From NCBI RefSeq assembly GCF_032154715.1, contig NZ_JALDXU010000006.1:2399-66398 (forward strand): a stretch of 64,000 nucleotides of DNA, given 5' to 3'. The stretch's first letter is position 1, and the number at the start of each line of letters is the position of its first letter. Both the position numbers and the translations under genes were made by a program. This DNA is from Citricoccus sp. (GTDB taxonomy: Bacteria > Actinomycetota > Actinomycetes > Actinomycetales > Micrococcaceae). Under the pieces are notes generated by a model that made no database searches, was not told the origin of the DNA, and saw nothing but the letters and a program-made list of their open reading frames with translations. Below, piece by piece: positions 1 through 64,000 of the stretch.

Positions 1-254
1 CCCCGTCCGCCTCTGGCATCTCCGTGCCCGGCGAGCTGTGGCGCCTCCCCCTGACCTCTCTGGCGCGGTTGTTGACTGGCCTGCCGGCGCCGATGGGGCT
101 GGGGCAGGTCTCCCTCTCGGACGGACGCACCGTCTGCGGATTCATCGGCCAGGTCCAGGGTGTGGAACGGGACATCACCTCGTTCGGCGGCTGGCGTGCC
201 TACCTGGACGCTGCCGGTGAGGCCGCGCCCGCCCCCCTCCCGGTCCACGCCTAG
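1..254 (+). CDS. allophanate hydrolase, C-terminal end (5' part lies outside the window)
   Basis: The ORF runs off the left edge. The tail GELWRLP...GRTVCGFIG...DITSFGGWRAYL resembles the conserved C-terminal domain of allophanate hydrolases. Confidence 0.6.
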   Translation, partial: PSASGISVPGELWRLPLTSLARLLTGLPAPMGLGQVSLSDGRTVCGFIGQVQGVERDITSFGGWRAYLDAAGEAAPAPLPVHA

Positions 255-321
255 CCCCTCCATAGCGTTCCTCTCTACTCGCCCCTCTCCGTCCAACCCC
301 CTCCAAGGAGCTGCACCCACC

Positions 322-1287
322 ATGCCGAACACCCGCCTCACCCGTACCCTGTCCCTCGCCGCCGTCAGTGGTCTGGTAGCCGCCTCGATGGTTGCCTGCG
401 CACCCGCGGAGGGAGCCGGGGACACCATCACCGTGGGCACCCTCCGAGCCCAACCACACCTGTACACCCCGTACTTCTACGATCAGTTCGCACCGGAGGG
501 CAAGAGCTTCGAGATCGTCCTGTTCGACTCCTCCTCGGACATCAAGAACGCCGTGGTCTCCGGATCCATTGATCTGGGCGTCACCGGCGCACCGTCTGTT
601 CTCGCCGGATTGGCTGATGGCCAGGACGTCAAGATCATCGCCTCCTCGGCCGACGGCGGCTCCCGCATCGTCGGGGCTCCGGACATCACGGATCCGCAGG
701 ACCTGGCCGGCAAGACCATCGGTTACCCCATGGGTGCCTCACAGGAGATCCTGCTCAAGCTCACGCTCGAGAACCTGGGGATTGACCCGGACAACGACGT
801 CACCCTGGTGAACCTGCCGTTCTCCGAAATGGCGAATGCCTATACCTCGGGTCAGATCGATGCCATGTCCTCAGCCGAGATCGGCCCATCGGTGGCCATG
901 GACGCCGGAGCTGTTGACATCGTGTCTCCCTATGACACCCCGGTGGGAGAGGTCAACATCGTGCTGGCCGCCACCGGCGAGTTCGTGGCCGAGGAGCCGG
1001 ACCTCGCCCAGGAGGTCGTGGACACCCACATCCAGGCCTCGGAGTACATGGCGGAGAACCCCGCGGAATGGTCAGCGGGCCTCGTGGAGGACTTCGGCAT
1101 GGATGCCGCCGTGGCCGACCTCGCGATTCAGAACGTCACGCCCCGGTGGGAACTCGATGACGACTATCAGGCGCAGGTCGCCGCCCTGGCCGAACAGATG
1201 CTGGCCTTCGGGCAGATCAGCGAGGGCGTCGATACCTCGGCCGCCCTCGACCCCACCTTCGTTGATGCCTCCACCGTCAACGACTAA
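322..1287 (+). CDS. ABC transporter substrate-binding lipoprotein (NMT1/SsuA/TauA-like; nitrate/sulfonate/bicarbonate family)
   Basis: An AAGGAG sits about 11 nt upstream of the ATG at 322. The N-terminus has a signal peptide with a lipobox-like LVAASMVAC. I chose the internal start of track ORF 160..1287. Confidence 0.8.
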   Translation: MPNTRLTRTLSLAAVSGLVAASMVACAPAEGAGDTITVGTLRAQPHLYTPYFYDQFAPEGKSFEIVLFDSSSDIKNAVVSGSIDLGVTGAPSVLAGLADGQDVKIIASSADGGSRIVGAPDITDPQDLAGKTIGYPMGASQEILLKLTLENLGIDPDNDVTLVNLPFSEMANAYTSGQIDAMSSAEIGPSVAMDAGAVDIVSPYDTPVGEVNIVLAATGEFVAEEPDLAQEVVDTHIQASEYMAENPAEWSAGLVEDFGMDAAVADLAIQNVTPRWELDDDYQAQVAALAEQMLAFGQISEGVDTSAALDPTFVDASTVND

Positions 1288-1313
1288 AACGAGCACTGAT
1301 CAAAGGAGGACCC

Positions 1314-2246
1314 ATGACCACTCCAGTCCCGACGACCTCCGCGCGTACCGCCGGTGATGTCGCCTCAGCCCCCGCCACCGCCCCGCCCCCTGGGGGCACC
1401 TCCACGAGAGGAGCAGCCTCCAGGCAGCCATCCACGGCCAGCCGATCCGGCACGGGCCGCGCCTGGCTACTGGCCATCCCCGTCCCCATCGTCCTCCTGA
1501 TCCTGTGGACCCTGGGCGTCCAGGGCGAGTGGATCCTTCCCTTCGGCATCAAGATGGCCTTCCTGCCCACGCCCATGGACGTCGGCGCACGGCTGTGGGA
1601 CTTCGCCTTCGGCGGGGTCATGAATGACGCCTTCAGCGGCACCCTGTGGGCCCACCTGTGGGCTTCTACCCTGCGCGTCCTGCAGGGCTTCGGCCTGGCC
1701 ACCGCCCTCGCTGTTCCCCTCGGTGTGGTGATGGGCCGGTCCAAGACCGTCTTCCGGATGCTGGAACCGACCATCAATCTCATCCGACCGATCCCGGTCA
1801 CCGCGTGGGCTCCTCTCACCTTGCTGATCATCGGGTTCGGGGATCGGTCCACGGTGTTCCTGGTCTTCCTCGCGGCGTTCTTCCCACTGTTGCTGAACAC
1901 CATCACCGGGGTCCAGCAGGTGCCGGAACGGTTGCTGGAGGCGTCCTCCATGCTGGGTACCCCCACCAGCCAGGCCCTCTACAAGGTGGTCCTGCCGGCC
2001 GCCATCCCCAGCATCGTCAGCGGCATGAGGGTGGCGCTGGGTCTGGCATGGGTCATCCTCGTGGTCGGAGAGACCGTCGGTATCACCACCGGACTGGGCG
2101 CTGCCATCACCCAGGCCCAGGAGCAGTCCCGCACGGACCTGATCATCGCCGGGATGATCGTCATCGGCCTGGCCGGCTTCGCAGCCGATCGCCTGCTGAC
2201 CCTGGCCGTCCGCCTCGTGGTCGGCCGCCGCCCCCTCGCCACGTAG
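1314..2246 (+). CDS. ABC transporter permease (SsuC/TauC-like)
   Basis: A GGAGGA RBS precedes the ATG. The product is a multi-TM protein with a BPD-transporter-like core. It lies in an operon with the flanking SBP and ATPase genes. Confidence 0.85.
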   Translation: MTTPVPTTSARTAGDVASAPATAPPPGGTSTRGAASRQPSTASRSGTGRAWLLAIPVPIVLLILWTLGVQGEWILPFGIKMAFLPTPMDVGARLWDFAFGGVMNDAFSGTLWAHLWASTLRVLQGFGLATALAVPLGVVMGRSKTVFRMLEPTINLIRPIPVTAWAPLTLLIIGFGDRSTVFLVFLAAFFPLLLNTITGVQQVPERLLEASSMLGTPTSQALYKVVLPAAIPSIVSGMRVALGLAWVILVVGETVGITTGLGAAITQAQEQSRTDLIIAGMIVIGLAGFAADRLLTLAVRLVVGRRPLAT

Positions 2247-2262
2247 AACCAGGAGAAATCAC

Positions 2263-3063
2263 ATGAGCATGACACCTCTGGGCACCGCCGTCGACGGCAC
2301 GGTGGTCCTCACCCATCTCGGCAAGCACTTCCCCGGCGCTCCCCTGCCGGCCGTGGCAGACGTCAACCTGGACATCCACAGCGGCGAGTTCGTGTGCATC
2401 GTCGGAGCCAGCGGCTGCGGGAAGTCGACGGTCCTGCGCATGGTGGCCGGCTTCGAGCAGCCCACGGACGGCACCGCACAGGTCTCCGGACGGGACGTCA
2501 ACGGCCCCGGCCCAGACCGTGGTGTGGTCTTCCAGGACTACGGCCTGTTCCCCTGGCTCACGGTGACGGAGAACATCGCCTACGGTCCGAGGCAGGCCCG
2601 GTTGGCCAAGGCCGACGTGCAGGACCGCACCTCCAGGGCCCTGGAGTCCGTGGGGTTGACCCGGGTCGCGAAGTCCTTTCCACACCAGCTCTCGGGTGGC
2701 ATGCAGCAGCGAGTGGCCATCGCCCGGGTCCTCGCCAACCGACCGGCCGTGATGCTGATGGACGAACCGTTCGGCGCACTCGATGCCCTGACGAGAAGCG
2801 GGATGCAACAGGAGCTGCGACGAACCCATCTCGAGGCCGGCGTGACGATCCTGTTCGTCACCCACAGCATCGAGGAGGCCGTCTTCCTGGCGGATCGGGT
2901 CGTCGTCATGGCGGGGGGATCGTCCCATGGCAATTCCGGCCATGTCCGTGAGGTCGTCCCCATCACCCTGGGTCAGGACCGTGATCCCGCCTCCGGCGAG
3001 TTCAACGAGATCAAGCGGTACATCAACGGGCTGGTCCACGCGGGGAACGAGGTCCCGGCGTAG
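2263..3063 (+). CDS. ABC transporter ATP-binding protein (SsuB/TauB-like)
   Basis: Walker A GASGCGKST, signature LSGGMQQR and Walker B VMLMDEPF are present. An AGGAGA RBS precedes the start. Confidence 0.9.
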   Translation: MSMTPLGTAVDGTVVLTHLGKHFPGAPLPAVADVNLDIHSGEFVCIVGASGCGKSTVLRMVAGFEQPTDGTAQVSGRDVNGPGPDRGVVFQDYGLFPWLTVTENIAYGPRQARLAKADVQDRTSRALESVGLTRVAKSFPHQLSGGMQQRVAIARVLANRPAVMLMDEPFGALDALTRSGMQQELRRTHLEAGVTILFVTHSIEEAVFLADRVVVMAGGSSHGNSGHVREVVPITLGQDRDPASGEFNEIKRYINGLVHAGNEVPA

Positions 3064-3170
3064 GCTTTCCCTGGCCCCTGAATCTGACACATGTCAACCT
3101 CTTCCGCGCCCAACTTGGGAGAACCCTTCGGATCAGCGCGCGGTAGCGCCCTCACACCGCTCGGGACTTT

Positions 3171-3184
3171 TTTACAGGTGTAAA
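3171..3184. promoter_or_regulatory. candidate TetR operator, perfect 6-2-6 palindrome TTTACAGGTGTAAA
   Basis: The palindrome was read directly, about 35 nt upstream of the tetR start and just after a T-run. Confidence 0.4.
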
Positions 3185-3218
3185 CTTTGCTCTGAACTGC
3201 AGGGCAAGGGAGACATTG

Positions 3219-3902
3219 ATGAGCGATCGAGTGCAGGATGGACGGTCACTGGCACCGCTGGTGGACGCGGTCACGGCGCTGCTGGACGAGGGCGTGGACC
3301 CCCACCACCTGAGCGTCACGGACGTGGTGCAGCGCGCTCGGGTCAGCAGGCCCACCTTCTACAAGTACTTCAAGGACATCCCCTCGCTGGTGAGGGAGGT
3401 CGCTCTGCAGAGGATGGAAGCCACGTTCAGCCGTGTCCCGCAGGCGGCGCTCGGCGAATCCTGGACAGCCTTCGCCCGCGGCACGTTCATGACCCTGCTG
3501 ACAGATCTGGCAGAACACCGCCGCTTCTACCTCGCCGTGCTGGCGATCAGTCCGGCGATCGTCATGACCGACTTCATCACCTACCTGTCCCGCCGCCTGC
3601 TCACGTCCTCTCCCCTGGGCCCGGTCATCCACCGCAGGAAGGGACCGGACACTCCCCGGCAGCGGGCCGACTTCCTGGCCGCGGGGACCGTGTGGCTGGT
3701 CCAGCAGTGGTTGGCCACCTCCACCGAACCGCTGGAGGACGTCGAGGAGATGGTGGACCGCCTCTCCTCCCTCCTCCTGTCCAGCTCCGGTGCCACGGAA
3801 CAGGAGATCGCCGCGGTCCGCTCGGCATCGCCGGCTTCCACCCCCATCCCCACACACCCGCGCACGACGCCGGCCGGCACCTCCCCGGAAAGGATCGCCT
3901 GA
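3219..3902 (+). CDS. TetR/AcrR family transcriptional regulator
   Basis: The N-terminal HTH reads LSVTDVVQRARVSRPTFYKYFKDI. I prefer the ATG at 3219 (GGGAGA RBS) over the TTG at 3216. The stop overlaps the next start (ATGA). Confidence 0.85.
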   Translation: MSDRVQDGRSLAPLVDAVTALLDEGVDPHHLSVTDVVQRARVSRPTFYKYFKDIPSLVREVALQRMEATFSRVPQAALGESWTAFARGTFMTLLTDLAEHRRFYLAVLAISPAIVMTDFITYLSRRLLTSSPLGPVIHRRKGPDTPRQRADFLAAGTVWLVQQWLATSTEPLEDVEEMVDRLSSLLLSSSGATEQEIAAVRSASPASTPIPTHPRTTPAGTSPERIA

Positions 3903-6394
3903 TGGCGCCGCCACGGAACCGCAAGCCCACCTTCCAGCTCCGGAACAGCGCCGGGCCGTGGGCAGCCGCCGGCGCCCCCGACTCTTCCGCCGACGGGTCC
4001 CCACCGCAGCCCACGAAGGCCGGGGCTTCTGCGCTCCAGAAGTACGGCGCCGTGGCCTGGTTCGGTGTGATCCTGCTGGCCCTGGCCATCATCCCGTCCC
4101 TGTACTCGGGGCTGCTCACCGGTTCCAACATGGACCCGACGGGTCGCCTCGATGCGGTGCCGGCCGCCGTCGTGAACCTGGACGAGCCGGCCGCATCCCA
4201 GGGCGAGACGATCCACTTAGGTGAGGACCTGGCCGAGGAGCTGGTGCACCCGGACGAGGACACGGACAACCTGGACTGGCAGCCGATGGACGACGCCGAG
4301 GCCCAGTCGGCCCTGGAGAACGGGGACGTGCTGGCCGTGCTGACCATCCCGGAGCAGTTCTCCACGCACGCGGCCGGGTTGTCCACGGGCGAGGCGGCGG
4401 ACGCGGAGCAGTCCACTCTGCGCATGCAGACCAATGACGGCGCGAACATCATCATGGGCACCATCGCGAAGACCATCGGCGAGACCGCGTCCAGCACGGT
4501 CGCCGAGGGCATCGGCGAGGAGTACGTGAAGAACGTGCTGCTGGGGTTCACCGAGGTGCATGACGGCATGCAGGAGGCCGCCGACGGCGCCGGGCAGGTG
4601 GCCGAGGGTGCGCAGGATGCCGCGAGCGGCGCCGGTGACCTGGTGGTCGGGATCGACCAGCTGGCGGACGGCTCCGTCACCGTGGACACCGGTGCCCAGC
4701 AGCTGGCCGAGGGAGCAGCCTCCGCCGACGCCGGCAGCCAGGAACTCGCCCACGGCGCCACGTCAGTGAACGACGGCGCGCAACAGCTCAGCTCGGGGCT
4801 GGGCCAGATGCGGTCCCAGACCGAGTCCCTGCCCAGCCAGACCCAGACCCTGGCGGACGGGGCCGGGAAGGTGGCGGCCGGCGTCGGGCAATTGGACCAG
4901 GGGGTCACCGCCCTCGAGGACACTGCGGGCAGCCTCTCGGGCGGAGCCGGGCAGTTCACGGCGGGAGTGGACGAGGCCGTGGCCGGTGCGCAGCAGCTGC
5001 GGGACAGCGCGGGCGCGGTGGTGACCGGCGTGCAGCAGGTCCAGGGTGATGCGGGCGCGTTGGAGGAGAGGATCGCCAACCTGCAGGCCGCCTACGGTGC
5101 GATGACCGACGAGCAGCGCCAGGCCGCCCTCGCCGAGCTGGCGGACGGTGCGGGGCAGGTGACGGCCGGCGCCGAGCAGGCCGCGGCAGGGGCGTCCACG
5201 GTGAACGAGGGGCTCGGCGGGATCGTCGGGGATTCCTCCTCCGGCTCGGGGCTGGCCGGTCTGCAGGCCCACGTGGACCAGCTCGGCTCCGCAGCGTCCA
5301 CGGCCGCCGCCACGGTCTCCGAGGTGGCGGACAACATCCACACCCTCTCGGACGGCGCCGACCAGGTGGCCGCGGGGGCCCAGGCCCTGGCGGACAGCTC
5401 CGGCACGCTGAGGGACGGGATCTCCACGGCGGCCACCGGCGCGCAGACCCTGGCCGATGGCACCTCGCAGCTGAGCGACGGCGCCGGCCAGCTGGCCGCC
5501 CGGATGCCGGCGCTGGCCTCCGGTGCGCAAGAGCTGGCCGCGGGCAGTTCCGAGCTGTCCTCCGGACTGGCCACTGCCGATGACGGTTCGCGCGAGCTTG
5601 CCTCCGGGCTGGGGGACCTGTCCGATGGCTCCGGCCAGCTGTTCACTTCCCTGCGGGACGGGACGGCGGACGTGCCGAGCTACACGGACCAGGACGCCTC
5701 GAGCATCGGCTCCGTGGCCGCCCTGCCGGTGAGCGCGGACCTGGAACGCACCAACGAGGTCCCCTCCTACGGCTACGGCCTGGCCCCGTACTTCATGGCC
5801 CTGGCCCTGTGGGTGGGCGCGCTGGGGTACTTCCTGATGCGCCCGGCCGTCCGCGAGACCATGATCGCCGAGCGCAAGCCGCTGTGGCGGGTGCTGCTGC
5901 GCTCGGCCGCTTTGCCCGCGCTGATGGGCGTGGCGCAGTCCCTGGTGATGGTCTCGGTGCTGGTCTTCGGCCTGGACCTGACGCCGGTGAACCCCTGGGG
6001 GCTGGCAGGCTTCGCCGTGCTGACCTCGGTGACCTTCATGGCCATCAACCAGGCGCTGATCGCCTTGCTGGGCCCGCCCGGGCGCTTCTTCGCCCTGATG
6101 CTGATCGTGCTGCAGCTCTCGGCCGCCGGCGGCACCTATCCCGTCCAGACCGCACCCGCGTTCTTCCAGGCGATCCACCCCTGGCTGCCGATGACCTACG
6201 CCGTGGAGTCCTTCCGTTCCCTCATTGCCGGTGGATCCATCGGTGTGGACCACGGGATCACGGTGATGCTGATCTGGATGGGCGTCGCGGTGGCGATGCT
6301 GGTGGTGGCCGTGGCGCTCCAGGGCATCAAGGCACGCCAGGCCACCTCCGGCACGGACCGGCCCGAGGTGCGGACCGCGGTGGCCACGGCGTAG
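3902..6394 (+). CDS. YhgE/Pip domain membrane protein (phage infection protein-like)
   Basis: There is an N-terminal TM helix, then a long Ala/Gly/Leu/Gln-rich repeat region (GAQQLA.GA-type), then a C-terminal ABC-2-like multi-TM block. The 1155-aa track ORF is trimmed to the ATG that overlaps the tetR stop. Confidence 0.8.
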   Translation: MAPPRNRKPTFQLRNSAGPWAAAGAPDSSADGSPPQPTKAGASALQKYGAVAWFGVILLALAIIPSLYSGLLTGSNMDPTGRLDAVPAAVVNLDEPAASQGETIHLGEDLAEELVHPDEDTDNLDWQPMDDAEAQSALENGDVLAVLTIPEQFSTHAAGLSTGEAADAEQSTLRMQTNDGANIIMGTIAKTIGETASSTVAEGIGEEYVKNVLLGFTEVHDGMQEAADGAGQVAEGAQDAASGAGDLVVGIDQLADGSVTVDTGAQQLAEGAASADAGSQELAHGATSVNDGAQQLSSGLGQMRSQTESLPSQTQTLADGAGKVAAGVGQLDQGVTALEDTAGSLSGGAGQFTAGVDEAVAGAQQLRDSAGAVVTGVQQVQGDAGALEERIANLQAAYGAMTDEQRQAALAELADGAGQVTAGAEQAAAGASTVNEGLGGIVGDSSSGSGLAGLQAHVDQLGSAASTAAATVSEVADNIHTLSDGADQVAAGAQALADSSGTLRDGISTAATGAQTLADGTSQLSDGAGQLAARMPALASGAQELAAGSSELSSGLATADDGSRELASGLGDLSDGSGQLFTSLRDGTADVPSYTDQDASSIGSVAALPVSADLERTNEVPSYGYGLAPYFMALALWVGALGYFLMRPAVRETMIAERKPLWRVLLRSAALPALMGVAQSLVMVSVLVFGLDLTPVNPWGLAGFAVLTSVTFMAINQALIALLGPPGRFFALMLIVLQLSAAGGTYPVQTAPAFFQAIHPWLPMTYAVESFRSLIAGGSIGVDHGITVMLIWMGVAVAMLVVAVALQGIKARQATSGTDRPEVRTAVATA

Positions 6395-6401
6395 CCCGCT
6401 C

Positions 6402-7721
6402 TCAGCGGTGCCCCGCCAGGGCCGCCGTGGAGAGCGCGGGCAGCCCCAGGTGCCCGCGCAGGGTGGTGGACTCGTACTCGTTGCGGAAGACCCCCCGCCG
6501 GCGCAGCTCCGGCACCACGTGGTCCACGAAGATCTCCGCCCCGGAGGGGAAGGTGTCCGGCATGATGTTGAAACCGTCCCCGGCCCCGGCCTGGAACCAC
6601 TCCGTGAGCGTGGCCGCGATCTGCTCCGGTGTGCCGATGGCGAGCCGGTGACCACTGCGGATCCGCTGGGTGAGCTGCCGAGGTGTCAGGTTCTCCCGGC
6701 GGGCGAGGTTGAGCTGTGCCTCGAGGAAGCCGTGGCTGGTCCTCACCGAGTCACTGGGTTTCGGGAACTTCTCCCAGGGCAGGGGCCGGTCCAGGTCGAG
6801 CTCCCGAGCGTCGATGCCGAGGCGCCCGGCGATCAGACCGAGTTCCTGGTCCAGGGACAGGTACGAGTCGAGCTCGTCCGCCTTGCGGTGAGCCTCCTCC
6901 TCGGTGGAGCCGATCACGGTGGAGAGACCCGGCATGATCCTCAGGGTCTCGGGGTCGCGCCCGAAGGCCGCGGCGCGCCGCTTCATGTCCCGGGCGAAGG
7001 CGATCCCGTCCTCGAGGGTCGTCTGGGTGGTGAAGATGGCGTCGGCGTGCTTCGCACCGAGATTCCGGCCGCCCTCGGACGCGCCGGCCTGGACGATCAC
7101 CGGCCGGCCCTGTGGCGTGTGCGGGAGCGTTCCGGCCCCCTCCACGGAGAAGAACTCCCCCCGGTGCCCCACCGGGTGCACCAGGTCCTGGGTGCCGTCC
7201 CCCCGTTCCACGGCCTCCGGATCCCAGCTCCCCCAGAGCCGGGTCACCACCTCGACGAACTCGTCGGCGCGGCGGTATCGATCGGAGTGGAACGCGGCCC
7301 CGTCCTGGCCGAAGTTCCGGGCGGCCGCATCACCGGCGGTGGTGACGGCGTTCCAGGCCGCCCGGCCGCCGCTGATGTGGTCCAGGGAGGAGATCCTGCG
7401 GGCCAGGTTGTAGGGGTGGTTGTAGGACGTGGAGGCGGTGGCGATCACCCCGATCCGTTCGGTCGCCGCGGCTACGGCCGTCAGCAGGACGATGGGGTCC
7501 AGCTTCCCAGTGGGTTGGGCGGGGTCCCCCTGGAAGGCGGGGCCGTCGGCCAGGAAGACCGCATCGAGGGCGCCTCGTTCGGAGATCTTGGCGATGGTGG
7601 TGAAGTACTCGACATCCGTGGTGGCGGAGGCGGGCACCTCCCCGAACTGGCGGGCGGCCGCGTGACCGCCCAGCCCCAGGACGTTCATGCCGATACTCAT
7701 CTGTTGTGGACGGTGGGTCAT
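6402..7721 (-). CDS. LLM-class flavin-dependent monooxygenase (NtaA/SnaA/DszA family)
   Basis: The 439-aa ORF has the family-typical N-terminus (MSIGMNVLGLGGH...AFLADGPAF) and is the last gene of the sulfur operon. Its ATG overlaps the upstream stop (ATGA). Confidence 0.85.
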   Translation of the reverse strand: MTHRPQQMSIGMNVLGLGGHAAARQFGEVPASATTDVEYFTTIAKISERGALDAVFLADGPAFQGDPAQPTGKLDPIVLLTAVAAATERIGVIATASTSYNHPYNLARRISSLDHISGGRAAWNAVTTAGDAAARNFGQDGAAFHSDRYRRADEFVEVVTRLWGSWDPEAVERGDGTQDLVHPVGHRGEFFSVEGAGTLPHTPQGRPVIVQAGASEGGRNLGAKHADAIFTTQTTLEDGIAFARDMKRRAAAFGRDPETLRIMPGLSTVIGSTEEEAHRKADELDSYLSLDQELGLIAGRLGIDARELDLDRPLPWEKFPKPSDSVRTSHGFLEAQLNLARRENLTPRQLTQRIRSGHRLAIGTPEQIAATLTEWFQAGAGDGFNIMPDTFPSGAEIFVDHVVPELRRRGVFRNEYESTTLRGHLGLPALSTAALAGHR

Positions 7722-9385
7722 CGGGCATCCTCTCGGGTGGGGTGGGGCACGGCGTCGATCAGCGCGCGCGTGTAGGACTGTGTTGACTCCTCGAAGACCT
7801 GGCGGACCGGACCGGACTCCACGAGCGCACCGCGCTCGAGCACCGTGACCGTGTCGGCCACCTGCCGGATCAGGCTCAGGTCGTGGGAGATCAACAGGAA
7901 CGTCAGGCCGTACTGCTCTCGGAGGTCGAAGAGCAGGTCCACGATCTGCGCCTGGACGGTGACGTCCAGCGCGGAGGTCGGCTCGTCCAGCACGAGGACC
8001 GAGGGCGAGAGGACGAGGGCCCGGGAGATGGCCACCCGCTGGCGTTGGCCGCCGGACAGCTGGCTGGCCTTGCGCCGCCAGAGCTCGCGACCGATGCCCA
8101 CACGGTCGAGCATTCTCCGGGCCTCCTCCAGCGCCGACCGGCGATCGAGGCCGCGGATCCGTAGGGGCTCGGCCACCAGCCCCTCCACGGGGATACGGGG
8201 GTTCAGGGCGGAGAGCGGGTTCTGGTAGACGAGTTGCAGCCGTTCCGGGGAGGCGTTCACCACCGGAGGCGTCCTCTCCAGCTGCTCGCCGAACACCTCG
8301 ACCGTCCCCTGGTCGAACCCGGTCAGGCCGGCGACGATGCGAGCGATCGTGGTCTTGCCCGATCCTGATTCGCCGACCAGTGCGTGGATCTCCCCCGCCG
8401 CCACTTCGAAGCCGACGCTGTCCACGGCCCGGACGCCGGGCACGAAGGACCTGGACAGGCCGCGGACGCTGATCGCCCGCGCCGCGGGATCACGGCGGGC
8501 GGCGGACTCCTGCAGCCGGACCGCGTACTTGTCCGGGTTGAGGGCGGGCACGTCGGAGAACAGCTGGCGGGTGTACTCGGAGACAGGACGGTGCAGGACC
8601 TCATCCACCCGGCCCTGCTCAACAACGCGTCCGTGCCGGAGCACCACCACGCTGTCCGCCCGCTCCGCCGCCAGAGACAGGTCATGGGTCACGAGGATCA
8701 GTGTCAGGGAGAACTCGCGTTGCAGGGAGGTGAGCAGGTCCAGGATTCTCTTCTGCACCGTGACGTCCAGCGCGGAGGTCGGCTCGTCTGCGATCAGGAC
8801 CTGGGGCCGGCCTGCGAGGGCGCTGGCGATCAGCACCCGCTGGAGCTGACCGCCGGACAGCTCGTGCGGATAGGACCGGTAGCGGTGCGCGGCGTCGAGG
8901 ATGCCCACGTGCTCCAGCAGTTCCAGGGCCGCGTCGGCGGCCTCGGCGGAGCCCACGCCGCGGGCCTGTGCCACGGACTCCGCGATCTGTTGGCCCACGG
9001 ACATCAGGGGGTCCAGGGAACCCAGGGGATCCTGGGGGACGTAGCCGAGAACGGTACCCCGCAGCGGCCGCCACTGCCGGTCCGTCAGGGAGGTCACCTC
9101 CCGGCCGTTCAGCGTCAGCCGCCCGGCCTCGATCCTGCCGTTGTCCGGCAGCAACCCCGCCAGCGCGGAGACCACGGAGCTTTTGCCGGAGCCGGACTCG
9201 CCCACCAGGGCGACGGTCTCTCCGCGGGGGACCGCGAAGGACACGTCCTCCACGCCGGTGGTGCGTCCCTGGCGCGAGACGTACGTCAGATGCAGGCCGC
9301 TGACCTCGGCGGCGATCGGCCCCGAGGCCGCCGCTTCGTCAAGCCCCTCCACTGGGGAACTGGGCCGGGTGGTGGTGAGCGTCAT
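7718..9385 (-). CDS. ABC transporter ATP-binding protein, two fused cassettes (DppD/DppF-like)
   Basis: Two Walker A motifs (GESGSGKSS, GESGSGKTT) and two signature motifs (LSGGQLQR, LSGGQRQR) are present. The start is set at the ATG at 9385, which overlaps the upstream stop. Confidence 0.9.
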   Translation of the reverse strand: MTLTTTRPSSPVEGLDEAAASGPIAAEVSGLHLTYVSRQGRTTGVEDVSFAVPRGETVALVGESGSGKSSVVSALAGLLPDNGRIEAGRLTLNGREVTSLTDRQWRPLRGTVLGYVPQDPLGSLDPLMSVGQQIAESVAQARGVGSAEAADAALELLEHVGILDAAHRYRSYPHELSGGQLQRVLIASALAGRPQVLIADEPTSALDVTVQKRILDLLTSLQREFSLTLILVTHDLSLAAERADSVVVLRHGRVVEQGRVDEVLHRPVSEYTRQLFSDVPALNPDKYAVRLQESAARRDPAARAISVRGLSRSFVPGVRAVDSVGFEVAAGEIHALVGESGSGKTTIARIVAGLTGFDQGTVEVFGEQLERTPPVVNASPERLQLVYQNPLSALNPRIPVEGLVAEPLRIRGLDRRSALEEARRMLDRVGIGRELWRRKASQLSGGQRQRVAISRALVLSPSVLVLDEPTSALDVTVQAQIVDLLFDLREQYGLTFLLISHDLSLIRQVADTVTVLERGALVESGPVRQVFEESTQSYTRALIDAVPHPTREDAR

Positions 9386-10311
9386 CAGGAGAATTCCTTT
9401 CTGAGCCGCGCCGCGAGGCGCTGCAGGTGGGACAGCGAGAGGACGGTCAGGACGATGGCGAGCCCGGGACCGATCAGCAGCCAGGGGGCGGACATCACGT
9501 ACTGCCTCCCCTCGGAGACGAGCAGGCCCCACTCCGGTTGCGGCGGCACCGCTCCGAAGCCGAGGAAGCTCAGGGCGGAGATCCAGATGATGGCCCCGCC
9601 GAATTGCAGAGGGATCAGCGTGAGGACGGGCCCCAGGGAGTTCGGCAGGATGTGATGGATGAGTGTGCGGGTGCGGCCCGAGCCCTGGTGCTGCGCGGCC
9701 TCCACGAACGCCGAGTTCCGGATCCGCAGGACCTCCGAGCGGGTGATGCGGGCGAAGTTCGCGATCGAGGAGATTCCCACGGCAATGGCCGCGTTGATCG
9801 CCCCGAAGCCGAGCGCCACGATGATCACCATGGACAGCAGGAGTCCCGGAACGGACAGCAACACGTCCACGATCCGGCTCACCAGGGCGTCCACCCAGCC
9901 ACCGAGGTACCCGGCCACGAGACCGAGGAGGATCCCCCCGGCCAGGCCCACGGAGACGGCCACGGCCGACGCCGAGAACGTGGTGGTGGTCCCGAAGACC
10001 AGCCGGGAGGCCAGGTCCCGGCCGAGGTAGTCGGTACCGAGCGGATGGGCGGCCCCCGGCGCCTCGAGGATCTGGCCCGCCCCCGCGTCCAGGGGATCGT
10101 AGGCGGTCAGCAGCGCGGGTGCGGCGACGGCGAGCAGCAACGCCAGGACGAAGAGCCCGGCGAGCCAGTCAGCGGTCCGCATGCTGCGCACCACCGCCCG
10201 GACCCGCCGTCGGCCGTCCGGTCCCGGGGCCGGACGGGGGCCACCGTCCGGTGACGGGGCTCCACCGTCCTGCGGAGCGAGGGCTGCGGGGGTCGGCAGG
10301 GTGCTGGTCAT
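9385..10311 (-). CDS. ABC transporter permease (DppC/OppC-like)
   Basis: This is a multi-TM permease. The start is MTSTLPT at 10311, overlapping the upstream stop by 4 nt. The rest of the track ORF is a spurious N-terminal extension. Confidence 0.85.
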   Translation of the reverse strand: MTSTLPTPAALAPQDGGAPSPDGGPRPAPGPDGRRRVRAVVRSMRTADWLAGLFVLALLLAVAAPALLTAYDPLDAGAGQILEAPGAAHPLGTDYLGRDLASRLVFGTTTTFSASAVAVSVGLAGGILLGLVAGYLGGWVDALVSRIVDVLLSVPGLLLSMVIIVALGFGAINAAIAVGISSIANFARITRSEVLRIRNSAFVEAAQHQGSGRTRTLIHHILPNSLGPVLTLIPLQFGGAIIWISALSFLGFGAVPPQPEWGLLVSEGRQYVMSAPWLLIGPGLAIVLTVLSLSHLQRLAARLRKEFS

Positions 10312-11300
10312 GATGATCCTTTCCGCACACGGAGCCGCCGCCCCCGCGCCGGATGCTGGGCCACCCGGGACTCCGTGATCACGATGCGGGGGTCGATCAA
10401 GGGGTAGATGAGGTCGGCGATCAGGTTGACCACCGAGTACAACGCGGCCACGAACAGCACCACGGCCAGGACCACGGGTGAGTCCTGTGAGCGCACGGCC
10501 TGTTCCGTCACCAGGCCGAGCCCCGCCCGGTTGAAGACGGACTCCACAATCACCGAGCCGGCGATCAGGTCCGCGATCGTGAGGGCGAGCAGGGTCAGCG
10601 CCGGGATGGAGCCGTTGCGCAGTAGGTGCCGGCCGATGATCTGCGCGCGTGACAGGCCCTTGGCCTTGAGCACCTTGACGAAAGGCTGGTCGTTCGCCTC
10701 GCCGAGTCCCTGGATCAGCACCTGCGTGACGGAGGGGCTCACCGCGATCCCGAGGGTCAACGCCGGCAGGATCAGCCCCGCGGGACCGTCGGTATCCAGG
10801 GCGGAGACCCAACCAAGCTGGTACGAGAAGATCTGCAGCAGGAAGAGCCCCACGAGGAAGCTCGGGGTGGAGAGCGCCAGCGAGGGGTAGACCGTGAGGA
10901 CGGCCCGCACGGCCGCGGAGCGGCTGAACACGGCGAACACGGCCACCAGCGCGGCGATGAGAACGGCAATCCCGAAGGCCACGAGCGCCAGCAGCAGCGT
11001 TGAACCGATGCCCTGGGCGAAGAGGTCGCCCACGGCGCGGCCGGTGCCCAGCGAATAGCCGAGGTCCCCCTGGAAGAGCCGTCCGAGGGTGATGAAGAAC
11101 TGCTCCACGGCGGACTGGTCCAGGTTGTAGTACTCGATGATGACCTGGGCTTGTTCCGGTGGAACCGGGTTCTGCGGGTTCTCCAGGCGGTTGCGGACCG
11201 GGTCCCCGGGCAGCGCGAAGAGCACCCAGTAGGTCAGCAGGTAGACCAGGGCCACCACCAGCAGTGCGTGCCCGGCTCGCCCGGCCACATACCGCCTCAT
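10308..11300 (-). CDS. ABC transporter permease (DppB/OppB-like)
   Basis: The family-typical N-terminus MRRYVAGRAGHALLVVALV begins at the ATG at 11300. The alternative GTG at 11426 would abut the SBP stop. Confidence 0.8.
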   Translation of the reverse strand: MRRYVAGRAGHALLVVALVYLLTYWVLFALPGDPVRNRLENPQNPVPPEQAQVIIEYYNLDQSAVEQFFITLGRLFQGDLGYSLGTGRAVGDLFAQGIGSTLLLALVAFGIAVLIAALVAVFAVFSRSAAVRAVLTVYPSLALSTPSFLVGLFLLQIFSYQLGWVSALDTDGPAGLILPALTLGIAVSPSVTQVLIQGLGEANDQPFVKVLKAKGLSRAQIIGRHLLRNGSIPALTLLALTIADLIAGSVIVESVFNRAGLGLVTEQAVRSQDSPVVLAVVLFVAALYSVVNLIADLIYPLIDPRIVITESRVAQHPARGRRLRVRKGSS

Positions 11301-11422
11301 TCCCTGCCCGACGCGCGGTCGCCCCGGTCGCTGCGGTGAGGCGGCGGTTCCGGGCGTCCTGGCATCATTCCCCGGGGAGACGGTGCTTTCCCGCGCGGCC
11401 TGGTGCGTCCGGACCCCGGCCG

Positions 11423-13066
11423 TCACTTCTCCTCCGTCCAGGCCCCGTAGAACAGCGGGCGGGCCTCGGCGCTGAAACCGAAGTCGTGGACGGTGGGCTG
11501 CACCGCGAAGATCTGGGAGTCCTTGATCAGCGGCACGGTGTAGGCCTCATCGATCACGTGGTCTTGGAGTTCTCCGAGGATCTCCTCGCGTGCGGCGGCG
11601 TCGGTCTCCGTGGCCTGGGCCTCGAAGAGCTCCTCCAGTCTCGCGTCCCCGGAGGGCAGCGCGAATCCGTTGGTCCCCTCCGGGTCCCAGGACGTCCTCA
11701 GGGTCGCCCACGGTGCCGGGTAGGGCCATCCGGAGCGCGTGGCCGCCACGTCCTCCGCGGCGTAGGCGGCCGAGACCTGCGAGTAGTCCGCATCCCTCAG
11801 CTCGAGGTTGATGCCCAGCTCCTTCAGTTGGGCCTGCACCAACTGGTACAGCGGCCGGGCGGTGCTGTCATAGACGTCGATCACCGTCACCAGATGCAGC
11901 TGCTGGCCGTCCTTGACCCGGTACCCCTCGGCGTCACGCTCGGTATAGCCGGCCTCGTCCAGGAGGGCGTTGGCGTGGTCCGGATCGTACTGAAGTTTCT
12001 CGCTCTGGTCCTTGAACCCGAAGGCGTCCTGGGTGACGATGCTCTGGGCCACGTCCCAGTTCTCCGTGTAGAGGTCCTCGATGATGCGCTCGCGGTCGAT
12101 CCCGTTCTGGATCGCCTGCCGCACCCTGACGTCCTGCAGGGCGGGGATCTGCTGCTTGAGGACCCACTGGTTGGTGGCCCCGAGTCCCTGCGCGGAGATG
12201 ATCTGGGCCCCCTGCTCCGCGAGCTGGGTCTCGTCACTGGGCTGGATGTAGCGGATGGCGTCCGCCTGCCCCGAACGGAACGTGCCGATGCGCACGGTGT
12301 CGTCCGTGACGGCGCGGACCACCACCTTGTCCAGGTAGGCCTCCCCCTCTTGGCCGACGCCCTCGGGCGCCCAGTCATAGCCCTCGCGCTGGGCGAAGAC
12401 GATCTCCTCGCCGTACGTCTCGCTCTCCACCACAAAGGGGCCGCTGCCGATGAGCCCCGTGATCTGCTGCTGCTCCTCCAGCGAGGCCTCGATGGTGGCA
12501 TCAGCGACCAGGGAGGCGGACCAGCCCGAGAGGACGTCGAGGAACTCTGCGTACGGGTGCTCCAGGACCACCGTCACGGTGTCCCCCTCGGCCGTCACTG
12601 ATTCGACCGCCGGGAACTGGTTGTTCGCTTGAATGCCCTTGGCCTCGTCCCCTTCCGCCTGCCACTGGAGGTTGCGCTGCACGCTCGCCGCGTCCAGAGG
12701 CGTCCCGTCCGAGTAGGTCACGCCGGGACGGATGGTGAACTCGTAGGTCAGGCCGTCCTCGGAGACCTCCCAGGACTCGGCGATGTAGGGGGCCAGCTCC
12801 CCGGTCTCCGGGTCCTTCCAGATGAGCCGGTCGGTGACGTTCTCCACGTAGGCGCTGTCCTGCCAGGTCCCGGCGCCCTGCAGCTGGGTGGACCGGGACG
12901 CCTCGGCGTCGAGGTAGGTCAGGGTTCCTCCCTGCTTCTCCACAGGCCCGGTGGAGGCCGTCTGGCCGGCCGGGCTGCAGGCGGCCAAGGTCAGGGCCAG
13001 GGGTGTCACGGCCAGCCACAGCGCGGTCCGGCGAGTTCTTCTGGCGGGATGGTTCTGGATGGTCAT
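11423..13066 (-). CDS. ABC transporter substrate-binding lipoprotein, family 5 (peptide/nickel type)
   Basis: There is a signal peptide with the lipobox LTLAAC. The 547-aa size fits SBP family 5. The start overlaps the upstream stop (ATGA). Confidence 0.85.
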   Translation of the reverse strand: MTIQNHPARRTRRTALWLAVTPLALTLAACSPAGQTASTGPVEKQGGTLTYLDAEASRSTQLQGAGTWQDSAYVENVTDRLIWKDPETGELAPYIAESWEVSEDGLTYEFTIRPGVTYSDGTPLDAASVQRNLQWQAEGDEAKGIQANNQFPAVESVTAEGDTVTVVLEHPYAEFLDVLSGWSASLVADATIEASLEEQQQITGLIGSGPFVVESETYGEEIVFAQREGYDWAPEGVGQEGEAYLDKVVVRAVTDDTVRIGTFRSGQADAIRYIQPSDETQLAEQGAQIISAQGLGATNQWVLKQQIPALQDVRVRQAIQNGIDRERIIEDLYTENWDVAQSIVTQDAFGFKDQSEKLQYDPDHANALLDEAGYTERDAEGYRVKDGQQLHLVTVIDVYDSTARPLYQLVQAQLKELGINLELRDADYSQVSAAYAAEDVAATRSGWPYPAPWATLRTSWDPEGTNGFALPSGDARLEELFEAQATETDAAAREEILGELQDHVIDEAYTVPLIKDSQIFAVQPTVHDFGFSAEARPLFYGAWTEEK

Positions 13067-13842
13067 GACTGGTTCTCCCCGGTGATGGTGGGTTTGCGTG
13101 CTTCGATGAGGTGCCGTGTCGAATGGGTGATGAACGGCCCGTGCGTCTGGATGCGGTCATGCAGGTCCCGGAGCCGGCCGCGGTATCCCGCCACGGTGAA
13201 TCCGGGCACCCACCAGATGACCTTGCGCAGGAGGTAGACCACGGCGGCCACGTCATGGATCTCGATCCGCAATCTCGCTGACTCGAGGTTGACGATGTTC
13301 AGTCCCGCGGCCCGTGCGGCAGCAGTCTCCTCGTCGGGGTGCCGCGCCTGGCGGGCTACGGGCAGGGGGCCGAGGAAGAACTCGATGAGTTCGAACGCGC
13401 TGGCCGGGCCCACGTGCTGCGCCAGGTAGGTGCCCTCCGGCGTCAGGACCCGGGCGATCTCGTCCCACCAGATGGTCGCGGGGTGCCGGCTGGAGACCAG
13501 GTCGAAGGCGGCGTCGGCGAAGGGCAACGGCGGTTCGTCCGGGTCTGCCACCACCACCACGCCACGGGGGTGGAGCCGTGCGCTGGCCCGCGCGAGGTTC
13601 GGCGCCCAGGACTCCGTGGCCACGGCGGTCGGCGGGAACGCCTCAGCCTGGGCCAGGACCTCCCCGCCGCCGGTCTGGATGTCCAGAGAGGCGGAGGCGT
13701 CCCGGAGCCGGCGGGCCAGGCGGCCGGCGTACCCCCACGGGGGGCGTTCCTCGGTGGCCCGGCCCTCCAGCCAGGAGAAGTTCCACCCGGTCACGTCGGC
13801 GGAGGCGCCGGCCTCGAGGAGGTCCTCGAAGGTGTCAGTCAT
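13063..13842 (-). CDS. class I SAM-dependent methyltransferase
   Basis: A motif-I-like LDIQTGGGE and the later VSSRHP...LTPEGTYL segment match small SAM methyltransferases. The start MTDTFEDL at 13842 overlaps the upstream gene by 8 nt. Confidence 0.75.
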   Translation of the reverse strand: MTDTFEDLLEAGASADVTGWNFSWLEGRATEERPPWGYAGRLARRLRDASASLDIQTGGGEVLAQAEAFPPTAVATESWAPNLARASARLHPRGVVVVADPDEPPLPFADAAFDLVSSRHPATIWWDEIARVLTPEGTYLAQHVGPASAFELIEFFLGPLPVARQARHPDEETAAARAAGLNIVNLESARLRIEIHDVAAVVYLLRKVIWWVPGFTVAGYRGRLRDLHDRIQTHGPFITHSTRHLIEARKPTITGENQS

Positions 13843-15106
13843 GGTCCGCGTCCTCCTGTTCGGCCTGCCCGTCCCGGCCCGTCGCCGGACCCTGACCACC
13901 CCAGAGAGCGAACTCGCCGGTCAGCAGATACTCGCCGACCGCCCGCGCCCGGTATTTCGCCGGGTTGTGGCTGGCGATGGTTCGGGCATTGCGCCAGTGC
14001 CGGTCCAAGCCCCGGACGGTGCTCGTGGCCGAGGCCCCGCCGACCTCGAAGATCTCGGTGGTGACCCGCTGCACCAGCTCGAGCACCACCAGTTGCGCCT
14101 GGAACACGTCGCGAGCCAGCCGCTGGGATTCCTTGGTCAGAAGATCCGTACTGGCCCCCTCCAGGGTGCCGTCAGCGGCCTTCCGCGCATAGGCGTCCAG
14201 CGCCGCCGACTGACTCAGCACGATCAACCGGGCCGCATGCGCCTTGGCGGCCACCTCGCCGACCACGGTCTGGACCACGTCCTGATCCCGGGGCGCCAGC
14301 TCACCCCGGTGGGCAAACGTCCGGCGGCGAGGGCGGACGTAGTCCACCGCGTCCTCCACCGCCGCCTGGGCCACGCCCGCGGCCACCAGGAGCAGGATCA
14401 TCTGGAAGAGTCCGACCACGAACCCGGAATGCGGATCATCGGCGTCGAAGGCCCGGACGTCCCGGGGGTCCACGGGCACCTCGGAGAGGGTGAGGCCCCC
14501 GCTCGCGGTCAGCTGCTGGCCGAATCCGTCCCAGTCGTCCGCCACCCGCACCCCGTGGTGGGAGGCGTCCACCAGTACCGAATGCCGGGTGTCTCCGTGG
14601 ACGGCGGAGAGGGAGATCCAGTCCGCGTAGATGCTGCCGGTGGTGTAGTACTTCGTCCCCGTGACGGTCCACTGCCCGCCGCGCTGCTCCAGCCGGGTGG
14701 TGATCTCGGATAGCTCCTGGCGCTCCGACGCGGCATTGCCGATCAGCGCCCCCGCGCCGATCCGGCGCAGCCACTGATCGCGGTGATCCCCGGGGGGTCT
14801 CAACAACAGCCGCTCCAGGAAGGCGATGTGCCCGCGGAAGAGGTGGGCCACGTTCGAATCGGCCGCGGCCAGGTCCACCAACAGTGCGGCGAAGTCGCTC
14901 AACCCCACGCCCCGGCCCCCGAACTCCGGTGGAACCCGCAAGGCGGTGAAGCCGCTGACCTTGAGCTCCTCCACCACCAGGAACGGCAGATCTCGAGTGC
15001 GCTCACGCTCTACAGCACCCGCACGGATGCGGGAGAAGAGCGGTGCGAACTCCGCCCGGAGCGCTTCGGTGCTCGTGCGCGCCGGGGTCGGTGAAACAGT
15101 GGTCAT
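13835..15106 (-). CDS. acyl-CoA dehydrogenase-fold sulfur-acquisition oxidoreductase (SfnB/DszC-like)
   Basis: This is an ACAD-like protein of about 420 aa. The start is set at the ATG at 15106 (GAGAGGG RBS), because the longer track ORF would start inside the riboswitch. Confidence 0.8.
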   Translation of the reverse strand: MTTVSPTPARTSTEALRAEFAPLFSRIRAGAVERERTRDLPFLVVEELKVSGFTALRVPPEFGGRGVGLSDFAALLVDLAAADSNVAHLFRGHIAFLERLLLRPPGDHRDQWLRRIGAGALIGNAASERQELSEITTRLEQRGGQWTVTGTKYYTTGSIYADWISLSAVHGDTRHSVLVDASHHGVRVADDWDGFGQQLTASGGLTLSEVPVDPRDVRAFDADDPHSGFVVGLFQMILLLVAAGVAQAAVEDAVDYVRPRRRTFAHRGELAPRDQDVVQTVVGEVAAKAHAARLIVLSQSAALDAYARKAADGTLEGASTDLLTKESQRLARDVFQAQLVVLELVQRVTTEIFEVGGASATSTVRGLDRHWRNARTIASHNPAKYRARAVGEYLLTGEFALWGGQGPATGRDGQAEQEDADHD

Positions 15107-15157
15107 GGCTGCCCTCTCGGATGGCCGCGCCGGGCAGCGATCATCCAGGGATGTCTT

Positions 15158-15280
15158 CAGCCGGCTGCACTTGCCGGTCACCGCTGCGGGCCGGCCGAAT
15201 CATCACCTGGTGCACCCCACTACAGCGAGAGGGTTGCAGTCCGGCCAGCCAGGGCTTCCCACCGGAACTCGTGATTCTGG
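15158..15280 (-). promoter_or_regulatory. SAM riboswitch, SAM-IV-like (5' leader of the sulfur operon)
   Basis: The minus-strand RNA reads GAAUCACGAGUUCCGGUGGGAAGCCCUGGCUGGCCGGACUGCAACCCUCUCGCUGUAGUGGGGUGCACCAGGUGAUGAUUC...CCGGCAAGUGCAGCCGG. This aligns block by block with the actinobacterial SAM-IV aptamer as I remember it: P1 with GAG, AAGCCC.GGCU, GCAACCCUC, GUGGGGUGC.CC.GGUGAUGA and a downstream GGCAAG. Confidence 0.7.
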
Positions 15281-15448
15281 GAACGAGGCTACGAACTCAC
15301 GGTCCTGTCCGCATCACCTGATTAATCTGACGACTTCTACGCTCCGGTGTGCGCGAAGACCGCCGAGACCACGCCATAGGTCGTCATGGGAGGTCATCTC
15401 CTCATGACCTGGCCTGCCACGTCGTCCGAAACCGGCCAGGCTGAGCCC

Positions 15449-15805
15449 TCAGCCCTCGGCCTCCTGGCGCGAGGCCCGCGCCAGCCGTTCGACGAGCTCG
15501 TCTGGGATCGGCTTGCGGGGCGAGAAGGTGATGCCGGTCTTGGTCGCCTTGAGGCCGGCGGCCGCGATGTCATCGGCATGTGCGGAGAGGGCGCCCGGCA
15601 GGAGATACAGCCCGCCCTGCTTGCTGAACGCCGCATAGCTCGCCACGACGGTGCCACCGATGCTGAACCCCGGCATGTTGTAGGCCACCATCTCCTCCGC
15701 CTCAGGCAGGGTGCGGGCCAGGATCGCGCGCAGGCGCTGCAACTCCGGCCGGAACGGCTCGGGCGCCGCTGCGATGTAGGCGTCGTGGTCCGCGATCGTC
15801 GTCAT
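15449..15805 (-). CDS. DUF1801 (YdhG-like) domain protein
   Basis: The 118-aa product MTTIADHDAYIAAAPEPFRPEL...AYNMPGF is typical of DUF1801. The remainder of the 517-aa track ORF is antisense to the AlkD-like gene and was discarded. Confidence 0.7.
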   Translation of the reverse strand: MTTIADHDAYIAAAPEPFRPELQRLRAILARTLPEAEEMVAYNMPGFSIGGTVVASYAAFSKQGGLYLLPGALSAHADDIAAAGLKATKTGITFSPRKPIPDELVERLARASRQEAEG

Positions 15806-15964
15806 GGGCGTGCCTCGCTTCTGGTGTTGTCGGTGGTCCAGATTCTCGTTCCCGGGATCCCGAGCCGTCCATGGTCCTTGGGCCGAAGGACCGCCCGGGC
15901 CACACCTGACTGGCCGCTCCGGATCGGTCCCCTGCGCCGGACCCTGCCCGGCGATAATGATCGC

Positions 15965-17089
15965 ATGCCTTCCGCTGACGAGCTCCTGGGTGCACGCGCC
16001 GCCACCGTACTGACCCGTTCCATCCAGCAGGTCGTGCCGGGGACGGACCTGCATTCGTTGCCCCGAGCCGCGGAGTCGCTCGACGGCCTCGCCCTCCGCG
16101 AGCGCGCGGACCTCCTGCGGGAGGCCCTTCTGGCCGACCTCCCGGGCGACTACCAGTCGCTCGCCCACGTCATCCGTCAGGCGCGAAACAGCACACCGGA
16201 TTTCGCCGGCTGGCTCATCTGGCCGGTCACGGGTGCGGTCCCCGCCCGGGCCGTCCAGGAGAACACCGCAGCAGCGTTTACGGATGCCATGGCCCTCCTG
16301 GCAGAACTCACGGGCCGGCTCACCTCGGAGTTCTCCCTCCGCACCCTCCTGCGTCACGACCTGGACCGCGGACTGGCGATCATCGCCGGTTGGACGGATT
16401 CCGCGGACGAGCACATCAGACGCCTGGCCAGTGAGGGCACCCGCCCCTACCTCCCCTGGGCGGTGCGCGTCCCGGCCATCACCGCTCATCCCGGCGTGAC
16501 CGTGCCCCTCCTCGAGACTCTGTACCGGGATCCCAGTGAGTACGTCCGGCGTTCGGTGTCCAACCACCTCAACGACCTCAGTCGGGATGCCCCGGACCTC
16601 GTCGTCTCGACGGCACAGCGGTGGCTGGCGAACCCTGGGCCGCAGACGTCTGCCCTCGTCCGCCACGGTCTGCGCACCCTCCTCAAGAACGGCCACCCGG
16701 GTGCACTGGAACTGCTCGGTTTCGGGCCCGTGTGCGTCGACATCGACGGGCCGCATCTCACCGCGGACCGGGTGCCGTGGGGCGGAGAGGTCCGCTTCAC
16801 CGCGGTGTTGCGCAACGTCGGTCCGGAGCCCGCTCGTCTCGCCATCGACTACGTGGTCCACCATCGCAAGGCCAACAGCACCCTCAGCACCAAGGTCTTC
16901 AAGCTGACCACCCGGACCCTCCAGCCCGGAGAGGAGATGGCCGTCACTCGGACGCACTCCTTCCGGGCGATCACCACCCGCCGCTACCACCCCGGCGGCC
17001 ACGCGGTCGCCCTGCAGGTCAACGGGATCTCCACCGTTCCGGTGCCCTTCGAACTGTTACCCGCGGATCAGGCCCTCAGCCTCTCTTGA
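15965..17089 (+). CDS. DNA alkylation repair protein (AlkC/AlkD-like HEAT-repeat)
   Basis: Starting at MPSADELLG, the sequence includes ...EHIRRLASEGTRPYLPW...DPSEYVRRSVSNHLNDLSRD, which matches this family. The start is the ATG at 15965. Confidence 0.7.
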   Translation: MPSADELLGARAATVLTRSIQQVVPGTDLHSLPRAAESLDGLALRERADLLREALLADLPGDYQSLAHVIRQARNSTPDFAGWLIWPVTGAVPARAVQENTAAAFTDAMALLAELTGRLTSEFSLRTLLRHDLDRGLAIIAGWTDSADEHIRRLASEGTRPYLPWAVRVPAITAHPGVTVPLLETLYRDPSEYVRRSVSNHLNDLSRDAPDLVVSTAQRWLANPGPQTSALVRHGLRTLLKNGHPGALELLGFGPVCVDIDGPHLTADRVPWGGEVRFTAVLRNVGPEPARLAIDYVVHHRKANSTLSTKVFKLTTRTLQPGEEMAVTRTHSFRAITTRRYHPGGHAVALQVNGISTVPVPFELLPADQALSLS

Positions 17090-17729
17090 GGACCCGGATC
17101 GCCAGCTGGACCCGGTTCTCCACGCCCAGCTTGTCAAAGATCCGCCCGATGTGGGTCTTCACGGTCGGTACGGAGAGGAACAGCTCCCCGGCGACCTCCG
17201 TGTTCGTCAGCCCGTCAGCCACCCTGACGGCCACGTCCCGTTCGCGCGGGCTGAGGCCCTCCAATGGGTCCGTCACGGGCCGACGTCGGCCCTGCCGGGT
17301 CGCGAACGTCACGAGCCGGGCGAGGACGGTCGGGGAGACGGCCATCGTGCCGTCCGCCGCCCGGCGGACCGCAGTCACCAGGTCTTCGGGTGGCGTGTCT
17401 TTGAGCAGGAACCCGACGGCCCCGGCTTCCAGGGCGTCGAGGATGAAATCATCGGTGTCGTAGGCCGTCAGGACGAGGACCTGCGGCGGGTCGACGGCGG
17501 TCCGCAACCGCCGGGTCGCCTCGATGCCATCGCACCGCGGCATCCGGATGTCCATGAGGACCACGTCCGCCCGCAGGTTCGCGGCCAGCACCACGGCCTC
17601 TTCGCCGTCGGCGGCCTCACCGACGATCGTCACCTCGGGGTCACCCTCGAGGATCAACCGCAGCCCGGCGCGCATCAGGGACTCGTCATCGGCAATCAGG
17701 ACGCGGATCGGTGAACTCACCTCTGCCAT
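17076..17729 (-). CDS. LuxR/NarL-family response regulator
   Basis: There is a receiver domain (VLIADDE...DVVLMDIRMP) and a C-terminal LuxR HTH (LSPRERDVAVRVADGLTNTEVAGELFLSVPTVKTHIGRI). Confidence 0.9.
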   Translation of the reverse strand: MAEVSSPIRVLIADDESLMRAGLRLILEGDPEVTIVGEAADGEEAVVLAANLRADVVLMDIRMPRCDGIEATRRLRTAVDPPQVLVLTAYDTDDFILDALEAGAVGFLLKDTPPEDLVTAVRRAADGTMAVSPTVLARLVTFATRQGRRRPVTDPLEGLSPRERDVAVRVADGLTNTEVAGELFLSVPTVKTHIGRIFDKLGVENRVQLAIRVLKRG

Positions 17730-19030
17730 GGCAACCAGGCCTCCACGGTGAAACTACCCGCCGCCGCCTGGACTCGGACACTGCCGTCCAGCAGTTCGAA
17801 GCGCTCGCGCAGTCCGATCAGCCCATAGCCGCCGCTGCCATCGGAGACGGCGTGGGCGGGGACGGGGTTGCTGGCGATCAGGGTGATGCCTTCGCCGCGG
17901 ACCCCGGTGAGCGTGAGCCGGACGGGACCGTGTGGCGCGTGCGTCCGTGCGTTGGTCAGACATTCCTGACCGAACCGGAAGACGGCGCGGGAGACCACCT
18001 CCGGAAGTGCCTCGCCGTCATCGGCTTCCAGCAGCCCGGAGGTGGTGAACTCGACCGGAGTGCCGAGTTCACGCGTCGTGGCCACGAGGCCCTCAAGGGC
18101 GGCGAGGGTCGCGTCCGGGGAGGCGGGGTGGTCCTCCTCCCGGAGCACGCTCAGCACGGTCCGTAGTTCCCGTGACGCCGTCCTCGCCGTCTCCCGCACC
18201 AATCCAGCCGTGCGGTGCAGGGTCTCGGCGTCCAGGTCCGTGCGGTATTCCAGGGCGCCGGCATGCAGGGAGATCAGGCTGAGGCGGTGCGAGAGGCTGT
18301 CGTGCATCTCCCGGGCGATCCGGGTGCGCTCGGCGGCGCGCACCTGCTCGGCGTGGGCCTCTCGCTCACGGCGGGCCGTGACCGCCTCCTGGCGCAGGGA
18401 GCGGATCAGTGCCCGCCGGCCGCGACGCACCGATCCCACCAACCAGCAGACACCGCACACCGCCACGGCGAGGAGCAGCACCATCCACACTGAGGCGGAC
18501 GGATCAGGCTCCGCGACGGAGGCGTTGAGGACCGCTGCCGCGAGGAACACGCCGGCGGCCACGCCGAACCACCAGGGCCGGCGTCGGGCGGCGAAGGAGA
18601 CCAGGACGATGACCTGGGCTGGTGCCGCCAAACTGGACACGGTGGCGGTCGCGATCACGGCTACACCGGCCGCGAGCGCCCAGCCGCTGTCCACGCCTGG
18701 GCGTGCCGTGGTTGCGGCAGAACCGGCGGCCGGGGCGCCCTGGGCCTCCGGGCCGGCGTCGAACCCTGCCGCTGGGGCAACCGGGGCCGAGAACAACGCA
18801 TCGGCCCAGGGCCGGAGCGCGAAGGGCAGGATGGCCACGGCCAGCAATCCGAAGAGGAGGTCGCCGAACATCACCAGGGAGAGGCGGACGGCCTCAAGGG
18901 AGGACAGGGTCCCCGGGTCCTCTGGCAGCATGCTGCCGCGGACCACGGCGAACACGAGGAGCCCCGCCACCAGGGCCCCCAGCGTGGTCCCGGCGGCGTA
19001 CCACCCCGGTCGGCGAATCCATCTCAGCAC
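17717..19030 (-). CDS. sensor histidine kinase (HisKA_3 type)
   Basis: The N-terminus is multi-TM. The H-box reads EMHDSLSHRLSLI and a C-terminal HATPase region follows. The gene overlaps the response regulator start by 13 nt. Confidence 0.85.
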   Translation of the reverse strand: MLRWIRRPGWYAAGTTLGALVAGLLVFAVVRGSMLPEDPGTLSSLEAVRLSLVMFGDLLFGLLAVAILPFALRPWADALFSAPVAPAAGFDAGPEAQGAPAAGSAATTARPGVDSGWALAAGVAVIATATVSSLAAPAQVIVLVSFAARRRPWWFGVAAGVFLAAAVLNASVAEPDPSASVWMVLLLAVAVCGVCWLVGSVRRGRRALIRSLRQEAVTARREREAHAEQVRAAERTRIAREMHDSLSHRLSLISLHAGALEYRTDLDAETLHRTAGLVRETARTASRELRTVLSVLREEDHPASPDATLAALEGLVATTRELGTPVEFTTSGLLEADDGEALPEVVSRAVFRFGQECLTNARTHAPHGPVRLTLTGVRGEGITLIASNPVPAHAVSDGSGGYGLIGLRERFELLDGSVRVQAAAGSFTVEAWLPWQR

Positions 19031-19154
19031 CTCGTCAGCCTACGGGTCAGTCACCGGGCCGGATGTCGTCCAAAGGGATGAATCTGGGTCGGCCGAGCGG
19101 ACCGAGAAGACCAGACCGCCGGCTGATCACGGACGTGGTCATCAACCTCAGAGG

Positions 19155-19655
19155 TCACGCGGTGACGCGCTCGACGAGGATGCCGTCGTCGTCGGCGTAG
19201 AGCAGGGCCCCGGGATGGAACTCGACATCATCGATCGTGACCACCACATCGGTCTCACCGGTTCCGGCCTTGGCGCTCTTCCGGGGATTGCTGCCGAGTG
19301 CCTTGATGCCCAGGGCCGTTTCCGCCAGCTCGTGCCGGTCGCGCACGGCGCCATAGACCACGACGCCGGCCCAGCCCTGATCGGCCAGGGACTGGGCCAT
19401 GGACCCGCCGAGCAGTTCACTGTCCAGGGTGCCCCCGCCGTCGACCACGAGGACCGCCCCCTCGCCGGGGGTGGTGATGAGGCGCTTCAGGAGGCCGTTG
19501 TCCTGGAAGCACCGCAGGGTCCGGACGGGGCCGTGGAACTGCCGGCGCCCGCCGAGGTTCTCGAGCCGCGTCGTCAACGAGGCCAACTCTTCGCCGCGCT
19601 CGTCGTAGACGTCGGAGGTCCGGATCACCGCGGCCGGTGTGGTGGTGCTGGTCAT
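19155..19655 (-). CDS. rraA: RraA family protein (RNase E regulator / HMG-CHA aldolase-oxaloacetate decarboxylase-like)
   Basis: The 166-aa product contains RTLRCFQDNG...GEGAVLVVDGGG...GWAGVVVYGAVRD, typical of RraA. The start is trimmed to the ATG at 19655. Confidence 0.8.
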   Translation of the reverse strand: MTSTTTPAAVIRTSDVYDERGEELASLTTRLENLGGRRQFHGPVRTLRCFQDNGLLKRLITTPGEGAVLVVDGGGTLDSELLGGSMAQSLADQGWAGVVVYGAVRDRHELAETALGIKALGSNPRKSAKAGTGETDVVVTIDDVEFHPGALLYADDDGILVERVTA

Positions 19656-19666
19656 GGATATGCCTC

Positions 19667-22399
19667 TCAGTGGGTGACCGGCTCGGCGCCGGCGTGGGAC
19701 AGGATGGTCGGGATGACCCCGCCGGCCCGGAGCAGGCCGGTCTCGAAGTCGGTCTCCACGGCGATGCGGGCCTCGAACCGTTCGGTTCCTGCCGCGCCCG
19801 CCGCGTCCTCCCCGAGGATGGTGACGGGAACCGTGGCCCCCGGAGCGACGCTGTGTGCCGGGGCGTCCACGTGCAACTGTTCCCCCGGACGCAGTTCGGA
19901 CAGCCGTTCCCGCCACTCGTCGGGGACCAGTAGCGGCAGAATGCCCATGCCGATCAGGTTCGAACGGTGGATCCGTTCGTAGCTGGACGCCAGCACGGCC
20001 CGCACGCCCAGCAGGCGTTGAACCTTGGCAGCCCAGTCCCGGGAGGATCCCATCCCGTACCGGTCGCCGGCGACGACGACGACCGGATCACCATCCGCTG
20101 AATAGCGCCCGGCCGCGTCCCAGATGCTCATCAGCTCACCGCTGGGCCCGTGCACGGTGTGTGCCGTCGGACCTCCGGGCGTCAGCGCGTTGCGGACCGA
20201 CTTGGCGTAGTAGGCGCCCCGGGCCATCACCTCCCAGTTGCCGCGCCGCGAGGCGAAGACGTTCAGGTCCTTCCGGTCTTCGCCCTGCCCGACCAGGAAA
20301 TCGGCGATGAAGCTGTCTTGCGGGATGGCGCTGGCCGGGGAGATGTGGTCGGTGGTGATGTCATCGCCCAGCACCAGGAGCGGATGGGCGGCATAGCGGC
20401 CCAGGAGCGTCCCCTGCCCCGGTGCGGCGAAGGGCGGTGGGCGCAGCATGGTGGAGTCCTCGTCCCAGGGGAACAGTGGACCCGTCGGCGCCTCGATCTC
20501 CTCCCAGAGCCGGTACCGGGAGGCGGCACGGAAGTCACGGGCGAAGTCGGACGGGTCCACGGCGTCGGCCAGGACCCGGTCGATCTCCTCGGCGCTCGGC
20601 CACAGGTCGGACAGGTAGATCTTCATGCCATCGGCGGCGACACCCAGTGGCTCGCTGGCCACGTCCCAGTGGGCGTCACCGGCCAGCCCGTAGGCGACGA
20701 CCATGGGCGGGCTCAGGAGGAATCCCAGGTCCAGGTCTGGGTGGACGCGGCCGGGGAAGTTCCTGTTGCCGGAGAGGATCGCCACCGGCTGCACGAGCCC
20801 GTTGGCCCGTGCCTGCTCGACCTGCGGAGTGAGGGATCCGGAGTTGCCGATGCAGGTGGCGCAACCGAATCCGACGATGTCGAATCCGACGGCGCTGAGA
20901 TCCTCGGAGAGCCCGGCGCGTTTCAGATAGCTCGCCGCAGCCGGAGAGCCTGGCGCCAGGGAGGTCTTGACCCACTCCGGCGGACGCAGTCCGTGCTGCC
21001 GGGCACGGCGCGCCAGGAGTCCGGCGGCGATCAGGAGTCGCGGGTCGGTGGTGTTGGTGCAGCTGGTGATGGAGGCCAGAGCCACCGGGAACAACGGCAA
21101 CGCCGTGTCCGGGGCGACGCTCGCGCGAGCCGAGCCGGCGTCGGCCCGGGCCGCCTCGGCGGGGAGCTGGGTCACGTCGGCAGGGAGCCGGGGCGGCTCG
21201 GTCGCGGCTTCCCGGTCGAGGGCGGCGGGGATCCCGCTGACCGGCAACAGGTCCTGCGGCCGCCGGGGGCCGGCAGCTGAGGTCTGAATGTTCGAGAGGT
21301 TGATCTCCACCGTGCGGGTGTACTCGGGCTCGGAGTCCGGTTCGAACCAGAGTCCAGTTGCCTGCGCGACCGTCCGGACCATCTCGATGTGGTCGGAGCT
21401 GCGCCCGGTGGACTGCAGGTAGGCCAGGGTGTGGTCGTCAATAGGGAAGTACCCGGTGGTGGCTCCGTACTCGGGTGCCATGTTGGCCACCACGGCCCGC
21501 TCCCCCACGGTCAGGGTGGCCACGCCGGGACCGAAGAACTCCACGAACTCCGCGGTCACGCCGAGCTGGCGGAGACGATGCGTGACGGTCAGGGCGAAGT
21601 CGGTCGCCAGCGCCCCGGGGCCGAGGGACCCGGTCAGCCGCACTCCGACCACGTCCGGGATCCTCAGGGTGGTGGGCATGCCGAACATCACCGTCTCGGC
21701 CTCCAGACCTCCCACTCCCCAGCCGAGGACACCGAGGCCGTTGATCATGGGGGTATGCGAGTCGGTCCCGAGCATCTGGTCCGGGATCACCCATTCGACG
21801 CCGTCACGTACCTCGGTGGTGACCACCGTCGCCAACTGCTCCAGGTTGATGGTGTGCATGATCCCGGTCCCCGGCGGATTGATGTGCAGGCCGTCCATCT
21901 CGGCAGATGACCATTTCAGGAACCGGTACCGCTCCCGGTTGCGCCGGATCTCCTCGCGGATGTTCACCGCCGGGGCATCCGGACGGCCGAAGGCCTCGAC
22001 CGCCAGGGAGTGGTCCACGGAGACCTCCACCGGCAGGACCGGACTGATCCGTGTGGGGTCACCGCCACTGGCCGAGATCGCGTCCCGCATGGCAGCCATG
22101 TCCACCAGGGCCGGCGTGGACGTCGTATCGTGCATCAGCAGGCGTCCCGGACTGAAGTGGATCTCGTGCTCGCTGGTGTGCTGGTGAATCCACCCTCGCA
22201 GCGAGCCCAGCATCCGGTCACGGTCGGGGCCCTGCACGCAGCGGCCCACGTTCTCCGCCAGCAGGCGCAACACCACTGGCCAGCGCCGGAAGCCCGGCCC
22301 CAAGGTCTGACTCGCGAAGAGAGCGGAATGCGGGCGACCCTTCACCATGACCGTACCGGCCTGGCTTGGGGTCGTACGGCCAACAGCTTCAGTGCTCAC
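19667..22399 (-). CDS. aconitate hydratase family protein (AcnA-like)
   Basis: The protein is 910 aa. Fe-S ligand motifs ITSCTNTTDP and GFGCATCIGNSG are present. The GTG start has an AGGAGG RBS. Confidence 0.85.
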   Translation of the reverse strand: MSTEAVGRTTPSQAGTVMVKGRPHSALFASQTLGPGFRRWPVVLRLLAENVGRCVQGPDRDRMLGSLRGWIHQHTSEHEIHFSPGRLLMHDTTSTPALVDMAAMRDAISASGGDPTRISPVLPVEVSVDHSLAVEAFGRPDAPAVNIREEIRRNRERYRFLKWSSAEMDGLHINPPGTGIMHTINLEQLATVVTTEVRDGVEWVIPDQMLGTDSHTPMINGLGVLGWGVGGLEAETVMFGMPTTLRIPDVVGVRLTGSLGPGALATDFALTVTHRLRQLGVTAEFVEFFGPGVATLTVGERAVVANMAPEYGATTGYFPIDDHTLAYLQSTGRSSDHIEMVRTVAQATGLWFEPDSEPEYTRTVEINLSNIQTSAAGPRRPQDLLPVSGIPAALDREAATEPPRLPADVTQLPAEAARADAGSARASVAPDTALPLFPVALASITSCTNTTDPRLLIAAGLLARRARQHGLRPPEWVKTSLAPGSPAAASYLKRAGLSEDLSAVGFDIVGFGCATCIGNSGSLTPQVEQARANGLVQPVAILSGNRNFPGRVHPDLDLGFLLSPPMVVAYGLAGDAHWDVASEPLGVAADGMKIYLSDLWPSAEEIDRVLADAVDPSDFARDFRAASRYRLWEEIEAPTGPLFPWDEDSTMLRPPPFAAPGQGTLLGRYAAHPLLVLGDDITTDHISPASAIPQDSFIADFLVGQGEDRKDLNVFASRRGNWEVMARGAYYAKSVRNALTPGGPTAHTVHGPSGELMSIWDAAGRYSADGDPVVVVAGDRYGMGSSRDWAAKVQRLLGVRAVLASSYERIHRSNLIGMGILPLLVPDEWRERLSELRPGEQLHVDAPAHSVAPGATVPVTILGEDAAGAAGTERFEARIAVETDFETGLLRAGGVIPTILSHAGAEPVTH

Positions 22400-22414
22400 G
22401 AGACCTCCTGGAAT

Positions 22415-22431
22415 GGTTACAGCTTATAACC
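22415..22431. promoter_or_regulatory. candidate GntR operator (GGTTACAGCTTATAACC) in the acn/gntR divergent region
   Basis: This imperfect palindrome shares the core TTATAAC with the stronger site at 23240-23267. Confidence 0.35.
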
Positions 22432-22491
22432 TGCAATCTAGTGTACCTGCTCCTATACTGAGTTCACCATCCAGCCCACCCGAGGAGCCCC

Positions 22492-23175
22492 ATGGCTGCG
22501 CCCCGCGGCAGCGTGTTCACCAAGAACGACTACGCCTATGTGGAACTGCGCGACCGGATTCTCACCGGCGTGCTCCCCGCCGGCTCCGTGCTGCCCCAGG
22601 GGCGCCTCGCCCAAGAGATCGGCGTCAGCACCACTCCGCTCCGCGAAGCCGTCCGGCGCTTGGCAGCCGAGGGCCTCATCCTGCTCGAGGCCCACCGCGA
22701 CGCCCGAGTGGCCGAGGTGACCGCGGCAGAGGCACGCCACCTCTATGAGGTCCGCGCCAGCGTGGATCCCCTTGCCGCCTCCCTGGCTGCGAGCCGACGC
22801 ACCGACGAGGATCTCGAGCAGCTCCACCGAGCCGAGGCCGATTTGCGTCCCCTGGGCGGCAACGCCACTCTCGACGCGCTCATTGCCCACCGCGAGTTCC
22901 ACCGCAGCATCTACCGCGCCTCGGGCAACCCGCTTCTCGTCGACATCCTGGAGCGCCTGTGGGACAAGGCCGACCGCTACCGCATGGTCGCCCTGGAAAC
23001 GCGGCGAGACTCCGAGGAGGATTCACGCCGCGTCGCCAAGGAGCATCGGCAGATCGCTGCGGCCGTGGAAAGCGGCGACGCGGACGCGGCCGCTCAGGCC
23101 ATGCGCGTCCACATCGACAAGAGCCTGGGCCGCCGCGCCATCGCGGCTCTCGAAGCGGGCGACTCACGCGCCTGA
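22492..23175 (+). CDS. GntR family transcriptional regulator (FadR/FCD subfamily)
   Basis: There is an N-terminal winged HTH (LPQGRLAQEIGVSTTPLREAVRRLAAEGLI) and an FCD-like C-terminal domain. Confidence 0.9.
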   Translation: MAAPRGSVFTKNDYAYVELRDRILTGVLPAGSVLPQGRLAQEIGVSTTPLREAVRRLAAEGLILLEAHRDARVAEVTAAEARHLYEVRASVDPLAASLAASRRTDEDLEQLHRAEADLRPLGGNATLDALIAHREFHRSIYRASGNPLLVDILERLWDKADRYRMVALETRRDSEEDSRRVAKEHRQIAAAVESGDADAAAQAMRVHIDKSLGRRAIAALEAGDSRA

Positions 23176-23239
23176 GCCCCTCCCCTGCTCCGACCTCTCG
23201 GCCGGATTTACCGCCATTCGTCTGACGTGTTGCACATCA

Positions 23240-23267
23240 CAGGCTGTAGGTTATAACGTATAGCCTG
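23240..23267. promoter_or_regulatory. candidate GntR operator, 28-nt near-palindrome CAGGCTGTAGGTTATAACGTATAGCCTG
   Basis: By hand comparison, 24 of 28 positions are self-complementary. The perfect core is GTTATAAC. The site lies about 57 nt upstream of tctC. Confidence 0.5.
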
Positions 23268-23323
23268 CCGTCGGAGAGTCTGATGGTCCGGTCATTGCAC
23301 CGGGTACCGGAGGAGAACACTCC

Positions 23324-24340
23324 ATGGCACGAGCAGCAACCGCTGGCCCGTCCCGTTCTGCCGGGCGGACCGTCGCGACCGTCATCGCCGCCCTGGTGGG
23401 TGCCGCCTTGATCGTGTTGGCCGTAATCGATGCCTCGGCATCCGCGGGCAGTGCGAACGCCCGGAACCAGACCACCCTGATTGCCCCGGCCTCGGCTGGC
23501 GGTGGCTGGGACGGGGCAGCCCGCGAACTCCAGCAGGTCATGCGGTCCGAGGGGATCGTCAACAACGCCCAGGTGGTGAACATCCCCGGGGCCGGCGGCA
23601 CAATCGGTTTGAGCCAGGTCTCGGGCATGAGCGGTGACGCCTCCACCCTGATGGTCATGGGCATCACCATGCTCGGCGCGATCAACATCAACGGGTCCGG
23701 GGTGGACATGGACGACATCACGCCCATCGCCCGCATCACCGATGACTACGACGTCCTGGTCGTCCCCGCCGACTCGCCGTACGACTCCGTGGACGATCTG
23801 GTGGCCGCGTGGGCCGAGGATCCCCGGAGTTTTCCGTTCGGCGGTGGGTCACTGGGCAGCGTTGATCAGATGATCATCGCCCAGCTCGCCCAGCAGGCCG
23901 GCATCGATCCCACGGACGTCAACTACATCGCCTATTCCGGTGGCGCCGAGCTGGCGACGTCCCTGCTCTCCGGCACCATCGACGCCTCCGTCAGTGGCTA
24001 CGCGGACTTCAAGGGCCAGATCGAGGCCGGGAAACTCAAAGCCTTGGCCGTGTCTGCGCCAGAGCCCGTGGAATCCCTGCCCTATCCCACTCTGGTGGAG
24101 GAGGGCTACGACGTGGTCCTGACCAACTGGCGCGGCATCGTGGCCCCACCCGGCATCACCGAGGAGGAACGGGCCGAGCTGGAGGACATCGTCACCGAGA
24201 CGGTGTCCACCCCGGCCTGGGCGGATGCCCTGGAACGCAACCAGTGGACCGATTCCTTCCTCGTCGGCGAGGAGTTCGAGCAGAACCTGGCCGAAGAGCG
24301 CGCCACGGTCGACCAGATCTGGTCCGACCTCGGTTACTGA
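23324..24340 (+). CDS. tctC: tripartite tricarboxylate transporter substrate-binding protein (TctC/Bug family)
   Basis: There is a signal-anchor N-terminus. The size and the context with tctB and tctA fit the Bug family. A GGAGGAG RBS precedes the start. Confidence 0.85.
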   Translation: MARAATAGPSRSAGRTVATVIAALVGAALIVLAVIDASASAGSANARNQTTLIAPASAGGGWDGAARELQQVMRSEGIVNNAQVVNIPGAGGTIGLSQVSGMSGDASTLMVMGITMLGAININGSGVDMDDITPIARITDDYDVLVVPADSPYDSVDDLVAAWAEDPRSFPFGGGSLGSVDQMIIAQLAQQAGIDPTDVNYIAYSGGAELATSLLSGTIDASVSGYADFKGQIEAGKLKALAVSAPEPVESLPYPTLVEEGYDVVLTNWRGIVAPPGITEEERAELEDIVTETVSTPAWADALERNQWTDSFLVGEEFEQNLAEERATVDQIWSDLGY

Positions 24341-24387
24341 GCCTGCTCCCCCACACATCGTGCACCTCCTGTGAAAGGAACCCCGTC

Positions 24388-24783
24388 ATGACCATCCTCG
24401 TTGCCTACTCGCACACCGACGAAGGCGCCGCCGCCCTCGTCCACGCGGCCCGACTCAGCGCCAAGGACGCCCTGGACCTTGTCGTCTTCGATCTCGATGC
24501 CTCATCCACCGCGGACGACGGCTCCATCGCCCCCGGACATCTGCCCGAAGGTGCCGTCTCGGACGGACAGATCGTGTCCTGGCGCGGCCCGGACCACCAG
24601 TCCCAGGACGCGGCCGGTGACCTACTGGACGTGGCCGAGCAGATCGGTGCGTACGCGATCGTCGTCGGCGTCCGCCGCCGCTCCCGCGTGGGCAAACTGA
24701 TCCTCGGCTCGATGGCGCAGAAGATCATCATCGACGCCAACGTCCCCGTGATTGCTGTCAAGGCGGACCAGCATGAACGCTGA
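24388..24783 (+). CDS. universal stress protein (UspA family)
   Basis: MTILVAYSHTDEG...IVVGVRRRSRVGKLILGSMAQKIIIDANVPVIAVK is a typical Usp fold signature. An AAAGGAA RBS precedes the start. Confidence 0.75.
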   Translation: MTILVAYSHTDEGAAALVHAARLSAKDALDLVVFDLDASSTADDGSIAPGHLPEGAVSDGQIVSWRGPDHQSQDAAGDLLDVAEQIGAYAIVVGVRRRSRVGKLILGSMAQKIIIDANVPVIAVKADQHER

Positions 24784-25381
24784 GCACCAGACGTCCCGAC
24801 CGGCCGAGCGCACCGCCGACGCCGGGACCCCTACTTCCACTCAGCGGGGCGCCCGCACCGCCCCCTTCTGGCAGGGCCGTGGCGCCTTGGTCATCGCGGC
24901 CCTGATCTTCGCCCTGGCCGTCTACCTCACCATCGGGCTCCTCACCATGGACGTTCCGGAGAGTGCCGAGGCACCGGGACCAAAGTTCTACCCGACGCTC
25001 CTGGCCATCGGGTCCTATCTCCTCACCATCCTGCTGGTCATCGACACCATCCGGCGGCCTCAATCGGGCACGCCGGACATCGCGCCGGAAGCGGATGAGG
25101 AGACGGCCACCGCGACGGCAGCAGCTGCCGCGGCGCCGACCGACCCGAAGGCCGTGGCGATCGGCGTCGCTGCCTTCCTCGTCTTCGCGCTCATTCTGCA
25201 GCCGCTCGGCTGGTTGCTGTCCGCCGCCGCGTTGTTCTGGGTCATGTCCATGGCCCTCGGTGCGCAGCGACGGCTTCTCAGCCTGGGCATCGGACTCGTG
25301 CTGTCCTCGGCCGTCCAGGTCGCGTTCTCCATGGGACTGGGGCTCACCCTTCCCGCCGGCATCCTCGGAGGGATCTTCTGA
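24773..25381 (+). CDS. tctB: tripartite tricarboxylate transporter TctB family small membrane protein
   Basis: This is a 4-TM small protein immediately upstream of tctA (ATGA overlap at 25381). The start is uncertain (24752 or 24773). Confidence 0.7.
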   Translation: MNAEHQTSRPAERTADAGTPTSTQRGARTAPFWQGRGALVIAALIFALAVYLTIGLLTMDVPESAEAPGPKFYPTLLAIGSYLLTILLVIDTIRRPQSGTPDIAPEADEETATATAAAAAAPTDPKAVAIGVAAFLVFALILQPLGWLLSAAALFWVMSMALGAQRRLLSLGIGLVLSSAVQVAFSMGLGLTLPAGILGGIF

Positions 25382-26886
25382 TGGAATCACTGAACCTCCT
25401 CATGGAGGGCTTCGGGCAGGCCCTGACGCCCATCAACCTCCTGTGGGTCTTCCTGGGCGCACTCCTCGGCACCGCCGTCGGCGTTCTGCCGGGCCTGGGA
25501 TCCTCGATGGCCGTGGCTCTGCTGCTGCCGGTGACCTTCAGCCTGGACCCGACCGCGGCGTTCATCATGTTCGCCGGCGTGTACTTCGGTGGCCTGTTCG
25601 GTGACTCCACCATGGCGATCCTCGTCAACACCCCGGGCGGGGCGACCGCCATCGCCACCTCCTTCGAGGGACACCGCATGGCCCAGCTTGGCCGCGCGCC
25701 GCAGGCCTTGGCCACGGCTGCGATCGGCGCGTTCCTGGGCGGCCTGGTGGCCACCACCATCGTCGTGTTCTTCGCACCGGTCCTGGCCGAGCTGGCCCTG
25801 TTCTTCGGGCCGGCGGAGTACTTCGCGCTGGCACTCTTCGCCTTCCTCGCCACGGCATCGGTGGTCTCCGACTCCGTCATCCGGGGCCTGGTGTCCCTGA
25901 TGATCGGCCTCATCCTCGCCGTGGTCGGCATCGACGGCATCTCCGGCACCCAGCGGTTCACCTCGGGCGTCCCGGAGCTCTTCGACGGCATCAGCATCAT
26001 CGTCATCACCGTGGGCGTCCTCGCCCTCGGTGAGGTCTTCAAGGTGGCCTACGAACGCCACCAGCCACAGCCGACGGTGGGCAAGGGCGCTGCGGGCCGT
26101 CCGTTCCTCTCCCTGCGGGAGTTCAAGGAGGCCCTGCCCGCCTGGCTGCGGGGCACCGCCTTCGGTGTGCCGTTCGGCGTCATCCCCGTGGGCGGCGCCG
26201 AGGTGCCCACCTTCATGGCCTACGGCACCGAGCGGCGGCTGGACCGCCGGCGTCGGAATCCGCAGTTCGGCAAGGGCGCCATCCGCGGCGTGGCCGGCCC
26301 GGAAGCCGCCGGCAACGCCACCGCCGGCACGGCGATGGGCGCGCTGCTCGCCATGGGACTGCCCACTTCCGCGACGGCCGCCATCATGCTGGCTGCCTTC
26401 CAGCAGTATGGCCTGCAACCGGGGCCGATGCTGTTCGAACGCAACGCGGACTTGGTGTGGCCGCTGCTGGCCTCGCTGTTCATCGGGCTCGTGGTGCTAT
26501 TGATCCTGAACCTGCCGTTCGCGCCCTTGTGGGCCAAGCTGCTCCTGGTCCCCCGGCACTACCTGTACGCCGCGATTACGATGTTCTGTGGCCTCGGCGT
26601 CTACGCCACCTCGGCTGCTGTCACCGACCTGTTGCTTGTCCTGGCGATCGGCTTTGTCGGCTTCCTGATGCGACGGTTCGACGTCCCGATCGCCCCCCTG
26701 ATGATCGGCGTGATCCTCGGACCACTGGCCGAGACCAGCCTGCGGAACGCACTGCTCTCCTCGGGCGGCGAGGTCTCCATCCTCTGGTCCAGCTCCATCA
26801 CGTGGGTTCTCTATGGACTGATGGCCGCCGTCCTCATCGTCACCGCCTGGCGCCGACTCCGTCAGACGAAGGAACGTGATATCTGA
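25381..26886 (+). CDS. tctA: tripartite tricarboxylate transporter permease TctA
   Basis: The 501-aa multi-TM protein has the family-typical N-terminus [20 protein letters not shown]. Confidence 0.9.
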
Positions 26887-26919
26887 CGCGGACACCCCTT
26901 GATCCAGCAGAAGAACGAC

Positions 26920-26951
26920 GTCGGCCCCGGCACCTCACTGCCGGGGCCGAC
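26920..26951. terminator. bidirectional stem-loop terminator between convergent tctA and araC
   Basis: There is a perfect 13-bp stem, GTCGGCCCCGGCA / TGCCGGGGCCGAC, with a 6-nt loop. Confidence 0.6.
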
Positions 26952-26962
26952 ATCGTTGGACG

Positions 26963-27934
26963 TTATTCGGCAGTCTCCGCCACGGCCGACGGCCGGCTCT
27001 GCACCCGGTATCTGCTGGGTCTGACACCGTACTCCCGGGTGAAGGCGGCGCTGAGGGCGAAGGCGCTCGAGTAGCCGACCTGCCGGGCGATCGACTCCGT
27101 GGTGTCCTCCCGTTCCTGCAGGAGGTCCGCGGCCAGGCACAAGCGCCACCCGGTCAGGTAGGAGATCGGAGGTTCGCCCATCACCTCGGTGAAACGACGG
27201 GCGAACGTCGCCCGCGAGACCTGCACGCGGCGGGCCAACGAGTCAACGGTCCAGGCCCGCGCCGGATCGGCGTGGAGTGCCCCGAGCGCGGGGCCGACGA
27301 CGGGATCCCCGGCCGCCCCGTACCAGGCGGGGACGTCCGTGTCCGGCAGCGCGAACCAGTCCCGCAGTGCCCCGATCAGCACGAGATCCAGGAGCCGGTC
27401 CAGCACCGCCTGCTGTCCGGGTTCGCGGTTCTCGAGTTCGGACTCGAGCAGCCCCAGCGCCCGTGATCTCTGATGGGCGCCAGGGACCACGACGACGTTC
27501 GGCAGGGCATCGAGGAGCCGCCCGGCGATCCTGCCGGAGGTCGGGAAGGACCCGGCGAGCAAGACATGCTCTGAGTCCAGCCCCGCCTCGTCAGCCACTC
27601 GCCCGAGTCCACCGTGCCCTGCGGAGAGGCGCTCCCCGGTCTCCTCGAGGCAGACCCCCTCGGCGGTCAGCACACACGCGGTGGGGATCCGCCCGGTGGG
27701 GTCGCTGGACAGAAGCGTGGACCTCGAGCCGGTGAGGATCGCGAGGTCGCGGGTGCCCAGGCGTAGTGGATCCTCCCCGTCCCGCCGGAGCCAGGCCTCG
27801 CCCCGGAGCATCACCAGGACGGTGATCGAGGCACCACCCTCCTGACGGATCGCCCAGGGCGGGGAGAGCAGGTTCTGGCCGATCAACGCCCCGGAGGAGC
27901 GGATGTTCTCCAGCACTTCACTCAGCGTGTCCAC
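26963..27934 (-). CDS. AraC family transcriptional regulator (cupin-type N-domain)
   Basis: The C-terminal double HTH reads SRATFARRFTEVMGEPPISYLTGWRLCLAADLL...ARQVGYSSAFALSAAFTREYG. Confidence 0.85.
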   Translation of the reverse strand: MDTLSEVLENIRSSGALIGQNLLSPPWAIRQEGGASITVLVMLRGEAWLRRDGEDPLRLGTRDLAILTGSRSTLLSSDPTGRIPTACVLTAEGVCLEETGERLSAGHGGLGRVADEAGLDSEHVLLAGSFPTSGRIAGRLLDALPNVVVVPGAHQRSRALGLLESELENREPGQQAVLDRLLDLVLIGALRDWFALPDTDVPAWYGAAGDPVVGPALGALHADPARAWTVDSLARRVQVSRATFARRFTEVMGEPPISYLTGWRLCLAADLLQEREDTTESIARQVGYSSAFALSAAFTREYGVRPSRYRVQSRPSAVAETAE

Positions 27935-28037
27935 GCTGTCAGGTTAGACGATCACGCATCGATTCCGGAGTTCCAGATATTCTCTGTCTGATCGGCGTGC
28001 GGTGGACTGGTGATTCCCCAACACCAGGAGAGACACT

Positions 28038-28970
28038 ATGCCCGTCAATCATCCCCCCGTCCCCGGCTCCGCCCTCTGGGTGCTCGCCCACCCCCGCCCG
28101 AAGTCGCTGAACGGCCACCTGTACCGCGCCGGCGTCGAGGCCTTGTCCCGGGACCACGATGTCGCCACCTCGGACCTCTACTCCCTGGGGTTCGACCCCG
28201 TCTTCGGCCGAGCCGACCTGGGCGAGCCGCACGACCGGCCGGGGAACCTGGCCGAGCTCGCCGGACAGGCCTACTCCCGCGGCGAGCTCCCGGCGCAGGT
28301 CCAGGCCGAGCACGCGAAGCTCGCCGCCGCGGAGCTGCTGGTCCTCCAGTTCCCCCTGTGGTGGTACGGCCCGCCAGCGATCCTCAAGGGCTGGCTGGAC
28401 CGCGTGCTGACGGACAGCTTCGCCTATGACAACGAGCTGGACCCGGACGTGCACCTCCCCCGCCGCTACGGGGATGGCGGACTCACCCGGCGCAAGGCCC
28501 TGATCATCGTCACCGCCGGGGAGGACGAGCGCACCATCGGCCCCCGGGGGCTCAGCGGCGACCTCGACTCACTGCTGTTTCCGCTGACGCATGGAGCCCT
28601 CTGGTACGTCGGCATCGACGCCCTGGATCTGCACGTGGTCCACGATGCCGATTCCCTCGCCGCGGGAGATGTCGAACGGGAGCGCGAGCGGCTCCTCCGC
28701 CGGCTCCAGGGAATCGACAGCGAACCGAGCCGCCCCTACCGGAGCCTCCGCGATGGCGACTACCCCTCCGATCTGCGCGCCCTGAATCCGGACCTGCTGC
28801 CCGGTCGCACGGACCTCGGCATCCACCGCCGCGAACCCCGGGCCCACACCCTGCCGGCCGGGGCCGACGCGTGGCCGATCACGACCCGAAGCCCGGACCC
28901 TGGCGCACCGGAGTACATGGCCTTCAGCGTTGCCTCGGACGACGGCGCTTCTCGAGCTGCCAGACGGTGA
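28038..28970 (+). CDS. NAD(P)H-dependent oxidoreductase (flavodoxin-like fold, NQO/quinone reductase type)
   Basis: LWVLAHPRPKSLN...LVLQFPLWWYGPPAILKGWLDRV is typical of the Flavodoxin_2 family. An AGGAGAG RBS precedes the start. Confidence 0.75.
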   Translation: MPVNHPPVPGSALWVLAHPRPKSLNGHLYRAGVEALSRDHDVATSDLYSLGFDPVFGRADLGEPHDRPGNLAELAGQAYSRGELPAQVQAEHAKLAAAELLVLQFPLWWYGPPAILKGWLDRVLTDSFAYDNELDPDVHLPRRYGDGGLTRRKALIIVTAGEDERTIGPRGLSGDLDSLLFPLTHGALWYVGIDALDLHVVHDADSLAAGDVERERERLLRRLQGIDSEPSRPYRSLRDGDYPSDLRALNPDLLPGRTDLGIHRREPRAHTLPAGADAWPITTRSPDPGAPEYMAFSVASDDGASRAARR

Positions 28971-29844
28971 TGACGGCAACGATCTCCGCGGCGAGAAAGA
29001 GCAGCATGTAGGGGCCGCCGGCACCCGCGCTGCGGTCCTGGCCGATGCCCCCGCCATCAGCGAAGAGGGCCCCGATGCCCATGGCGAAGACGTTGTTCAT
29101 CACGTGGAAGGCGATGGGCGCTTCAAGGCCTCGGCTCAGCACGGCCATGACCGCGGTGCTCCCGCCCAGTCCGAGGTAGTGCACGATCATCCATGGATCC
29201 GTGCTGGTGTGGAGCGCGGCGAAGAGCACACTCGAGCCGGTGATGCCGAGGATGAGCGCGGGACCGGAGGCACGGATCCAGGAGGCATAGGAACCGGTGA
29301 GGACTCCGCGGAAGGCGACCTCCTCGGCAGCGGCCTGGAGAGGCGTGGTCAGCAGCACCACGGCCAGCAGAGCGATGGTGGTGCCGGAGACGGCGAACAG
29401 GGACAGGGGGGACGGGTTGACCCACTGGAGCACACCGTTGGTGATGAACAGGAGCACCGCGAACAGGCCGGCATACGTTCCCAGCCGGCCCCACTGGAAG
29501 GACCGCCCCACGCTCAGTGCGGAACGCCATGGCACGCGCCCCACCTTCGCGAACAGGAGAAGAACGAGGGGGGCGATGAGGATAATCGCGAGGTTCGTCG
29601 CGAGGTAGGTCAGCGGGGTGAGCGAGGTGTCGGCGGGATCTTTGCCGAACACGCCGACCTCCACGATGACGGCGGCGCTTCCCAGCAGCAGCTGGAAGAG
29701 ATAGGTCGCAGCGATCACGACGATCGTCAGCAGCAACGGGACCCGCCACCGCATCGACACATGGGCGCCGAAGGGCCGAGCGTCATCGACCGGGGCGGAG
29801 GCCGCCCCCGGTCCGGCAGTGGGGGTGTCAGGAGTCGCGGTCAT
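28924..29844 (-). CDS. CPBP family intramembrane glutamic endopeptidase (CAAX protease-like)
   Basis: The protein is multi-TM with the motifs AAAEEVAFRGVL and FAALHT...FHVMNN. The start MTATPDT at 29844 overlaps the upstream S9 peptidase gene by 17 nt. Confidence 0.75.
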   Translation of the reverse strand: MTATPDTPTAGPGAASAPVDDARPFGAHVSMRWRVPLLLTIVVIAATYLFQLLLGSAAVIVEVGVFGKDPADTSLTPLTYLATNLAIILIAPLVLLLFAKVGRVPWRSALSVGRSFQWGRLGTYAGLFAVLLFITNGVLQWVNPSPLSLFAVSGTTIALLAVVLLTTPLQAAAEEVAFRGVLTGSYASWIRASGPALILGITGSSVLFAALHTSTDPWMIVHYLGLGGSTAVMAVLSRGLEAPIAFHVMNNVFAMGIGALFADGGGIGQDRSAGAGGPYMLLFLAAEIVAVITVWQLEKRRRPRQR

Positions 29845-31774
29845 GGGTTTCCTTTCGTCCGAGGTGGTGGGCGAAGTGCTTCTCGATCGCGTGCTGGAGA
29901 CTGATCTGGTTCTCCGGGTTGCCGAAGCCATGCCCCTCGTCGTCGGCCAGAAGATAGTCGACGGCGACGCCGCGCTCGCGCAACGAGTCGACGATCGTGT
30001 CGGACTCCGCTCGGGGGACGCGGGCGTCGTTGGCACCGTGCGCGATCAGCAGCGGGGTGGTGATCCGGTCAACGTAGGTCAGAGGGGAGCGGGCGTGCAT
30101 CTGCGCCTCCTGCTCCGGAACATCAGGGTCTCCGGCGTAGGCGTACCAGTTGCTGGCGAGGTAGGGGCGGCTCACCGGGGGAAGGCTCCGGATGAAGCTC
30201 GTCAGATCCGCGATGCCGACGATGTCCACGGCCGCGGCGAAGCGGTCCGGGGTGAACGCGGCACCGACGAGAGCGGCGTATCCACCGAAGGAGGCCCCCA
30301 TGATCCCGATCCGCCCCGGGTCCGCGATGCCCTGGGCGATGCTCCAGTCCACCGCATCGAGCAGATCCTCGTGCATCGCCCCGGCGAACTCCCCGACCCC
30401 CGCGTGGGTGTGACGCCGCCCGTATCCGGAGGAGCCGCGGTAGTTCACCTGCAAGACCGCGTACCCACGGTTGGCCAGGAACTGGGCCTGCGGGCTGTAT
30501 CCCCATGCGTCGTGGACCCAGGGCCCGCCGTGCACGAGCAGCACGAGCGGCAGCCCGCAGGGCGGGAGGCCAAGCGGAAGGTCACCCGGGAGGTCAACCG
30601 GGAGCGTGAGGAACCCGTGCAGGGGCAGTCCGTCACGGGCGCTGAAGGCGACCGGCTCCATGGGCACGAGATCAGCGGGATCCAAATGCGGATAGGACCG
30701 GAACAGGCGGCGGCTGTGTCCGGTGGAGTGGTCGTAGAACCAGGCCACATCCGGGTCCCTGTCGTGCACGAAGGTGGCGACCCAGCGCTGACCGGTGGTG
30801 TCCGAGGACAACGAGCCCAGCACCCCGTCGGACAGCTGGGACAGCGCGCTGTACGTCTCGGCGAAGTCCGGATCGATCACCTCGATGTGCGGCCGTGGCC
30901 CGGTGAACCGTGCGGCGAGGATCCTCCCGGTGAGGCGGTCGGTGAACAGTGTGGGCGGCAGCACGCCTGGCGCCAGGACGCTCATGACGTCGAGGCTTCG
31001 TCCCTCCACCGCCGCCAGCACGCTCACCTCCCCGGTCGCGCGCTCAATGCGCACCAGCTGCAGGTCATTGCCTTCGAGATAGCTGCCGAGGATGAGACCG
31101 GTGCCGTCCGGCGTCGCCTGCTGTAGTTCCACCCCGATCGGATGGTCCGCGCCTTTCAACACCCGCAGGACGCGCTCCTCACCGGTGCCGGGATCGAGGG
31201 TCGAGAACTCGGTATCCCCTTCCGCGGTGACACGGGAGAGGAAGGCCGGCTCCCCGTCTCGATCCAGCAGCAGGTTCACTCCTGGTGCGGATTGCTCGTG
31301 GAGGAGGGTGACCTCGCCCGTGGACACGTCGATGAGGAACACATCCAGCGAGGCGGGGCGGGGATTCATCGTGGCGATCACCGCCCCGGCGCGGGAGCGC
31401 AGCAGCTCCGCGGAGAACACCCGCGATCCCGCCGGCAGAGGGGTGAGGTCGGCTGCCGGAGCCGCCGGATCCTCGAGGTCCACGCGGAAGAGATGCCACT
31501 CCTCATTGCCATCGGTGTCCTGGAGATACAGCAGCCAGCGGGGGTCATCGGCGAAGAAGTAGGTGGAGATGCCTCGCCGGGCGTCACGGGTGACACAGCG
31601 GGCGGCGTGGTGGTCTTCGTCGATCCCGCGCACCCAGACGTTGCGCCGGCCGTGAGCGGGCGCGAGGTACGCCAGCCGCGTCCCGTCTGGCGAGAGCGTG
31701 GGGTGTGCGAAGTCGGGATCGCCGAAGAGTTCCTCGACGTCGAGCCGTTGGCAGTTCTGCCGGGTGCTGGTCAT
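29828..31774 (-). CDS. S9 family peptidase (prolyl oligopeptidase/dipeptidyl aminopeptidase-like)
   Basis: There is a beta-propeller-like N-terminal half and an alpha/beta-hydrolase C-terminal half with the nucleophile elbow GASFGGY. The ATG at 31774 is preceded by GGAAGGAG. Confidence 0.85.
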   Translation of the reverse strand: MTSTRQNCQRLDVEELFGDPDFAHPTLSPDGTRLAYLAPAHGRRNVWVRGIDEDHHAARCVTRDARRGISTYFFADDPRWLLYLQDTDGNEEWHLFRVDLEDPAAPAADLTPLPAGSRVFSAELLRSRAGAVIATMNPRPASLDVFLIDVSTGEVTLLHEQSAPGVNLLLDRDGEPAFLSRVTAEGDTEFSTLDPGTGEERVLRVLKGADHPIGVELQQATPDGTGLILGSYLEGNDLQLVRIERATGEVSVLAAVEGRSLDVMSVLAPGVLPPTLFTDRLTGRILAARFTGPRPHIEVIDPDFAETYSALSQLSDGVLGSLSSDTTGQRWVATFVHDRDPDVAWFYDHSTGHSRRLFRSYPHLDPADLVPMEPVAFSARDGLPLHGFLTLPVDLPGDLPLGLPPCGLPLVLLVHGGPWVHDAWGYSPQAQFLANRGYAVLQVNYRGSSGYGRRHTHAGVGEFAGAMHEDLLDAVDWSIAQGIADPGRIGIMGASFGGYAALVGAAFTPDRFAAAVDIVGIADLTSFIRSLPPVSRPYLASNWYAYAGDPDVPEQEAQMHARSPLTYVDRITTPLLIAHGANDARVPRAESDTIVDSLRERGVAVDYLLADDEGHGFGNPENQISLQHAIEKHFAHHLGRKETHDRDS

Positions 31775-31820
31775 GCGGGCTGCTCCTTCCAAGGGGATGC
31801 TGACTCCCTCATCGGAAACC

Positions 31821-31835
31821 GTGCCCCAGGGGCAC
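31821..31835. promoter_or_regulatory. perfect 7-1-7 palindrome GTGCCCCAGGGGCAC in the S9-peptidase/merR divergent region
   Basis: Read directly. It could be the MerR operator or a simple hairpin. Confidence 0.3.
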
Positions 31836-31910
31836 AGTCAAGGCCGCCCTTCCGATTCCCTCCCCCATCGCCGAGGATGGACCTATGCCTGTCCTCGCTC
31901 GTGACCGCTG

Positions 31911-32648
31911 ATGGCTTGGAGCACGCGCCAACTCGCGGACCTCGCGGGCACCACGGTGAAGACCATCCGGTACTACCACGCGATCGGAATACTCGAAGAG
32001 CCCGCACGGGCGGTCAACGGCTACAAGCAGTACGGCACGGTCCACTTGGTCAGCCTGCTGCGGATCAAGCGACTCCGTGAGCTCGGGCTGTCAGCAGCCG
32101 AGATCCAGGCGACGGCCGATTCGGACGGGGATTTCTTCGATACAGTGCGTGAACTCGACGCCCGGCTCGCCGCCTCCATCGAACGACAGCAGAAGGTCCG
32201 TGACGACCTCGCCGAACTGCTCACCCACCGCACCGGACCGGATGTCCCCGTCGGCTTCGAGTCCGTCGCGCACAGCCTCACCGGGGCGGATCGGGCGGTG
32301 ATCTCGATCAGCGCGTTGCTCTTCGAGGAGCAGGGCATGCGGGACCTGCGGGACATCGCCGACTACCACCAGGACGCCGACGCCGCCTTCAACGAACTGC
32401 CGGCCGATGCTGACGCCGAAACCGTTCGATCCGTCGCCACACGCCTGGCGACGGTGCTGCGCACGATCCACGAGACATACCCCGGCACGCGGGACCTGCC
32501 CCGCCCCACCACCCTCCGCGAGACCGAAGCGACGCACGCCCTGATCCAGGCACTGACCGATCTCTACAACCCGGCACAGATCGACGTCCTCCAACAGTCG
32601 TACCGTCTCGCGCAGGAGGGTTCCACTTCCGAAGGAGCGGGCGGTTGA
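31911..32648 (+). CDS. MerR family transcriptional regulator
   Basis: The N-terminal HTH reads WSTRQLADLAGTTVKTIRYYHAIGILEEP...GYKQYG. Confidence 0.85.
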   Translation: MAWSTRQLADLAGTTVKTIRYYHAIGILEEPARAVNGYKQYGTVHLVSLLRIKRLRELGLSAAEIQATADSDGDFFDTVRELDARLAASIERQQKVRDDLAELLTHRTGPDVPVGFESVAHSLTGADRAVISISALLFEEQGMRDLRDIADYHQDADAAFNELPADADAETVRSVATRLATVLRTIHETYPGTRDLPRPTTLRETEATHALIQALTDLYNPAQIDVLQQSYRLAQEGSTSEGAGG

Positions 32649-32659
32649 CGGGGGTGGCG

Positions 32660-32833
32660 AGCGAGGACATCAGCGCCACCTGCGCCGAGCGCATCCCGCT
32701 GGGCCGAACTTCCGAGCCCGATGAGATCGCTGGCGAGGACGCCCGTTTCATCACCGGCGCCCTCCTGCCGGTGGACGGCGGCCAGACCTCCTGGAGCGCC
32801 CAGCCCAACATCTCGGTCGGCCTCTCGACCTGA
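32660..32833 (+). pseudogene. remnant of the C-terminus of an SDR-family oxidoreductase
   Basis: The fragment ...RIPLGRTSEPDEIAGEDARFITGALLPVDGGQT corresponds to the last 45 aa or so of SDRs. There is no Rossmann or catalytic part upstream. Confidence 0.45.
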
Positions 32834-32918
32834 TCCCGCTGACCGCTACGGTATCCGGCCGCGGCATTTCCCCACGATCATGAATTTTCACGGTGATCAT
32901 CACGGGGATATCGCACGA

Positions 32919-33611
32919 TCACCGGGAATGTGCGGGACGCGGGAGCGGGAGGGGGCAGGGGCCAACGCCCGCTAGCACCTCGCGCACCACCATCCCCGGA
33001 TCCGGTGCCTCCATCAGCGCCCGCACCAGCGCGACGCCGGCCACGCCAGTCCCAGCCAGCGCGGCGGCGTCCGCGGAGGTGACGTCCCCGATCGCGACGA
33101 TCGGCAGGGCCGTGGCCGCCACCAGTTCCGGATAGCCGTCCATGCCGAGGGGTTCCCGGCCGGACTCCTTCGTCGGGGTCCGCCGGAACGGCCCGGCGCC
33201 GATGTAGTCCAGCAGATCGCGTTGGGCCTCGGCGGCACGGACCAGATCCAGGGTCCCCGTCGTCAACCCGATAATCGCCTCCGGCCCCAGCAGTGCACGG
33301 GCATCGGCCACGGGCAGGTCGTCCTGTCCCAGGTGCACCCCGTGCACCGCAGCTCCCCGCGAGCGGGCCGCCCACGCGACGTCCGGCCGGTCATCCACCA
33401 GCACCCGGGTCGCCGGGCTGGCGGCGTGCACCGCCTCGGCCACGGCACAGGTCAACTCCAGCAGCTCTGCGGCGGAGGCCTCCTTGGCCCGCACCTGCAC
33501 GACGCCGGCCCCGGCGGCCGCAGCGGCCGCGGCCACCTCCATGGTGCGCCGGCCGGTCCCGGAGGTGACCAGGTAGCAGCGCAGGTCGAGAGCATCCTGG
33601 GGCGCCCTCAT
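32919..33611 (-). CDS. thiE: thiamine-phosphate synthase
   Basis: LRCYLVTSG...VVQVRAKE...VHLGQDD...IGAGPFRRTPTK...IVAIGDV matches ThiE. The ATG at 33611 has an AGGAGG RBS, and a TPP riboswitch lies upstream. Confidence 0.85.
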   Translation of the reverse strand: MRAPQDALDLRCYLVTSGTGRRTMEVAAAAAAAGAGVVQVRAKEASAAELLELTCAVAEAVHAASPATRVLVDDRPDVAWAARSRGAAVHGVHLGQDDLPVADARALLGPEAIIGLTTGTLDLVRAAEAQRDLLDYIGAGPFRRTPTKESGREPLGMDGYPELVAATALPIVAIGDVTSADAAALAGTGVAGVALVRALMEAPDPGMVVREVLAGVGPCPLPLPRPAHSR

Positions 33612-33669
33612 CGCTCCACCTCCTGTCCCGCGCCGTCGAGCGCATCCGGCACAGAAGGGGTGGGGCAAG

Positions 33670-33770
33670 AAGAAGTCACGCGGACATCCCTTCGCTAGGT
33701 CGAACTAGATCAGGTTCCACGGGTGTGATCTCAGCGCCGGACAGCGCACCCCGTGTCCAGGAGTCAGTGT
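33670..33770 (-). promoter_or_regulatory. TPP (THI-box) riboswitch upstream of thiE
   Basis: The minus-strand RNA reads GGACACGGGGUGCGCUGUCCGGCGCUGAGAUCACACCCGUGGAACCUGAUCUAGUUCGACCUAGCGAAGGGAUGUCC. It contains the canonical GGGGUGC, CUGAGA, ACCUGAUC and GCGAAGGGA blocks, closed by a P1 helix. Confidence 0.85.
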
Positions 33771-33928
33771 AGGGCAGGCATCACACACCACCTCTTGCAG
33801 GACCGGCCCCGGGTGGAGTCACTCCGCAGAGCTACCGGACGTGCCCACTCCGGGGTGACGATCCGCGAGTCCCTTCTCCGTAGCGTGCATTCCGCCCGGC
33901 AACAATGCCGGCGAAAAAGGAGCACCCC

Positions 33929-34837
33929 ATGCAACCCGCACCCTCACCCGCACCCCTGAGCAAGCCCCCAACATCATTGGTCCCGAAGACCCCGTTCTGG
34001 TCCCGCCCGTCAGTGCGCGCGAGCACCATGGTGGTCATTTTCGCTGCCCTGATGATCGTCACCAATTCCGCCGCCTCCGCGCTCGGCAGCCCGGCCGCCG
34101 CTCTGCTGATCGGTCCGGTTCTCGGTGTACTCGTGCTGTGGCTCTACTCCGTCGCCGTGCGCCGCATCGAGCAGCGTCCCGTCATCGAGCTCGCCCGGCC
34201 CACCGCTGCCAAGCGGCTGCTCCTCGGCACGCTCGGCGGGCTCACCCTGGCCTGCGTCTCCATCGGCTTCATCGCCGCGTTCGGCGGATACCAGATCATC
34301 GGGTGGGGAACACTCGCTGGAGCCCTCACCATCGTCGGCATGATGTTCGCCGTGGCCGTCGCCGAGGAGGTCCTCTTCCGCGGGGTGATCTTCCGCCTCG
34401 TCCAGCAGCGCTGGGGCACCTGGATGGCCCTCGCGGCGTCCGCGCTCCTGTTCGGCCTCGTCCACCTCGTCAACCCCGGTGCCACCCTCTGGGGAGCCCT
34501 CACGCTCGCCGTCGAGGCAGGCCTCATGCTCGGCGCCGCCTATGTGGCCACCGGTTCGTTGTGGCTTCCCATCGGCCTCCACCTTGGATGGAACATCACC
34601 ACCGTCGCGATCTTCGGCACCATCGGCTCCGGGGGCGACGCGCGCGAGGCCCTCGTGGAGGCCGTGACGCCCGGCCCTGTCTGGCTCACCGGTGGCAGCT
34701 TCGGACCCGAAGCCAGCCTCATCTCCGTGGCCGTATGCTCCATCGCCACCGTGCTCCTGCTGATCTCCGCTCACCGCAACGGCCCGATCACCCACCCTCA
34801 AAAACACGTCAGCACTTCGCGGACCACGGCCCGCTGA
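33929..34837 (+). CDS. CPBP family intramembrane glutamic endopeptidase
   Basis: The protein is multi-TM with VAEEVLFRGVIF and LLFGLVHLVN motifs. The ATG at 33929 is preceded by AAAGGAG. Confidence 0.75.
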   Translation: MQPAPSPAPLSKPPTSLVPKTPFWSRPSVRASTMVVIFAALMIVTNSAASALGSPAAALLIGPVLGVLVLWLYSVAVRRIEQRPVIELARPTAAKRLLLGTLGGLTLACVSIGFIAAFGGYQIIGWGTLAGALTIVGMMFAVAVAEEVLFRGVIFRLVQQRWGTWMALAASALLFGLVHLVNPGATLWGALTLAVEAGLMLGAAYVATGSLWLPIGLHLGWNITTVAIFGTIGSGGDAREALVEAVTPGPVWLTGGSFGPEASLISVAVCSIATVLLLISAHRNGPITHPQKHVSTSRTTAR

Positions 34838-35647
34838 TCATCGGCCTCCCTCGGCGCCCACGGCATCGAGCGCATCCAGCAGGTGCATCCGGAAACTCCC
34901 CGGCCCGGCGGCCCGCTCGGCGGCGAGCTCCCCGGCCAGGTTCATCCACACGGTAGCGGCCAGCGCGGCCTCGAAGCCGTCCTCGGCCACCACCGAACAG
35001 GCCGCGGTCAGGGCGCCGAGCAGGCACCCCGTGCCGGTGACCCGGGTGAGCTGGGAGGTGCCGCGCGCCACCAGGATGCTGCGGCCGGCGTCGAGCACCA
35101 GGTCTGTTGCCCCGGAGACGGCGACCGCTCCCCCGGTCCTCCGCACCACCTCACGGGCCGCCTCCTCTGCGGCCGCCGGCGCCGAGAGCGAATCGGCACC
35201 GCGCCCACCCGGACCGGCACCCACCAGGGCCAGAACCTCGGAGGCGTTGCCGCGCACCACCACGGGCCGCGAGTCCAGCAGCCGGCGGGCCAGGGGCGTG
35301 CGAACGGGGGCGAGGCCGATGGCGGTGGGGTCGAGCACCCAGGGGCGGCCGTCCCGCACGGCGGCGGCCACGGTGGCGGGGATGCCGTCCATGGCGTCCG
35401 TGCTGAGGGTGCCGAGGTTGACCGCGAGCGCGTCGGCCACGGTGGTCACCACGGGCGCCTCGGCTTCCGTCTCCGTCATCATGGGGCGGGCGCCGGCGGC
35501 CAGCAGCCCGTCCGCCACGATCCCCATGGACACCGTGGCGGTGATGCAGTGCACCAGCGGCGCGCGCTCCCGCACGGCGGAGATCACATGAGCGACGGCG
35601 GCCAGGTCCGGATCGGGGTCCGCGCGCCCGGGTGCCGGGCCGGTCAC
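34838..35647 (-). CDS. thiM: hydroxyethylthiazole kinase
   Basis: VRERAPLVHCITATVSMGIVADGLLAAGARPMM and the later GTGC motif resemble ThiM. The GTG start overlaps the upstream MFS stop. Confidence 0.8.
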   Translation of the reverse strand: MTGPAPGRADPDPDLAAVAHVISAVRERAPLVHCITATVSMGIVADGLLAAGARPMMTETEAEAPVVTTVADALAVNLGTLSTDAMDGIPATVAAAVRDGRPWVLDPTAIGLAPVRTPLARRLLDSRPVVVRGNASEVLALVGAGPGGRGADSLSAPAAAEEAAREVVRRTGGAVAVSGATDLVLDAGRSILVARGTSQLTRVTGTGCLLGALTAACSVVAEDGFEAALAATVWMNLAGELAAERAAGPGSFRMHLLDALDAVGAEGGR

Positions 35648-37122
35648 CGGACCACCCCCGCGGCCACGGCGTCCAGGTCATCCACCAGATCCTTGGGGGC
35701 GAGCCGGGGTCCGAGCGCGGCGCCGAGGGCGAGCAGCAGTCCCCCGAGGCCGACGAGCATCATGACCGAGCCGTGGCGGCCCAGCACCGGTTCGATCAGC
35801 GGCAGGTAGAACGGGTAGAGCGCCGGCACCACCAGGGACAGGCTGTAGCCCATGCCGTAGCCGGTGGAGCGGACCTCGGTGGGGAAGCGCTCGGAGAGGT
35901 AGGCGGAGACCGGCCCGTAGGCCGATACCGTGATGACCTGCAGCACCGCGGCGAACACGGCGGCGAGCACGAGCGTGGAAGCGGTGAGCGCGAGCCACCA
36001 CACCACCGGTCCGGCCAGGGCGGCCACCAGGCCCCAGAGCACGAACAACCGACGCCGGCCGGTGAACGTGGAGAGGTGACCGGCCACGGCCATCACCACG
36101 GCCTGGGCCACCGAGGCCAGCCCGATGACCACCGGCACGGCCGCCGGGTCCAGCGCGGAGTCCGTGGTCAGGCGTTCGGTCAGCAACAGCACCGTGCTGT
36201 AGGTCAGCAGCCAGAGCCCGGTCATGAGCAGGAAGACCTGCCAGAAGGCCTTGGCCCACCTGCCGGTGAGCAAGGATCCCAAGCCCGACGCCGGCCGCTC
36301 GCCTGCCCGTGCGCCCTGCGGTTCGTCCAGTTGCGCGCCGCGCCGTGCTGCTGCGCCGGTTCCCGGGTGCGGTTCAGGAGCATCAGCCTCGGCCACCTCC
36401 TGCGCCCGCTCCCGGGCCCGGCGGTGGAACACCGGGGCGTCGGCCACCTGGCGGCGGTAGTACACAAACATGCCGAGGGAGAGGGCCGCGCCGATGACGA
36501 ACAGCAGCCGCCAGCCCCACAGGGCATACTGCTCCGGGCCGATCAGGGCGAGCAGCCCGGCCACGGAGAACGCGATGGTGGCCTGCGCCCAGGGGGCCAT
36601 GGACAGAATCAGCCCGCTCATGAGGCCCCGCTTGCGACCGGTGGACCACTCCATGGCCAGCGGGATGGCCGCGGAGTACTCGCCGGCCACGAAGATCCCG
36701 CCGAGGAACCGCAGCGCCAGGATCAGCGCCACCGTGCCGGCACCGAGCAGCTCGTGGGTGGGCATGGCGGCGATGGCCAGGGCGCAGGCGGCGGTGCCGG
36801 CGATCGCGATGCGGGTGGTGCGGGTCCGCCCGAGCCGGTCGGAGATCCGCCCGAACACGATCCCGCCGACCGGCCGGCCGAAGAGCATCGCCACGATGAT
36901 CAGTGCCCCCGTGGAGGCGGTGGCGGCCGGCCCTGCGAGCACGAGCATGGCCGGGGCCAGTGCGGTCACCGGCAAGAAGACATGGATGTTGTCGATCCAG
37001 TTGCCCACCACGCCGGCGCGTAGGGCGGCTTTCCCCTCCGGTGGCATGGCCGCGACGCCGGCCTGGTCTGGGGACTGTCCGTAGGTGAGGCCGTTTTGGA
37101 GCCCGCGGGCGGGGGCGGTCAT
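35644..37122 (-). CDS. MFS transporter embedded in the thi operon
   Basis: The protein has about 12 TM segments. The start MTAPARG at 37122 overlaps the thiD/tenA stop (ATGA). The remainder of the 655-aa track ORF is a spurious extension. Confidence 0.8.
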   Translation of the reverse strand: MTAPARGLQNGLTYGQSPDQAGVAAMPPEGKAALRAGVVGNWIDNIHVFLPVTALAPAMLVLAGPAATASTGALIIVAMLFGRPVGGIVFGRISDRLGRTRTTRIAIAGTAACALAIAAMPTHELLGAGTVALILALRFLGGIFVAGEYSAAIPLAMEWSTGRKRGLMSGLILSMAPWAQATIAFSVAGLLALIGPEQYALWGWRLLFVIGAALSLGMFVYYRRQVADAPVFHRRARERAQEVAEADAPEPHPGTGAAARRGAQLDEPQGARAGERPASGLGSLLTGRWAKAFWQVFLLMTGLWLLTYSTVLLLTERLTTDSALDPAAVPVVIGLASVAQAVVMAVAGHLSTFTGRRRLFVLWGLVAALAGPVVWWLALTASTLVLAAVFAAVLQVITVSAYGPVSAYLSERFPTEVRSTGYGMGYSLSLVVPALYPFYLPLIEPVLGRHGSVMMLVGLGGLLLALGAALGPRLAPKDLVDDLDAVAAGVVR

Positions 37123-38831
37123 CGGGCCGCTCCGGAGAGGTCTGCGGTGGCGTTGCCAGCAGGGTCGGCGGCCGGCGCCGCCTCCGGCTGGCGCGCCGGT
37201 ACCGCCTCGGTTGATCGCTGCGGTGGGGCCGCTGCTTCCGGTTCGAGCCGCGTGGCCTGCTCGAAGAACTCGAGCTCGTGCCGGCAGGCGATCAGGTAGG
37301 CGCGGGCCGCGGCGGCGCGCACCGTCGGGGAGGCTCCGGCGAACTCGTGCTCCACCTGCTCCAGGGCGCCCTGCACGGCCGCGACAAAGCCGGGATCCCG
37401 GTAGGTATCCAGCCAGGCGGCGTACGGGTGGTTCGCTGGGACGTCCGGAATCGCGCCACCGACCTGAGCGTAGAGCCAGAAGCACGGCAGCACGGCGGCG
37501 GCCCCCACGGCCCGGTCCTCGCCGAGCGTGGTGGCGAGAAGGAAGTCCGTGTAGGCACTGGTCACGGGGCTGGCGGTAGTGCGGGCAGCCTCGGGCCGGG
37601 CCGCAATCCACGTGCGGTGCAGGTCCGCTTCCTCGGTGATGGCACCGGTGGAGGCCTGAAACCAGAACTGCTGCGACTCGGTGCTGGAGGAACGCGCGGC
37701 GAGGGCGGCCAGGGCACGGGCGTAGCGGTTGAGGTAGAGCGCATCCTGGGCCAGGTAGAACGTGAAATCGGCCTCGGACAGGCTGCCCTCCACCAGGGCC
37801 TGCACGAAGTCAGACGCCCCGATGGCCATCGTGGTCTCCGTGCCCGCCTCCCAGAGGGCAGCGGTCCAGGGGCCGACCGGTGCAACAGCGGGCGTTGCGG
37901 TGGCCGGCACGTGGGACGTGCGGCTCCGGTCTCGCTGGATGTCGGGATCCCGCGGGGCACCCAAGTCCTGAGGGGCCTCGAGTACGGGCGGGACGGGGTC
38001 GTAGGCCAACCAGGGGTTGGCGGCGCCGGCGGCCTGCAGCCGGCGTGAGCGGTGGGAATGGTCCACGGGGCCATGGCCGGAGCCGAGCTGCAGGGCTGCG
38101 CCGTGGAGGATGGCCTCGTGCAGCCAGTAGGTGGCCCAGGCAAGCGCAGCTTCCGGGGTGTCACCGCGGCCAAGGCGGGTGGCCAGAGCCGAGGACAGGG
38201 AGCAGCCGGTGCCATGGGTGCTGGTGGTGTCCACGCGGGTGGAGGGCACCGGGAGAAGGGTTCCGTCCGGGCCGACCCAGGTGTTCGTGACCCGCCGCCC
38301 ATCCAGGTGCCCGGTCTTCACGACGACGGCCACGCCCGTCTCGGCGGACCAGCGGGCGGCCTGGTCGAGCGCCTCCTCCTCGGTGGTCGCGCGGGGTTGG
38401 CCGGTGAGGACGGCGAGCTCGTCGATATTGGGAGTGACCACGGTGGCGCGGCGGCAGAAGGCGACCATGGCCTGCTCGGCCTCGGGCTGCAGGAGCCGGT
38501 CGCCGCTGGTGGCGATCATGACCGGATCCACCACGAGGATGCTCGGTGGGTTCTGTTCCAGCCATTCGGAGACCGTGGCGATGATGTCCGCGGTGCCGAG
38601 CATGCCGGTCTTGACGGCCTCGAGGGTGACGTCGTCGCTTACGGCGTGCAGCTGCGCGGCGAGGAACTCGGCGGGTGGGACGTGGAGGTCCCGCACGCCG
38701 TGGGTGTTCTGGGCGACGAGGGTCGTCACCACGCTCATGCCGTAGCCACCGGCCGCGGTGATCGACTTGAGGTCCGCGGCGGTGCCGGCACCCCCGGTCG
38801 GGTCGGTCCCAGCGATGGAGAGCACGCGGGG
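37119..38831 (-). CDS. thiD: bifunctional hydroxymethylpyrimidine/phosphomethylpyrimidine kinase ThiD fused to a TenA-like (thiaminase II) domain
   Basis: The N-terminal half is VLSIAGTDPTGGAGTAADLK...THGTGCSLSSA (ThiD). The C-terminal half is TenA/haem-oxygenase-like (FVQALVEGSL...FYLAQDALYLNRY). The track start, GTG at 38894, abuts the riboswitch P1, so I prefer the GTG at 38831 just before VPRVLSIAG. Confidence 0.8.
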   Translation of the reverse strand, partial: PRVLSIAGTDPTGGAGTAADLKSITAAGGYGMSVVTTLVAQNTHGVRDLHVPPAEFLAAQLHAVSDDVTLEAVKTGMLGTADIIATVSEWLEQNPPSILVVDPVMIATSGDRLLQPEAEQAMVAFCRRATVVTPNIDELAVLTGQPRATTEEEALDQAARWSAETGVAVVVKTGHLDGRRVTNTWVGPDGTLLPVPSTRVDTTSTHGTGCSLSSALATRLGRGDTPEAALAWATYWLHEAILHGAALQLGSGHGPVDHSHRSRRLQAAGAANPWLAYDPVPPVLEAPQDLGAPRDPDIQRDRSRTSHVPATATPAVAPVGPWTAALWEAGTETTMAIGASDFVQALVEGSLSEADFTFYLAQDALYLNRYARALAALAARSSSTESQQFWFQASTGAITEEADLHRTWIAARPEAARTTASPVTSAYTDFLLATTLGEDRAVGAAAVLPCFWLYAQVGGAIPDVPANHPYAAWLDTYRDPGFVAAVQGALEQVEHEFAGASPTVRAAAARAYLIACRHELEFFEQATRLEPEAAAPPQRSTEAVPARQPEAAPAADPAGNATADLSGAAR

Positions 38832-38884
38832 CACCGAGCGTGCGGCGGGCAGGGCGGGGCTGGGCTGAAGTTGGGTAGGGCAAG

Positions 38885-38985
38885 AAGAAGTCACGCGGAC
38901 ATCCCTTCGCTAGTACGAGCTAGATCAGGTTCCACGGGTTTGATCTCAGCGCCAGCCGACGCACCCCGTGTCCACGAGCCAGTGT
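38885..38985 (-). promoter_or_regulatory. TPP (THI-box) riboswitch upstream of thiD/tenA-MFS-thiM
   Basis: This is a near-identical paralogue of the thiE riboswitch, with the same GGGGUGC, CUGAGA, ACCUGAUC and GCGAAGGGAUGUCC blocks. Confidence 0.85.
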
Positions 38986-39450
38986 AGGCCAGGTCCCCCG
39001 ATGGCCGTCGGCTTCCCATCGCACTTGACCCCCACGTAGGCGGTTTGGCCCAGATCCTTGATTTCCAGGGTTCTCTGCCCCTCAAACCGCCCTATTCACG
39101 TCATGGATTGCATGGTTTGCCTGCATCAGGTCCCGGCCAGGTCCCGACTCTTGGCAGCCGACCACTGATCCCTTGGGGGTTACGTGGGGTTTATGGAAGC
39201 GTGGCGGGAAACTCCGCAATGGAAAGGTGCGCGCGACCATCGCGCATAGCCACCTTCCCTCGGCGATGTGCCGCTGAGGGGAGGGGCCGCACTCAACCTA
39301 CGAGAAATCACCGCAGGTCTTGCACGAGTTTGGGAACCGCTCGCCGATGTTGGAGGTAGCCTCGGTCCAGAGCGCTACAACGGCGAGTTCCGATCGGACT
39401 CGTGCTCCGTCAGAGTCATGAGTCGCAAGAACTAGTCCTGCTCGGCAGAA

Positions 39451-40782
39451 TTACTTACCAACTCGAACCAATGCGGCAAAATCTGCCGACTCGGTTGCAT
39501 GCGTCTGCGCCCAACATGTAGCGAGCACCGTCAGAACGTGCGGTCTGCCATATGCCTCGCCCAACCGATTCACCCAGTCATGGGCGTCCTCCCCCTCAAG
39601 GTCATCGAGCTTTCGCTGAAGCTCAGCCTCATCGACACGTAGAGCCTCGGCAAGCGCGGTCGGGTCATCCTTGAGTGTTCGGAAGAGCTCGTCCGGGTCG
39701 TCGTTACTCGGCAGAAAATGAAGCGGCCAGCGACCCTTTATTGGCGCATCGGACAGCTCTCCCCTTTGATCACCGTCAGGGACCACGGCGAACGCTAACT
39801 CGGGCCCGGGAGGCCGAGGCAGGCTGCCGCGGAGGGGGGTCATATACCCATTGCCGTCGCCCCAGACGAGTGAAGTGGTCTTGGAGAGCACGCGATCGCC
39901 CTGGTCGAGCAAGGCACGGCAGAGGTACCAGGCCGACTCGTCCTCGACGAATAGAACGCGCTCTATCGGTGGTCTCGCCAGCAAAGTGTCGGCGATTGTG
40001 GGGTCGTCCTGAGAGTGGAACCCGCCTGTCGACCCGCCAGCGCCCATGCGCAGAAGCAGAAACGCGCCATGATCTACCGCCGACGAGATCATTTCTTCCG
40101 AATGTGTCGAAATGACCATACGCCAGCCGCGCTGCTGACAGATTGTCAGAAGTCGCGAAAGAAGGCGTTCGACACCGATCGGAGGCAGGTACGCGTCAGG
40201 CTCGTCCAGGAGCAAGGTCAGGTTCTTGTGGTTCTTGAACTGTTCGAGGATCCAGAGCAAAAAGTGGACCGAGAACTCACCGAGACCCATATCGAGTGCG
40301 TCGTACTCGATCCCGGCATAACTGACCGTGAAATACGGAGTTAGCGGATCATCTTCTGGGCCGCCGCCCCACCGGAACTTCGCCGCGATTTCCCCGTCCT
40401 CCGGACCAACGTCGAGCGCGTACCAGTCGACCGACTCGTAATCGCGGCCGACCACCCTTCGCACGTCTTTTAGCCTCTTATCATCAGGGCCAAGTCTGCC
40501 AAGCTCGTCCTTCATTTCCTCTAGATTCGAGAGCGATCTGAGAACGATGAGCGCTTGTTCACACAGATGATGCAGATCCAGGTAGAGCCCGTCGTCTCCT
40601 AAGCTCGAGGCGATGGACCGTAGCAATCGCGATTTACCTGATCCATTTCGTCCGCCAAGGACGGTGCATGGGCGGGAAAGGTCGATGGCACTTGTGGCAC
40701 CAATGTCCAATAGGTTCGGCTTCGCTCGTCTGTGTGCGGTCTGAAGCTCGTGCCAGACGAGCAGTTCCTTGGCTCGTCTCAT
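39451..40782 (-). CDS. ABC-type (AAA_15/21-like) ATPase fused to a putative TOPRIM domain (OLD-family-like nuclease)
   Basis: Walker A is VLGGRNGSGKS, Walker B is LTLLLDEPDAYL and the H-loop is ISTHSEE. The C-terminal region has ERVLFVEDES ... FAVVPDGDQRGE, which fits a TOPRIM Glu and DxD. The ATG overlaps the upstream stop (ATGA). Confidence 0.7.
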   Translation of the reverse strand: MRRAKELLVWHELQTAHRRAKPNLLDIGATSAIDLSRPCTVLGGRNGSGKSRLLRSIASSLGDDGLYLDLHHLCEQALIVLRSLSNLEEMKDELGRLGPDDKRLKDVRRVVGRDYESVDWYALDVGPEDGEIAAKFRWGGGPEDDPLTPYFTVSYAGIEYDALDMGLGEFSVHFLLWILEQFKNHKNLTLLLDEPDAYLPPIGVERLLSRLLTICQQRGWRMVISTHSEEMISSAVDHGAFLLLRMGAGGSTGGFHSQDDPTIADTLLARPPIERVLFVEDESAWYLCRALLDQGDRVLSKTTSLVWGDGNGYMTPLRGSLPRPPGPELAFAVVPDGDQRGELSDAPIKGRWPLHFLPSNDDPDELFRTLKDDPTALAEALRVDEAELQRKLDDLEGEDAHDWVNRLGEAYGRPHVLTVLATCWAQTHATESADFAALVRVGK

Positions 40783-41930
40783 GCGGACGCATCCCGATTA
40801 ACGATCGGGTTCCCCCAGTCAGACTGCTCGATAAACGTCGAAATGGAGCCCTGGACGTGATTGGTCGGACTCCCCTGAAATTGGCGTAGCAGGCTGTCCG
40901 AACCACGCTTGGGCAGCGTGTTGAACTCGTGCTGCGACACCAGATGAATCACCAGGTCACGAATCAGAACGGATGATACGTCGGTCACGCGATACGACGC
41001 GCGATCATCATAGAGCGCCGCGAGAGGGCCCAGGAAGTCGGTGTTGTCGTCCTCGCGCGCCTCGAGACGCAGTTCCTCAAACCGAGCAAGAAGATCGTCG
41101 GGTATCGGGCCAGTATCAGCGGGAGCCCACGCGCAGTACACCAGCCACGTCTGCAGGGTTCCCTTGTTGAATCGGACTCGGATCGGCGTCCGATCGATGA
41201 GTTCAAGCAGCCGAGCTGCCGCTGATCGGACACCAGAGATCGTCGCCTCGTCGAACGCTCCACTTCGATACTGCGCTTCGACCACGTTGTTGTTGATGTG
41301 CCGCCGCATGTCGTCAAGCTGCAGCGCCACGCAGGCTCGTGCGATGACGTCGTCATAGGCGAGCCGGCTATTGCTGAAACCGATGCGCTCCTTCGTCAGT
41401 AGACCGCTCACCTTGAGTTCTTCAACCAGTTCCTTAACCTGATCTCGCGCTTCGCCATGGAGGGCGTTGCGTTTCTCAGGTGGGGTTAGGTTGTACGACT
41501 GATTTAGCCTGAAGAAGAGCTCGTTTGGCTCCTGCGGCTCATAATCGTCTAATTTGATCACGGAAATCGAAAAACTGTTCACTGCGCGCCGAACCTCGGA
41601 TGGGAGCTTTTCATACGTCAAGCCATCGAGTCGCTGTATTCGCTCATCAGGAGGCTCTGTAGACCCGTTTACCTTGATTTTGTTCGCGAAGAAGTCGCGG
41701 ATCGCAGCCAGCCGCTGCTGTCCATCCAGCACCACATCTCCGCCCTCCGAGTCCACAACGATGTGGATCGCGGGCACGTACCAATCGCGCAGGACAGTAT
41801 CGATCAACCGTTGGCGCCGCGGGGTATCCCAGATTTCGTCGCGCTGAAAGTCCGGTTGAAGATCAAGCTCACCATCCCGAATGCGTCGCACCAACGACTC
41901 AAGGTCAGGATCTGACTTTGTAAGTCTCAC
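40779..41930 (-). CDS. DUF262 (ParB/GmrS-like) domain protein lacking a DUF1524/His-Me nuclease domain
   Basis: The N-terminal signature is DLQPDFQRDEIWDTPRRQRLIDTVL...VVLDGQQRLAAIRDFF. The C-terminal 250 aa or so look helical with no HNH-like motif that I can see. The GTG start has an AAGGAG RBS. Confidence 0.8.
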   Translation of the reverse strand: MRLTKSDPDLESLVRRIRDGELDLQPDFQRDEIWDTPRRQRLIDTVLRDWYVPAIHIVVDSEGGDVVLDGQQRLAAIRDFFANKIKVNGSTEPPDERIQRLDGLTYEKLPSEVRRAVNSFSISVIKLDDYEPQEPNELFFRLNQSYNLTPPEKRNALHGEARDQVKELVEELKVSGLLTKERIGFSNSRLAYDDVIARACVALQLDDMRRHINNNVVEAQYRSGAFDEATISGVRSAAARLLELIDRTPIRVRFNKGTLQTWLVYCAWAPADTGPIPDDLLARFEELRLEAREDDNTDFLGPLAALYDDRASYRVTDVSSVLIRDLVIHLVSQHEFNTLPKRGSDSLLRQFQGSPTNHVQGSISTFIEQSDWGNPIVNRDASA

Positions 41931-42020
41931 AGGTCTCCTTATAAGAGTGCTGACGCCTCGATGCCATCAATCCTAGAGACTTCGGCGCCGAGCGAACGGG
42001 GCTTGCTTGCTTCGGGCGAG

Positions 42021-43130
42021 TCAGCCAGAGTCGATAACTTTTTCCTGGGGTTGAGCGTTTGCGCGGCGAGCGCGAGCATCAACGTGCATGTTGACTGGAG
42101 TTGCCTCAATCACGCGCCTGACCATTTCAGCGATGAAATGATCCGGGCGCAGGTCAGCAGGGACTCTCTCCCAGGGAAGATGCACGCGAGGAAGGCTCTC
42201 CAGTGCAGCGTCGACTTCAGACTGTTCAACCTGCTCTTCGGCCTCGTCCTCCACTTCTTCACCGTCGTGCACACCAGCCTCTGCGAGTGGGTCCTCACCA
42301 TCACCTTGATCGTCGTCTACCTTCTCTACGGCGAGATGGCTTCCGTACTCGATAACGATGAGGGACACAGCGTGGTAGGCGTCATCTTCTCGTCCAAGTT
42401 TCTGGAGGAGGTCGATGAGCCACTCGGCCTTGTCGGGCGACTCGTCGAAGATGGTGGATCGGAGCCCGTAGACGAAGCCGAGTGCGGCGAGGGGGTGGCG
42501 CAGGCGGAGGTTCTTCGCGTCGCCGTAGGATTCTTCGACCCGGTTGGCGGCGTTCTTACCGAAGCTGGAGTCCATCCGTTTTGTGCTGATGAGGAGCTCT
42601 GGTCCTGCTGCCCAGTTCGACATGACGACGTCGACCTGCTTGAGGTAGTTCTTGCCAAGGATGTTCGCCGAGGATGCGGCTGCTCCGGTAGGTGGTGTCT
42701 TTGCTTGAAGTCTCTTCCAGAGCGCGTCCCGTTCTTTGGCTGTGACTTTGTTGAGCAGGCTCACGATGGGGCTAGGCAAGATTCGCGGCGCCGAAGGACG
42801 CGGCCAAGCGGCGTCAGCATCGAACCCGGAGCGACGGAGCTCATACGAAAGCCAGACGTCCAACGCGAGAGCGGGTACGCCCGTCGTAGTGGGGGCTTTC
42901 AGGTAGAGCGGGACACCCAGAAGCTTGATGAGTGTGTCATAGTCGGGCTCATAAGAGAGAGCTCCGCTCTCGTCTTTAACCCAAGGGTTACTGTGCTCCC
43001 CGCTGGGAGCGGCATCAGCGACGATGCGATCAAAGATCGCCCACGCTTTCGCCTTAGTCGATGGTTCAGCGGCCACTTCGTCCCCTTGCTTGGCGTCGGC
43101 CAGCCAGGGCGGCGTGGGCGTCTCGCACAT
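42021..43130 (-). CDS. putative type II restriction endonuclease (PD-(D/E)xK-like) with an acidic C-terminal extension
   Basis: The gene lies immediately downstream of the methyltransferase, overlapping it on the same strand. A candidate catalytic stretch is VDVVMS...PELLISTKR...RVEESYGD. The start is uncertain (GTG 43211, ATG 43130, or GTG 43076 with an AAGGGG RBS). Confidence 0.5.
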   Translation of the reverse strand: MCETPTPPWLADAKQGDEVAAEPSTKAKAWAIFDRIVADAAPSGEHSNPWVKDESGALSYEPDYDTLIKLLGVPLYLKAPTTTGVPALALDVWLSYELRRSGFDADAAWPRPSAPRILPSPIVSLLNKVTAKERDALWKRLQAKTPPTGAAASSANILGKNYLKQVDVVMSNWAAGPELLISTKRMDSSFGKNAANRVEESYGDAKNLRLRHPLAALGFVYGLRSTIFDESPDKAEWLIDLLQKLGREDDAYHAVSLIVIEYGSHLAVEKVDDDQGDGEDPLAEAGVHDGEEVEDEAEEQVEQSEVDAALESLPRVHLPWERVPADLRPDHFIAEMVRRVIEATPVNMHVDARARRANAQPQEKVIDSG

Positions 43131-44721
43131 GGTCGAGTTCTGATTCTGTAATGACGCCGGAGCCAACGAGCACGACGCTATCGACGAGCTTGACCGCCGC
43201 GATGAGGTCACCTTGTTGGAGGAGCTTCGTAACGTCTGGCTTGATCAAGCGCAGCTGCTCTGCACAAGTCTGGACATGTGCAGGTGAGGGCATCGCCCAA
43301 ACGTCAGCCTCGCGTGGCTCAAGTTTGAGTATCCCTCCCCCATACGAGCGCCCCACCATTTCGGCGTTGAGAAGAGTCACCGAGTTAAGGCTCGCGATCG
43401 GTAGAAGCTCGCGCCCCAATTCCCGGTGTTGATCGTCGAGGTAGACGCCGTGGACCGAGTTGAGGTGGTGCGCGCCTGCCGTGTTCGTCGTCAGCCGAGG
43501 CGTGTCCGCGTTCATGCACGTCAGCAGCAAGTCGGCAGGTTTCAGCAGCGGCACTCGGTACCACGGCTTCCGCACTCGGCACTTGTATGCTTCGTCAACA
43601 CCTGCGAGGTGTCCGGCGTCGATGTATGCCTGCGCAGCTGGAGACGGCCTGTCAGCTGGGCGGAACAGCCAGGTAGATTTGCCTTGTTGCCCGAGCTTGA
43701 TCATCGCACTGTTGGAGAGTTCAAGCCCTCTGAGATGGGAACTACCAGGCGGCGAAAGCCGAACAAGGTCTTTGCGAGGCAGACCGAGCTCTTTGACTCG
43801 TGCCGGGGAGAGGGCGAAATAGCGATTATTGCCAGTGACCATTCCGAGAGTGGTGTCACCCCAGGCGTCGAGGCTTGTGAAGTGACCTTCTGCTCGGAGC
43901 GTACGAAGAGGTTCTACCGCGTCCGGGTCCACCAGCAACCCTGTCCATTTCGCTGATGGGTCGGAAGGCGTCCAAGTGAGCGAACCGCTAAGCGATGCAA
44001 GCGCCTCGGCGTCTTGTGCTTGGTAGATCGTTGCGTGATCGGTTGGCCCCTCGTTGAAGCCGTCTGCGAGGAGTAACACGACATCGGCTTCCGCCTCAGG
44101 GAAAACTTGCTCAGCGAAAAGAACAAGTTCAACGCTGCGGAATCGGTCAAAGAGGAACTGTCGAACCGCTGCAGCGTAGTTCACGCTGAGAAGCTCTGCG
44201 GGGAGCACAAGGCCCATCCGTCCACCGTCTTTCAAGAAGAGGGCGGAGTGGACCGTGAAAGCGGCCCAGCTTGATGCCAGCGCAGTCAGAGAGACACCGG
44301 CTTTCAGAGCCGCTGCGCGTGACCGGGTTCGGGAATCGCCACTGAAATCCTGGTAGCGAATGTATGGCGGGTTGCCGACCACGACCGAGTAACGGGGCTG
44401 TGGCTCGACGAGAAAGAAGTCGCTGACCGTGATATTCGGGTTTCCACCGGCTTCCTCAACCCGACGGTGCGCGACCGCGGCACTGTGCGCGTGAATCTCG
44501 ACACCGTCTACAGAGGGCGCGCTAGAGCCGTTCTCGTGGAGACGGCGCACTGCTTGGACGAGAAAAGCGGCATCACCGGTAGAGGGTTCGAGGACGGAGT
44601 CTGTCGAGCTCCGGATCGCCCAGTCAGTCACATAGCGCGTTATCGCCTCGGGCGTGAAGAACGCGCCACGAGCTTTGCGCAGTTCTGCCGTGTCGGCAGG
44701 AGTGGCGGCGGTTTCAAGCAT
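43066..44721 (-). CDS. N6-adenine DNA methyltransferase, gamma class (Eco57I/TaqI-like with C-terminal target recognition domain)
   Basis: The motif order is X-I-IV: GAFFTPEAI, VLEPSTGDAAFL, VVGNPPYIRY. The C-terminal domain contains RSYGGGILKLEPRE. The start is set at MLETAAT (ATG at 44721). Confidence 0.85.
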   Translation of the reverse strand: MLETAATPADTAELRKARGAFFTPEAITRYVTDWAIRSSTDSVLEPSTGDAAFLVQAVRRLHENGSSAPSVDGVEIHAHSAAVAHRRVEEAGGNPNITVSDFFLVEPQPRYSVVVGNPPYIRYQDFSGDSRTRSRAAALKAGVSLTALASSWAAFTVHSALFLKDGGRMGLVLPAELLSVNYAAAVRQFLFDRFRSVELVLFAEQVFPEAEADVVLLLADGFNEGPTDHATIYQAQDAEALASLSGSLTWTPSDPSAKWTGLLVDPDAVEPLRTLRAEGHFTSLDAWGDTTLGMVTGNNRYFALSPARVKELGLPRKDLVRLSPPGSSHLRGLELSNSAMIKLGQQGKSTWLFRPADRPSPAAQAYIDAGHLAGVDEAYKCRVRKPWYRVPLLKPADLLLTCMNADTPRLTTNTAGAHHLNSVHGVYLDDQHRELGRELLPIASLNSVTLLNAEMVGRSYGGGILKLEPREADVWAMPSPAHVQTCAEQLRLIKPDVTKLLQQGDLIAAVKLVDSVVLVGSGVITESELDHVRDAHAALAGRRQARGRSGR

Positions 44722-44856
44722 GCTTCCATTCTGCCGCACACCCCCGACAGACACGGGGATGCTGCTCAGCATGGTGTGCTCTCGCCAGCAGGAAACCACC
44801 AGATTGCGTGACGAAACACGCCAGTTAGCGCGCGCTGGCCCCGGTCGGTCGTGCCA

Positions 44857-45842
44857 TCACGCTGGTCTTCCAAACGCTTGCTCCAGGAAGTCGGCCGTGA
44901 TCGGGTTCACGGTCTCGTTGCGACGGATGTAGTACTCCCTCATGATCGAGGGGTAACTGTGTCCGAGCAGCTCGAAGGCAAGCTTCAGTCCCCCGATCTC
45001 CTTGATCGCGGTAGCCGCGGTGCGGCGGAACCGCTGCGGGGCGACGTCAAAAGTCTCCGGCTATCTCCATCACATCCCGGAGCTGCCTCCGGATGTTGTT
45101 CGTCGTGTGAGGTGTCCCAACGCGGGTGGAGAACAGCAACGCCTCCGGGTGTGTGAATTGGATTTTCCCGAGCCGCATCTGGATCGCTCAAAGCGCGAAG
45201 CTGGGCAAAGCGGCGCGACTCGACGGACCAAACCACCTTGGGATGGTCCTGACGGTCGGCAGGTTCTCCCTTCCGGTTTACGATCGTTCCGGAGATCCGA
45301 CGAGATCGGGGCATTCAGGTCGAGGTCACCCCCGAGAATACGTCCGGGGTACGAGGGGGCCAGCGTAGCCGGGAGACGTGATCCATCGGATTACGCGGGA
45401 TAATATCGTGGCGCACCGCGAGTGTAAGGGCAAGGCGCATGACGACTCGGGCTTGCCGCGCACGGTTGTAGCTCTGCTTCGCGGGATGCTTGAGGAAATA
45501 GTCGCAGCGGGCCACGGCGATCTCCCGGAGTGTGACGTCCTCGACAAGGGGTAGAACGAGGGCGCGCATGTTGCGCTGGTACAGCAGCCTCGTCGTAGGC
45601 GAGAGGCGATCTTCGAGTTCCATGTCTTCAAGCCAGTAGGGCAGAAGCCCAGGAAATGAGCTGTCTGCGCTCATCCCAGAGATCCTTGAGTGGAAGAGGT
45701 CGCGTTCAACGAGTTTCTTCTTCAACGACTGTTCTGCCGCGGTCCGACTCAGGCCTATGACCTGGACGTTTCGATCTTTGCCATCCCAGTCGCGGTACCG
45801 GAAAAAGTCCGGGCGACTTAGCGTCCGCCGCCTGTACGGCAA
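44857..45842 (-). pseudogene. tyrosine recombinase/phage integrase, disrupted by several frameshifts
   Basis: The N-terminal SAM-like domain is in one frame (45315-45842). The catalytic-domain pieces lie in other frames: LLFSTRVGTPHTTNNIRRQLRDVMEIAGDF, then (shift) FDVAPQRFRRTAATAIKEIGGLKLAFELLGHSYPSIMREYYIRR..., ending at the TGA at 44857-44859. Confidence 0.7.
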
Positions 45843-46061
45843 GTGCTGATGATGCCGAAGGGTCCGATCGGGGTGCGAGGTCTAGCCACGGTTGGCCACC
45901 TCCATGTTGGAGCTGATGCGGAAGGAGACGGCGTAGTGGACGCTGTGAAGTCGTTAGTGCATCCGTCCAGTCTGGCGGGTGAGAGACGACTCCGCCTTCG
46001 CGCAAGAGGAGCCCTGGTTCTGCGGGGTTGTCTTCGAGGCACTCGCTGTAGCGTTGCTTTT

Positions 46062-46628
46062 ATGGATGAGGATCTTGAGGCGATGTACCGGATCCGTCTG
46101 CGCTCGCTCATGTGGGCAGCGGGCTTGTTGAAGGAACTGCGCCACTCTCGTGATGTCGAAGCTGTGGCTGTTGCTGCGAATTGGGGTCTCGACGCTGTAT
46201 ACGACCTCTTCGAGGCATTCATCTTTGCCAAGGATGTCCAGAAGCACATGACGCAAGACGATGTCCTGCTGGCGTCAACTGCGGGCCAAGTGGTCGGTGG
46301 GCTGATGTTCATGCGCGGAGAGAAGACACATCGTGCGAGGCGTGTTGATGCTCCCAGCCCGTTCAAGGATCTGCCTTACGACTTCGCTGGGCTGACTAAC
46401 TGGACGTGGTCCAAGCTCACGACCATGCCGAATGACGGTCGTTACACTCGGCGCGCAGAGTGGTATCAGCAGTACGTCCAGGAACGGCCGCTGTGGGTAC
46501 CACTTGAGTCTGCCGAGTATTGGTTTCTTAAGAATTGGCCAGCCGAAGTCCCTCGCTCCAAGATCATTGAAACCTCCGACTGGGTGGATGGCATGCGCCC
46601 GTTCTACGCCTCTGGTTCAGATGCGTAG
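46062..46628 (+). CDS. hypothetical protein (no recognisable domain)
   Basis: This is a 188-aa ORF starting at MDEDLEAMYRIRL. Its composition matches the island and it diverges from the integrase remnant. I recognise no motifs. Confidence 0.5.
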   Translation: MDEDLEAMYRIRLRSLMWAAGLLKELRHSRDVEAVAVAANWGLDAVYDLFEAFIFAKDVQKHMTQDDVLLASTAGQVVGGLMFMRGEKTHRARRVDAPSPFKDLPYDFAGLTNWTWSKLTTMPNDGRYTRRAEWYQQYVQERPLWVPLESAEYWFLKNWPAEVPRSKIIETSDWVDGMRPFYASGSDA

Positions 46629-46876
46629 AACTGCGGCCGGGCCCAAAAAGTGGCGATGAGAATTGCCTCACTTCAAGTGCTTGGTGTGTCCGGCGCTGCT
46701 GTGCACTCGCATCTCACGGCCCTGCGCACGAATTAGCAGCACGAAGCTCCACGGTCCGACGAGGATGGACTTGAGCGCGTTCCACAGGGCAAGGAGGAAC
46801 AAGAGAAATAACCGCCTACTCCACCCATGTCCAATGAGCCCGGTACAGGGCACATCGATCAGCAGGTAGATGACGC

Positions 46877-47211
46877 CTATGAGCATCGCGGGGACGCCCC
46901 ATTTGAGGCCTCGCAGGGACCAGAGGGCGTCATGGTCATTTCTGGTAACGAGACGATCGCTCCCGTGGTCATAGCCGCGGAGGCCAGTGCCAACGTCCGG
47001 GTGACCAGGGCCGTCGTCGGCAGGCTGGTGATCACCACGTCCGCCGGGGCACCGCCTCTTCCAGGCACTCCGCCCGAGTGGCACCGGCAGCCAAGCACCG
47101 ATCCATGGGGCCTGCATCCAAGCCGAACACTGTGACCTCGACGCCGTCCTGGGCCAGTCGCCGGGCGACGGCGCCGCCCATGTTTCCCACACCGATACTG
47201 GCTAATTTCAT
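46877..47211 (-). pseudogene. NAD(P)-dependent oxidoreductase (3-hydroxyisobutyrate dehydrogenase-like), frameshifted and 3'-truncated
   Basis: An AAGGAG RBS precedes MKLASIGVGNMGGAVARRLAQDGVEVTVF..., which stops after 59 aa. The sequence continues in another frame as ADVVITSLPTTALV... and then is lost. The fragment is below the track ORF size cut-off. Confidence 0.55.
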
Positions 47212-47596
47212 GTCAACTCCTTGTGCTGAGAGTGTTCTGTTGACTGATGGGGCGGCCTCGCCGGCGCCGATCCATGCTGGCCAGTGGTGCCCTGACCTGG
47301 ATGCTGCCGGATTAGACCGAAAGCGTGGTGGCGACGTAGCAAATGGCCCGGAACTCCTCGAGGTCCTCGGGCAATCGAGTCCTGACCCAGACCCAGGGAG
47401 TCCTCAATGACAACTTTGTGGAGGGAATGCGATCCACCCGGGACGCGCCAGGGCGTCTCGAACAGTCTCGGGGCTAGCACCAGGCAATTTTCGGCGCCCT
47501 GATCGCCGCGGAAGGCCCGCGGCCACCGAAGCGCCGCGTCCACGGGGCAAGCGACACCGCCTAGGCTTTGAAGGTGCACTGACCCCGCTGAGAAAC

Positions 47597-47991
47597 TTGA
47601 CGTGGCCACGCACCAGAGAGGGCCCGGATGCGCCTCGAACGGCCAGGGTTTCGCTTCGAGACGGAGTATGGCGTGATCACCCCTCCGGTGTCACAGCCGA
47701 GACCGCCAACATGGCCCGCCTCATTCGCGACGCCGACTTCCTGGTCCACGTGGTCGTCTCAACATGGGCTACTACCGGGACTAGGACTCCAGGGAGGAGT
47801 TCCTGCACTACCTGGAGTCCAGCAACACGACGCCCGAGCGGATCAGGCGGATCGCCTCCGACGCAGGGGTCAAAAAGGTGTTGGTCAGCCACATCGCCGG
47901 GGTCTCCACGGACGCCGGCCCGGCCGACATCGCCGAATTCTACGACGGGCCGTACACCCTGGCCGCCGACCGGCAGATCTTCAGCATCTGA
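47597..47991 (+). pseudogene. MBL-fold metallo-hydrolase C-terminal fragment with frameshifts
   Basis: The pieces FRFETEYGVIT / SGVTAETANMARLIRDADFLVHVV / EEFLHYLESSNTTPERIRRIASDAGVKKVLVSHIAG...IFSI* lie in different frames. Confidence 0.45.
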
Positions 47992-48027
47992 CACCAGGAC
48001 TGAAGCCGCGGTTCACTCAGACCCGAC

Positions 48028-48822
48028 CTACTGCGCCACGTAACCGCCATCCACGGACCACACGGCGCCGGTGACGAAGGACGCGGCGTCGGAGGCCAGG
48101 AAGCAGATGACCTCGGCGACCTCCTTGGGGGTGCCCAGACGGCCGATCGGTTGACGGTCGGTCATCTGGGCGCGTACCGACTCGTCCAGTCCGGCGGTCA
48201 ACGGTGTCTCCACGTACCCCGGTGCCACCGCGTTCACCCGGATCCCCGACTGCGCATAGCCCAGCCCGGCCGAGCGGACCAGGTTGGCCACCCCGGCCTT
48301 CGCCGCCGAGTACGGCGCCGAGCCGGCCTGGCCGACCAGCCCGAGGATCGAGGAGACCGCGACGACGGCCCCGGAACCCTGAGCATCCATGTGCCGCAGC
48401 CCGTGCTTCATGGACAGCGCCACCCCGGTCAAGTCGATGTCCAGCACGGTGCGCCAGTGGTCCAGGTCCAGCTCGTGCAGCGGACCCTTGCGCTCGGCGA
48501 TGCCGGCGTTGGCCACCAGCACATCCACGCTGCCCGACTCACCAGCCGCGACGCCAACATCAGCCCCGAACTCAGCAGCGACGTCCATCAGTGCCGCCAC
48601 GGACTCCTCGTCGGTCACGTCGGCGCGCACGGACAAGGCCCGGCCACCGTCAGCCTCGACCTGGGCCACCACGTCGGCAGCTCGCGGGTCGACGTCGCCG
48701 ATCACCACGGCCGTGCCGCGGGCGGCCAGCATGCGGGCGGTGGCTGCCCCGATGCCCCCGGCCGCACCGGTTACCACGGCGGTGCGCCCCGCGAACGGAG
48801 AGGGGTTCACTCCAAGGCTCAA
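48028..48822 (-). CDS. SDR family oxidoreductase
   Basis: TGAAGGIG, NAG and the YSAAK catalytic motif are present. The start overlaps the upstream stop. Confidence 0.9.
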   Translation of the reverse strand: MSLGVNPSPFAGRTAVVTGAAGGIGAATARMLAARGTAVVIGDVDPRAADVVAQVEADGGRALSVRADVTDEESVAALMDVAAEFGADVGVAAGESGSVDVLVANAGIAERKGPLHELDLDHWRTVLDIDLTGVALSMKHGLRHMDAQGSGAVVAVSSILGLVGQAGSAPYSAAKAGVANLVRSAGLGYAQSGIRVNAVAPGYVETPLTAGLDESVRAQMTDRQPIGRLGTPKEVAEVICFLASDAASFVTGAVWSVDGGYVAQ

Positions 48823-50621
48823 GCCTGGACCTCCATAGCCCGCCTCAGCGCCTCCGGCTGACCGGACTCGGCCGCCAGCTCGGCGATGTCCCGGCCCATG
48901 CGGTAGCCGAACACCAGGGCTGGGCCGATGTGCGAGCCGTAGCCCGGGTAGCCGCCCCCGAACACCGACACGGCCGCGGCGCCGACGGAGTACAGCCCCG
49001 GGATCCGCGAGCCGTCCTCGCGCACCACGGCATGCCGCGAGTCCACATCGATCCCGGCGAACGTCCCCAGGTCCCCCATGCGCATCTTGGCCGCGTAGAA
49101 GGGGCCCTTATCGATGGTCGCCAGGTTCGGATTGGGCTGGTGGTCCATGTCCCCACGGAAGTGGTTGTACGCGGTGGACCCGCGCCCGAACTCGGTGTCC
49201 TCCCCCGCCACGGCATCCCGGTTGAACCGCTCCAGCGTCGAGGCCAGCCCGGCCGCATCCACCCCGATCTTCTCCGCCAACTCGGCCACGGTCTCGCCCT
49301 TAACCAGGTAATCCGCGGCATAGAACAGCTGGCGCGGAATCGGCGTGGGCTTGGCGAAACCGATGCCGTACTTGCGCATGAGCTTCTCATCGCCCACGAT
49401 CCACGCGTAGACGGACTCCTCGTCCTTCATGTGGTCCAGCATCTGCCGGCCGAAGTCGTGGTAACTCAGCGCCTCATTGCCGAAGCGCTTGCCGTGCTTG
49501 TCCACCGTGATCATGCCGGGCAGGCCGATCTGGCGCAGGTGCGGGAACAGCCGCTGCCTACGCGTGACCAGGTCCTTGAACACCGTCACCGGCGCCCAGG
49601 AGGCCACCGAGGACACCGCGGTGCTGATCCGCCCGCCGACGGCCATCGCCATGCGCGCCGAGGAACCGTCATGACCCTGGGTGGGGGTGAAGTGCTCCCG
49701 ACCGTCGGGGTCGTGGGGGAAGTACTGCCGGCGCAACTCCTCGTCCCCGGTGAACCCGCCGCCGGCCAGCACCACGCCCAGCCTGGCCTTGACCCGGCCC
49801 GCGCGTTCCCCGCCGATGATCGCGCCGGTGACCGCGCCGTCGTCGTTCACCACCAGCTCCTGCACCGGAGTATTCGTCCACACCCGCACCCCGACGTCCA
49901 ACGCGGAGGCGACCATGCGGGTCATCAAGGCCGAACCGTTGGTGCGCTTGAGGGGCTGCTGGAACAGGGCGGTGTCCACCCAGGTGCGAAGCAGCTTGGA
50001 CGCGGTGTAGGTGAAGGCCTTCACGGACTGGTTGGCCTTCAGGATCGTCGCCATGTCCGGGCCGACCTGAGGCATGTAACCGAACACCGTGTACGAGCTC
50101 AGGTAGGGCTGCAGCTCCTTGCGGCGGGACCCCAGCATGCGGATGTCCGCGTCGGACGGCAGGATGGCGCGCCCGCCCAACCGAGCTCCCGGCAGGTCCA
50201 TCTGGTAGTCGGGAGCCTTCTCCGGGCAGGAAAACACCACGGAGGTGTTGTCCTCGAAGAAGTCGATGGCCTCGGGGACGGTGTCCAGGAACCCGGCCAC
50301 GCCCTCCTCGTTGTAGTAGTCGCCGGACAGCGCCTTCAGATAGGTCTCCGCTTCCTCGCGGGTGTCACCGGTGGCCGCTGCGCCCTTCGGGTTGCCCGGC
50401 ACCCAGGACCACCCCGCGGACAGCGCCGTGGTGCCGCCGAAGTGCGGGGACTTCTCCGCCACGATCACGTTCAGCCCGTCATGGGCGGCCCGCAGAGCGG
50501 TGGCCATCCCGGCGGCACCGGAGCCGACCACCAGCACGTCGCACTGGTGGATGTGCTGGATGGGGGTGTTCTCAGTCATGTGTTCTCCAGAGGTCGGGGA
50601 AGGGTTCGAGGTGTTCGCCAT
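48819..50621 (-). CDS. FAD-dependent oxidoreductase (3-ketosteroid dehydrogenase/fumarate reductase flavoprotein-like, FAD_binding_2)
   Basis: DVLVVGSGAAGMATAL...EKSPHFGGTTALSAG is a dinucleotide-binding N-terminus. An alternative start is the ATG at 50579. Confidence 0.85.
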   Translation of the reverse strand: MANTSNPSPTSGEHMTENTPIQHIHQCDVLVVGSGAAGMATALRAAHDGLNVIVAEKSPHFGGTTALSAGWSWVPGNPKGAAATGDTREEAETYLKALSGDYYNEEGVAGFLDTVPEAIDFFEDNTSVVFSCPEKAPDYQMDLPGARLGGRAILPSDADIRMLGSRRKELQPYLSSYTVFGYMPQVGPDMATILKANQSVKAFTYTASKLLRTWVDTALFQQPLKRTNGSALMTRMVASALDVGVRVWTNTPVQELVVNDDGAVTGAIIGGERAGRVKARLGVVLAGGGFTGDEELRRQYFPHDPDGREHFTPTQGHDGSSARMAMAVGGRISTAVSSVASWAPVTVFKDLVTRRQRLFPHLRQIGLPGMITVDKHGKRFGNEALSYHDFGRQMLDHMKDEESVYAWIVGDEKLMRKYGIGFAKPTPIPRQLFYAADYLVKGETVAELAEKIGVDAAGLASTLERFNRDAVAGEDTEFGRGSTAYNHFRGDMDHQPNPNLATIDKGPFYAAKMRMGDLGTFAGIDVDSRHAVVREDGSRIPGLYSVGAAAVSVFGGGYPGYGSHIGPALVFGYRMGRDIAELAAESGQPEALRRAMEVQA

Positions 50622-50623
50622 GG

Positions 50624-52039
50624 TTAGATCCGGCCGGCGCCCTTGAGGTACGGCTCGCCGAGTCCCTGGATCGGGGTGTGGGCGGTCTCCCGGGAGCTGA
50701 AGCAGGCCACGGCGGCGATGAGGGCCACCACGCAGCCAAAGATCGCCACCGGGACCCAGCCGAACGCGCCGGCGCCGAGCAGCATGCCGCCGATCATCGG
50801 ACCGAAGCCGGCCAGGATCAGGCCCAGCTGGTTGCCCATCGCCATGCCGGTGTAGCGGACCGGGGCGGCGAACAGCTCACCGAAGAACGAGGGCCAGATC
50901 CCGTTGAAGCCGGAGTACAGCACGGTCATGAAGAGCATCGAGGCGGCGAACACCAACCAGATGTTGCCGGTGCCCAAGGCCAGGAAGTACAGGAAGATGG
51001 AGACCGAACAGCCGATCATGGCGGTCAGCATCAGCGGTTTGCGGCCGATCCGGTCCGAGAGCTTGCCGGCGAACGGCATGACCGCCATGGATAGGCCGAT
51101 GGCCACCGCATTGACGGTGAGGATGTCCGTGCGCTCGAATCCGCCCTGGTCCACGGCGTAGGACAGGCCGAACACGGTGAAGATCGTCTGCATCACGGAG
51201 AACGCGGACATCAGCAGAACTCGGAACACGTCCCCGCCCTGGTACTTCAGCACCTCGCCGGCGGGCAGCTTCTTCACCTCGCCGGCCTCGGCCACCTCTT
51301 CCTCGAAGACCGGGGTCTCGTCCAGTTTGGTTCGCACCCAGAAGGCGATGGCCAGCACGAAGATGGAGAGCAGGAACGGGATCCGCCAGCCCCAGCTCAT
51401 CAGGGCCTCCTCCGGCAGGGCCGCGATGGGGATGAACACGATGGTGGAGAGCACCATGCCCGCGGCGTAGCCCATCATCACGAAGGAGGTGAAGAAGCCG
51501 CGGCGGCCCTCCGGGGAGTGCTCGATCGTCAGCGAGGACGCCCCCGCGGATTCGGCGCCGGCGGAGAAGCCCTGGGCCAATCGGGCGACCACCAGCAGGA
51601 CGGTGGCCCAGATGCCGATCGAGTCAAAGGTCGGCAGCAGGCCGATCGCCAACGAGGCCAGGCCCATGATCAGCAGGGTCACCAGCAGCACGTTCTTGCG
51701 TCCCAGCCGGTCACCGAAGTGGCCCATCACCAGGCCGCCGAGCGGACGGGCGATGTAAGCCACGCCGAAGGTGGCGAAGGAGGCGATCGCCGCGATGGCC
51801 GGGTCGCCGCCCGGGAAGAACAGCTGCGGGAACACCAGGGCGGCGGCGGTGCCGTAGATGAAGAAGTCGTAGTACTCCATGGTGGAGCCCAGGAAGGAGG
51901 CCAGGGCCGCCTTCTTGGGCGTCCGCTTGGCGTCGAGCGCGTCCAGCGTGGCCCGCTCCGCCATCGGGTCCTGCGGGTGCAGTGGATCGTTCGCGGGCTG
52001 ACGATGCTGTCCCGCGGTGCGGGGAGTGGTGGTGCTCAT
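50624..52039 (-). CDS. MFS transporter (metabolite:H+ symporter family-like)
   Basis: The protein has 12 TM segments and an MHS-type GDRLGRK motif. Confidence 0.85.
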   Translation of the reverse strand: MSTTTPRTAGQHRQPANDPLHPQDPMAERATLDALDAKRTPKKAALASFLGSTMEYYDFFIYGTAAALVFPQLFFPGGDPAIAAIASFATFGVAYIARPLGGLVMGHFGDRLGRKNVLLVTLLIMGLASLAIGLLPTFDSIGIWATVLLVVARLAQGFSAGAESAGASSLTIEHSPEGRRGFFTSFVMMGYAAGMVLSTIVFIPIAALPEEALMSWGWRIPFLLSIFVLAIAFWVRTKLDETPVFEEEVAEAGEVKKLPAGEVLKYQGGDVFRVLLMSAFSVMQTIFTVFGLSYAVDQGGFERTDILTVNAVAIGLSMAVMPFAGKLSDRIGRKPLMLTAMIGCSVSIFLYFLALGTGNIWLVFAASMLFMTVLYSGFNGIWPSFFGELFAAPVRYTGMAMGNQLGLILAGFGPMIGGMLLGAGAFGWVPVAIFGCVVALIAAVACFSSRETAHTPIQGLGEPYLKGAGRI

Positions 52040-52374
52040 GAGGGGTCCTTGGGGGTGTGGGAGGACGGGGCGTCCTGCTCGGTGCTGATCTCCAGGTCCA
52101 CGTAGGCCAGGTCCCGCACGTTCGGCAGGGAGAACGGCTTGATGGCCTCATGGAGGGGGTGGGTGTTGTAGACGGCGAGGGCGTCACGGTCCTCGAAGTC
52201 GGCGATGATGACGTGGTCCCAGGACTTGTCCGTCTTCAGGACGTCGGGTCCGTGGTCCAGGGCGAGCAGGCCGGGGATGGCGCCCCTCAGGCCCTCCAAT
52301 CCGTCGATCCACAGCGCGCGGATCGCCTCCGTGAAGCTGTCCTTCCAGCGGAACATCACGATGTGCCGGATCAT
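52036..52374 (-). CDS. Dabb (stress-responsive dimeric alpha-beta barrel) family protein
   Basis: MIRHIVMFRWKD...DHVIIADFEDRDALAVYNTHPLHE. Both ends have ATGA overlaps. Confidence 0.8.
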   Translation of the reverse strand: MIRHIVMFRWKDSFTEAIRALWIDGLEGLRGAIPGLLALDHGPDVLKTDKSWDHVIIADFEDRDALAVYNTHPLHEAIKPFSLPNVRDLAYVDLEISTEQDAPSSHTPKDPS

Positions 52375-54179
52375 GCGGACACCTCCTCGAGGTCCCGCGA
52401 ACCGGGCCGGGCAGCGCCCGGAGCGCGGCCGGCGTCGTGCCCGGTGCTGCCCACATACTCCGCCGGCTGGCCGGCCAGGGTGCGGCCGGCGAGGTAAGCC
52501 ATCGTCATGAGCGGGCCGAGGGTGGCCCCGGCGCCGGGGTAGCCGGCGGCGTAGGGACTCTCGGTGGTGTTGCCCGCGGCGAACAGGCCGGCGATCGGTG
52601 CGCCGTCGACGTCGAGCACCTGGCCGTGGCCGTCCGTGGCCACACCACCGCAGGTGCCGAAGGCGCCGTTGACCACCTCGAGGGCGTAGTAGGGGCCGTA
52701 CTGCAGCGGGCCGAGGGAGGGGTTGGGCCAGGCGTTGTCCGCGTCCCCCCAGTAGCGGTCGTACTCGGAGGTGCCACGGCCGAAGTCCGGATCCTCGCCT
52801 TCAACCGCGTGCGTGTTGAACCGGGCGACAGTGGCCTCGAGGGCCTCCACGGGGACGCCGATCTTCACGGCGAGCTCGCCCAGGGTGGGTGCCTCGACGA
52901 GATAGTCAGGGGTCGGCTGGCCGGCGCGGTGATCCATCAGGCCGTAGCGCTCCAGATACGACTGGTCGAAGACCACGTGCGCCGGCGTGTTCAGCGTCTG
53001 GTTCTGCGCGGAGTCCCAGGACTGCAGCACACGCGCCAGGTCGTTGTAATTCTGCGCCTCGTTGGCGAAGCGCTGCCCGTGGCGGTTGACCATGATGGAG
53101 CCCGGGCCCTGGCGCTCGAAGCGCAACAGGTTCCCCACCGGCTCGCCGTCCCGCAGGGTGCCGACCACGGACATCGGTGCCCACCAGGCCTCGCGGGTAC
53201 CGCGGGTCATGGCGCCGATGCGCTGGACCATCTTCAGGGCGTCGCCGGTGTTCGAGGGCGGGGAGCACATCGTGTAGAGGCGGGTGGCGAGCATCGAGTC
53301 GGCCAGTGACTTGTCCCATTCGAAGCCGCCGGCCGCCAGCATTACGCCGGCGTTCGCTTGGATCTCGGTGCCGTCCTGAAGCACGACGCCGGCCACGCGC
53401 CCCGCGCTGGCCCCTCCCCCTGGCGCTGTGCGGGCAGAAGCCATCGGTTCGTTCTGGCCGGACAGTGAATGGTCGGGGCCGGCGTCCTCGGTGGTGGTGA
53501 TGAGGCGCTCCACGCGGGCCTCGATGGCGAACTGCACGCCGTGGTCCAGGCAGGCCTTGAGGAGCATGGCGGCGAGGGCATGGCCCTTGGCCGCGAAACC
53601 GTTGGCCTGGCGAGCGTTGAGCTCGTCCCACGGAAAGGCGGTGAACGCCCCCCAGTCCTCGTACTCCTGCATGGTGTACGGGTGGCGGCCGTCGGAGCGG
53701 ACGTGCTCGGCGATCGGGCCGAGGGCCTCGCGGTAGTTGAAGAGTTCGGGTTCCACGGTGCGCCCGCCGGTCACGGCTCCGGGCAGGTCCTGGCGGTAGT
53801 CCGGGAAGTTGTCCAGGAAGATGAAGCGCACGCCGAGCTCGTCCTCGGCGAAGCGGAGCATGGTGTCCCCGTGATCCAGGGCGGCGTCCAGCAGTTCGGC
53901 CCGGCCCCGGCCGCGGGCCACGGCCTCCACGTACTCGCGGCCGGCCTGCTTGGAATCGGCGATCCCCGCCTCGCGGGCGTAGTGGTTGTCCACCACCCAC
54001 AGCATGCCGCCGGAGACGGCGGAGGTGCCGCCGAGCAGCGCGGACTTCTCCAGCACGATCACGGACAGTCCGGCGCGGGCGGCCGTGGCTGCGGCGGTCA
54101 GCGCGGCGGCGCCGGAGCCGACCACGACGACGTCATAGCGGCCGGCGTTCTCAGTGGAGTCTGCGGTAAGCAGGCGCAT
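52371..54179 (-). CDS. FAD-dependent oxidoreductase (KstD-like, FAD_binding_2), paralogue of 48819-50621
   Basis: YDVVVVGSGAAALTAAATAARAGLSVIVLEKSALLGGTSAVSGG. This is the first gene of the 5-gene operon. Confidence 0.85.
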   Translation of the reverse strand: MRLLTADSTENAGRYDVVVVGSGAAALTAAATAARAGLSVIVLEKSALLGGTSAVSGGMLWVVDNHYAREAGIADSKQAGREYVEAVARGRGRAELLDAALDHGDTMLRFAEDELGVRFIFLDNFPDYRQDLPGAVTGGRTVEPELFNYREALGPIAEHVRSDGRHPYTMQEYEDWGAFTAFPWDELNARQANGFAAKGHALAAMLLKACLDHGVQFAIEARVERLITTTEDAGPDHSLSGQNEPMASARTAPGGGASAGRVAGVVLQDGTEIQANAGVMLAAGGFEWDKSLADSMLATRLYTMCSPPSNTGDALKMVQRIGAMTRGTREAWWAPMSVVGTLRDGEPVGNLLRFERQGPGSIMVNRHGQRFANEAQNYNDLARVLQSWDSAQNQTLNTPAHVVFDQSYLERYGLMDHRAGQPTPDYLVEAPTLGELAVKIGVPVEALEATVARFNTHAVEGEDPDFGRGTSEYDRYWGDADNAWPNPSLGPLQYGPYYALEVVNGAFGTCGGVATDGHGQVLDVDGAPIAGLFAAGNTTESPYAAGYPGAGATLGPLMTMAYLAGRTLAGQPAEYVGSTGHDAGRAPGAARPGSRDLEEVSA

Positions 54180-54491
54180 GGGTGGTTCCTTCGATCAACG
54201 GTGGTTCTGGGGTGTTCTGGAGTAGTTCGGCGCGACCCGAAGCCATGACCCAGAGCGTGACACCGATCACAACTCCGCCGAGAGGGGGTGTCCCATTGAT
54301 CCGAACACCGGGGTCCGTTCAACGGGACGGCGTGATGCACCCACGGTGGCGGGCGTCGGCGAGGCAGGAATATAGCCGGGCCGCGGAGCAGCCACCGGGT
54401 CATACCCAGGTCGATGCCCATGGGCTCGCAGAACGTTCGGCGACACCGAAAATGTGATCCAGCTTCCATTTAAGCCGAAGCAGTACTACCG

Positions 54492-54504
54492 TAATACCGT
54501 ATTA
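54492..54504. promoter_or_regulatory. candidate GntR operator TAATACCGTATTA (6-1-6 palindrome)
   Basis: The site lies in the divergent region between the KstD-like operon and the HIBADH-like gene. It has the same core as the sites at 57608 and 58392. Confidence 0.45.
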
Positions 54505-54573
54505 GTCCTTGGCTTCACCCGGGCCCTACCCCGCCCGGCTTCATGCCCAGCAACATCACGGAGAGTCAGTCCT

Positions 54574-55494
54574 ATGAGTACCCGATCAGCCGCACAACCG
54601 AAGAGCCTCTTCATCGGGCTCGGCAACATGGGCCGGCCCATGGCGGCACAGTATGCCCCCGCCTTTCCATCCTGGGTTTTCGACATCGACGCCAGCGTCG
54701 CTGATGACGTTGCAGAAGAGACAGGCACCCTAGCGCTCCCACATCTCAGCGCCTTGCCGGCCGGCATCGAGACCGTCATTCTGATGCTCCCGAACAGCCA
54801 GATCGTCGAAAACACCCTGCGGGGCGAGGACGGTCTGTTCAGACAGTTGGGATCCGGTGCACTGGTGATCGACATGAGCTCATCACAGCCGGACAGCACC
54901 CGCGCCCTGGCCGCCGAAGCATCCGCATGCGGCATCCACTATGTGGACGCCCCGGTCTCCGGAGGAGTCCTCAAGGCTCGAACTGGCGAGCTGTCCCTCA
55001 TGGTCGGCGGTTCGGAAGATGCCGTCGAGGCTGCTATGCCGCATCTCGAATCTATGGCTGGCGCCATCGTCAAGGCGGGCCCCTCGGGTGCCGGCCATGC
55101 GGCCAAAGCCCTGAACAATCTTCTCTCGGCCACAAACCTGGCCGCTGCTGCTGAGATCCTCTGTGTGGCCCAGGCCAACGGCATCGAGCCGGAAACCATG
55201 GTGGACGTCATCAACTCTTCCACGAGCCGCAGCCAGGCTTCCGAAGTCAAGTATCCCCGGCACATCCTGACTGGGACTTTCGACTCGGGCTTCGCGATGG
55301 ATTTGATGATCAAGGACATGGCGATCGCCATGGATCTCATCAGGGCCAATTCCATCGAGGCGCCCCTGGTCAGCCGGACCAGTGAAATCGCGGCCGAGGC
55401 ACGCGCCTCGTTGGACAACGAACGTCCTGACCACACCGAGTTGGCGCGCTATGTGGAAAACGTCAACCACACCACCCTGCGTTCCTCCCGCTAA
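54574..55494 (+). CDS. NAD(P)-dependent oxidoreductase (3-hydroxyisobutyrate dehydrogenase family)
   Basis: SLFIGLGNMGRPMA is a Rossmann N-terminus and DAPVSGG is present. The ATG at 54574 has a GGAGAG RBS. Confidence 0.85.
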   Translation: MSTRSAAQPKSLFIGLGNMGRPMAAQYAPAFPSWVFDIDASVADDVAEETGTLALPHLSALPAGIETVILMLPNSQIVENTLRGEDGLFRQLGSGALVIDMSSSQPDSTRALAAEASACGIHYVDAPVSGGVLKARTGELSLMVGGSEDAVEAAMPHLESMAGAIVKAGPSGAGHAAKALNNLLSATNLAAAAEILCVAQANGIEPETMVDVINSSTSRSQASEVKYPRHILTGTFDSGFAMDLMIKDMAIAMDLIRANSIEAPLVSRTSEIAAEARASLDNERPDHTELARYVENVNHTTLRSSR

Positions 55495-55565
55495 CCCACC
55501 TCAGGCATCCTGCCGCCCTGCGGGCCGCGAAGACGCCCGTCGAACCCTTGAGACAGGACTTTCTC

Positions 55566-57047
55566 ATGACCAGCACCACTACCACTACGCCGCGGAAGGC
55601 CCCGGGGAAACCGCGTGCGGTCAACGCCAAGCTGATCGGCGGCCTGCTCGGTCCCGCCCTCTTCCTGCTGATCGTCTCACTCCCGGAGCTGGGCGGCATG
55701 GGGCAGTCGGCTCAGGCTGTCCTTGCCATCACCGCCTGGGTGGCCACCTGGTGGATCGCCGAGACGGTACCGCTGGCGGCCACTGCCCTGATCCCACTGA
55801 TCCTCTTCCCCATCTTCGGCGTGGCCGAGCGGGATGACGTCATCGCCGCCTACGCCAATGACATCATCTTCCTATTCCTCGGCGGCTTCATCATTGCGGC
55901 GGCGCTGGAGAAAGTGAACCTGCATCGGCGCATCGCCCTGAGCATCATCAACGTCATGGGTACCAACCCATCGCGGCTCGTACTCGGATTCATGATCGCC
56001 ACGATGTTCGTCTCGCTGTGGATCTCCAACACGGCCACCACCATGATGATGATTCCGATTGCCCTCTCGATCCTCAGCCAGTTTCACTTCAAGGACAACG
56101 ACGAAGAGAACCGCAAAGTACGCCTGCTGGAGAAGGCTCTGATCTTCGGTACCGCCTACGCCGCCACGGCCGGCGGCATGGGAACACTGATCTCCGGCAC
56201 GCCCAATCCCATCTTCGCCGCACAGGCCCTGGAAGTGGCTGACGTCGAGATCGGCTTCGGACAATTCATGCTGTTCGGCATCCCAGCCGCCATCCTCTCG
56301 ACCCTGGTCATCTGGCTTTACCTCACTCGGGTGAAGTTCAAAGTGGGCCACCAACCGGTCCCGGGCGCCAAGGAGATCATCCAGGAGGAACTTCAGGCGC
56401 TCGGCAAGATGTCGCGGGACGAGGTCCTGGTGCTCGTCACGTCAGCGAGCATCGCCTTCCTGTGGATCACGCGGACCTTCTTGTGGTCCAACCTCATCCC
56501 CTCACTCTCCGACGGCATGATCTCCGTCGCAGGAGTCGTCGCCCTGTTCCTGCTCCCGGCCAAGGGCGGTGGGCGGCTTTTGACCTGGAAGGACACTGCC
56601 AAGGTTCCGTGGGACGTTCTGCTCCTCTTCGGTGGCGGTCTGGCAATCGCCGTCGGTTTCGAACAGTCCGGCCTCTCTGAGTGGTTCGGCAGCAGCCTCG
56701 GCATCCTGCAGGGAGCCCCGCCCGTTCTCGTCGTATTCGTTGGTGCCACGCTGGTGCTGTTCCTGACGGAGATCACCTCCAATACCGCAACCGCGACGTT
56801 GTTGATACCCGTCTTCGGCGTGGTGGCCTCGGCCATCGGGATGGACCCGATGCCGCTCATGCTGGCCGCCGCGTTGGGTGCCAACTTCGCCTTTATGCTG
56901 CCAGTGGCCACGCCGCCGAACGCCATTGCCTACGGCACCGGCAAGATCTCCATCCGCGAGATGGTAACGACCGGATTCTGGTTGAACATCGTCCACGCCT
57001 TCTACATCACCGCCATCGTCATGCTGTGGTTCCCCGTGGTCTTCTAG
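55566..57047 (+). CDS. DASS/SLC13 family anion:sodium symporter
   Basis: The protein is multi-TM, with AWVATWWIAETVPLAATALIPL and a C-terminal repeat that includes TSNTATA. Confidence 0.85.
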   Translation: MTSTTTTTPRKAPGKPRAVNAKLIGGLLGPALFLLIVSLPELGGMGQSAQAVLAITAWVATWWIAETVPLAATALIPLILFPIFGVAERDDVIAAYANDIIFLFLGGFIIAAALEKVNLHRRIALSIINVMGTNPSRLVLGFMIATMFVSLWISNTATTMMMIPIALSILSQFHFKDNDEENRKVRLLEKALIFGTAYAATAGGMGTLISGTPNPIFAAQALEVADVEIGFGQFMLFGIPAAILSTLVIWLYLTRVKFKVGHQPVPGAKEIIQEELQALGKMSRDEVLVLVTSASIAFLWITRTFLWSNLIPSLSDGMISVAGVVALFLLPAKGGGRLLTWKDTAKVPWDVLLLFGGGLAIAVGFEQSGLSEWFGSSLGILQGAPPVLVVFVGATLVLFLTEITSNTATATLLIPVFGVVASAIGMDPMPLMLAAALGANFAFMLPVATPPNAIAYGTGKISIREMVTTGFWLNIVHAFYITAIVMLWFPVVF

Positions 57048-57085
57048 ACCACATCGAGTCCCGGAATCCAGGGACAAGACATGAA

Positions 57086-57118
57086 GAGGGGCCGGACAGT
57101 CACACTGTCCGGCCCCTC
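57086..57118. terminator. bidirectional stem-loop terminator between convergent DASS and CMD genes
   Basis: There is a perfect 14-bp stem, GAGGGGCCGGACAG / CTGTCCGGCCCCTC, with a 5-nt loop. Confidence 0.6.
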
Positions 57119-57134
57119 TCGAGTTCCGCTGCGC

Positions 57135-57539
57135 TCAGTCCTTGCCGGTGTGCACCTCCACCTGCGGTTCGAGGGTCTCCACCTGAACGACTTCCTGCCA
57201 GGCCTCTACGCCGTACTGGAAAGCGACAATGCCCGCCTCCGGCAGGGCGATCTCGATCGCCTCGAGGATCTCCTGCGGAGACGCACCGTGATCCAGGGCC
57301 ACCTGGATGTGACTCTTCAATTGCGGCTTGGGAGCGCGCATGACGGTCAGGCTCAGGATGAACAGCAATTCCTTGGTCTTGGCGTCCAGAAGACGGGGCT
57401 TCAAGTAGGCGCCCGAGACAACCGTATTGGCAGCTTTGAGCACCTCGAAATCCGCCGTGGCCATGATCTTGTGGTACTCGAGAACGTAACCGCGCTTCTC
57501 GGCCATGTCGTTGATGTACTGCTGCGCTTCGCTGGACAT
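57135..57539 (-). CDS. carboxymuconolactone decarboxylase (AhpD-like) family protein
   Basis: YVLEYHKIMATADFEVLKA...LLFILSLTVMRAP...ALDHGASPQEILEAIEIA is typical of CMD. I prefer the ATG at 57539 over the TTG at 57554. Confidence 0.75.
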   Translation of the reverse strand: MSSEAQQYINDMAEKRGYVLEYHKIMATADFEVLKAANTVVSGAYLKPRLLDAKTKELLFILSLTVMRAPKPQLKSHIQVALDHGASPQEILEAIEIALPEAGIVAFQYGVEAWQEVVQVETLEPQVEVHTGKD

Positions 57540-57607
57540 GATAGGCCCCTTCAAATGTCGGATGCGGGATCCGTGTGATCCGCAACACTGGGTCGGTCGC
57601 TAAAACT

Positions 57608-57622
57608 ATAATACGGTATTAT
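57608..57622. promoter_or_regulatory. candidate GntR operator ATAATACGGTATTAT (perfect 7-1-7 palindrome)
   Basis: Read directly, about 57 nt upstream of the second gntR gene. Confidence 0.5.
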
Positions 57623-57678
57623 GGGATCAGTTCAACTGGAGTTGTCCACCCGCGCCGCAGACCAGGGACAATACGAAC

Positions 57679-58374
57679 ATGACTGAAGCAACCCGCATCA
57701 AGCGCGTGGCCGCACCCTTACGTCACCAAGTGGCCGAAGGGTTGCGAGATGACATCCACGAAGGGCATTTCACCCCCGGCCAACGACTCGTCGAGAACCA
57801 ACTCTGCGAGCGCTACGGGGTGTCGCGGACCGTTGTACGCGAGGCCCTGCGACAGCTGGAATCCGAAGGACTGATCCAGGTCGAGCCGAACCGAGGCCCT
57901 GTGGTCGTCGTACTCACGGAGCAGGACGTCGAGGATCTGTATCGTGTCCGGAGTTCGCTGGAGGGACTTGCCGGCGAGCTTTTCGCCGAGGCCGCGACGT
58001 CGGGTGAATGCGAAGCGCTGATCAACGCACACCGGCACCTTGAGACGACGCTCAGGACAGGCGCACTCAAAGAGCAGGTCAAGGCCAAGGACGAATTCTA
58101 TGAATCACTGCTGACCGGCACCCACAATGCCGTCCTGCAGTCCATGGTGGAGAGCATCCACGGCCGGACGCGCCTCTTCCGCAGCCTCTCCCTACAGGCA
58201 CCCGGACGCCCCCAAGAGTCGATCATCGAACTGCAAGAGGTGACCGACGCTGCCGCCGTGCAGCGGAATCCCGCCGCGGCCCGCGCCGCCTGCCAGGTCC
58301 ACATCACCCGCGCCGGCGAACTGGCACTGGAGACTCTCCGGCAGAAGGACGCCACGGAAATTGCGGTTCTCTAG
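57679..58374 (+). CDS. GntR family transcriptional regulator (FadR/FCD subfamily)
   Basis: The HTH reads LVENQLCERYGVSRTVVREALRQLESEGLI, followed by an FCD domain. Confidence 0.9.
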   Translation: MTEATRIKRVAAPLRHQVAEGLRDDIHEGHFTPGQRLVENQLCERYGVSRTVVREALRQLESEGLIQVEPNRGPVVVVLTEQDVEDLYRVRSSLEGLAGELFAEAATSGECEALINAHRHLETTLRTGALKEQVKAKDEFYESLLTGTHNAVLQSMVESIHGRTRLFRSLSLQAPGRPQESIIELQEVTDAAAVQRNPAAARAACQVHITRAGELALETLRQKDATEIAVL

Positions 58375-58391
58375 ATCTCCACGCCAGACCA

Positions 58392-58411
58392 GTATTACTG
58401 TATTACGGTAC
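58392..58411. promoter_or_regulatory. GntR-operator-like half-site repeats GTATTACTGTATTACGGTAC upstream of the aldehyde dehydrogenase gene
   Basis: The reverse complement, GTACCGTAATACAGTAATAC, matches GTACTACCGTAATACCGTATTAG at 54485-54505. Confidence 0.3.
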
Positions 58412-58444
58412 AGAGGACACTGGCAGGATCTTGAGGAGTACAAC

Positions 58445-59923
58445 GTGGATACGAACACCACCATCGGCACGCCGGTCGATTTCGCGATCAACGCGGTTGA
58501 CCCAGGGCCGGTTCCCCATTGGATCAACGGCGGACCCGTGCTTTCTTCCGACGGCACTTCCCACGCCGTACTCAATCCTGTTACGGGCGGCCCAGGGGCC
58601 ACGGTCTCCCTCGGAACAGTCGTCGACGTCGACGTCGCAGTAAGATCAGCCGCTGGCGCCGCGTGGCAGTGGCGCAAGATGGCGTCTGCCGAGCGCGCGT
58701 CCCTCATCGGCTCCTTGGCCCGGCTCATTCGGGAGAACCTCGAGCTCCTCGTCACCCTGGAACGGGCCGAGACGGGTAAGCCGCGGGCCGTCGCTGAGGC
58801 CGAGGTCCGCGGGGCTGCGGAGTACTTCGAGTTCTATGCAGGCCTGTCCCACCTGCCGCAGGGCGAGGTCATCAATGTCGTGCCAGATCAACACGTCTAT
58901 ACCCTGCGCGAACCCTTCGGCGTCATCGGCGTCATCACCCCGTGGAACATCCCGATCAATCAGGCCGCCCGGGCGGTCGCCCCCGCGATCACCGCCGGCA
59001 ATGTCGTCGTCGTCAAACCGGCAGAATCCACCTCCCAGACCACTGTCGCACTCGCCAGGCTGGCGACCGAGGCGGGCCTGCCTCGCGGAGTCTTCAATGT
59101 CGTTCTCGGGCGGGGCGATGTCGTCGGAGACGCCATCGTCCACCACCCTGACGTGAGGAAGGTCGCCTTCACTGGATCTGTCGCCGTGGGTCAGGAGATC
59201 GGCCGCGTTGCCGCCGATCGCATTCTCCCGCTGACCCTGGAGTTGGGGGGCAAATCAGCGAACATCGTCTTCGCCGATGCGGACCGCGAGTTCGCCGCGA
59301 CGGAGGCCGTGCGGGCTTTCACCACGAATGCCGGCCAAGTGTGCTCCTCCGGCACTCGCCTTCTCGTCGAGCGGTCGATTCACGACGAGTTCGTGGACAG
59401 AGTCGTCGATATCGCGAGCGGGATCAGGCCGGGCGTCGATATGGGTCCCATGATCACCAAGGGCCAGTTCGACCAGGTTCAGGACTATTTCGGGGTCGCC
59501 CGTCAGGAAGGAGCCACGGTCGCGCTCGGCGGCACCATGGCAAGAGAGCCCCACCTGGAGGGTGGCTTCTACATCAACCCGACCGTCTACACCGGTGTAC
59601 GAAACTCCATGCGCATCGCCCAGGAAGAGATCTTCGGTCCCGTGTTGGTCGTCATTCCCTTTGACGGGGAACAGGAGGCCGTCGAGATCGCCAACGACTC
59701 CGAATTCGGACTCGTCGGTGGTGTATGGACCCAGAACATGGCGCGGGCTATTCGCGTATCGGAAGCCCTGGAAGCCGGGCAGATCTATGTCAACACATGG
59801 TCCACCGCTTCAGTCCAGACATCCTTCGGTGGCCAGAAGAGGAGCGGTTACGGGCGCGAGAAGGGCATCGAGGCACTGAACCATTACACCCAGCTCAAGA
59901 GCGTGACCATCGCGCTTCGCTGA
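58445..59923 (+). CDS. aldehyde dehydrogenase family protein
   Basis: The catalytic motifs LELGGKSA and GQVCSSGTR are present. The GTG at 58445 is preceded by GAGGAG. Confidence 0.85.
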   Translation: MDTNTTIGTPVDFAINAVDPGPVPHWINGGPVLSSDGTSHAVLNPVTGGPGATVSLGTVVDVDVAVRSAAGAAWQWRKMASAERASLIGSLARLIRENLELLVTLERAETGKPRAVAEAEVRGAAEYFEFYAGLSHLPQGEVINVVPDQHVYTLREPFGVIGVITPWNIPINQAARAVAPAITAGNVVVVKPAESTSQTTVALARLATEAGLPRGVFNVVLGRGDVVGDAIVHHPDVRKVAFTGSVAVGQEIGRVAADRILPLTLELGGKSANIVFADADREFAATEAVRAFTTNAGQVCSSGTRLLVERSIHDEFVDRVVDIASGIRPGVDMGPMITKGQFDQVQDYFGVARQEGATVALGGTMAREPHLEGGFYINPTVYTGVRNSMRIAQEEIFGPVLVVIPFDGEQEAVEIANDSEFGLVGGVWTQNMARAIRVSEALEAGQIYVNTWSTASVQTSFGGQKRSGYGREKGIEALNHYTQLKSVTIALR

Positions 59924-59998
59924 GCCATGCCCGTCCTTCTCATCCGCAGCAAGGACATCCGATTCTGGCTTCAATTTCCGCATCGATGATCGGCAGCG

Positions 59999-60796
59999 TC
60001 AGTTCGGGCGGGGCGCGCTGCGGCGCTGCATGGCGCGGGCCGCGGGCTCGTGGCCCAGCCGGCGGGTGATAGCGCGGGCCGCGAACTGCAGTTGCGGGAT
60101 GGTGACGGCCAGGTGCTCCTCGCCCCGGGGGACGATCACGGTGAGCGTACCCACGATGCGATGGTCCTCCACAAAGATCGGCACCGAGATCCCGCTCGAC
60201 TCCTCCACGATGATCCCCGCCATGGACACGAAGCCGTTGCGGCGGATGTCCGCCAGCACGCCGCGCAGCTGATCCGGATCCGTGACGGTGTCCGGGGTGA
60301 GCTTCTCCAGGCGCCGGTGCAGGAAACGGTCCTGCTCCTCCTGCGGCGCATAGGCCATGAACACCAGCCCCGCCGAGCAGCCGTGGACCGGCAGTCGGCC
60401 GGCGATCCGGGTGATGTTGATCGTGGCGTCGTCGGCGGCCAGCCGCTCCAGATACAGCACGTCCGTGCCCTCCAGCACACCGAGCGAAACGTGGTTGCCG
60501 GTGTGGTTGAGCAGGTCCTCCATGGGCGGCAGTGCCGCCTCACGAAGGGAGGACGCCCGCGAGCCCCGGGAGGCCATCTCCCACATCCGGTGCCCGTGGC
60601 GCAGCCGTCCGGAGTCATCTCGCACCAGCAGTCCCTCCACCTCCAGCTCGGCGACGAGGCGGTGGACGGTGGAGACCGGCAGCCCCACGGCCCGGGCCAG
60701 TTCACGCAGGTGCAGCGCGGGAGTGTCATCGCTGAAGGCAGCCAGGATCCGCACCACGCGGTGGATGACGGATTCGCCGGAGGGCGAGTTGGCCAC
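59999..60796 (-). CDS. IclR family transcriptional regulator
   Basis: There is an N-terminal HTH (VVRILAAF...LHLRELARAVGLPVSTVHRLVAEL) and an IclR effector domain. Confidence 0.9.
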   Translation of the reverse strand: MANSPSGESVIHRVVRILAAFSDDTPALHLRELARAVGLPVSTVHRLVAELEVEGLLVRDDSGRLRHGHRMWEMASRGSRASSLREAALPPMEDLLNHTGNHVSLGVLEGTDVLYLERLAADDATINITRIAGRLPVHGCSAGLVFMAYAPQEEQDRFLHRRLEKLTPDTVTDPDQLRGVLADIRRNGFVSMAGIIVEESSGISVPIFVEDHRIVGTLTVIVPRGEEHLAVTIPQLQFAARAITRRLGHEPAARAMQRRSAPRPN

Positions 60797-60888
60797 GGCA
60801 TGCCTTTCGTCGACAGAGTGACCCTGATCATACCGATCAATGGAACACCCTCGGGAGTACCCACCGGATCGGCCCTACCGTTGCCGCC

Positions 60889-61701
60889 ATGACCGAGACC
60901 ACCGCCACCCCCTCCGCAGCTTCCTCCGCGTTCTCCTCTGTAGCCGGACGCGCCGCCGGCAAGGTCGTGCTGATCTCCGGGGCGGCCCAGGGCATGGGCG
61001 CCTCGCATGCCCGGGTGCTGGCGGCGGCCGGGGCCAACGTCGTCATCGGCGACCTCCAGGTTGAGGCCGGCACCGCCCTGGCCGAGGAGATCACTGCGAT
61101 CGCCGGCCGGCGGGCCGCCGCCTTCACCCCGCTGAACGTGACGAGCCTTCAGGACTGGACAGCCGCCGTCGGGCACTGTGTCCGGGAGTTCGGGAAGCTG
61201 GACGTGCTGGTCAACAACGCGGGGATCTACACGCCCGGGAATGTGGAGGACGCCTCCGTGGAGGACTGGTCCCGGACCCTCGAGATCGACCTGACCGGGA
61301 CGTTCCTCGGGATGAAGGCCGCGGTGCCGGAGCTGAAGAAGCAGCGCACCTCCTCGATCATCAACGTGTCCTCGATCGCCGGGCTGGTCGGCTTCAAGAA
61401 CCGCGCCGCGTACTCCGCCGCGAAATGGGGCGTGCAGGGGCTGACCAAAACCTCGGCGCTGGACTTCGGGGAGGACGGGATCCGGGTGAACTCCATTCAC
61501 CCCGGCTCCGTGGAGACACCGCTCACCGCCGGCCTGAAGCGGGGACTCGGGCAGGTGCCCGCCGGCCGCGCCGCCCAGGTCGAGGAGATCAGCTCCCTGG
61601 TGCTCTACCTGGCCTCGGACGAGTCCCGTTTCATCTCCGGCTCGTCCATCGCCATCGACGGCGGCGAGACAGCGGGCAACCACCTGCGGCAGGATTCCTG
61701 A
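60889..61701 (+). CDS. SDR family oxidoreductase (hydroxysteroid dehydrogenase-like)
   Basis: ISGAAQGMG, NNAG and YSAAKWG are present. Confidence 0.9.
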   Translation: MTETTATPSAASSAFSSVAGRAAGKVVLISGAAQGMGASHARVLAAAGANVVIGDLQVEAGTALAEEITAIAGRRAAAFTPLNVTSLQDWTAAVGHCVREFGKLDVLVNNAGIYTPGNVEDASVEDWSRTLEIDLTGTFLGMKAAVPELKKQRTSSIINVSSIAGLVGFKNRAAYSAAKWGVQGLTKTSALDFGEDGIRVNSIHPGSVETPLTAGLKRGLGQVPAGRAAQVEEISSLVLYLASDESRFISGSSIAIDGGETAGNHLRQDS

Positions 61702-61732
61702 CCCGAAGTGCGGTGAGCGCACCGCCGCCCCC

Positions 61733-62128
61733 TCAGGGGAGGTGCCCGAAGATGAACTCCTCAGCGTGTCGGATGGCCTTGGTGAAGGCCTGGTTGCGCA
61801 GCGTCACCCGTTCCCGGTCCACTCCGTCATCCGGTTCGACGTACTGGGTCGGGCCGGGATGCAGGACCCAGATGTCGCCCTGCGGTGGCAGATAGAACAC
61901 GCCGAACGAGCGGTGCTCGGAGTCATCGGCCCACATCGGCACGACGGCGACGGCCGCACCCGTGTCCACATTGATCCACTGAGCGCGAGGCATCGGCGGC
62001 TCGGTCACCTCGGGATCCAGAAACGGGGCTGCGCCTTTGCCCCACCGCTCCTCGAATCGCTCGTAGAAGGTGGGCAACAGCGAGTGGTTATACGGTCGCC
62101 ACGAACTCATTCCGGTCATTTCCATCAC
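61733..62128 (-). CDS. hypothetical protein
   Basis: This is a 131-aa ORF with normal local composition. I recognise no domain. Confidence 0.5.
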   Translation of the reverse strand: MMEMTGMSSWRPYNHSLLPTFYERFEERWGKGAAPFLDPEVTEPPMPRAQWINVDTGAAVAVVPMWADDSEHRSFGVFYLPPQGDIWVLHPGPTQYVEPDDGVDRERVTLRNQAFTKAIRHAEEFIFGHLP

Positions 62129-62188
62129 GATTCCTCCGGGCCCGCGCCCGCCCTTCGCCCCACCCTGTATGGGTCCGGAGGGCGGGAC

Positions 62189-62216
62189 GGGGCCCCGGAA
62201 CGGGATCCGGGGCCCC
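62189..62216 (-). terminator. stem-loop terminator downstream of hsp20
   Basis: There is a perfect 11-bp stem, GGGGCCCCGGA / TCCGGGGCCCC, with a 6-nt loop. Confidence 0.55.
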
Positions 62217-62229
62217 GCTGTGCCGATTC

Positions 62230-62661
62230 TCAGGAGTTGGACTCCACGAGCTGCCTCGGCTCGCCTACCGCCTCGACTTGGATGCGCCGTGGCTTGGCGT
62301 GCTCGGCCACGGGTATGCGCACGGTGAGAACACCGGCCTCGTAGCCCGCAGTGATCGCTCCGGTATCGAGTTGCTCGCCCAGGATGACCTGGCGGCTGAA
62401 GACACCGCGCGGTTGCTCCGAGGCCAGCATCTCGGCCCCTTCGGGTGCCCGCGGTGCCCGCTCGGCCCGGACGGTCAAGGCGTTGCCTTCGATCCCCAGG
62501 TCGATGGAATCCGCCTCCACCCCGGGCAAATCGAACGCGATGGCGAACTGGTCGCCCTCCCGCCAGGCCTCCAACGGCATCGCGGCCGGCCTGGATCGGG
62601 TGCCCAGCACCTGCTCGGCGAGACGGTCAAGGTCGCGGAACGGATCGGTACGCATCAGCAT
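62230..62661 (-). CDS. Hsp20/alpha-crystallin family small heat-shock protein
   Basis: [13 protein letters not shown]...[30 protein letters not shown]...GVLTVRIPV is a classic alpha-crystallin domain. Confidence 0.9.
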
Positions 62662-62708
62662 GATGACTCACTCCCAACAGATGGTCGATGTATTCAGTGG
62701 TCCCAGCC

Positions 62709-62721
62709 TTGAGGATCTCAA
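62709..62721. promoter_or_regulatory. inverted repeat TTGAG-GAT-CTCAA in the hsp20/merR divergent region
   Basis: Read directly. It resembles HspR-type operators (CTTGAGT...ACTCAAG) but is shorter. Confidence 0.3.
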
Positions 62722-62759
62722 CTGGCTGGTACATATTTAATAACTCACGGACACAAGGT

Positions 62760-63086
62760 ATGCAAGGGTGGATTCCCGGACGAGTGGAAAGGTTCCCCGG
62801 TGTGAGCAAGGACAACCACGGCGTGTACAGCATCTCGGTCACCGCCAGGATGGTGGGGATGGAGCAGCACAACCTGCGCCAGTACGAGAGCCGTGGCCTG
62901 CTGGAGCCAGAGCGGACCCCCGGAGGCACCCGCCTCTACAGTGACCGGGATGTGGCTGCGCTTCGGCGCATCGGAGAGCTACTGGCCGATGGCCTCAACC
63001 TGGCCGGAGTCCGGCTGGTGCTGCAGCTCGAGGCCCGGAACCGACAGCTGACGCATCAGGTGAGGCGCCTCCAAGACCGGGCCTAG
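62760..63086 (+). CDS. MerR family heat-shock regulator (HspR-like)
   Basis: YSISVTARMVGMEQHNLRQYESRGLLEPERTPGGTRLYSDRDVAALRRI matches the HspR-type HTH. The start is uncertain (ATG 62760 or GTG 62802). Confidence 0.75.
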   Translation: MQGWIPGRVERFPGVSKDNHGVYSISVTARMVGMEQHNLRQYESRGLLEPERTPGGTRLYSDRDVAALRRIGELLADGLNLAGVRLVLQLEARNRQLTHQVRRLQDRA

Positions 63087-63126
63087 TCACCGCCGCCCGG
63101 CCCTGGAGCACACCCTCCGTCCACCC

Positions 63127-64000
63127 TTAATCCACCCTCACCGTGAACGTGTACTCACTCGACGTCCGGCTGTCCGGTGCCACCACTCCCACGGTGAAGC
63201 GCGTCTTGTGCCGGACTGGCACCCTGACCGGCCGGGAGTGCCGCACCTGGGACCCGTTGACCGTCAGGGAGCGGACGTTGCTGGACATCGCGGTCGGCAG
63301 CACGGACACCGAGCGGGTGCCGCGGGGCACCACGATCTCGTAGTCGAACACCCAGGGGTTGAACTTGTCCGTCAGCCTGTTCTCCACCCCGTTCGAGGGC
63401 GGCGCCCAGTGCACGTCCGTGCCCACCAGCCGGCCGCCGTCGATCTCGAGGTGGCTCAGGACCGAATAGCGCAGATGCCCGCCCTCGGCGTTGTAGTCCA
63501 CCGTCACCCCGGAGGGGTAGGCGTCCGTCGGCGAGCTCAGGTAGTCCCGCGGCTGGTCCAGGCCGGCGCCGATGGAGTTGCCCACGGCGATCCAGTTCGG
63601 GTCCCGCCACATGTCCCCCACCTTGGACATCCGGGAGTTGCGCACCGGCCCCGTGGGGTTGCCGCTGATGCCGCCCCGGATGGAGGGCTCGATGGCGGCG
63701 TCGCCGTCGTCGATCATGTTCTGGAAGCACTCGATGAAGTTGTCGATGCACTCCATGCCCACGGCCACGTCCTGATGGGCATTCGTCACCTCGACCACGC
63801 GGCCGCTTCGGCTGCGCTTCCGGTAGTCCGCCACCAGCTGGCGCTGCAGGGACAGGAAGAGGTCCGCGCGGATGGAGTTGAACTGCGTGGTGTCCGCCGT
63901 GTACGGGCGGTTGCAGCCGTAGTGATCGGAGCAGTACACCCAGCCGGCCTGGTTGATGAGCGCCGTGATCAGCCCGTTGGTGTGGCCGGGCGCATGGAAC
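63127..64000 (-). CDS. secreted protein with a C-terminal cadherin-like beta-sandwich domain (5' part outside the window)
   Basis: The reading frame stays open to the window edge (...FHAPGHTNGLITALINQAGWVYCSDHYG...). The tail VRSLTVNGSQV...YTFTVRVD resembles cadherin-like beta-sandwich modules. The enzymatic part is unassigned. Confidence 0.6.
   Translation of the reverse strand, partial: FHAPGHTNGLITALINQAGWVYCSDHYGCNRPYTADTTQFNSIRADLFLSLQRQLVADYRKRSRSGRVVEVTNAHQDVAVGMECIDNFIECFQNMIDDGDAAIEPSIRGGISGNPTGPVRNSRMSKVGDMWRDPNWIAVGNSIGAGLDQPRDYLSSPTDAYPSGVTVDYNAEGGHLRYSVLSHLEIDGGRLVGTDVHWAPPSNGVENRLTDKFNPWVFDYEIVVPRGTRSVSVLPTAMSSNVRSLTVNGSQVRHSRPVRVPVRHKTRFTVGVVAPDSRTSSEYTFTVRVD

Follow-up and report, generated by a model that had tools for sequence, protein, structure and literature searches.

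What does a SAM-IV-like riboswitch do in front of genes for organic sulfur compounds, and how might it control them? A minus-strand leader in 64 000 nt of DNA from a Citricoccus species (Micrococcaceae), hereafter the window, raises this question. Taking the evidence together, we put at roughly 0.7 the probability that the 5′ end of a seven-gene mRNA for organosulfur import and desulfurisation carries a genuine SAM-IV riboswitch, that the operon is off at high SAM and that the output is likely exerted on translation initiation.

The SAM-IV aptamer

The window was scanned with the covariance models of Rfam 15 using cmscan. This returned an untruncated match to RF00634 (SAM-IV) at 15162-15276 (-) that covers all 116 model positions (1-116; score 85.5 bits, gathering score 38 bits, E = 7.3e-14), and the same aptamer was recovered by a whole-genome SAM-IV search. 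The initial annotation had called the leader SAM-IV-like on the basis of a series of minus-strand sequence blocks, each of which is found in 15107-15300, and had named an Rfam covariance-model search as the check. With a positive, full-length hit, the leader RNA is a full SAM-IV riboswitch, beyond merely SAM-IV-like, and belongs to a class whose founding description is reportedly that of Weinberg et al. 2008. Its parts are as follows.

15162..15276 (-): SAM-IV aptamer, from the full RF00634 model and covariation in 31 related aptamers
15276-15273 with 15201-15198 (-): P1, from the SAM-IV model alignment
15195-15173 (-): P5, from the SAM-IV model alignment
15206..15253 (-): PK-1, CCUGG (15253-15249) with CCAGG (15210-15206), 100 % paired in the 31 aptamers
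15164..15226 (-): PK-2, GCUGU of the P3 loop (15226-15222) with GCAGC of the 3′ tail (15168-15164), 85 % paired in the alignment

In the model alignment, P1, P2a/P2b, P3 and P5 are present in family order. An alignment was also made of this aptamer and 30 more found in the host and related genomes (alignment A1, n = 31). When pairs are counted over the SAM-IV fold with its two pseudoknots, 97 % of cells are paired, compared with only 30-47 % in slid controls, and 18 of the 35 pairs display changes on both sides. P1, P2a, P3 and P5 are 97-100 % paired with compensatory changes. PK-1 joins the P2b loop to the strand 3′ of P3; its central pair is C-G in the metY type (16 sequences) and U-A in the scavenging type (15 sequences). 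PK-2 joins the P3 loop to the tail after P5, and four of its five pairs change on both sides across leader types (variants CCGC/GCGG, CCGU/ACGG and CUGU/ACAG). In two of the related genomes, G010 and G013, the tail reads ACAGC, and a U.G pair becomes U-A.

The ligand pocket can be compared with the cryo-EM structure of a SAM-IV example from Mycobacterium sp., in which residues 2-4, 7-8, 63-65 and 77 lie within 5 Å of SAM (PMC6890682). U3, C4, G7, A8, U63, G64, C65 and A77 are invariant in our alignment and present here. Residue 2 is an A paired with U78 where the consensus has G-C, a compensatory change in alignment A1. This pair corresponds to A6-U88, beside the sulfonium in the SAM-I structure, and the likeness to SAM-I argues for SAM as the ligand.

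Gene content of the operon and the SAM-IV regulon

The aptamer lies on the operon strand and ends 55 nt before the start codon (ATG at 15106, -). The downstream genes had been read as an acyl-CoA-dehydrogenase (ACAD)-type protein, a methyltransferase, a peptide-type ABC importer and a monooxygenase, and Pfam and NCBIfam bear this out for seven genes.

13835..15106 (-): gene 1, SfnB/DszC-like acyl-CoA-dehydrogenase-fold flavin monooxygenase, 423 aa (TIGR04022)
13063..13842 (-): gene 2, class I methyltransferase-fold protein (Pfam Methyltransf_11, E = 3e-8)
7718..13066 (-): genes 3-6, Opp/Nik-type ABC importer (Pfam and NCBIfam)
11423-13066 (-): gene 3, family-5 substrate-binding protein (SBP_bac_5), closest to TIGR04028
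10308-11426 (-): gene 4, permease (BPD_transp_1)
9385-10311 (-): gene 5, permease (BPD_transp_1)
7718 to about 9388-9532, start uncertain (-): gene 6, fused double ATPase (ABC_tran twice)
6402..7721 (-): gene 7, NtaA/DmoA-family FMN-dependent monooxygenase, last of the operon (TIGR03860)

The name SfnB-like, given earlier to gene 1, has to be widened to SfnB/DszC-like, as the score of the protein with the SfnB equivalog model TIGR04022 (247.3 bits) is below the cut-off of 430.9; its best solved relatives are TdsC/DszC and methanesulfinate monooxygenase. Gene 3 also scores below the cut-off of its best-matching model, TIGR04028 (392 bits; cut-off 468.5), which is well above NikA (170 bits). Gene 7 exceeds the cut-off of TIGR03860 (465.1 bits; cut-off 279.7), and its best solved relative is YtnJ/MoxC of Bacillus subtilis (296 bits), followed by EDTA and NTA monooxygenases and DszA. 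For gene 2, NCBIfam gave no match and the solved structures nothing informative. The end of the operon is placed at 6402, since a convergent YhgE/Pip gene stops at 6394, 8 nt from the gene 7 stop.

The combination of a DszC-like S-oxygenase, a DszA/YtnJ-like C-S-cleaving enzyme and a peptide-type importer suggests that the substrate is a thioether- or sulfone-type amino-acid or peptide-like sulfur compound. The operon probably imports such an organic sulfur compound, then oxidises it and cleaves its C-S bond. One gene fits poorly: a SAM-dependent methyltransferase in an operon that is on only at SAM scarcity is hard to explain and counts against our model.

The surroundings of the operon contain further genes and regulatory RNAs. 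Upstream on the same strand, 17717-19030 encodes a HisKA_3 histidine kinase and 17076-17729 a NarL/LuxR-type response regulator (both -), followed by a DUF1801-containing frame that ends at 15449. Elsewhere in the window, a near-identical pair of TPP riboswitches was detected at 33670-33763 (-) and 38885-38978 (-) (66.4 and 71.9 bits; gathering score 54.3), both with the same P3-region deletion relative to the model.

The host genome (3.47 Mb) carries four SAM-IV copies. These precede metY-metX, an SfnB-SfnB-NtaA/DmoA (LLM) cluster, the present operon and an HsaB/HpaC-type flavin reductase, which two-component monooxygenases require as a partner. Counting SAM-IV in 17 Citricoccus genomes (this one and 16 others) gave 59 matches, distributed as follows.

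17 copies: before metY
17 copies: before the SfnB-SfnB-monooxygenase cluster
16 copies: before the flavin reductase
4 copies: before this operon (own genome, G002, G010 and G013)
3 copies: second SAM-IV inside the cluster, before a monooxygenase and a binding protein
2 copies: before an MFS transporter

In Citricoccus, most SAM-IV copies precede sulfur-scavenging genes, not genes for methionine synthesis, with flavin-monooxygenase, flavin-reductase or transporter genes behind 42 of the 59. The contrast that had been drawn between this operon and the usual methionine, cysteine and SAM genes is real when set against the textbook regulon, but within Citricoccus the association is the rule. The combination of this particular operon and its switch occurs in only four of the 17 genomes. 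The second switch within the cluster (L044 in G004, L054 in G009 and L067 in G014) follows the first by ~3.1 kb and lies directly before an NtaA/DmoA monooxygenase and a family-5 binding protein.

In a tree of the aptamers, the scavenging and metY types are separated with support of 96/89. All scavenging aptamers in alignment A1 have AAUC/GAUU as P1 and all metY-type aptamers GGUC/GACC, and PK-1 is CCUGG/CCAGG here versus CCCGG/CCGGG in the metY type. The present aptamer falls within the scavenging clade, adjoining the SfnB-cluster copies, which suggests that the switch was duplicated within the lineage. Judging from these sequence differences, the two gene groups may respond at different SAM thresholds, owing either to the weaker P1 or to the A-U pair at 2/78 that resembles SAM-I.

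Beyond the genus, SAM-IV in other Micrococcales is found with an MFS transporter and a luciferase-like monooxygenase, with an NMT1-type (sulfonate-like) binding protein and an ATPase, with a class-V aminotransferase, and with a rhodanese and a MetY-like gene. We built a SAM-IV model from the present aptamers and searched 80 genome and 80 metagenome loci that encode SfnB-like relatives. Nine matches were obtained at eight of the 80 genome loci, of which G010 alone represents a true orthologue, and SAM-IV was seen adjoining SfnB-like genes in Arthrobacter, Crystallibacter and Aquipuribacter; none was found in the 80 metagenome loci. The nearest orthologous cluster outside the genus, that of Zafaria (70 % identity), has another gene order and no methyltransferase, and its search for SAM-IV was negative, including with the search filters off. 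Separately, in three related genera (L243 in G020, L245 in G021 and L248 in G024), genes of the VIT1 family (iron/manganese transporter-like) lie behind lower-scoring SAM-IV matches, which at 54-72 bits still exceed the gathering score; no sulfur link is evident.

Expression platform and mode of control

The leader of this operon (C type) was compared with those of the SfnB cluster (B type) and the flavin reductase (D type). Its features outside the aptamer are the following.

15286..15291 (-): candidate -10 hexamer TAGCCT, a TAnnnT at constant spacing in related leaders; tentative
15107..15161 (-): expression platform, the 55 nt between aptamer and ATG, 94 % identical in four orthologous leaders
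15139..15155 (-): hairpin H0 (GACAUC..GAUGAUC), six pairs kept in four of four orthologues
15132..15138 (-): anti-Shine-Dalgarno (anti-SD) strand GCUGCCC, pairing with 15114-15108 in the minimum-free-energy fold
15108..15118 (-): Shine-Dalgarno (SD) GAGAGGG (15118-15112), overlapping GGGCAGC (15114-15108), the 3′ strand of the SD helix; from sequence and predicted fold
15124..15165 (-): candidate alternative helix P6, GCCGGCUG (15165-15158) with CGGC-G-CGGC (15132-15124), 31 of 32 cells paired

The candidate -10 lies 9 nt upstream of the first base of the aptamer, a spacing that predicts a transcript start 1-4 nt before P1. A TAnnnT hexamer occurs at an equal distance from the junction of CAG and AAUCAC in leaders of the C, B and D types from many Citricoccus genomes. 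Its fixed position in three scavenging leader types would place the aptamer at the extreme 5′ end of the transcript, as in Corynebacterium glutamicum, where the mapped transcription start is 2 nt upstream of SAM-IV (PMC3890552). The assignment is tentative because a sigma-70 consensus scan gave no match. Approximately 30 nt upstream of the candidate -10 is an 8-bp palindrome, GATTAATC (15320-15327, -), repeated ATGAC/GTCAT words are present upstream of C- and B-type promoters (here 15360-15400, -; loci L037-L074) and GTCAC-N5-TTCAC upstream of D-type promoters. The palindrome, the repeated words and the D-type motif may be sites for a protein regulator working beside the riboswitch.

At the other end of the leader, the SD is judged good, and the initial annotation had proposed that it is buried by a helix GCUGCCC/GGGCAGC. 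Such a helix exists at that place. When the platform is folded by itself, this helix is the minimum-free-energy structure in the present leader and in that of G002, and GGGCAGC has a predicted unpaired probability of ~0.00 in this genome. However, the helix is no stabler than dinucleotide shuffles (z = -0.55 over 61 nt, -1.46 over 45 nt) and is only partly kept in the orthologues: it is not the minimum-free-energy structure in the diverged G010 and G013, and across the four leaders 26 of 28 cells are paired, with two wobble changes, two broken cells and no compensatory change. A five-pair core of the helix is kept in all four. In H0, the loop changes from CCUG to UGAAG in G013 with the stem intact.

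The candidate helix P6 shares 2 nt with the PK-2 tail and 1 nt with the anti-SD strand. Among the four orthologues, G010 carries one compensatory change in this helix (G-C to U-A) and G013 a single mismatch. The predicted energies of the SD helix and P6 vary widely among orthologues (-21.6 versus -14.6 kcal/mol here; -9.4 versus -15.3 kcal/mol in G010). The C-type leaders are only four in number (own genome, G002, G010 and G013) and closely related at 94 % identity, so that covariation in the platform is without statistical power.

From these elements a relay can be proposed in which SAM locks PK-2, P6 opens and the SD helix closes; it is the best available model, not a finding. When sulfur is plentiful, SAM would bind the aptamer and lock P1, PK-1 and PK-2. 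The PK-2 tail would then be held in the aptamer, leaving GCUGCCC free to pair with GGGCAGC and cover the SD and spacer, and the operon would be off. In the SAM-free state, the tail and its 3′ extension would pair with the platform as P6, which is incompatible with the SD helix. The operon would be expressed as SAM, the cell's sulfur-status signal, falls. It forms one branch of a SAM-IV regulon together with metY-metX, the SfnB-SfnB-monooxygenase cluster and the flavin reductase that such monooxygenases require. We infer the OFF response at high SAM from the metY-metX copy in the same regulon and from physiology; the scavenging copies share their aptamer architecture with that copy. The output step is probably translation initiation.

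Pairing of the tail extension with its cognate platform is predicted at -18.2 kcal/mol in the B type and -17.5 kcal/mol in the D type, and cross-type controls are weaker (-9.9 to -16.5 kcal/mol for B-type tails and -11.4 to -13.8 kcal/mol for D-type tails). For the C type, the difference between cognate (-13.8 kcal/mol) and cross-type pairing (-11.8 to -13.1 kcal/mol) is not significant. Two-state folding, with the aptamer blocked, the tail free or the 3′ half free, revealed no consistent change in SD or AUG accessibility in this leader and the other three of the genome, and ribosome-binding-site accessibility likewise showed no consistent change in 25 B-, C- and D-type leaders. A SAM-dependent alternative pairing for the present leader, sought by folding and pairing comparisons, was not demonstrated. 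The minimum-free-energy fold of the whole leader (-85.5 kcal/mol) is no better than shuffled sequence (z = -0.61), and its long-range helices, including that of CCCUCUC with the SD, are therefore not evidence.

Two other pairings were considered and rejected. As read from the sequence, the first five bases of the anti-SD strand are also complementary to the PK-2 tail GCAGC; the predicted energies do not support direct competition of this tail with GGGCAGC for GCUGC, and the ACAGC tail of G010 and G013 weakens it. A long-range helix had been proposed for D-type leaders, for which the RNAalifold consensus gave a local tail hairpin and a local SD hairpin instead, indicating that platform logic differs among leader types.

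The platform also contains a 13-codon frame (15103-15144, -; MIAARRGHPRGQP) with its AUG at 15144, within hairpin H0, and a UGA that shares bases with the main AUG (AUGA). All four orthologous leaders retain the frame, with two silent and three replacement changes, and it has neither an SD nor Cys or Met codons; an analogous short frame is not conserved in D-type leaders. We consider that the frame is probably due to chance.

The predicted presence of the SD helix whether the aptamer tail is free or not, together with the failure to demonstrate a SAM-linked alternative pairing, would also suit the main rival, an aptamer that senses SAM but acts on transcription, through Rho-dependent termination or a changed mRNA stability within the leader or the first part of the coding region. 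In that case the SD helix would be constitutive, or act only indirectly by uncoupling translation. The classical metY leader is likewise predicted to be always sequestered, suggesting that simple SD masking may not be the whole mechanism in the genus. Nevertheless, we regard a transcriptional output as rather unlikely: no intrinsic terminator was found in the leader (the sole terminator-like site in 4000-17000 is at 16210-16195), the 55 nt from aptamer to ATG leave little space for Rho loading upstream of the start, and the SD-proximal complementarity core is kept in all orthologues.

The preferred reading, SAM-dependent repression of translation, must also be weighed against a change of function in the scavenging-type aptamers, which would now bind another ligand (e.g. 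S-adenosylhomocysteine) or act as ON switches. Their separate, well-supported clade (96/89) and the difference at the pocket-adjacent residues 2/78 point in this direction, as does the exact complementarity of CCCUCUC in the aptamer to the SD, since the two pair in the unconstrained fold and SAM binding would free the SD. That fold is at the shuffled level, however, and pocket and core positions other than these do not vary. Scavenging at sulfur plenty, the outcome of an ON switch, would be physiologically senseless, and A2-U78, being the SAM-I arrangement, favours SAM; we consider such a divergence very improbable. Even more improbable is that the aptamer is a non-functional relic carried in with an acquired operon, as could be imagined from the accessory distribution of the operon and from the Zafaria cluster without SAM-IV. 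Against decay stand the full-length, high-scoring match with all invariant positions intact, the near-identity of the aptamer in four genomes in which the downstream protein has diverged to 85 % identity, and the improved pairing that results from the PK-2 change in G010 and G013.

Known systems and biological meaning

As an RNA, the riboswitch is an ordinary member of its family, one that any annotation using Rfam would pick up. It shares P1, P2a/P2b, P3, P5, PK-1, PK-2, the conserved core and the position in an actinobacterial 5′ leader with the SAM-IV family (RF00634, PMC6890682), from which it differs in its sub-clade P1 and PK-1 sequences. SAM-IV has been described before metY (O-acetylhomoserine sulfhydrylase) in Mycobacterium avium (MAV_4315; PMC3774663), before a cysteine desulfurase gene in Streptomyces lividans and at cg1478 in C. 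glutamicum (PMC3890552). With the metY-type switches of M. avium and of its own genome, the present riboswitch has in common the class and the presumed logic by which high SAM stops sulfur amino-acid supply, whereas the genes behind it are non-biosynthetic: an importer, two flavin monooxygenases and a methyltransferase.

In C. glutamicum, sulfonate utilisation (ssu/seu) is controlled by McbR, SsuR and CysR, with the SAM-cycle metabolite S-adenosylhomocysteine as effector. There too, a methionine/SAM-cycle metabolite signals to both methionine synthesis and organosulfur scavenging in an actinobacterium, but the regulators are protein repressors and activators at promoters, where in Citricoccus an RNA aptamer in each leader would serve. 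The ytmI operon of B. subtilis, which contains YtnJ/MoxC, functions in S-alkyl-cysteine salvage and is controlled by protein regulators. Like the present operon, it joins an ABC importer to flavin monooxygenases of the NtaA family and other kinds for sulfur salvage, and it is on at sulfur limitation, as the present operon would be. Its importer is of another family, and it is not known to have a DszC/SfnB-like partner, a methyltransferase or a riboswitch. The gene association described here is logical and lineage-wide, and it is absent from the open literature searched, in which no paper linked SAM-IV to sulfonate, monooxygenase or flavin-reductase genes.

A broader evolutionary reading is attractive, although we hold it tentatively, at a little under even odds. 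A dedicated paralogous SAM-IV clade, marked by P1 AAUC/GAUU and hence by a restored SAM-I-like A-U pair beside the sulfonium, would now run the response to sulfur starvation in Citricoccus and certain other Micrococcales, with separate copies switching importers, SfnB/DszC-like and DszA/YtnJ-like oxygenases and a shared flavin reductase. SAM would thereby replace the protein regulators of other bacteria (CysB/Cbl, SsuR and McbR), and different SAM thresholds of the two clades may grade scavenging against methionine synthesis. The presence of two aptamer clades in one cell offers a natural test of P1 composition against riboswitch sensitivity.

For the operon itself, the presence of the switch predicts induction at low SAM and sulfur limitation, and the substrate of this uncharacterised import-plus-desulfurisation system could be sought in that state. 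With 42 of 59 copies before scavenging genes, the flavin reductase included, SAM is a plausible master signal of sulfur status, read by RNA in place of protein regulators. If confirmed, this would mean that SAM riboswitches reach past the supply of methionine and SAM and govern organosulfur scavenging in this lineage.

Follow-up and report, generated by a model that had tools for sequence, protein, structure and literature searches.

The question raised by this locus is whether two overlapping minus-strand genes, one encoding a DUF262 protein (gene A) and the other an ABC ATPase (gene B), form an anti-phage system of their own, and where such a system would stand among those already named. The window, meaning the whole 64,000-nucleotide stretch of Citricoccus sp. 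DNA that was analysed, carries them in an island of 57-61% GC within a genome of ~70% GC (0.57-0.61 over 39-47 kb compared with ~0.70 on either side), which agrees with the AT-richer island of the original prediction. Both open reading frames, their ATGA stop/start overlap and all of the motifs that had been quoted from the two proteins were recovered at verified coordinates (Table 1). No tRNA gene and no convincing att repeats were found at the island flanks. The suspected dead integrase is indeed a remnant: a 175-aa open reading frame with weak matches to Phage_int_SAM_3 (0.0099) and to the N-terminal part of XerD over residues 70-170, in which Pfam and profile searches found no catalytic domain. 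On the 3' side of B lie a TPP riboswitch and then thiD/tenA. M. halotolerans holds a 92%-identical cassette at a different chromosomal site, and the downstream flank of B in the window has no homology to that of the M. halotolerans cassette. Comparison with the M. halotolerans copies gave dN/dS values of 0.116 for A and 0.102 for B, which point to purifying selection on both genes.

Table 1. Positions in the window of genes A and B, their domains and motifs, and neighbouring features of the island.
Feature	Position	Strand	Remark or basis
Low-GC genomic island with the whole array (limits approximate)	39000..47600	.	GC composition
Gene B	39451..40782	-	443 aa, ATG start
Predicted Toprim-fold domain and C-terminal helical bundle of B, residues 268-443	39454..39981	-	model, Foldseek
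B HDW	39574-39582	-	
B DPD	39691-39699	-	
B DGD	39769-39777	-	coordinates verified
B EDE	39937-39945	-	coordinates verified
ABC ATPase domain of B, residues 1-262	39997..40782	-	Pfam AAA_21, OLD 6P74 profile match
B H-loop STHS	40099-40110	-	coordinates verified
B Walker B LLLDEPD	40195-40215	-	coordinates verified
B signature-like motif MGLGE	40276-40290	-	
B Walker A GRNGSGKS	40630-40653	-	coordinates verified
A/B stop/start overlap	40779..40782	-	4 nt, ATGA
Gene A	40779..41930	-	383 aa, GTG start
C-terminal half of A, residues ~160-383	40782..41453	-	conserved
DUF262/ParB-like domain of A, residues 11-158	41457..41900	-	Pfam envelope
A motif III FFRLN	41502-41516	-	coordinates verified
A motif II DGQQR	41712-41726	-	coordinates verified
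A motif I QRDEIW	41829-41846	-	coordinates verified
R396, co-oriented, upstream of A	42021..43211	-	ORF
Eco57I-like N6-adenine DNA methyltransferase (MT), 577-aa ORF	43066..44799	-	Pfam, PADLOC
Truncated tyrosine-integrase remnant	45315..45842	-	N-terminal SAM-like part only

Gene A was matched by Pfam GmrSD_N (6.8e-18), by PHROG 1583 (9e-44) and by the PADLOC profiles PD-T4-2_A (2.6e-17) and NsnA, its best (2.3e-32, 110 bits; 107-118 bits in all relatives tested). The NsnA profile covered positions ~45-245 of 385 and never went past 301, so that only the DUF262 half of A was aligned; in some relatives, the NsnA and PD-T4-2_A profiles reach partly into the C-terminal half. Within the three DUF262 motifs, Q29, R30, W34, D69, G70, Q71, Q72, R73, F139, R141, L142 and N143 are at least 95% conserved among 91 family members. 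The protein had been predicted to carry DUF262 without the DUF1524 nuclease half, and Pfam indeed detected GmrSD_N in 35/35 members of the A family and DUF1524 in 0/35, the window protein included. The C-terminal half matched no Pfam family, and weak Mnd1 wHTH matches occurred in 4/35 members. It contains a set of family-wide invariant residues (N187, R189, D193, D194, N255, K256, W262, R310, R314, D317, S320, R324, D325 and W372) and is a putative, probably ParBDB-like, DNA-binding domain.

The second protein had been described as a compact ABC-type ATPase, and this description holds: it contains the full motif set, scores above the Pfam cutoff for AAA_21 (30.5 bits, cutoff 27; AAA_15 gave 30.5 bits, cutoff 32.1), and has OLD 6P74 as its best PDB match by profile (9.5e-7, and 2.2e-18 with a broader profile). 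Across 107 sequences, G44, N46, G47, G49, K50, M165, G166, G168, E169, E194, P195, H227 and S228 of the ATPase are at least 95% conserved, as are E280, D281, D336, G337, D338, L357, P358 and H401 of the C-terminal part. The claim that this C-terminal part is an OLD-like TOPRIM domain stood as to fold and motif position and failed as to sequence similarity: the domain gave no Pfam Toprim_OLD, DUF4435, DUF4276 or RloB match and no PDB match by sequence, and the Toprim assignment is therefore structural. In the AlphaFold model of B (pLDDT 90.3), the C-terminal core reads beta-alpha-beta-alpha-beta-beta (b1 275-279, helices 282-301, b2 303-307, helix 311-320, b3 330-334, b4 ~354, helices 363-441), with Glu280 of the EDE motif placed after beta-1 and D336-G-D338 after beta-3. 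The top Foldseek matches were T. scotoductus OLD (1e-7) and Gabija GajA (~6e-7), and the isolated Xanthomonas OLD C-terminal region was matched as well (4e-4); full-length TM-scores were low (0.2-0.4) because of the domain arrangement. From the model, B is predicted to combine a full ABC ATPase and a Toprim fold in one chain. It has more than 235 full-length homologues, some of which are named 'ATP-dependent nuclease' by NCBI, and it aligned with a broader family of ~480-aa proteins by hhalign with a probability of 100 (E 6.7e-75).

The original prediction had put forward the co-conservation of the two genes as a check, and the pair passed through it well. An A homologue lies directly upstream of B in all 15 actinobacterial genomes, which belong to different genera, and in 60 of the 62 metagenomic loci of the broader ~480-aa family, at GC contents of 36-66%. 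This pairing is far above chance, and it sets the partner of B apart from those in Gabija and PARIS, as had been proposed. The 4-nt NTGA overlap between A and B is kept in 12/16 loci; in the others the two genes overlap by 1 or 14 nt or stand 3 nt apart. The identity matrices of A and B are strongly correlated (r=0.84, Mantel p=0.0005) compared with those of neighbouring genes (0.35-0.51), which shows that the two genes have co-evolved. Only A and B recur: no third gene was conserved in 80 metagenomic loci, no gene downstream of B was conserved or consistently adjacent in 16 actinobacterial loci, and no recurring helicase or RT cluster was found near the pair in either set. With 276 representative clusters at E<=1e-10, the pair is a broad family that reaches beyond Actinomycetota. 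Homologues of A-B were found neither on plasmids (PLSDB) nor in the phage genomes searched, so that the pair shows no enrichment on mobile elements other than islands; the phage-borne DUF262 genes that were found are of the PD-T4-2 type. PADLOC-DB v2.0.0 does not call A-B as a system, and current annotation gives only 'DUF262 protein' and 'ATP-dependent nuclease' or 'hypothetical'. The pair is apparently uncharacterised, with known modules in a new two-gene combination.

The methyltransferase that had been taken for a neighbouring R-M gene proved to be real, matching Pfam N6_Mtase, Eco57I and M_Eco57I_C as well as PADLOC MTase_II (1.5e-247, 821 bits). R396, whose family members are ~345 aa long and whose true start is probably later than the start of its open reading frame, had no match in Pfam, NCBIfam or the PDB. 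Its more than 2000 homologues are all 'hypothetical'; PADLOC REase_II gave 0.02, and hhalign to a Bse634I-family enzyme gave a probability of 0.1. R396 overlaps the end of the MT gene in 6/6 examined contexts in which an MT gene was called, and it is treated here as a putative restriction partner of MT, outside the core pair.

None of the refuting observations named in the original prediction turned up among those of its checks that were run computationally. I consider A-B a real, widespread candidate defence system built from known modules, and I would put the probability that the two genes constitute a self-contained anti-phage (anti-mobile-DNA) system with the following sensor-nuclease mechanism at roughly 0.65. 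A, as an NsnA-like DUF262 NTPase with a putative DNA-binding C-terminus, would be the sensor that surveys DNA, and its DGQQR NTP switch would report a foreign feature, for example a modified base, the lack of such a modification, or a nucleoprotein structure of phage origin. The conserved NTGA overlap would supply A and B in a fixed ratio, and a complex of the two is expected. The ABC ATPase head of B would dimerise on ATP and gate the fused Toprim two-metal nuclease (E280, D336/D338), so that after the signal from A, B would cut nucleic acid, at best guess by nicking or cleaving DNA. Physically interacting, as I infer them to be, A and B would thereby produce a defence phenotype. The three-part Menshen logic of NsnA sensor, NsnB ATPase and NsnC effector would be contained in two proteins or, put otherwise, an OLD nuclease would have a DUF262 partner in place of Gabija's helicase. 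In Actinomycetota, where the pair stands behind the Eco57I-like MT/R396 module, it would probably serve as a second defence layer.

In that phylum, MT, R396, A and B usually stand together as an array of four genes in which A-B makes up the distal half, and this near-obligate link could mean that the pair is not autonomous there. The functional unit would then be a methylation-linked composite, MT-R396-A-B, in which A-B is either a restriction or backup arm that needs the MT mark to tell self from non-self, or a guard that fires on R-M inhibition; the same idea has been put forward for Menshen loci with a linked methylase (PMC12065111). Of the 15 actinobacterial genomes, 12-13 have MT and R396 homologues together with A-B, mostly in the same order; in L003, L007 and L011 they are kept although they lie downstream of B or on the other strand, which argues for selected linkage. 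The R396/A overlap of 4-11 nt, or gap of only 10 nt, in several loci suggests one operon, and the identities of A correlate weakly, though not at zero, with those of MT and R396 (r ~0.46-0.51). Against this, R396 was found in 0/80 of the metagenomic loci that represent the wider A-B family, and at L015 neither MT nor R396 lies within 7 kb of A-B. MT-R396 is often present in loci that lack A-B, where it is followed by other defence genes, namely Hachiman (HamA+DEAD), AIPR+caspase, a KwaA-like gene or a ubiquitin-like Bub-type module. The module identities are also discordant in L013, whose MT and R396 are 91% and 87% identical to those of the window while its A and B are 61% and 43% identical. 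I hold a non-autonomous A-B to be an unlikely reading.

The nature of the cut divides the self-contained reading from another in which A senses a phage trigger and the Toprim domain of B cuts tRNA or other RNA, so that translation shuts down and the cell dies or arrests by abortive infection. DNA as the substrate of B is no more than a preferred guess, because P2 OLD and PARIS AriB are reported as tRNases (PMC12445682, PMC11464382), an activity assigned to their Toprim domains (see also PMC12409363). The nearest solved relative of B is a class 1 OLD, and RNase activity is predicted for the majority of Menshen effectors (PMC12065111). However, GajA, V. cholerae class 1 OLD and Retron-Eco8 cut DNA (PMC10568477, PMC12392090, PMC12887533), DUF262 directs DNA cleavage or nicking in GmrSD, BrxU and SspE, and no AriB-like structure was among the top Foldseek matches of B. 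Sequence does not discriminate between DNA and RNA as the substrate, and I hold RNA cleavage to be possible but rather doubtful. A non-immune role, with A-B as ParB-like/SMC-like housekeeping or element-maintenance proteins (partition, DNA repair, cell cycle, island addiction), would fit the segregation of chromosomes and plasmids, where ParB-fold NTPases cooperate with ABC ATPases, and the archaeal OLD-family ATPase Cran1 serves cell-cycle progression and not defence (PMC12796447). Yet the pair is patchily distributed and island-borne in low-GC DNA, it occupies an exchangeable slot that elsewhere holds Hachiman, Kiwa-like or further defence genes, all of its best profile matches are defence proteins, B has invariant nuclease residues, and the family is missing from PLSDB plasmids, all of which makes such a role very improbable.

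A more inclusive version of the preferred self-contained reading can be offered tentatively, and it is speculative as a whole: A-B would be a fifth OLD context class and the two-gene link that is missing between Menshen and OLD, Gabija and PARIS, a ParB-fold NTPase reading DNA modification would directly license the Toprim domain, and in Actinomycetota the pair, joined in one operon to a novel MT/R396 restriction module, would form one layered self/non-self system with it, in which methylation shields self from both arms or A-B guards the R-M module. An NsnA-like sensor coupled directly to a fused ATPase-Toprim effector would matter in several respects. The Menshen phenotype has been validated while its mechanism is not known, and the OLD family is under re-examination as DNA or tRNA substrate and trigger vary between its classes; a minimal two-protein version may be a simpler system for the activation of an ABC-ATPase-gated nuclease by a ParB-fold NTPase. 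The MT-R396 carrier with its exchangeable downstream slot may also be a hook for finding more defence genes by embedding.

Among known systems, Menshen (NsnA-NsnB-NsnC; Millman 2022; Li et al. NAR 2025, PMC12065111) comes close. NsnA and A have the same three DUF262 motifs (QRxxxW, DGxQR, FxxxN), in both an OLD-clade ABC ATPase is encoded after the DUF262 gene, the presumed logic of sensor, ATPase and nuclease is shared, Toprim domains occur among the Menshen effectors too (DUF4276, RloB), and both systems are frequently methyltransferase-linked. In contrast, Menshen has three genes and A-B has two, without an NsnC/inPIN protein. NsnB ends in a DUF3696 helix, whereas B carries a Toprim nuclease of its own in a C-terminus of ~180 residues (Toprim plus helices) that has no Pfam DUF3696 match, and its Walker B is the canonical D-E and not E-N as in NsnB. 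The NsnB profile aligned to B with 38 bits over residues 185-233 only, the Walker B region. Menshen membership was rejected on the lack of NsnC and the dissimilarity of B to NsnB; the mention of Menshen-type systems in the original prediction was nevertheless a useful pointer, as NsnA is the best profile of A. A-B is likewise not the core pair of PD-T4-2, Gabija or PARIS, although it is related to these and to solitary OLD and HEC-04. PD-T4-2 also has two genes with the DUF262 protein first, but it was rejected on the partner, which is a small HEPN protein there (Vassallo 2022 Table S1) and an ABC ATPase-Toprim protein here.

DUF262 is an NTP-driven sensor in GmrSD, BrxU and SspE, a role proposed for it in Menshen too (PMC12065111, PMC10952713). 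These enzymes and A share a DUF262 NTPase that carries the motifs QR, DGQQR and FxxxN and leads into a helical region, and presumably the logic of an NTP-driven sensor controlling a nuclease. Their DUF262 is, however, fused to a DUF1524 His-Me nuclease that A lacks, while the predicted nuclease of A-B is a Toprim domain on a separate ABC ATPase protein, and to call the pair a 'split GmrSD' is an analogy. OLD-family proteins and B have in common an N-terminal ABC ATPase with Walker A, signature, Walker B and H-loop, a C-terminal Toprim with Glu and DxD ligands (in B by fold and motif position) and a helical C-terminal region. B is much shorter (443 aa compared with ~520-690 aa), and neither Toprim_OLD nor DUF4435 of Pfam picks up its Toprim. 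Four OLD context classes have been described, namely solitary, with a UvrD-like helicase, with retron RT/ncRNA, and split as AriA/AriB (PMC10568477); the obligate DUF262 partner of B is a context outside these. Solitary OLD, Gabija and PARIS were rejected because the partner of B is a DUF262 gene and its ATPase and Toprim are fused. HEC-04 and B are both compact fused ABC ATPase-TOPRIM proteins, and the C-terminus of B is linked transitively to HEC-04 through the ~480-aa relatives. HEC-04 was the best PADLOC match in 7/10 of the relatives tested, which scored 62-85 bits against its profile (494 positions), several reaching the profile end; B itself scored 31.7 bits over residues 154-383, across both domains. 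HEC-04 works on its own, as one gene within Hma systems, whereas the B family is almost always paired with DUF262, and the profile scores look more like those of a distant relative of HEC-04 than of a member. HEC-04 defends E. coli and requires its Walker A and E/D/D site to do so (Payne et al. 2024, bioRxiv 10.1101/2024.01.29.577857).

The pair of overlapping minus-strand genes on which the original prediction was built was recovered exactly: ORF coordinates and sequence of A (DUF262, ParB-like) and B (a compact OLD-like ABC ATPase-Toprim protein) match the claim, including the four-base ATGA overlap at 40779-40782, and all motifs quoted for the two proteins translate from the expected coordinates. 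A-B lies in a low-GC stretch (57-61% GC, about 39.0-47.6 kb) surrounded by DNA of about 70% GC. This island ends on the downstream side of B, where a TPP riboswitch, ~470 nt from the B stop codon, and a thiD/tenA-type gene form its core-genome edge. No tRNA was found at the island borders, the search for att repeats there gave nothing convincing, and promoter and terminator scans scored no better than chance. Compared with the copy in Microbacterium halotolerans (L001), which is 92% identical, A has a dN/dS of 0.12 and B one of 0.10; both are therefore live genes.

Features of the A-B island and its downstream edge (positions in the window)
Feature	Coordinates	Strand	Remarks
thiD/tenA-type ORF, 591 aa	37119..38894	-	downstream of TPP riboswitch
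TPP riboswitch RF00059, full length	38885-38978	-	71.9 bits
Gene B, 443 aa, ATG start	39451..40782	-	ORF listing
Gene A, 383 aa, GTG start	40779..41930	-	ORF listing
R396, 396-aa ORF	42021..43211	-	upstream of A; no family match
MT, 577-aa Eco57I-like N6-adenine methyltransferase	43066..44799	-	PADLOC MTase_II, 821 bits
Tyrosine integrase remnant, 175 aa		-	upstream of A, same strand as A-B
ORF, 261 aa	45843-46628	+	no Pfam match
ORF, 174 aa	46668-47192	-	no Pfam match; C-terminal half hydrophobic
ORF, 133 aa	47208-47609	-	no Pfam match

The ~72% GC flank at 35600-38900 carries many long ORFs that overlap on both strands (e.g. 35632..37023 + vs 35644..37611 -); such overlaps are a common artefact of high GC, and only a transporter-like 655-aa ORF and the thiD/tenA-like ORF look real there. 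A second lower-GC stretch (54000-60000, 60-64%) is metabolic in content and without defence genes, encoding a 3-hydroxyisobutyrate-type dehydrogenase, a Na/sulfate-citrate family symporter, a GntR/FCD regulator and an aldehyde dehydrogenase.

The reading of A as a DUF262 protein without DUF1524 was borne out, as Pfam GmrSD_N/DUF262 matched residues 11-158 (6.8e-18) and DUF1524 was found in 0/35 A homologues. The best defence-profile matches of A were Menshen NsnA (2.3e-32) and then PD-T4-2_A (2.6e-17); the NsnA profile spanned only the DUF262 half, both in the window's A and in ten diverse relatives, occasionally reaching profile position 301/385. Among 91 family members the DUF262 motifs Q29-R30...W34, D69-G-Q-Q-R73 and F139...N143 are at least 95% conserved; a group of charged residues further on, in the C-terminal half, reaches the same level. 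That half, which I infer to be ParBDB-like, gave a weak Mnd1 winged-helix match in 4/35 homologues, and searching the PDB with A, as single sequence and as profile, returned no match. Phage matches to A covered the DUF262 domain only and came from PD-T4-2-like pairs. One such pair, in the P2-like Klebsiella phage ST16-OXA48phi5.4 (L105, 3357-5260), consists of a DUF262 gene (407 aa) and, after it, a hypothetical gene (220 aa), and is placed between tail-fibre and tail genes, probably as a PD-T4-2-like system in a phage defence hotspot; distant DUF262 genes of this kind occur in 263 phage records.

Full-length homologues of B number more than 235; they are about 440 aa long, all come from Actinomycetota, and several are labelled 'ATP-dependent nuclease' by NCBI. 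An alignment of 42 homologues showed invariant ATPase residues (Walker A G44..G49-K50, signature-like M165-G-L-G-E169, Walker B D193-E194 and H-loop H227) and, in the C-terminal part, invariant E280-D281-E282, W307/G310/G312, D336-G-D338, L357-P358, D362-P-D364 and H401-D402-W403. The active sites of both the DUF262 NTPase and the ABC ATPase are intact. The AlphaFold model of B is confident (mean pLDDT 90.3) and continues past the ATPase with strand 275-279, helices 282-301, strand 303-307, helix 311-320, strand 330-334, a short strand near 354 and a helical bundle at 363-441. As modelled, this region is of Toprim topology, with the acidic triad directly after beta-1 and DGD directly after beta-3. 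Foldseek searches of the PDB with this model returned the class 1 OLD protein of T. scotoductus first (1e-7), Gabija GajA chains next (6e-7 to 2e-5), and also the isolated C-terminal region of Xanthomonas OLD (4e-4, TM 0.42 on target), while the best viral model was a giant-virus 'ATP-dependent endonuclease'. By sequence profile the closest solved relative was OLD 6P74 (9.5e-7, or 2.2e-18 with a broader profile), and GajA profile alignments with B began in the ATPase and reached the initial portion of the GajA Toprim domain.

The claim that B is an OLD-like ABC ATPase with a TOPRIM part therefore agrees with invariant ATPase motifs, model topology and structural matches to OLD and GajA. As far as the Toprim is concerned, it stood by structure and not by sequence: no Toprim family was detected by Pfam in 19 B C-terminal domains, which gave only faint HTH-like noise, and the C-terminal domain of B matched no PDB sequence. 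The assignment is made from the fold, the motif geometry and a transitive link to HEC-04, a single-gene defence protein (ABC ATPase-TOPRIM) that has been validated and requires Walker A and its E/D/D site (bioRxiv 10.1101/2024.01.29.577857). This link runs through a tier of 475-490-aa proteins, uncovered by an exhaustive profile search with the B C-terminal domain (694 representative clusters, 276 with E<=1e-10), that carry every B motif from end to end and align with the B family in hhalign at probability 100 (E 6.7e-75, 431 columns). HEC-04 was the best PADLOC match for 7/10 of the ~480-aa proteins tested and second or third for two more; at 62-85 bits they appear, by score, to be its distant relatives. 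Over all 107 sequences K50, E194, H227, E280, D281, D336, G337, D338, L357, P358 and H401 are at least 95% conserved. B combines a Toprim fold with invariant metal ligands. The pair is no local oddity and belongs to a broad family reaching far beyond Actinomycetota. Queries with B and one ~480-aa relative found no match in plasmid and phage databases by tblastn, and IMG/VR yielded two weak matches only.

The pairing of A with B is obligate, translationally coupled and co-evolving. Surveying the neighbourhoods of homologues, I found an A homologue directly upstream of B in 15/15 genomes from different actinobacterial genera, including Microbacterium, Leucobacter, Paractinoplanes, Nocardioides, Mycobacterium, Sanguibacter, Sinomonas, Marmoricola, Cellulosimicrobium, Kocuria and Corynebacterium. 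A and B meet in an NTGA overlap in 12/16 loci; in the others they overlap by 1 or 14 nt or are 3 nt apart. The ~480-aa family was sampled in 80 metagenomic loci (36-66% GC), 62 of them with at least 900 nt upstream, and 60 of these 62 had a full-length A-like ORF 0-96 nt upstream; the A-like ORFs matched the A-family profile at E 1e-60 to 1e-114, the full-length ones at 1e-90 at most. Identity matrices of A and B were correlated (r=0.84, Mantel p=0.0005). The only recurrent clusters in the 80 loci were A, B and, in six, an adjoining serine recombinase/resolvase (e.g. L064 2940-3611), hinting at transposon- or integron-like mobility; a conserved third gene was found neither in these nor in the actinobacterial loci. 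In Leucobacter chironomi (L002) an 828-aa ORF (8394-10880 +) begins 77 nt past B. An Actinomycetaceae genome (L009, 8333-9880) has a near-identical array, but with extra ORFs absent from L002, perhaps an inserted element, between B and the counterpart of that ORF; its B aligns as two pieces, with a possible frameshift near residue 385.

Locally, A-B is often part of a four-gene array: homologues of MT and R396 accompany it in 12-13/15 genomes, usually in the order MT-R396-A-B and in some loci with R396 and A overlapping by a few bases. In L003, L007 and L011, MT/R396 are encoded on the other strand or come after B, and one of the 15 loci lacks them. Several lines of evidence identify MT-R396 and A-B as separate modules: identities of MT and R396 co-vary (r=0.82) and either co-varies weakly with A or B (0.35-0.51); one locus (L013) has discordant identities to the window (MT 91%, R396 87%, A 61%, B 43%); R396 is found in 0/80 of the broad-family metagenomic loci; and MT-R396 has other contexts. 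It is a tightly overlapping pair widespread in actinobacteria (L016-L022 and window 42021-44799 -), with R396 overlapping the end of the Eco57I-like methyltransferase gene in every examined context in which that gene was called. Downstream were HamA + DEAD helicase (Hachiman) + CHAT, a KwaA-like gene, an M78/HTH pair with a ubiquitin-like/ThiF/BubE (Bub-type) module, AIPR + a caspase-like peptidase, or unrelated genes. I read MT-R396 as an R-M-like carrier whose downstream defence slot can be exchanged, and A-B, which resides in such slots, as one autonomous cargo; embedding slots of this kind could be mined to find new systems. Actinobacterial A-B is strongly linked to it, and the link is perhaps functional. 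The array moves, since the downstream flanks of the 92%-identical M. halotolerans cassette are unrelated to those of the window.

The R396 family comprises more than 2000 proteins, about 345 aa long and all annotated 'hypothetical'; the ORF of R396 itself probably starts ~40-50 codons too early. It matched nothing in Pfam, NCBIfam or the PDB. Some 60 of its residues form a near-invariant block (Q192-V-D194 ... E205..S209-T-K211 ... E226-E227 ... H239-P240), and R396 is a candidate member of an as yet undescribed family of restriction endonucleases. The motif PD...SxK...E is that of Cfr10I/Bse634I/NgoMIV-type endonucleases; R396 was rejected as one of these (hhalign with a Bse634I-family protein of L020, probability 0.1).

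In GmrSD, BrxU and SspE, DUF262 senses DNA modification and its NTP hydrolysis activates the attached nuclease, and the same sensing role has been proposed for NsnA in Menshen (PMC12065111, PMC10952713); OLD-family proteins contain a Toprim nuclease gated by ABC ATPase dimers (PMC10568477). By analogy with these families, A would sense foreign DNA and signal to a B dimer, whose Toprim site would be exposed through an ATP-dependent conformational change. DNA, nicked or cleaved, is my leading candidate for the B substrate, at a probability of roughly 0.45, as it would fit both a DNA-sensing partner and the precedents of GajA, V. cholerae OLD and Retron-Eco8. P2 OLD and AriB are tRNases (PMC12445682, PMC11464382), and tRNA or another RNA is the rival substrate, though a rather unlikely one.

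The original prediction was upheld overall, in observation and interpretation, with three corrections: the breadth of the family, a Toprim visible in structure only, and the frequent four-gene array. No PADLOC-DB v2.0.0 model was matched by A or B at member level, and searches of the literature within reach, six accession numbers included, turned up no account of a DUF262 + Toprim/OLD/AAA_15/AAA_21 pair, although an earlier computational note on it may exist. PD-T4-2 was rejected because it is DUF262+HEPN, and WonAB and GrwAB of V. cholerae because their architectures differ. GmrSD has DUF1524, the absence of which sets A-B apart from GmrSD-like systems. HEC-04 is a solitary gene, whereas B is paired with A, and the context of A-B falls in none of the four classes described for the OLD family (PMC10568477). 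Menshen has NsnC as its third component and an NsnB with DUF3696, whereas A-B loci are without NsnC and B has a Toprim in place of DUF3696 as well as a canonical D-E Walker B; as NsnC is absent and B is not an NsnB, A-B is not Menshen by Menshen's own definition. Built from familiar modules, A-B is a solid, widespread candidate system that is mechanistically informative for Menshen and OLD, and I class it as a Menshen relative with two genes and a fused effector or, put the other way round, as an OLD class partnered by DUF262.
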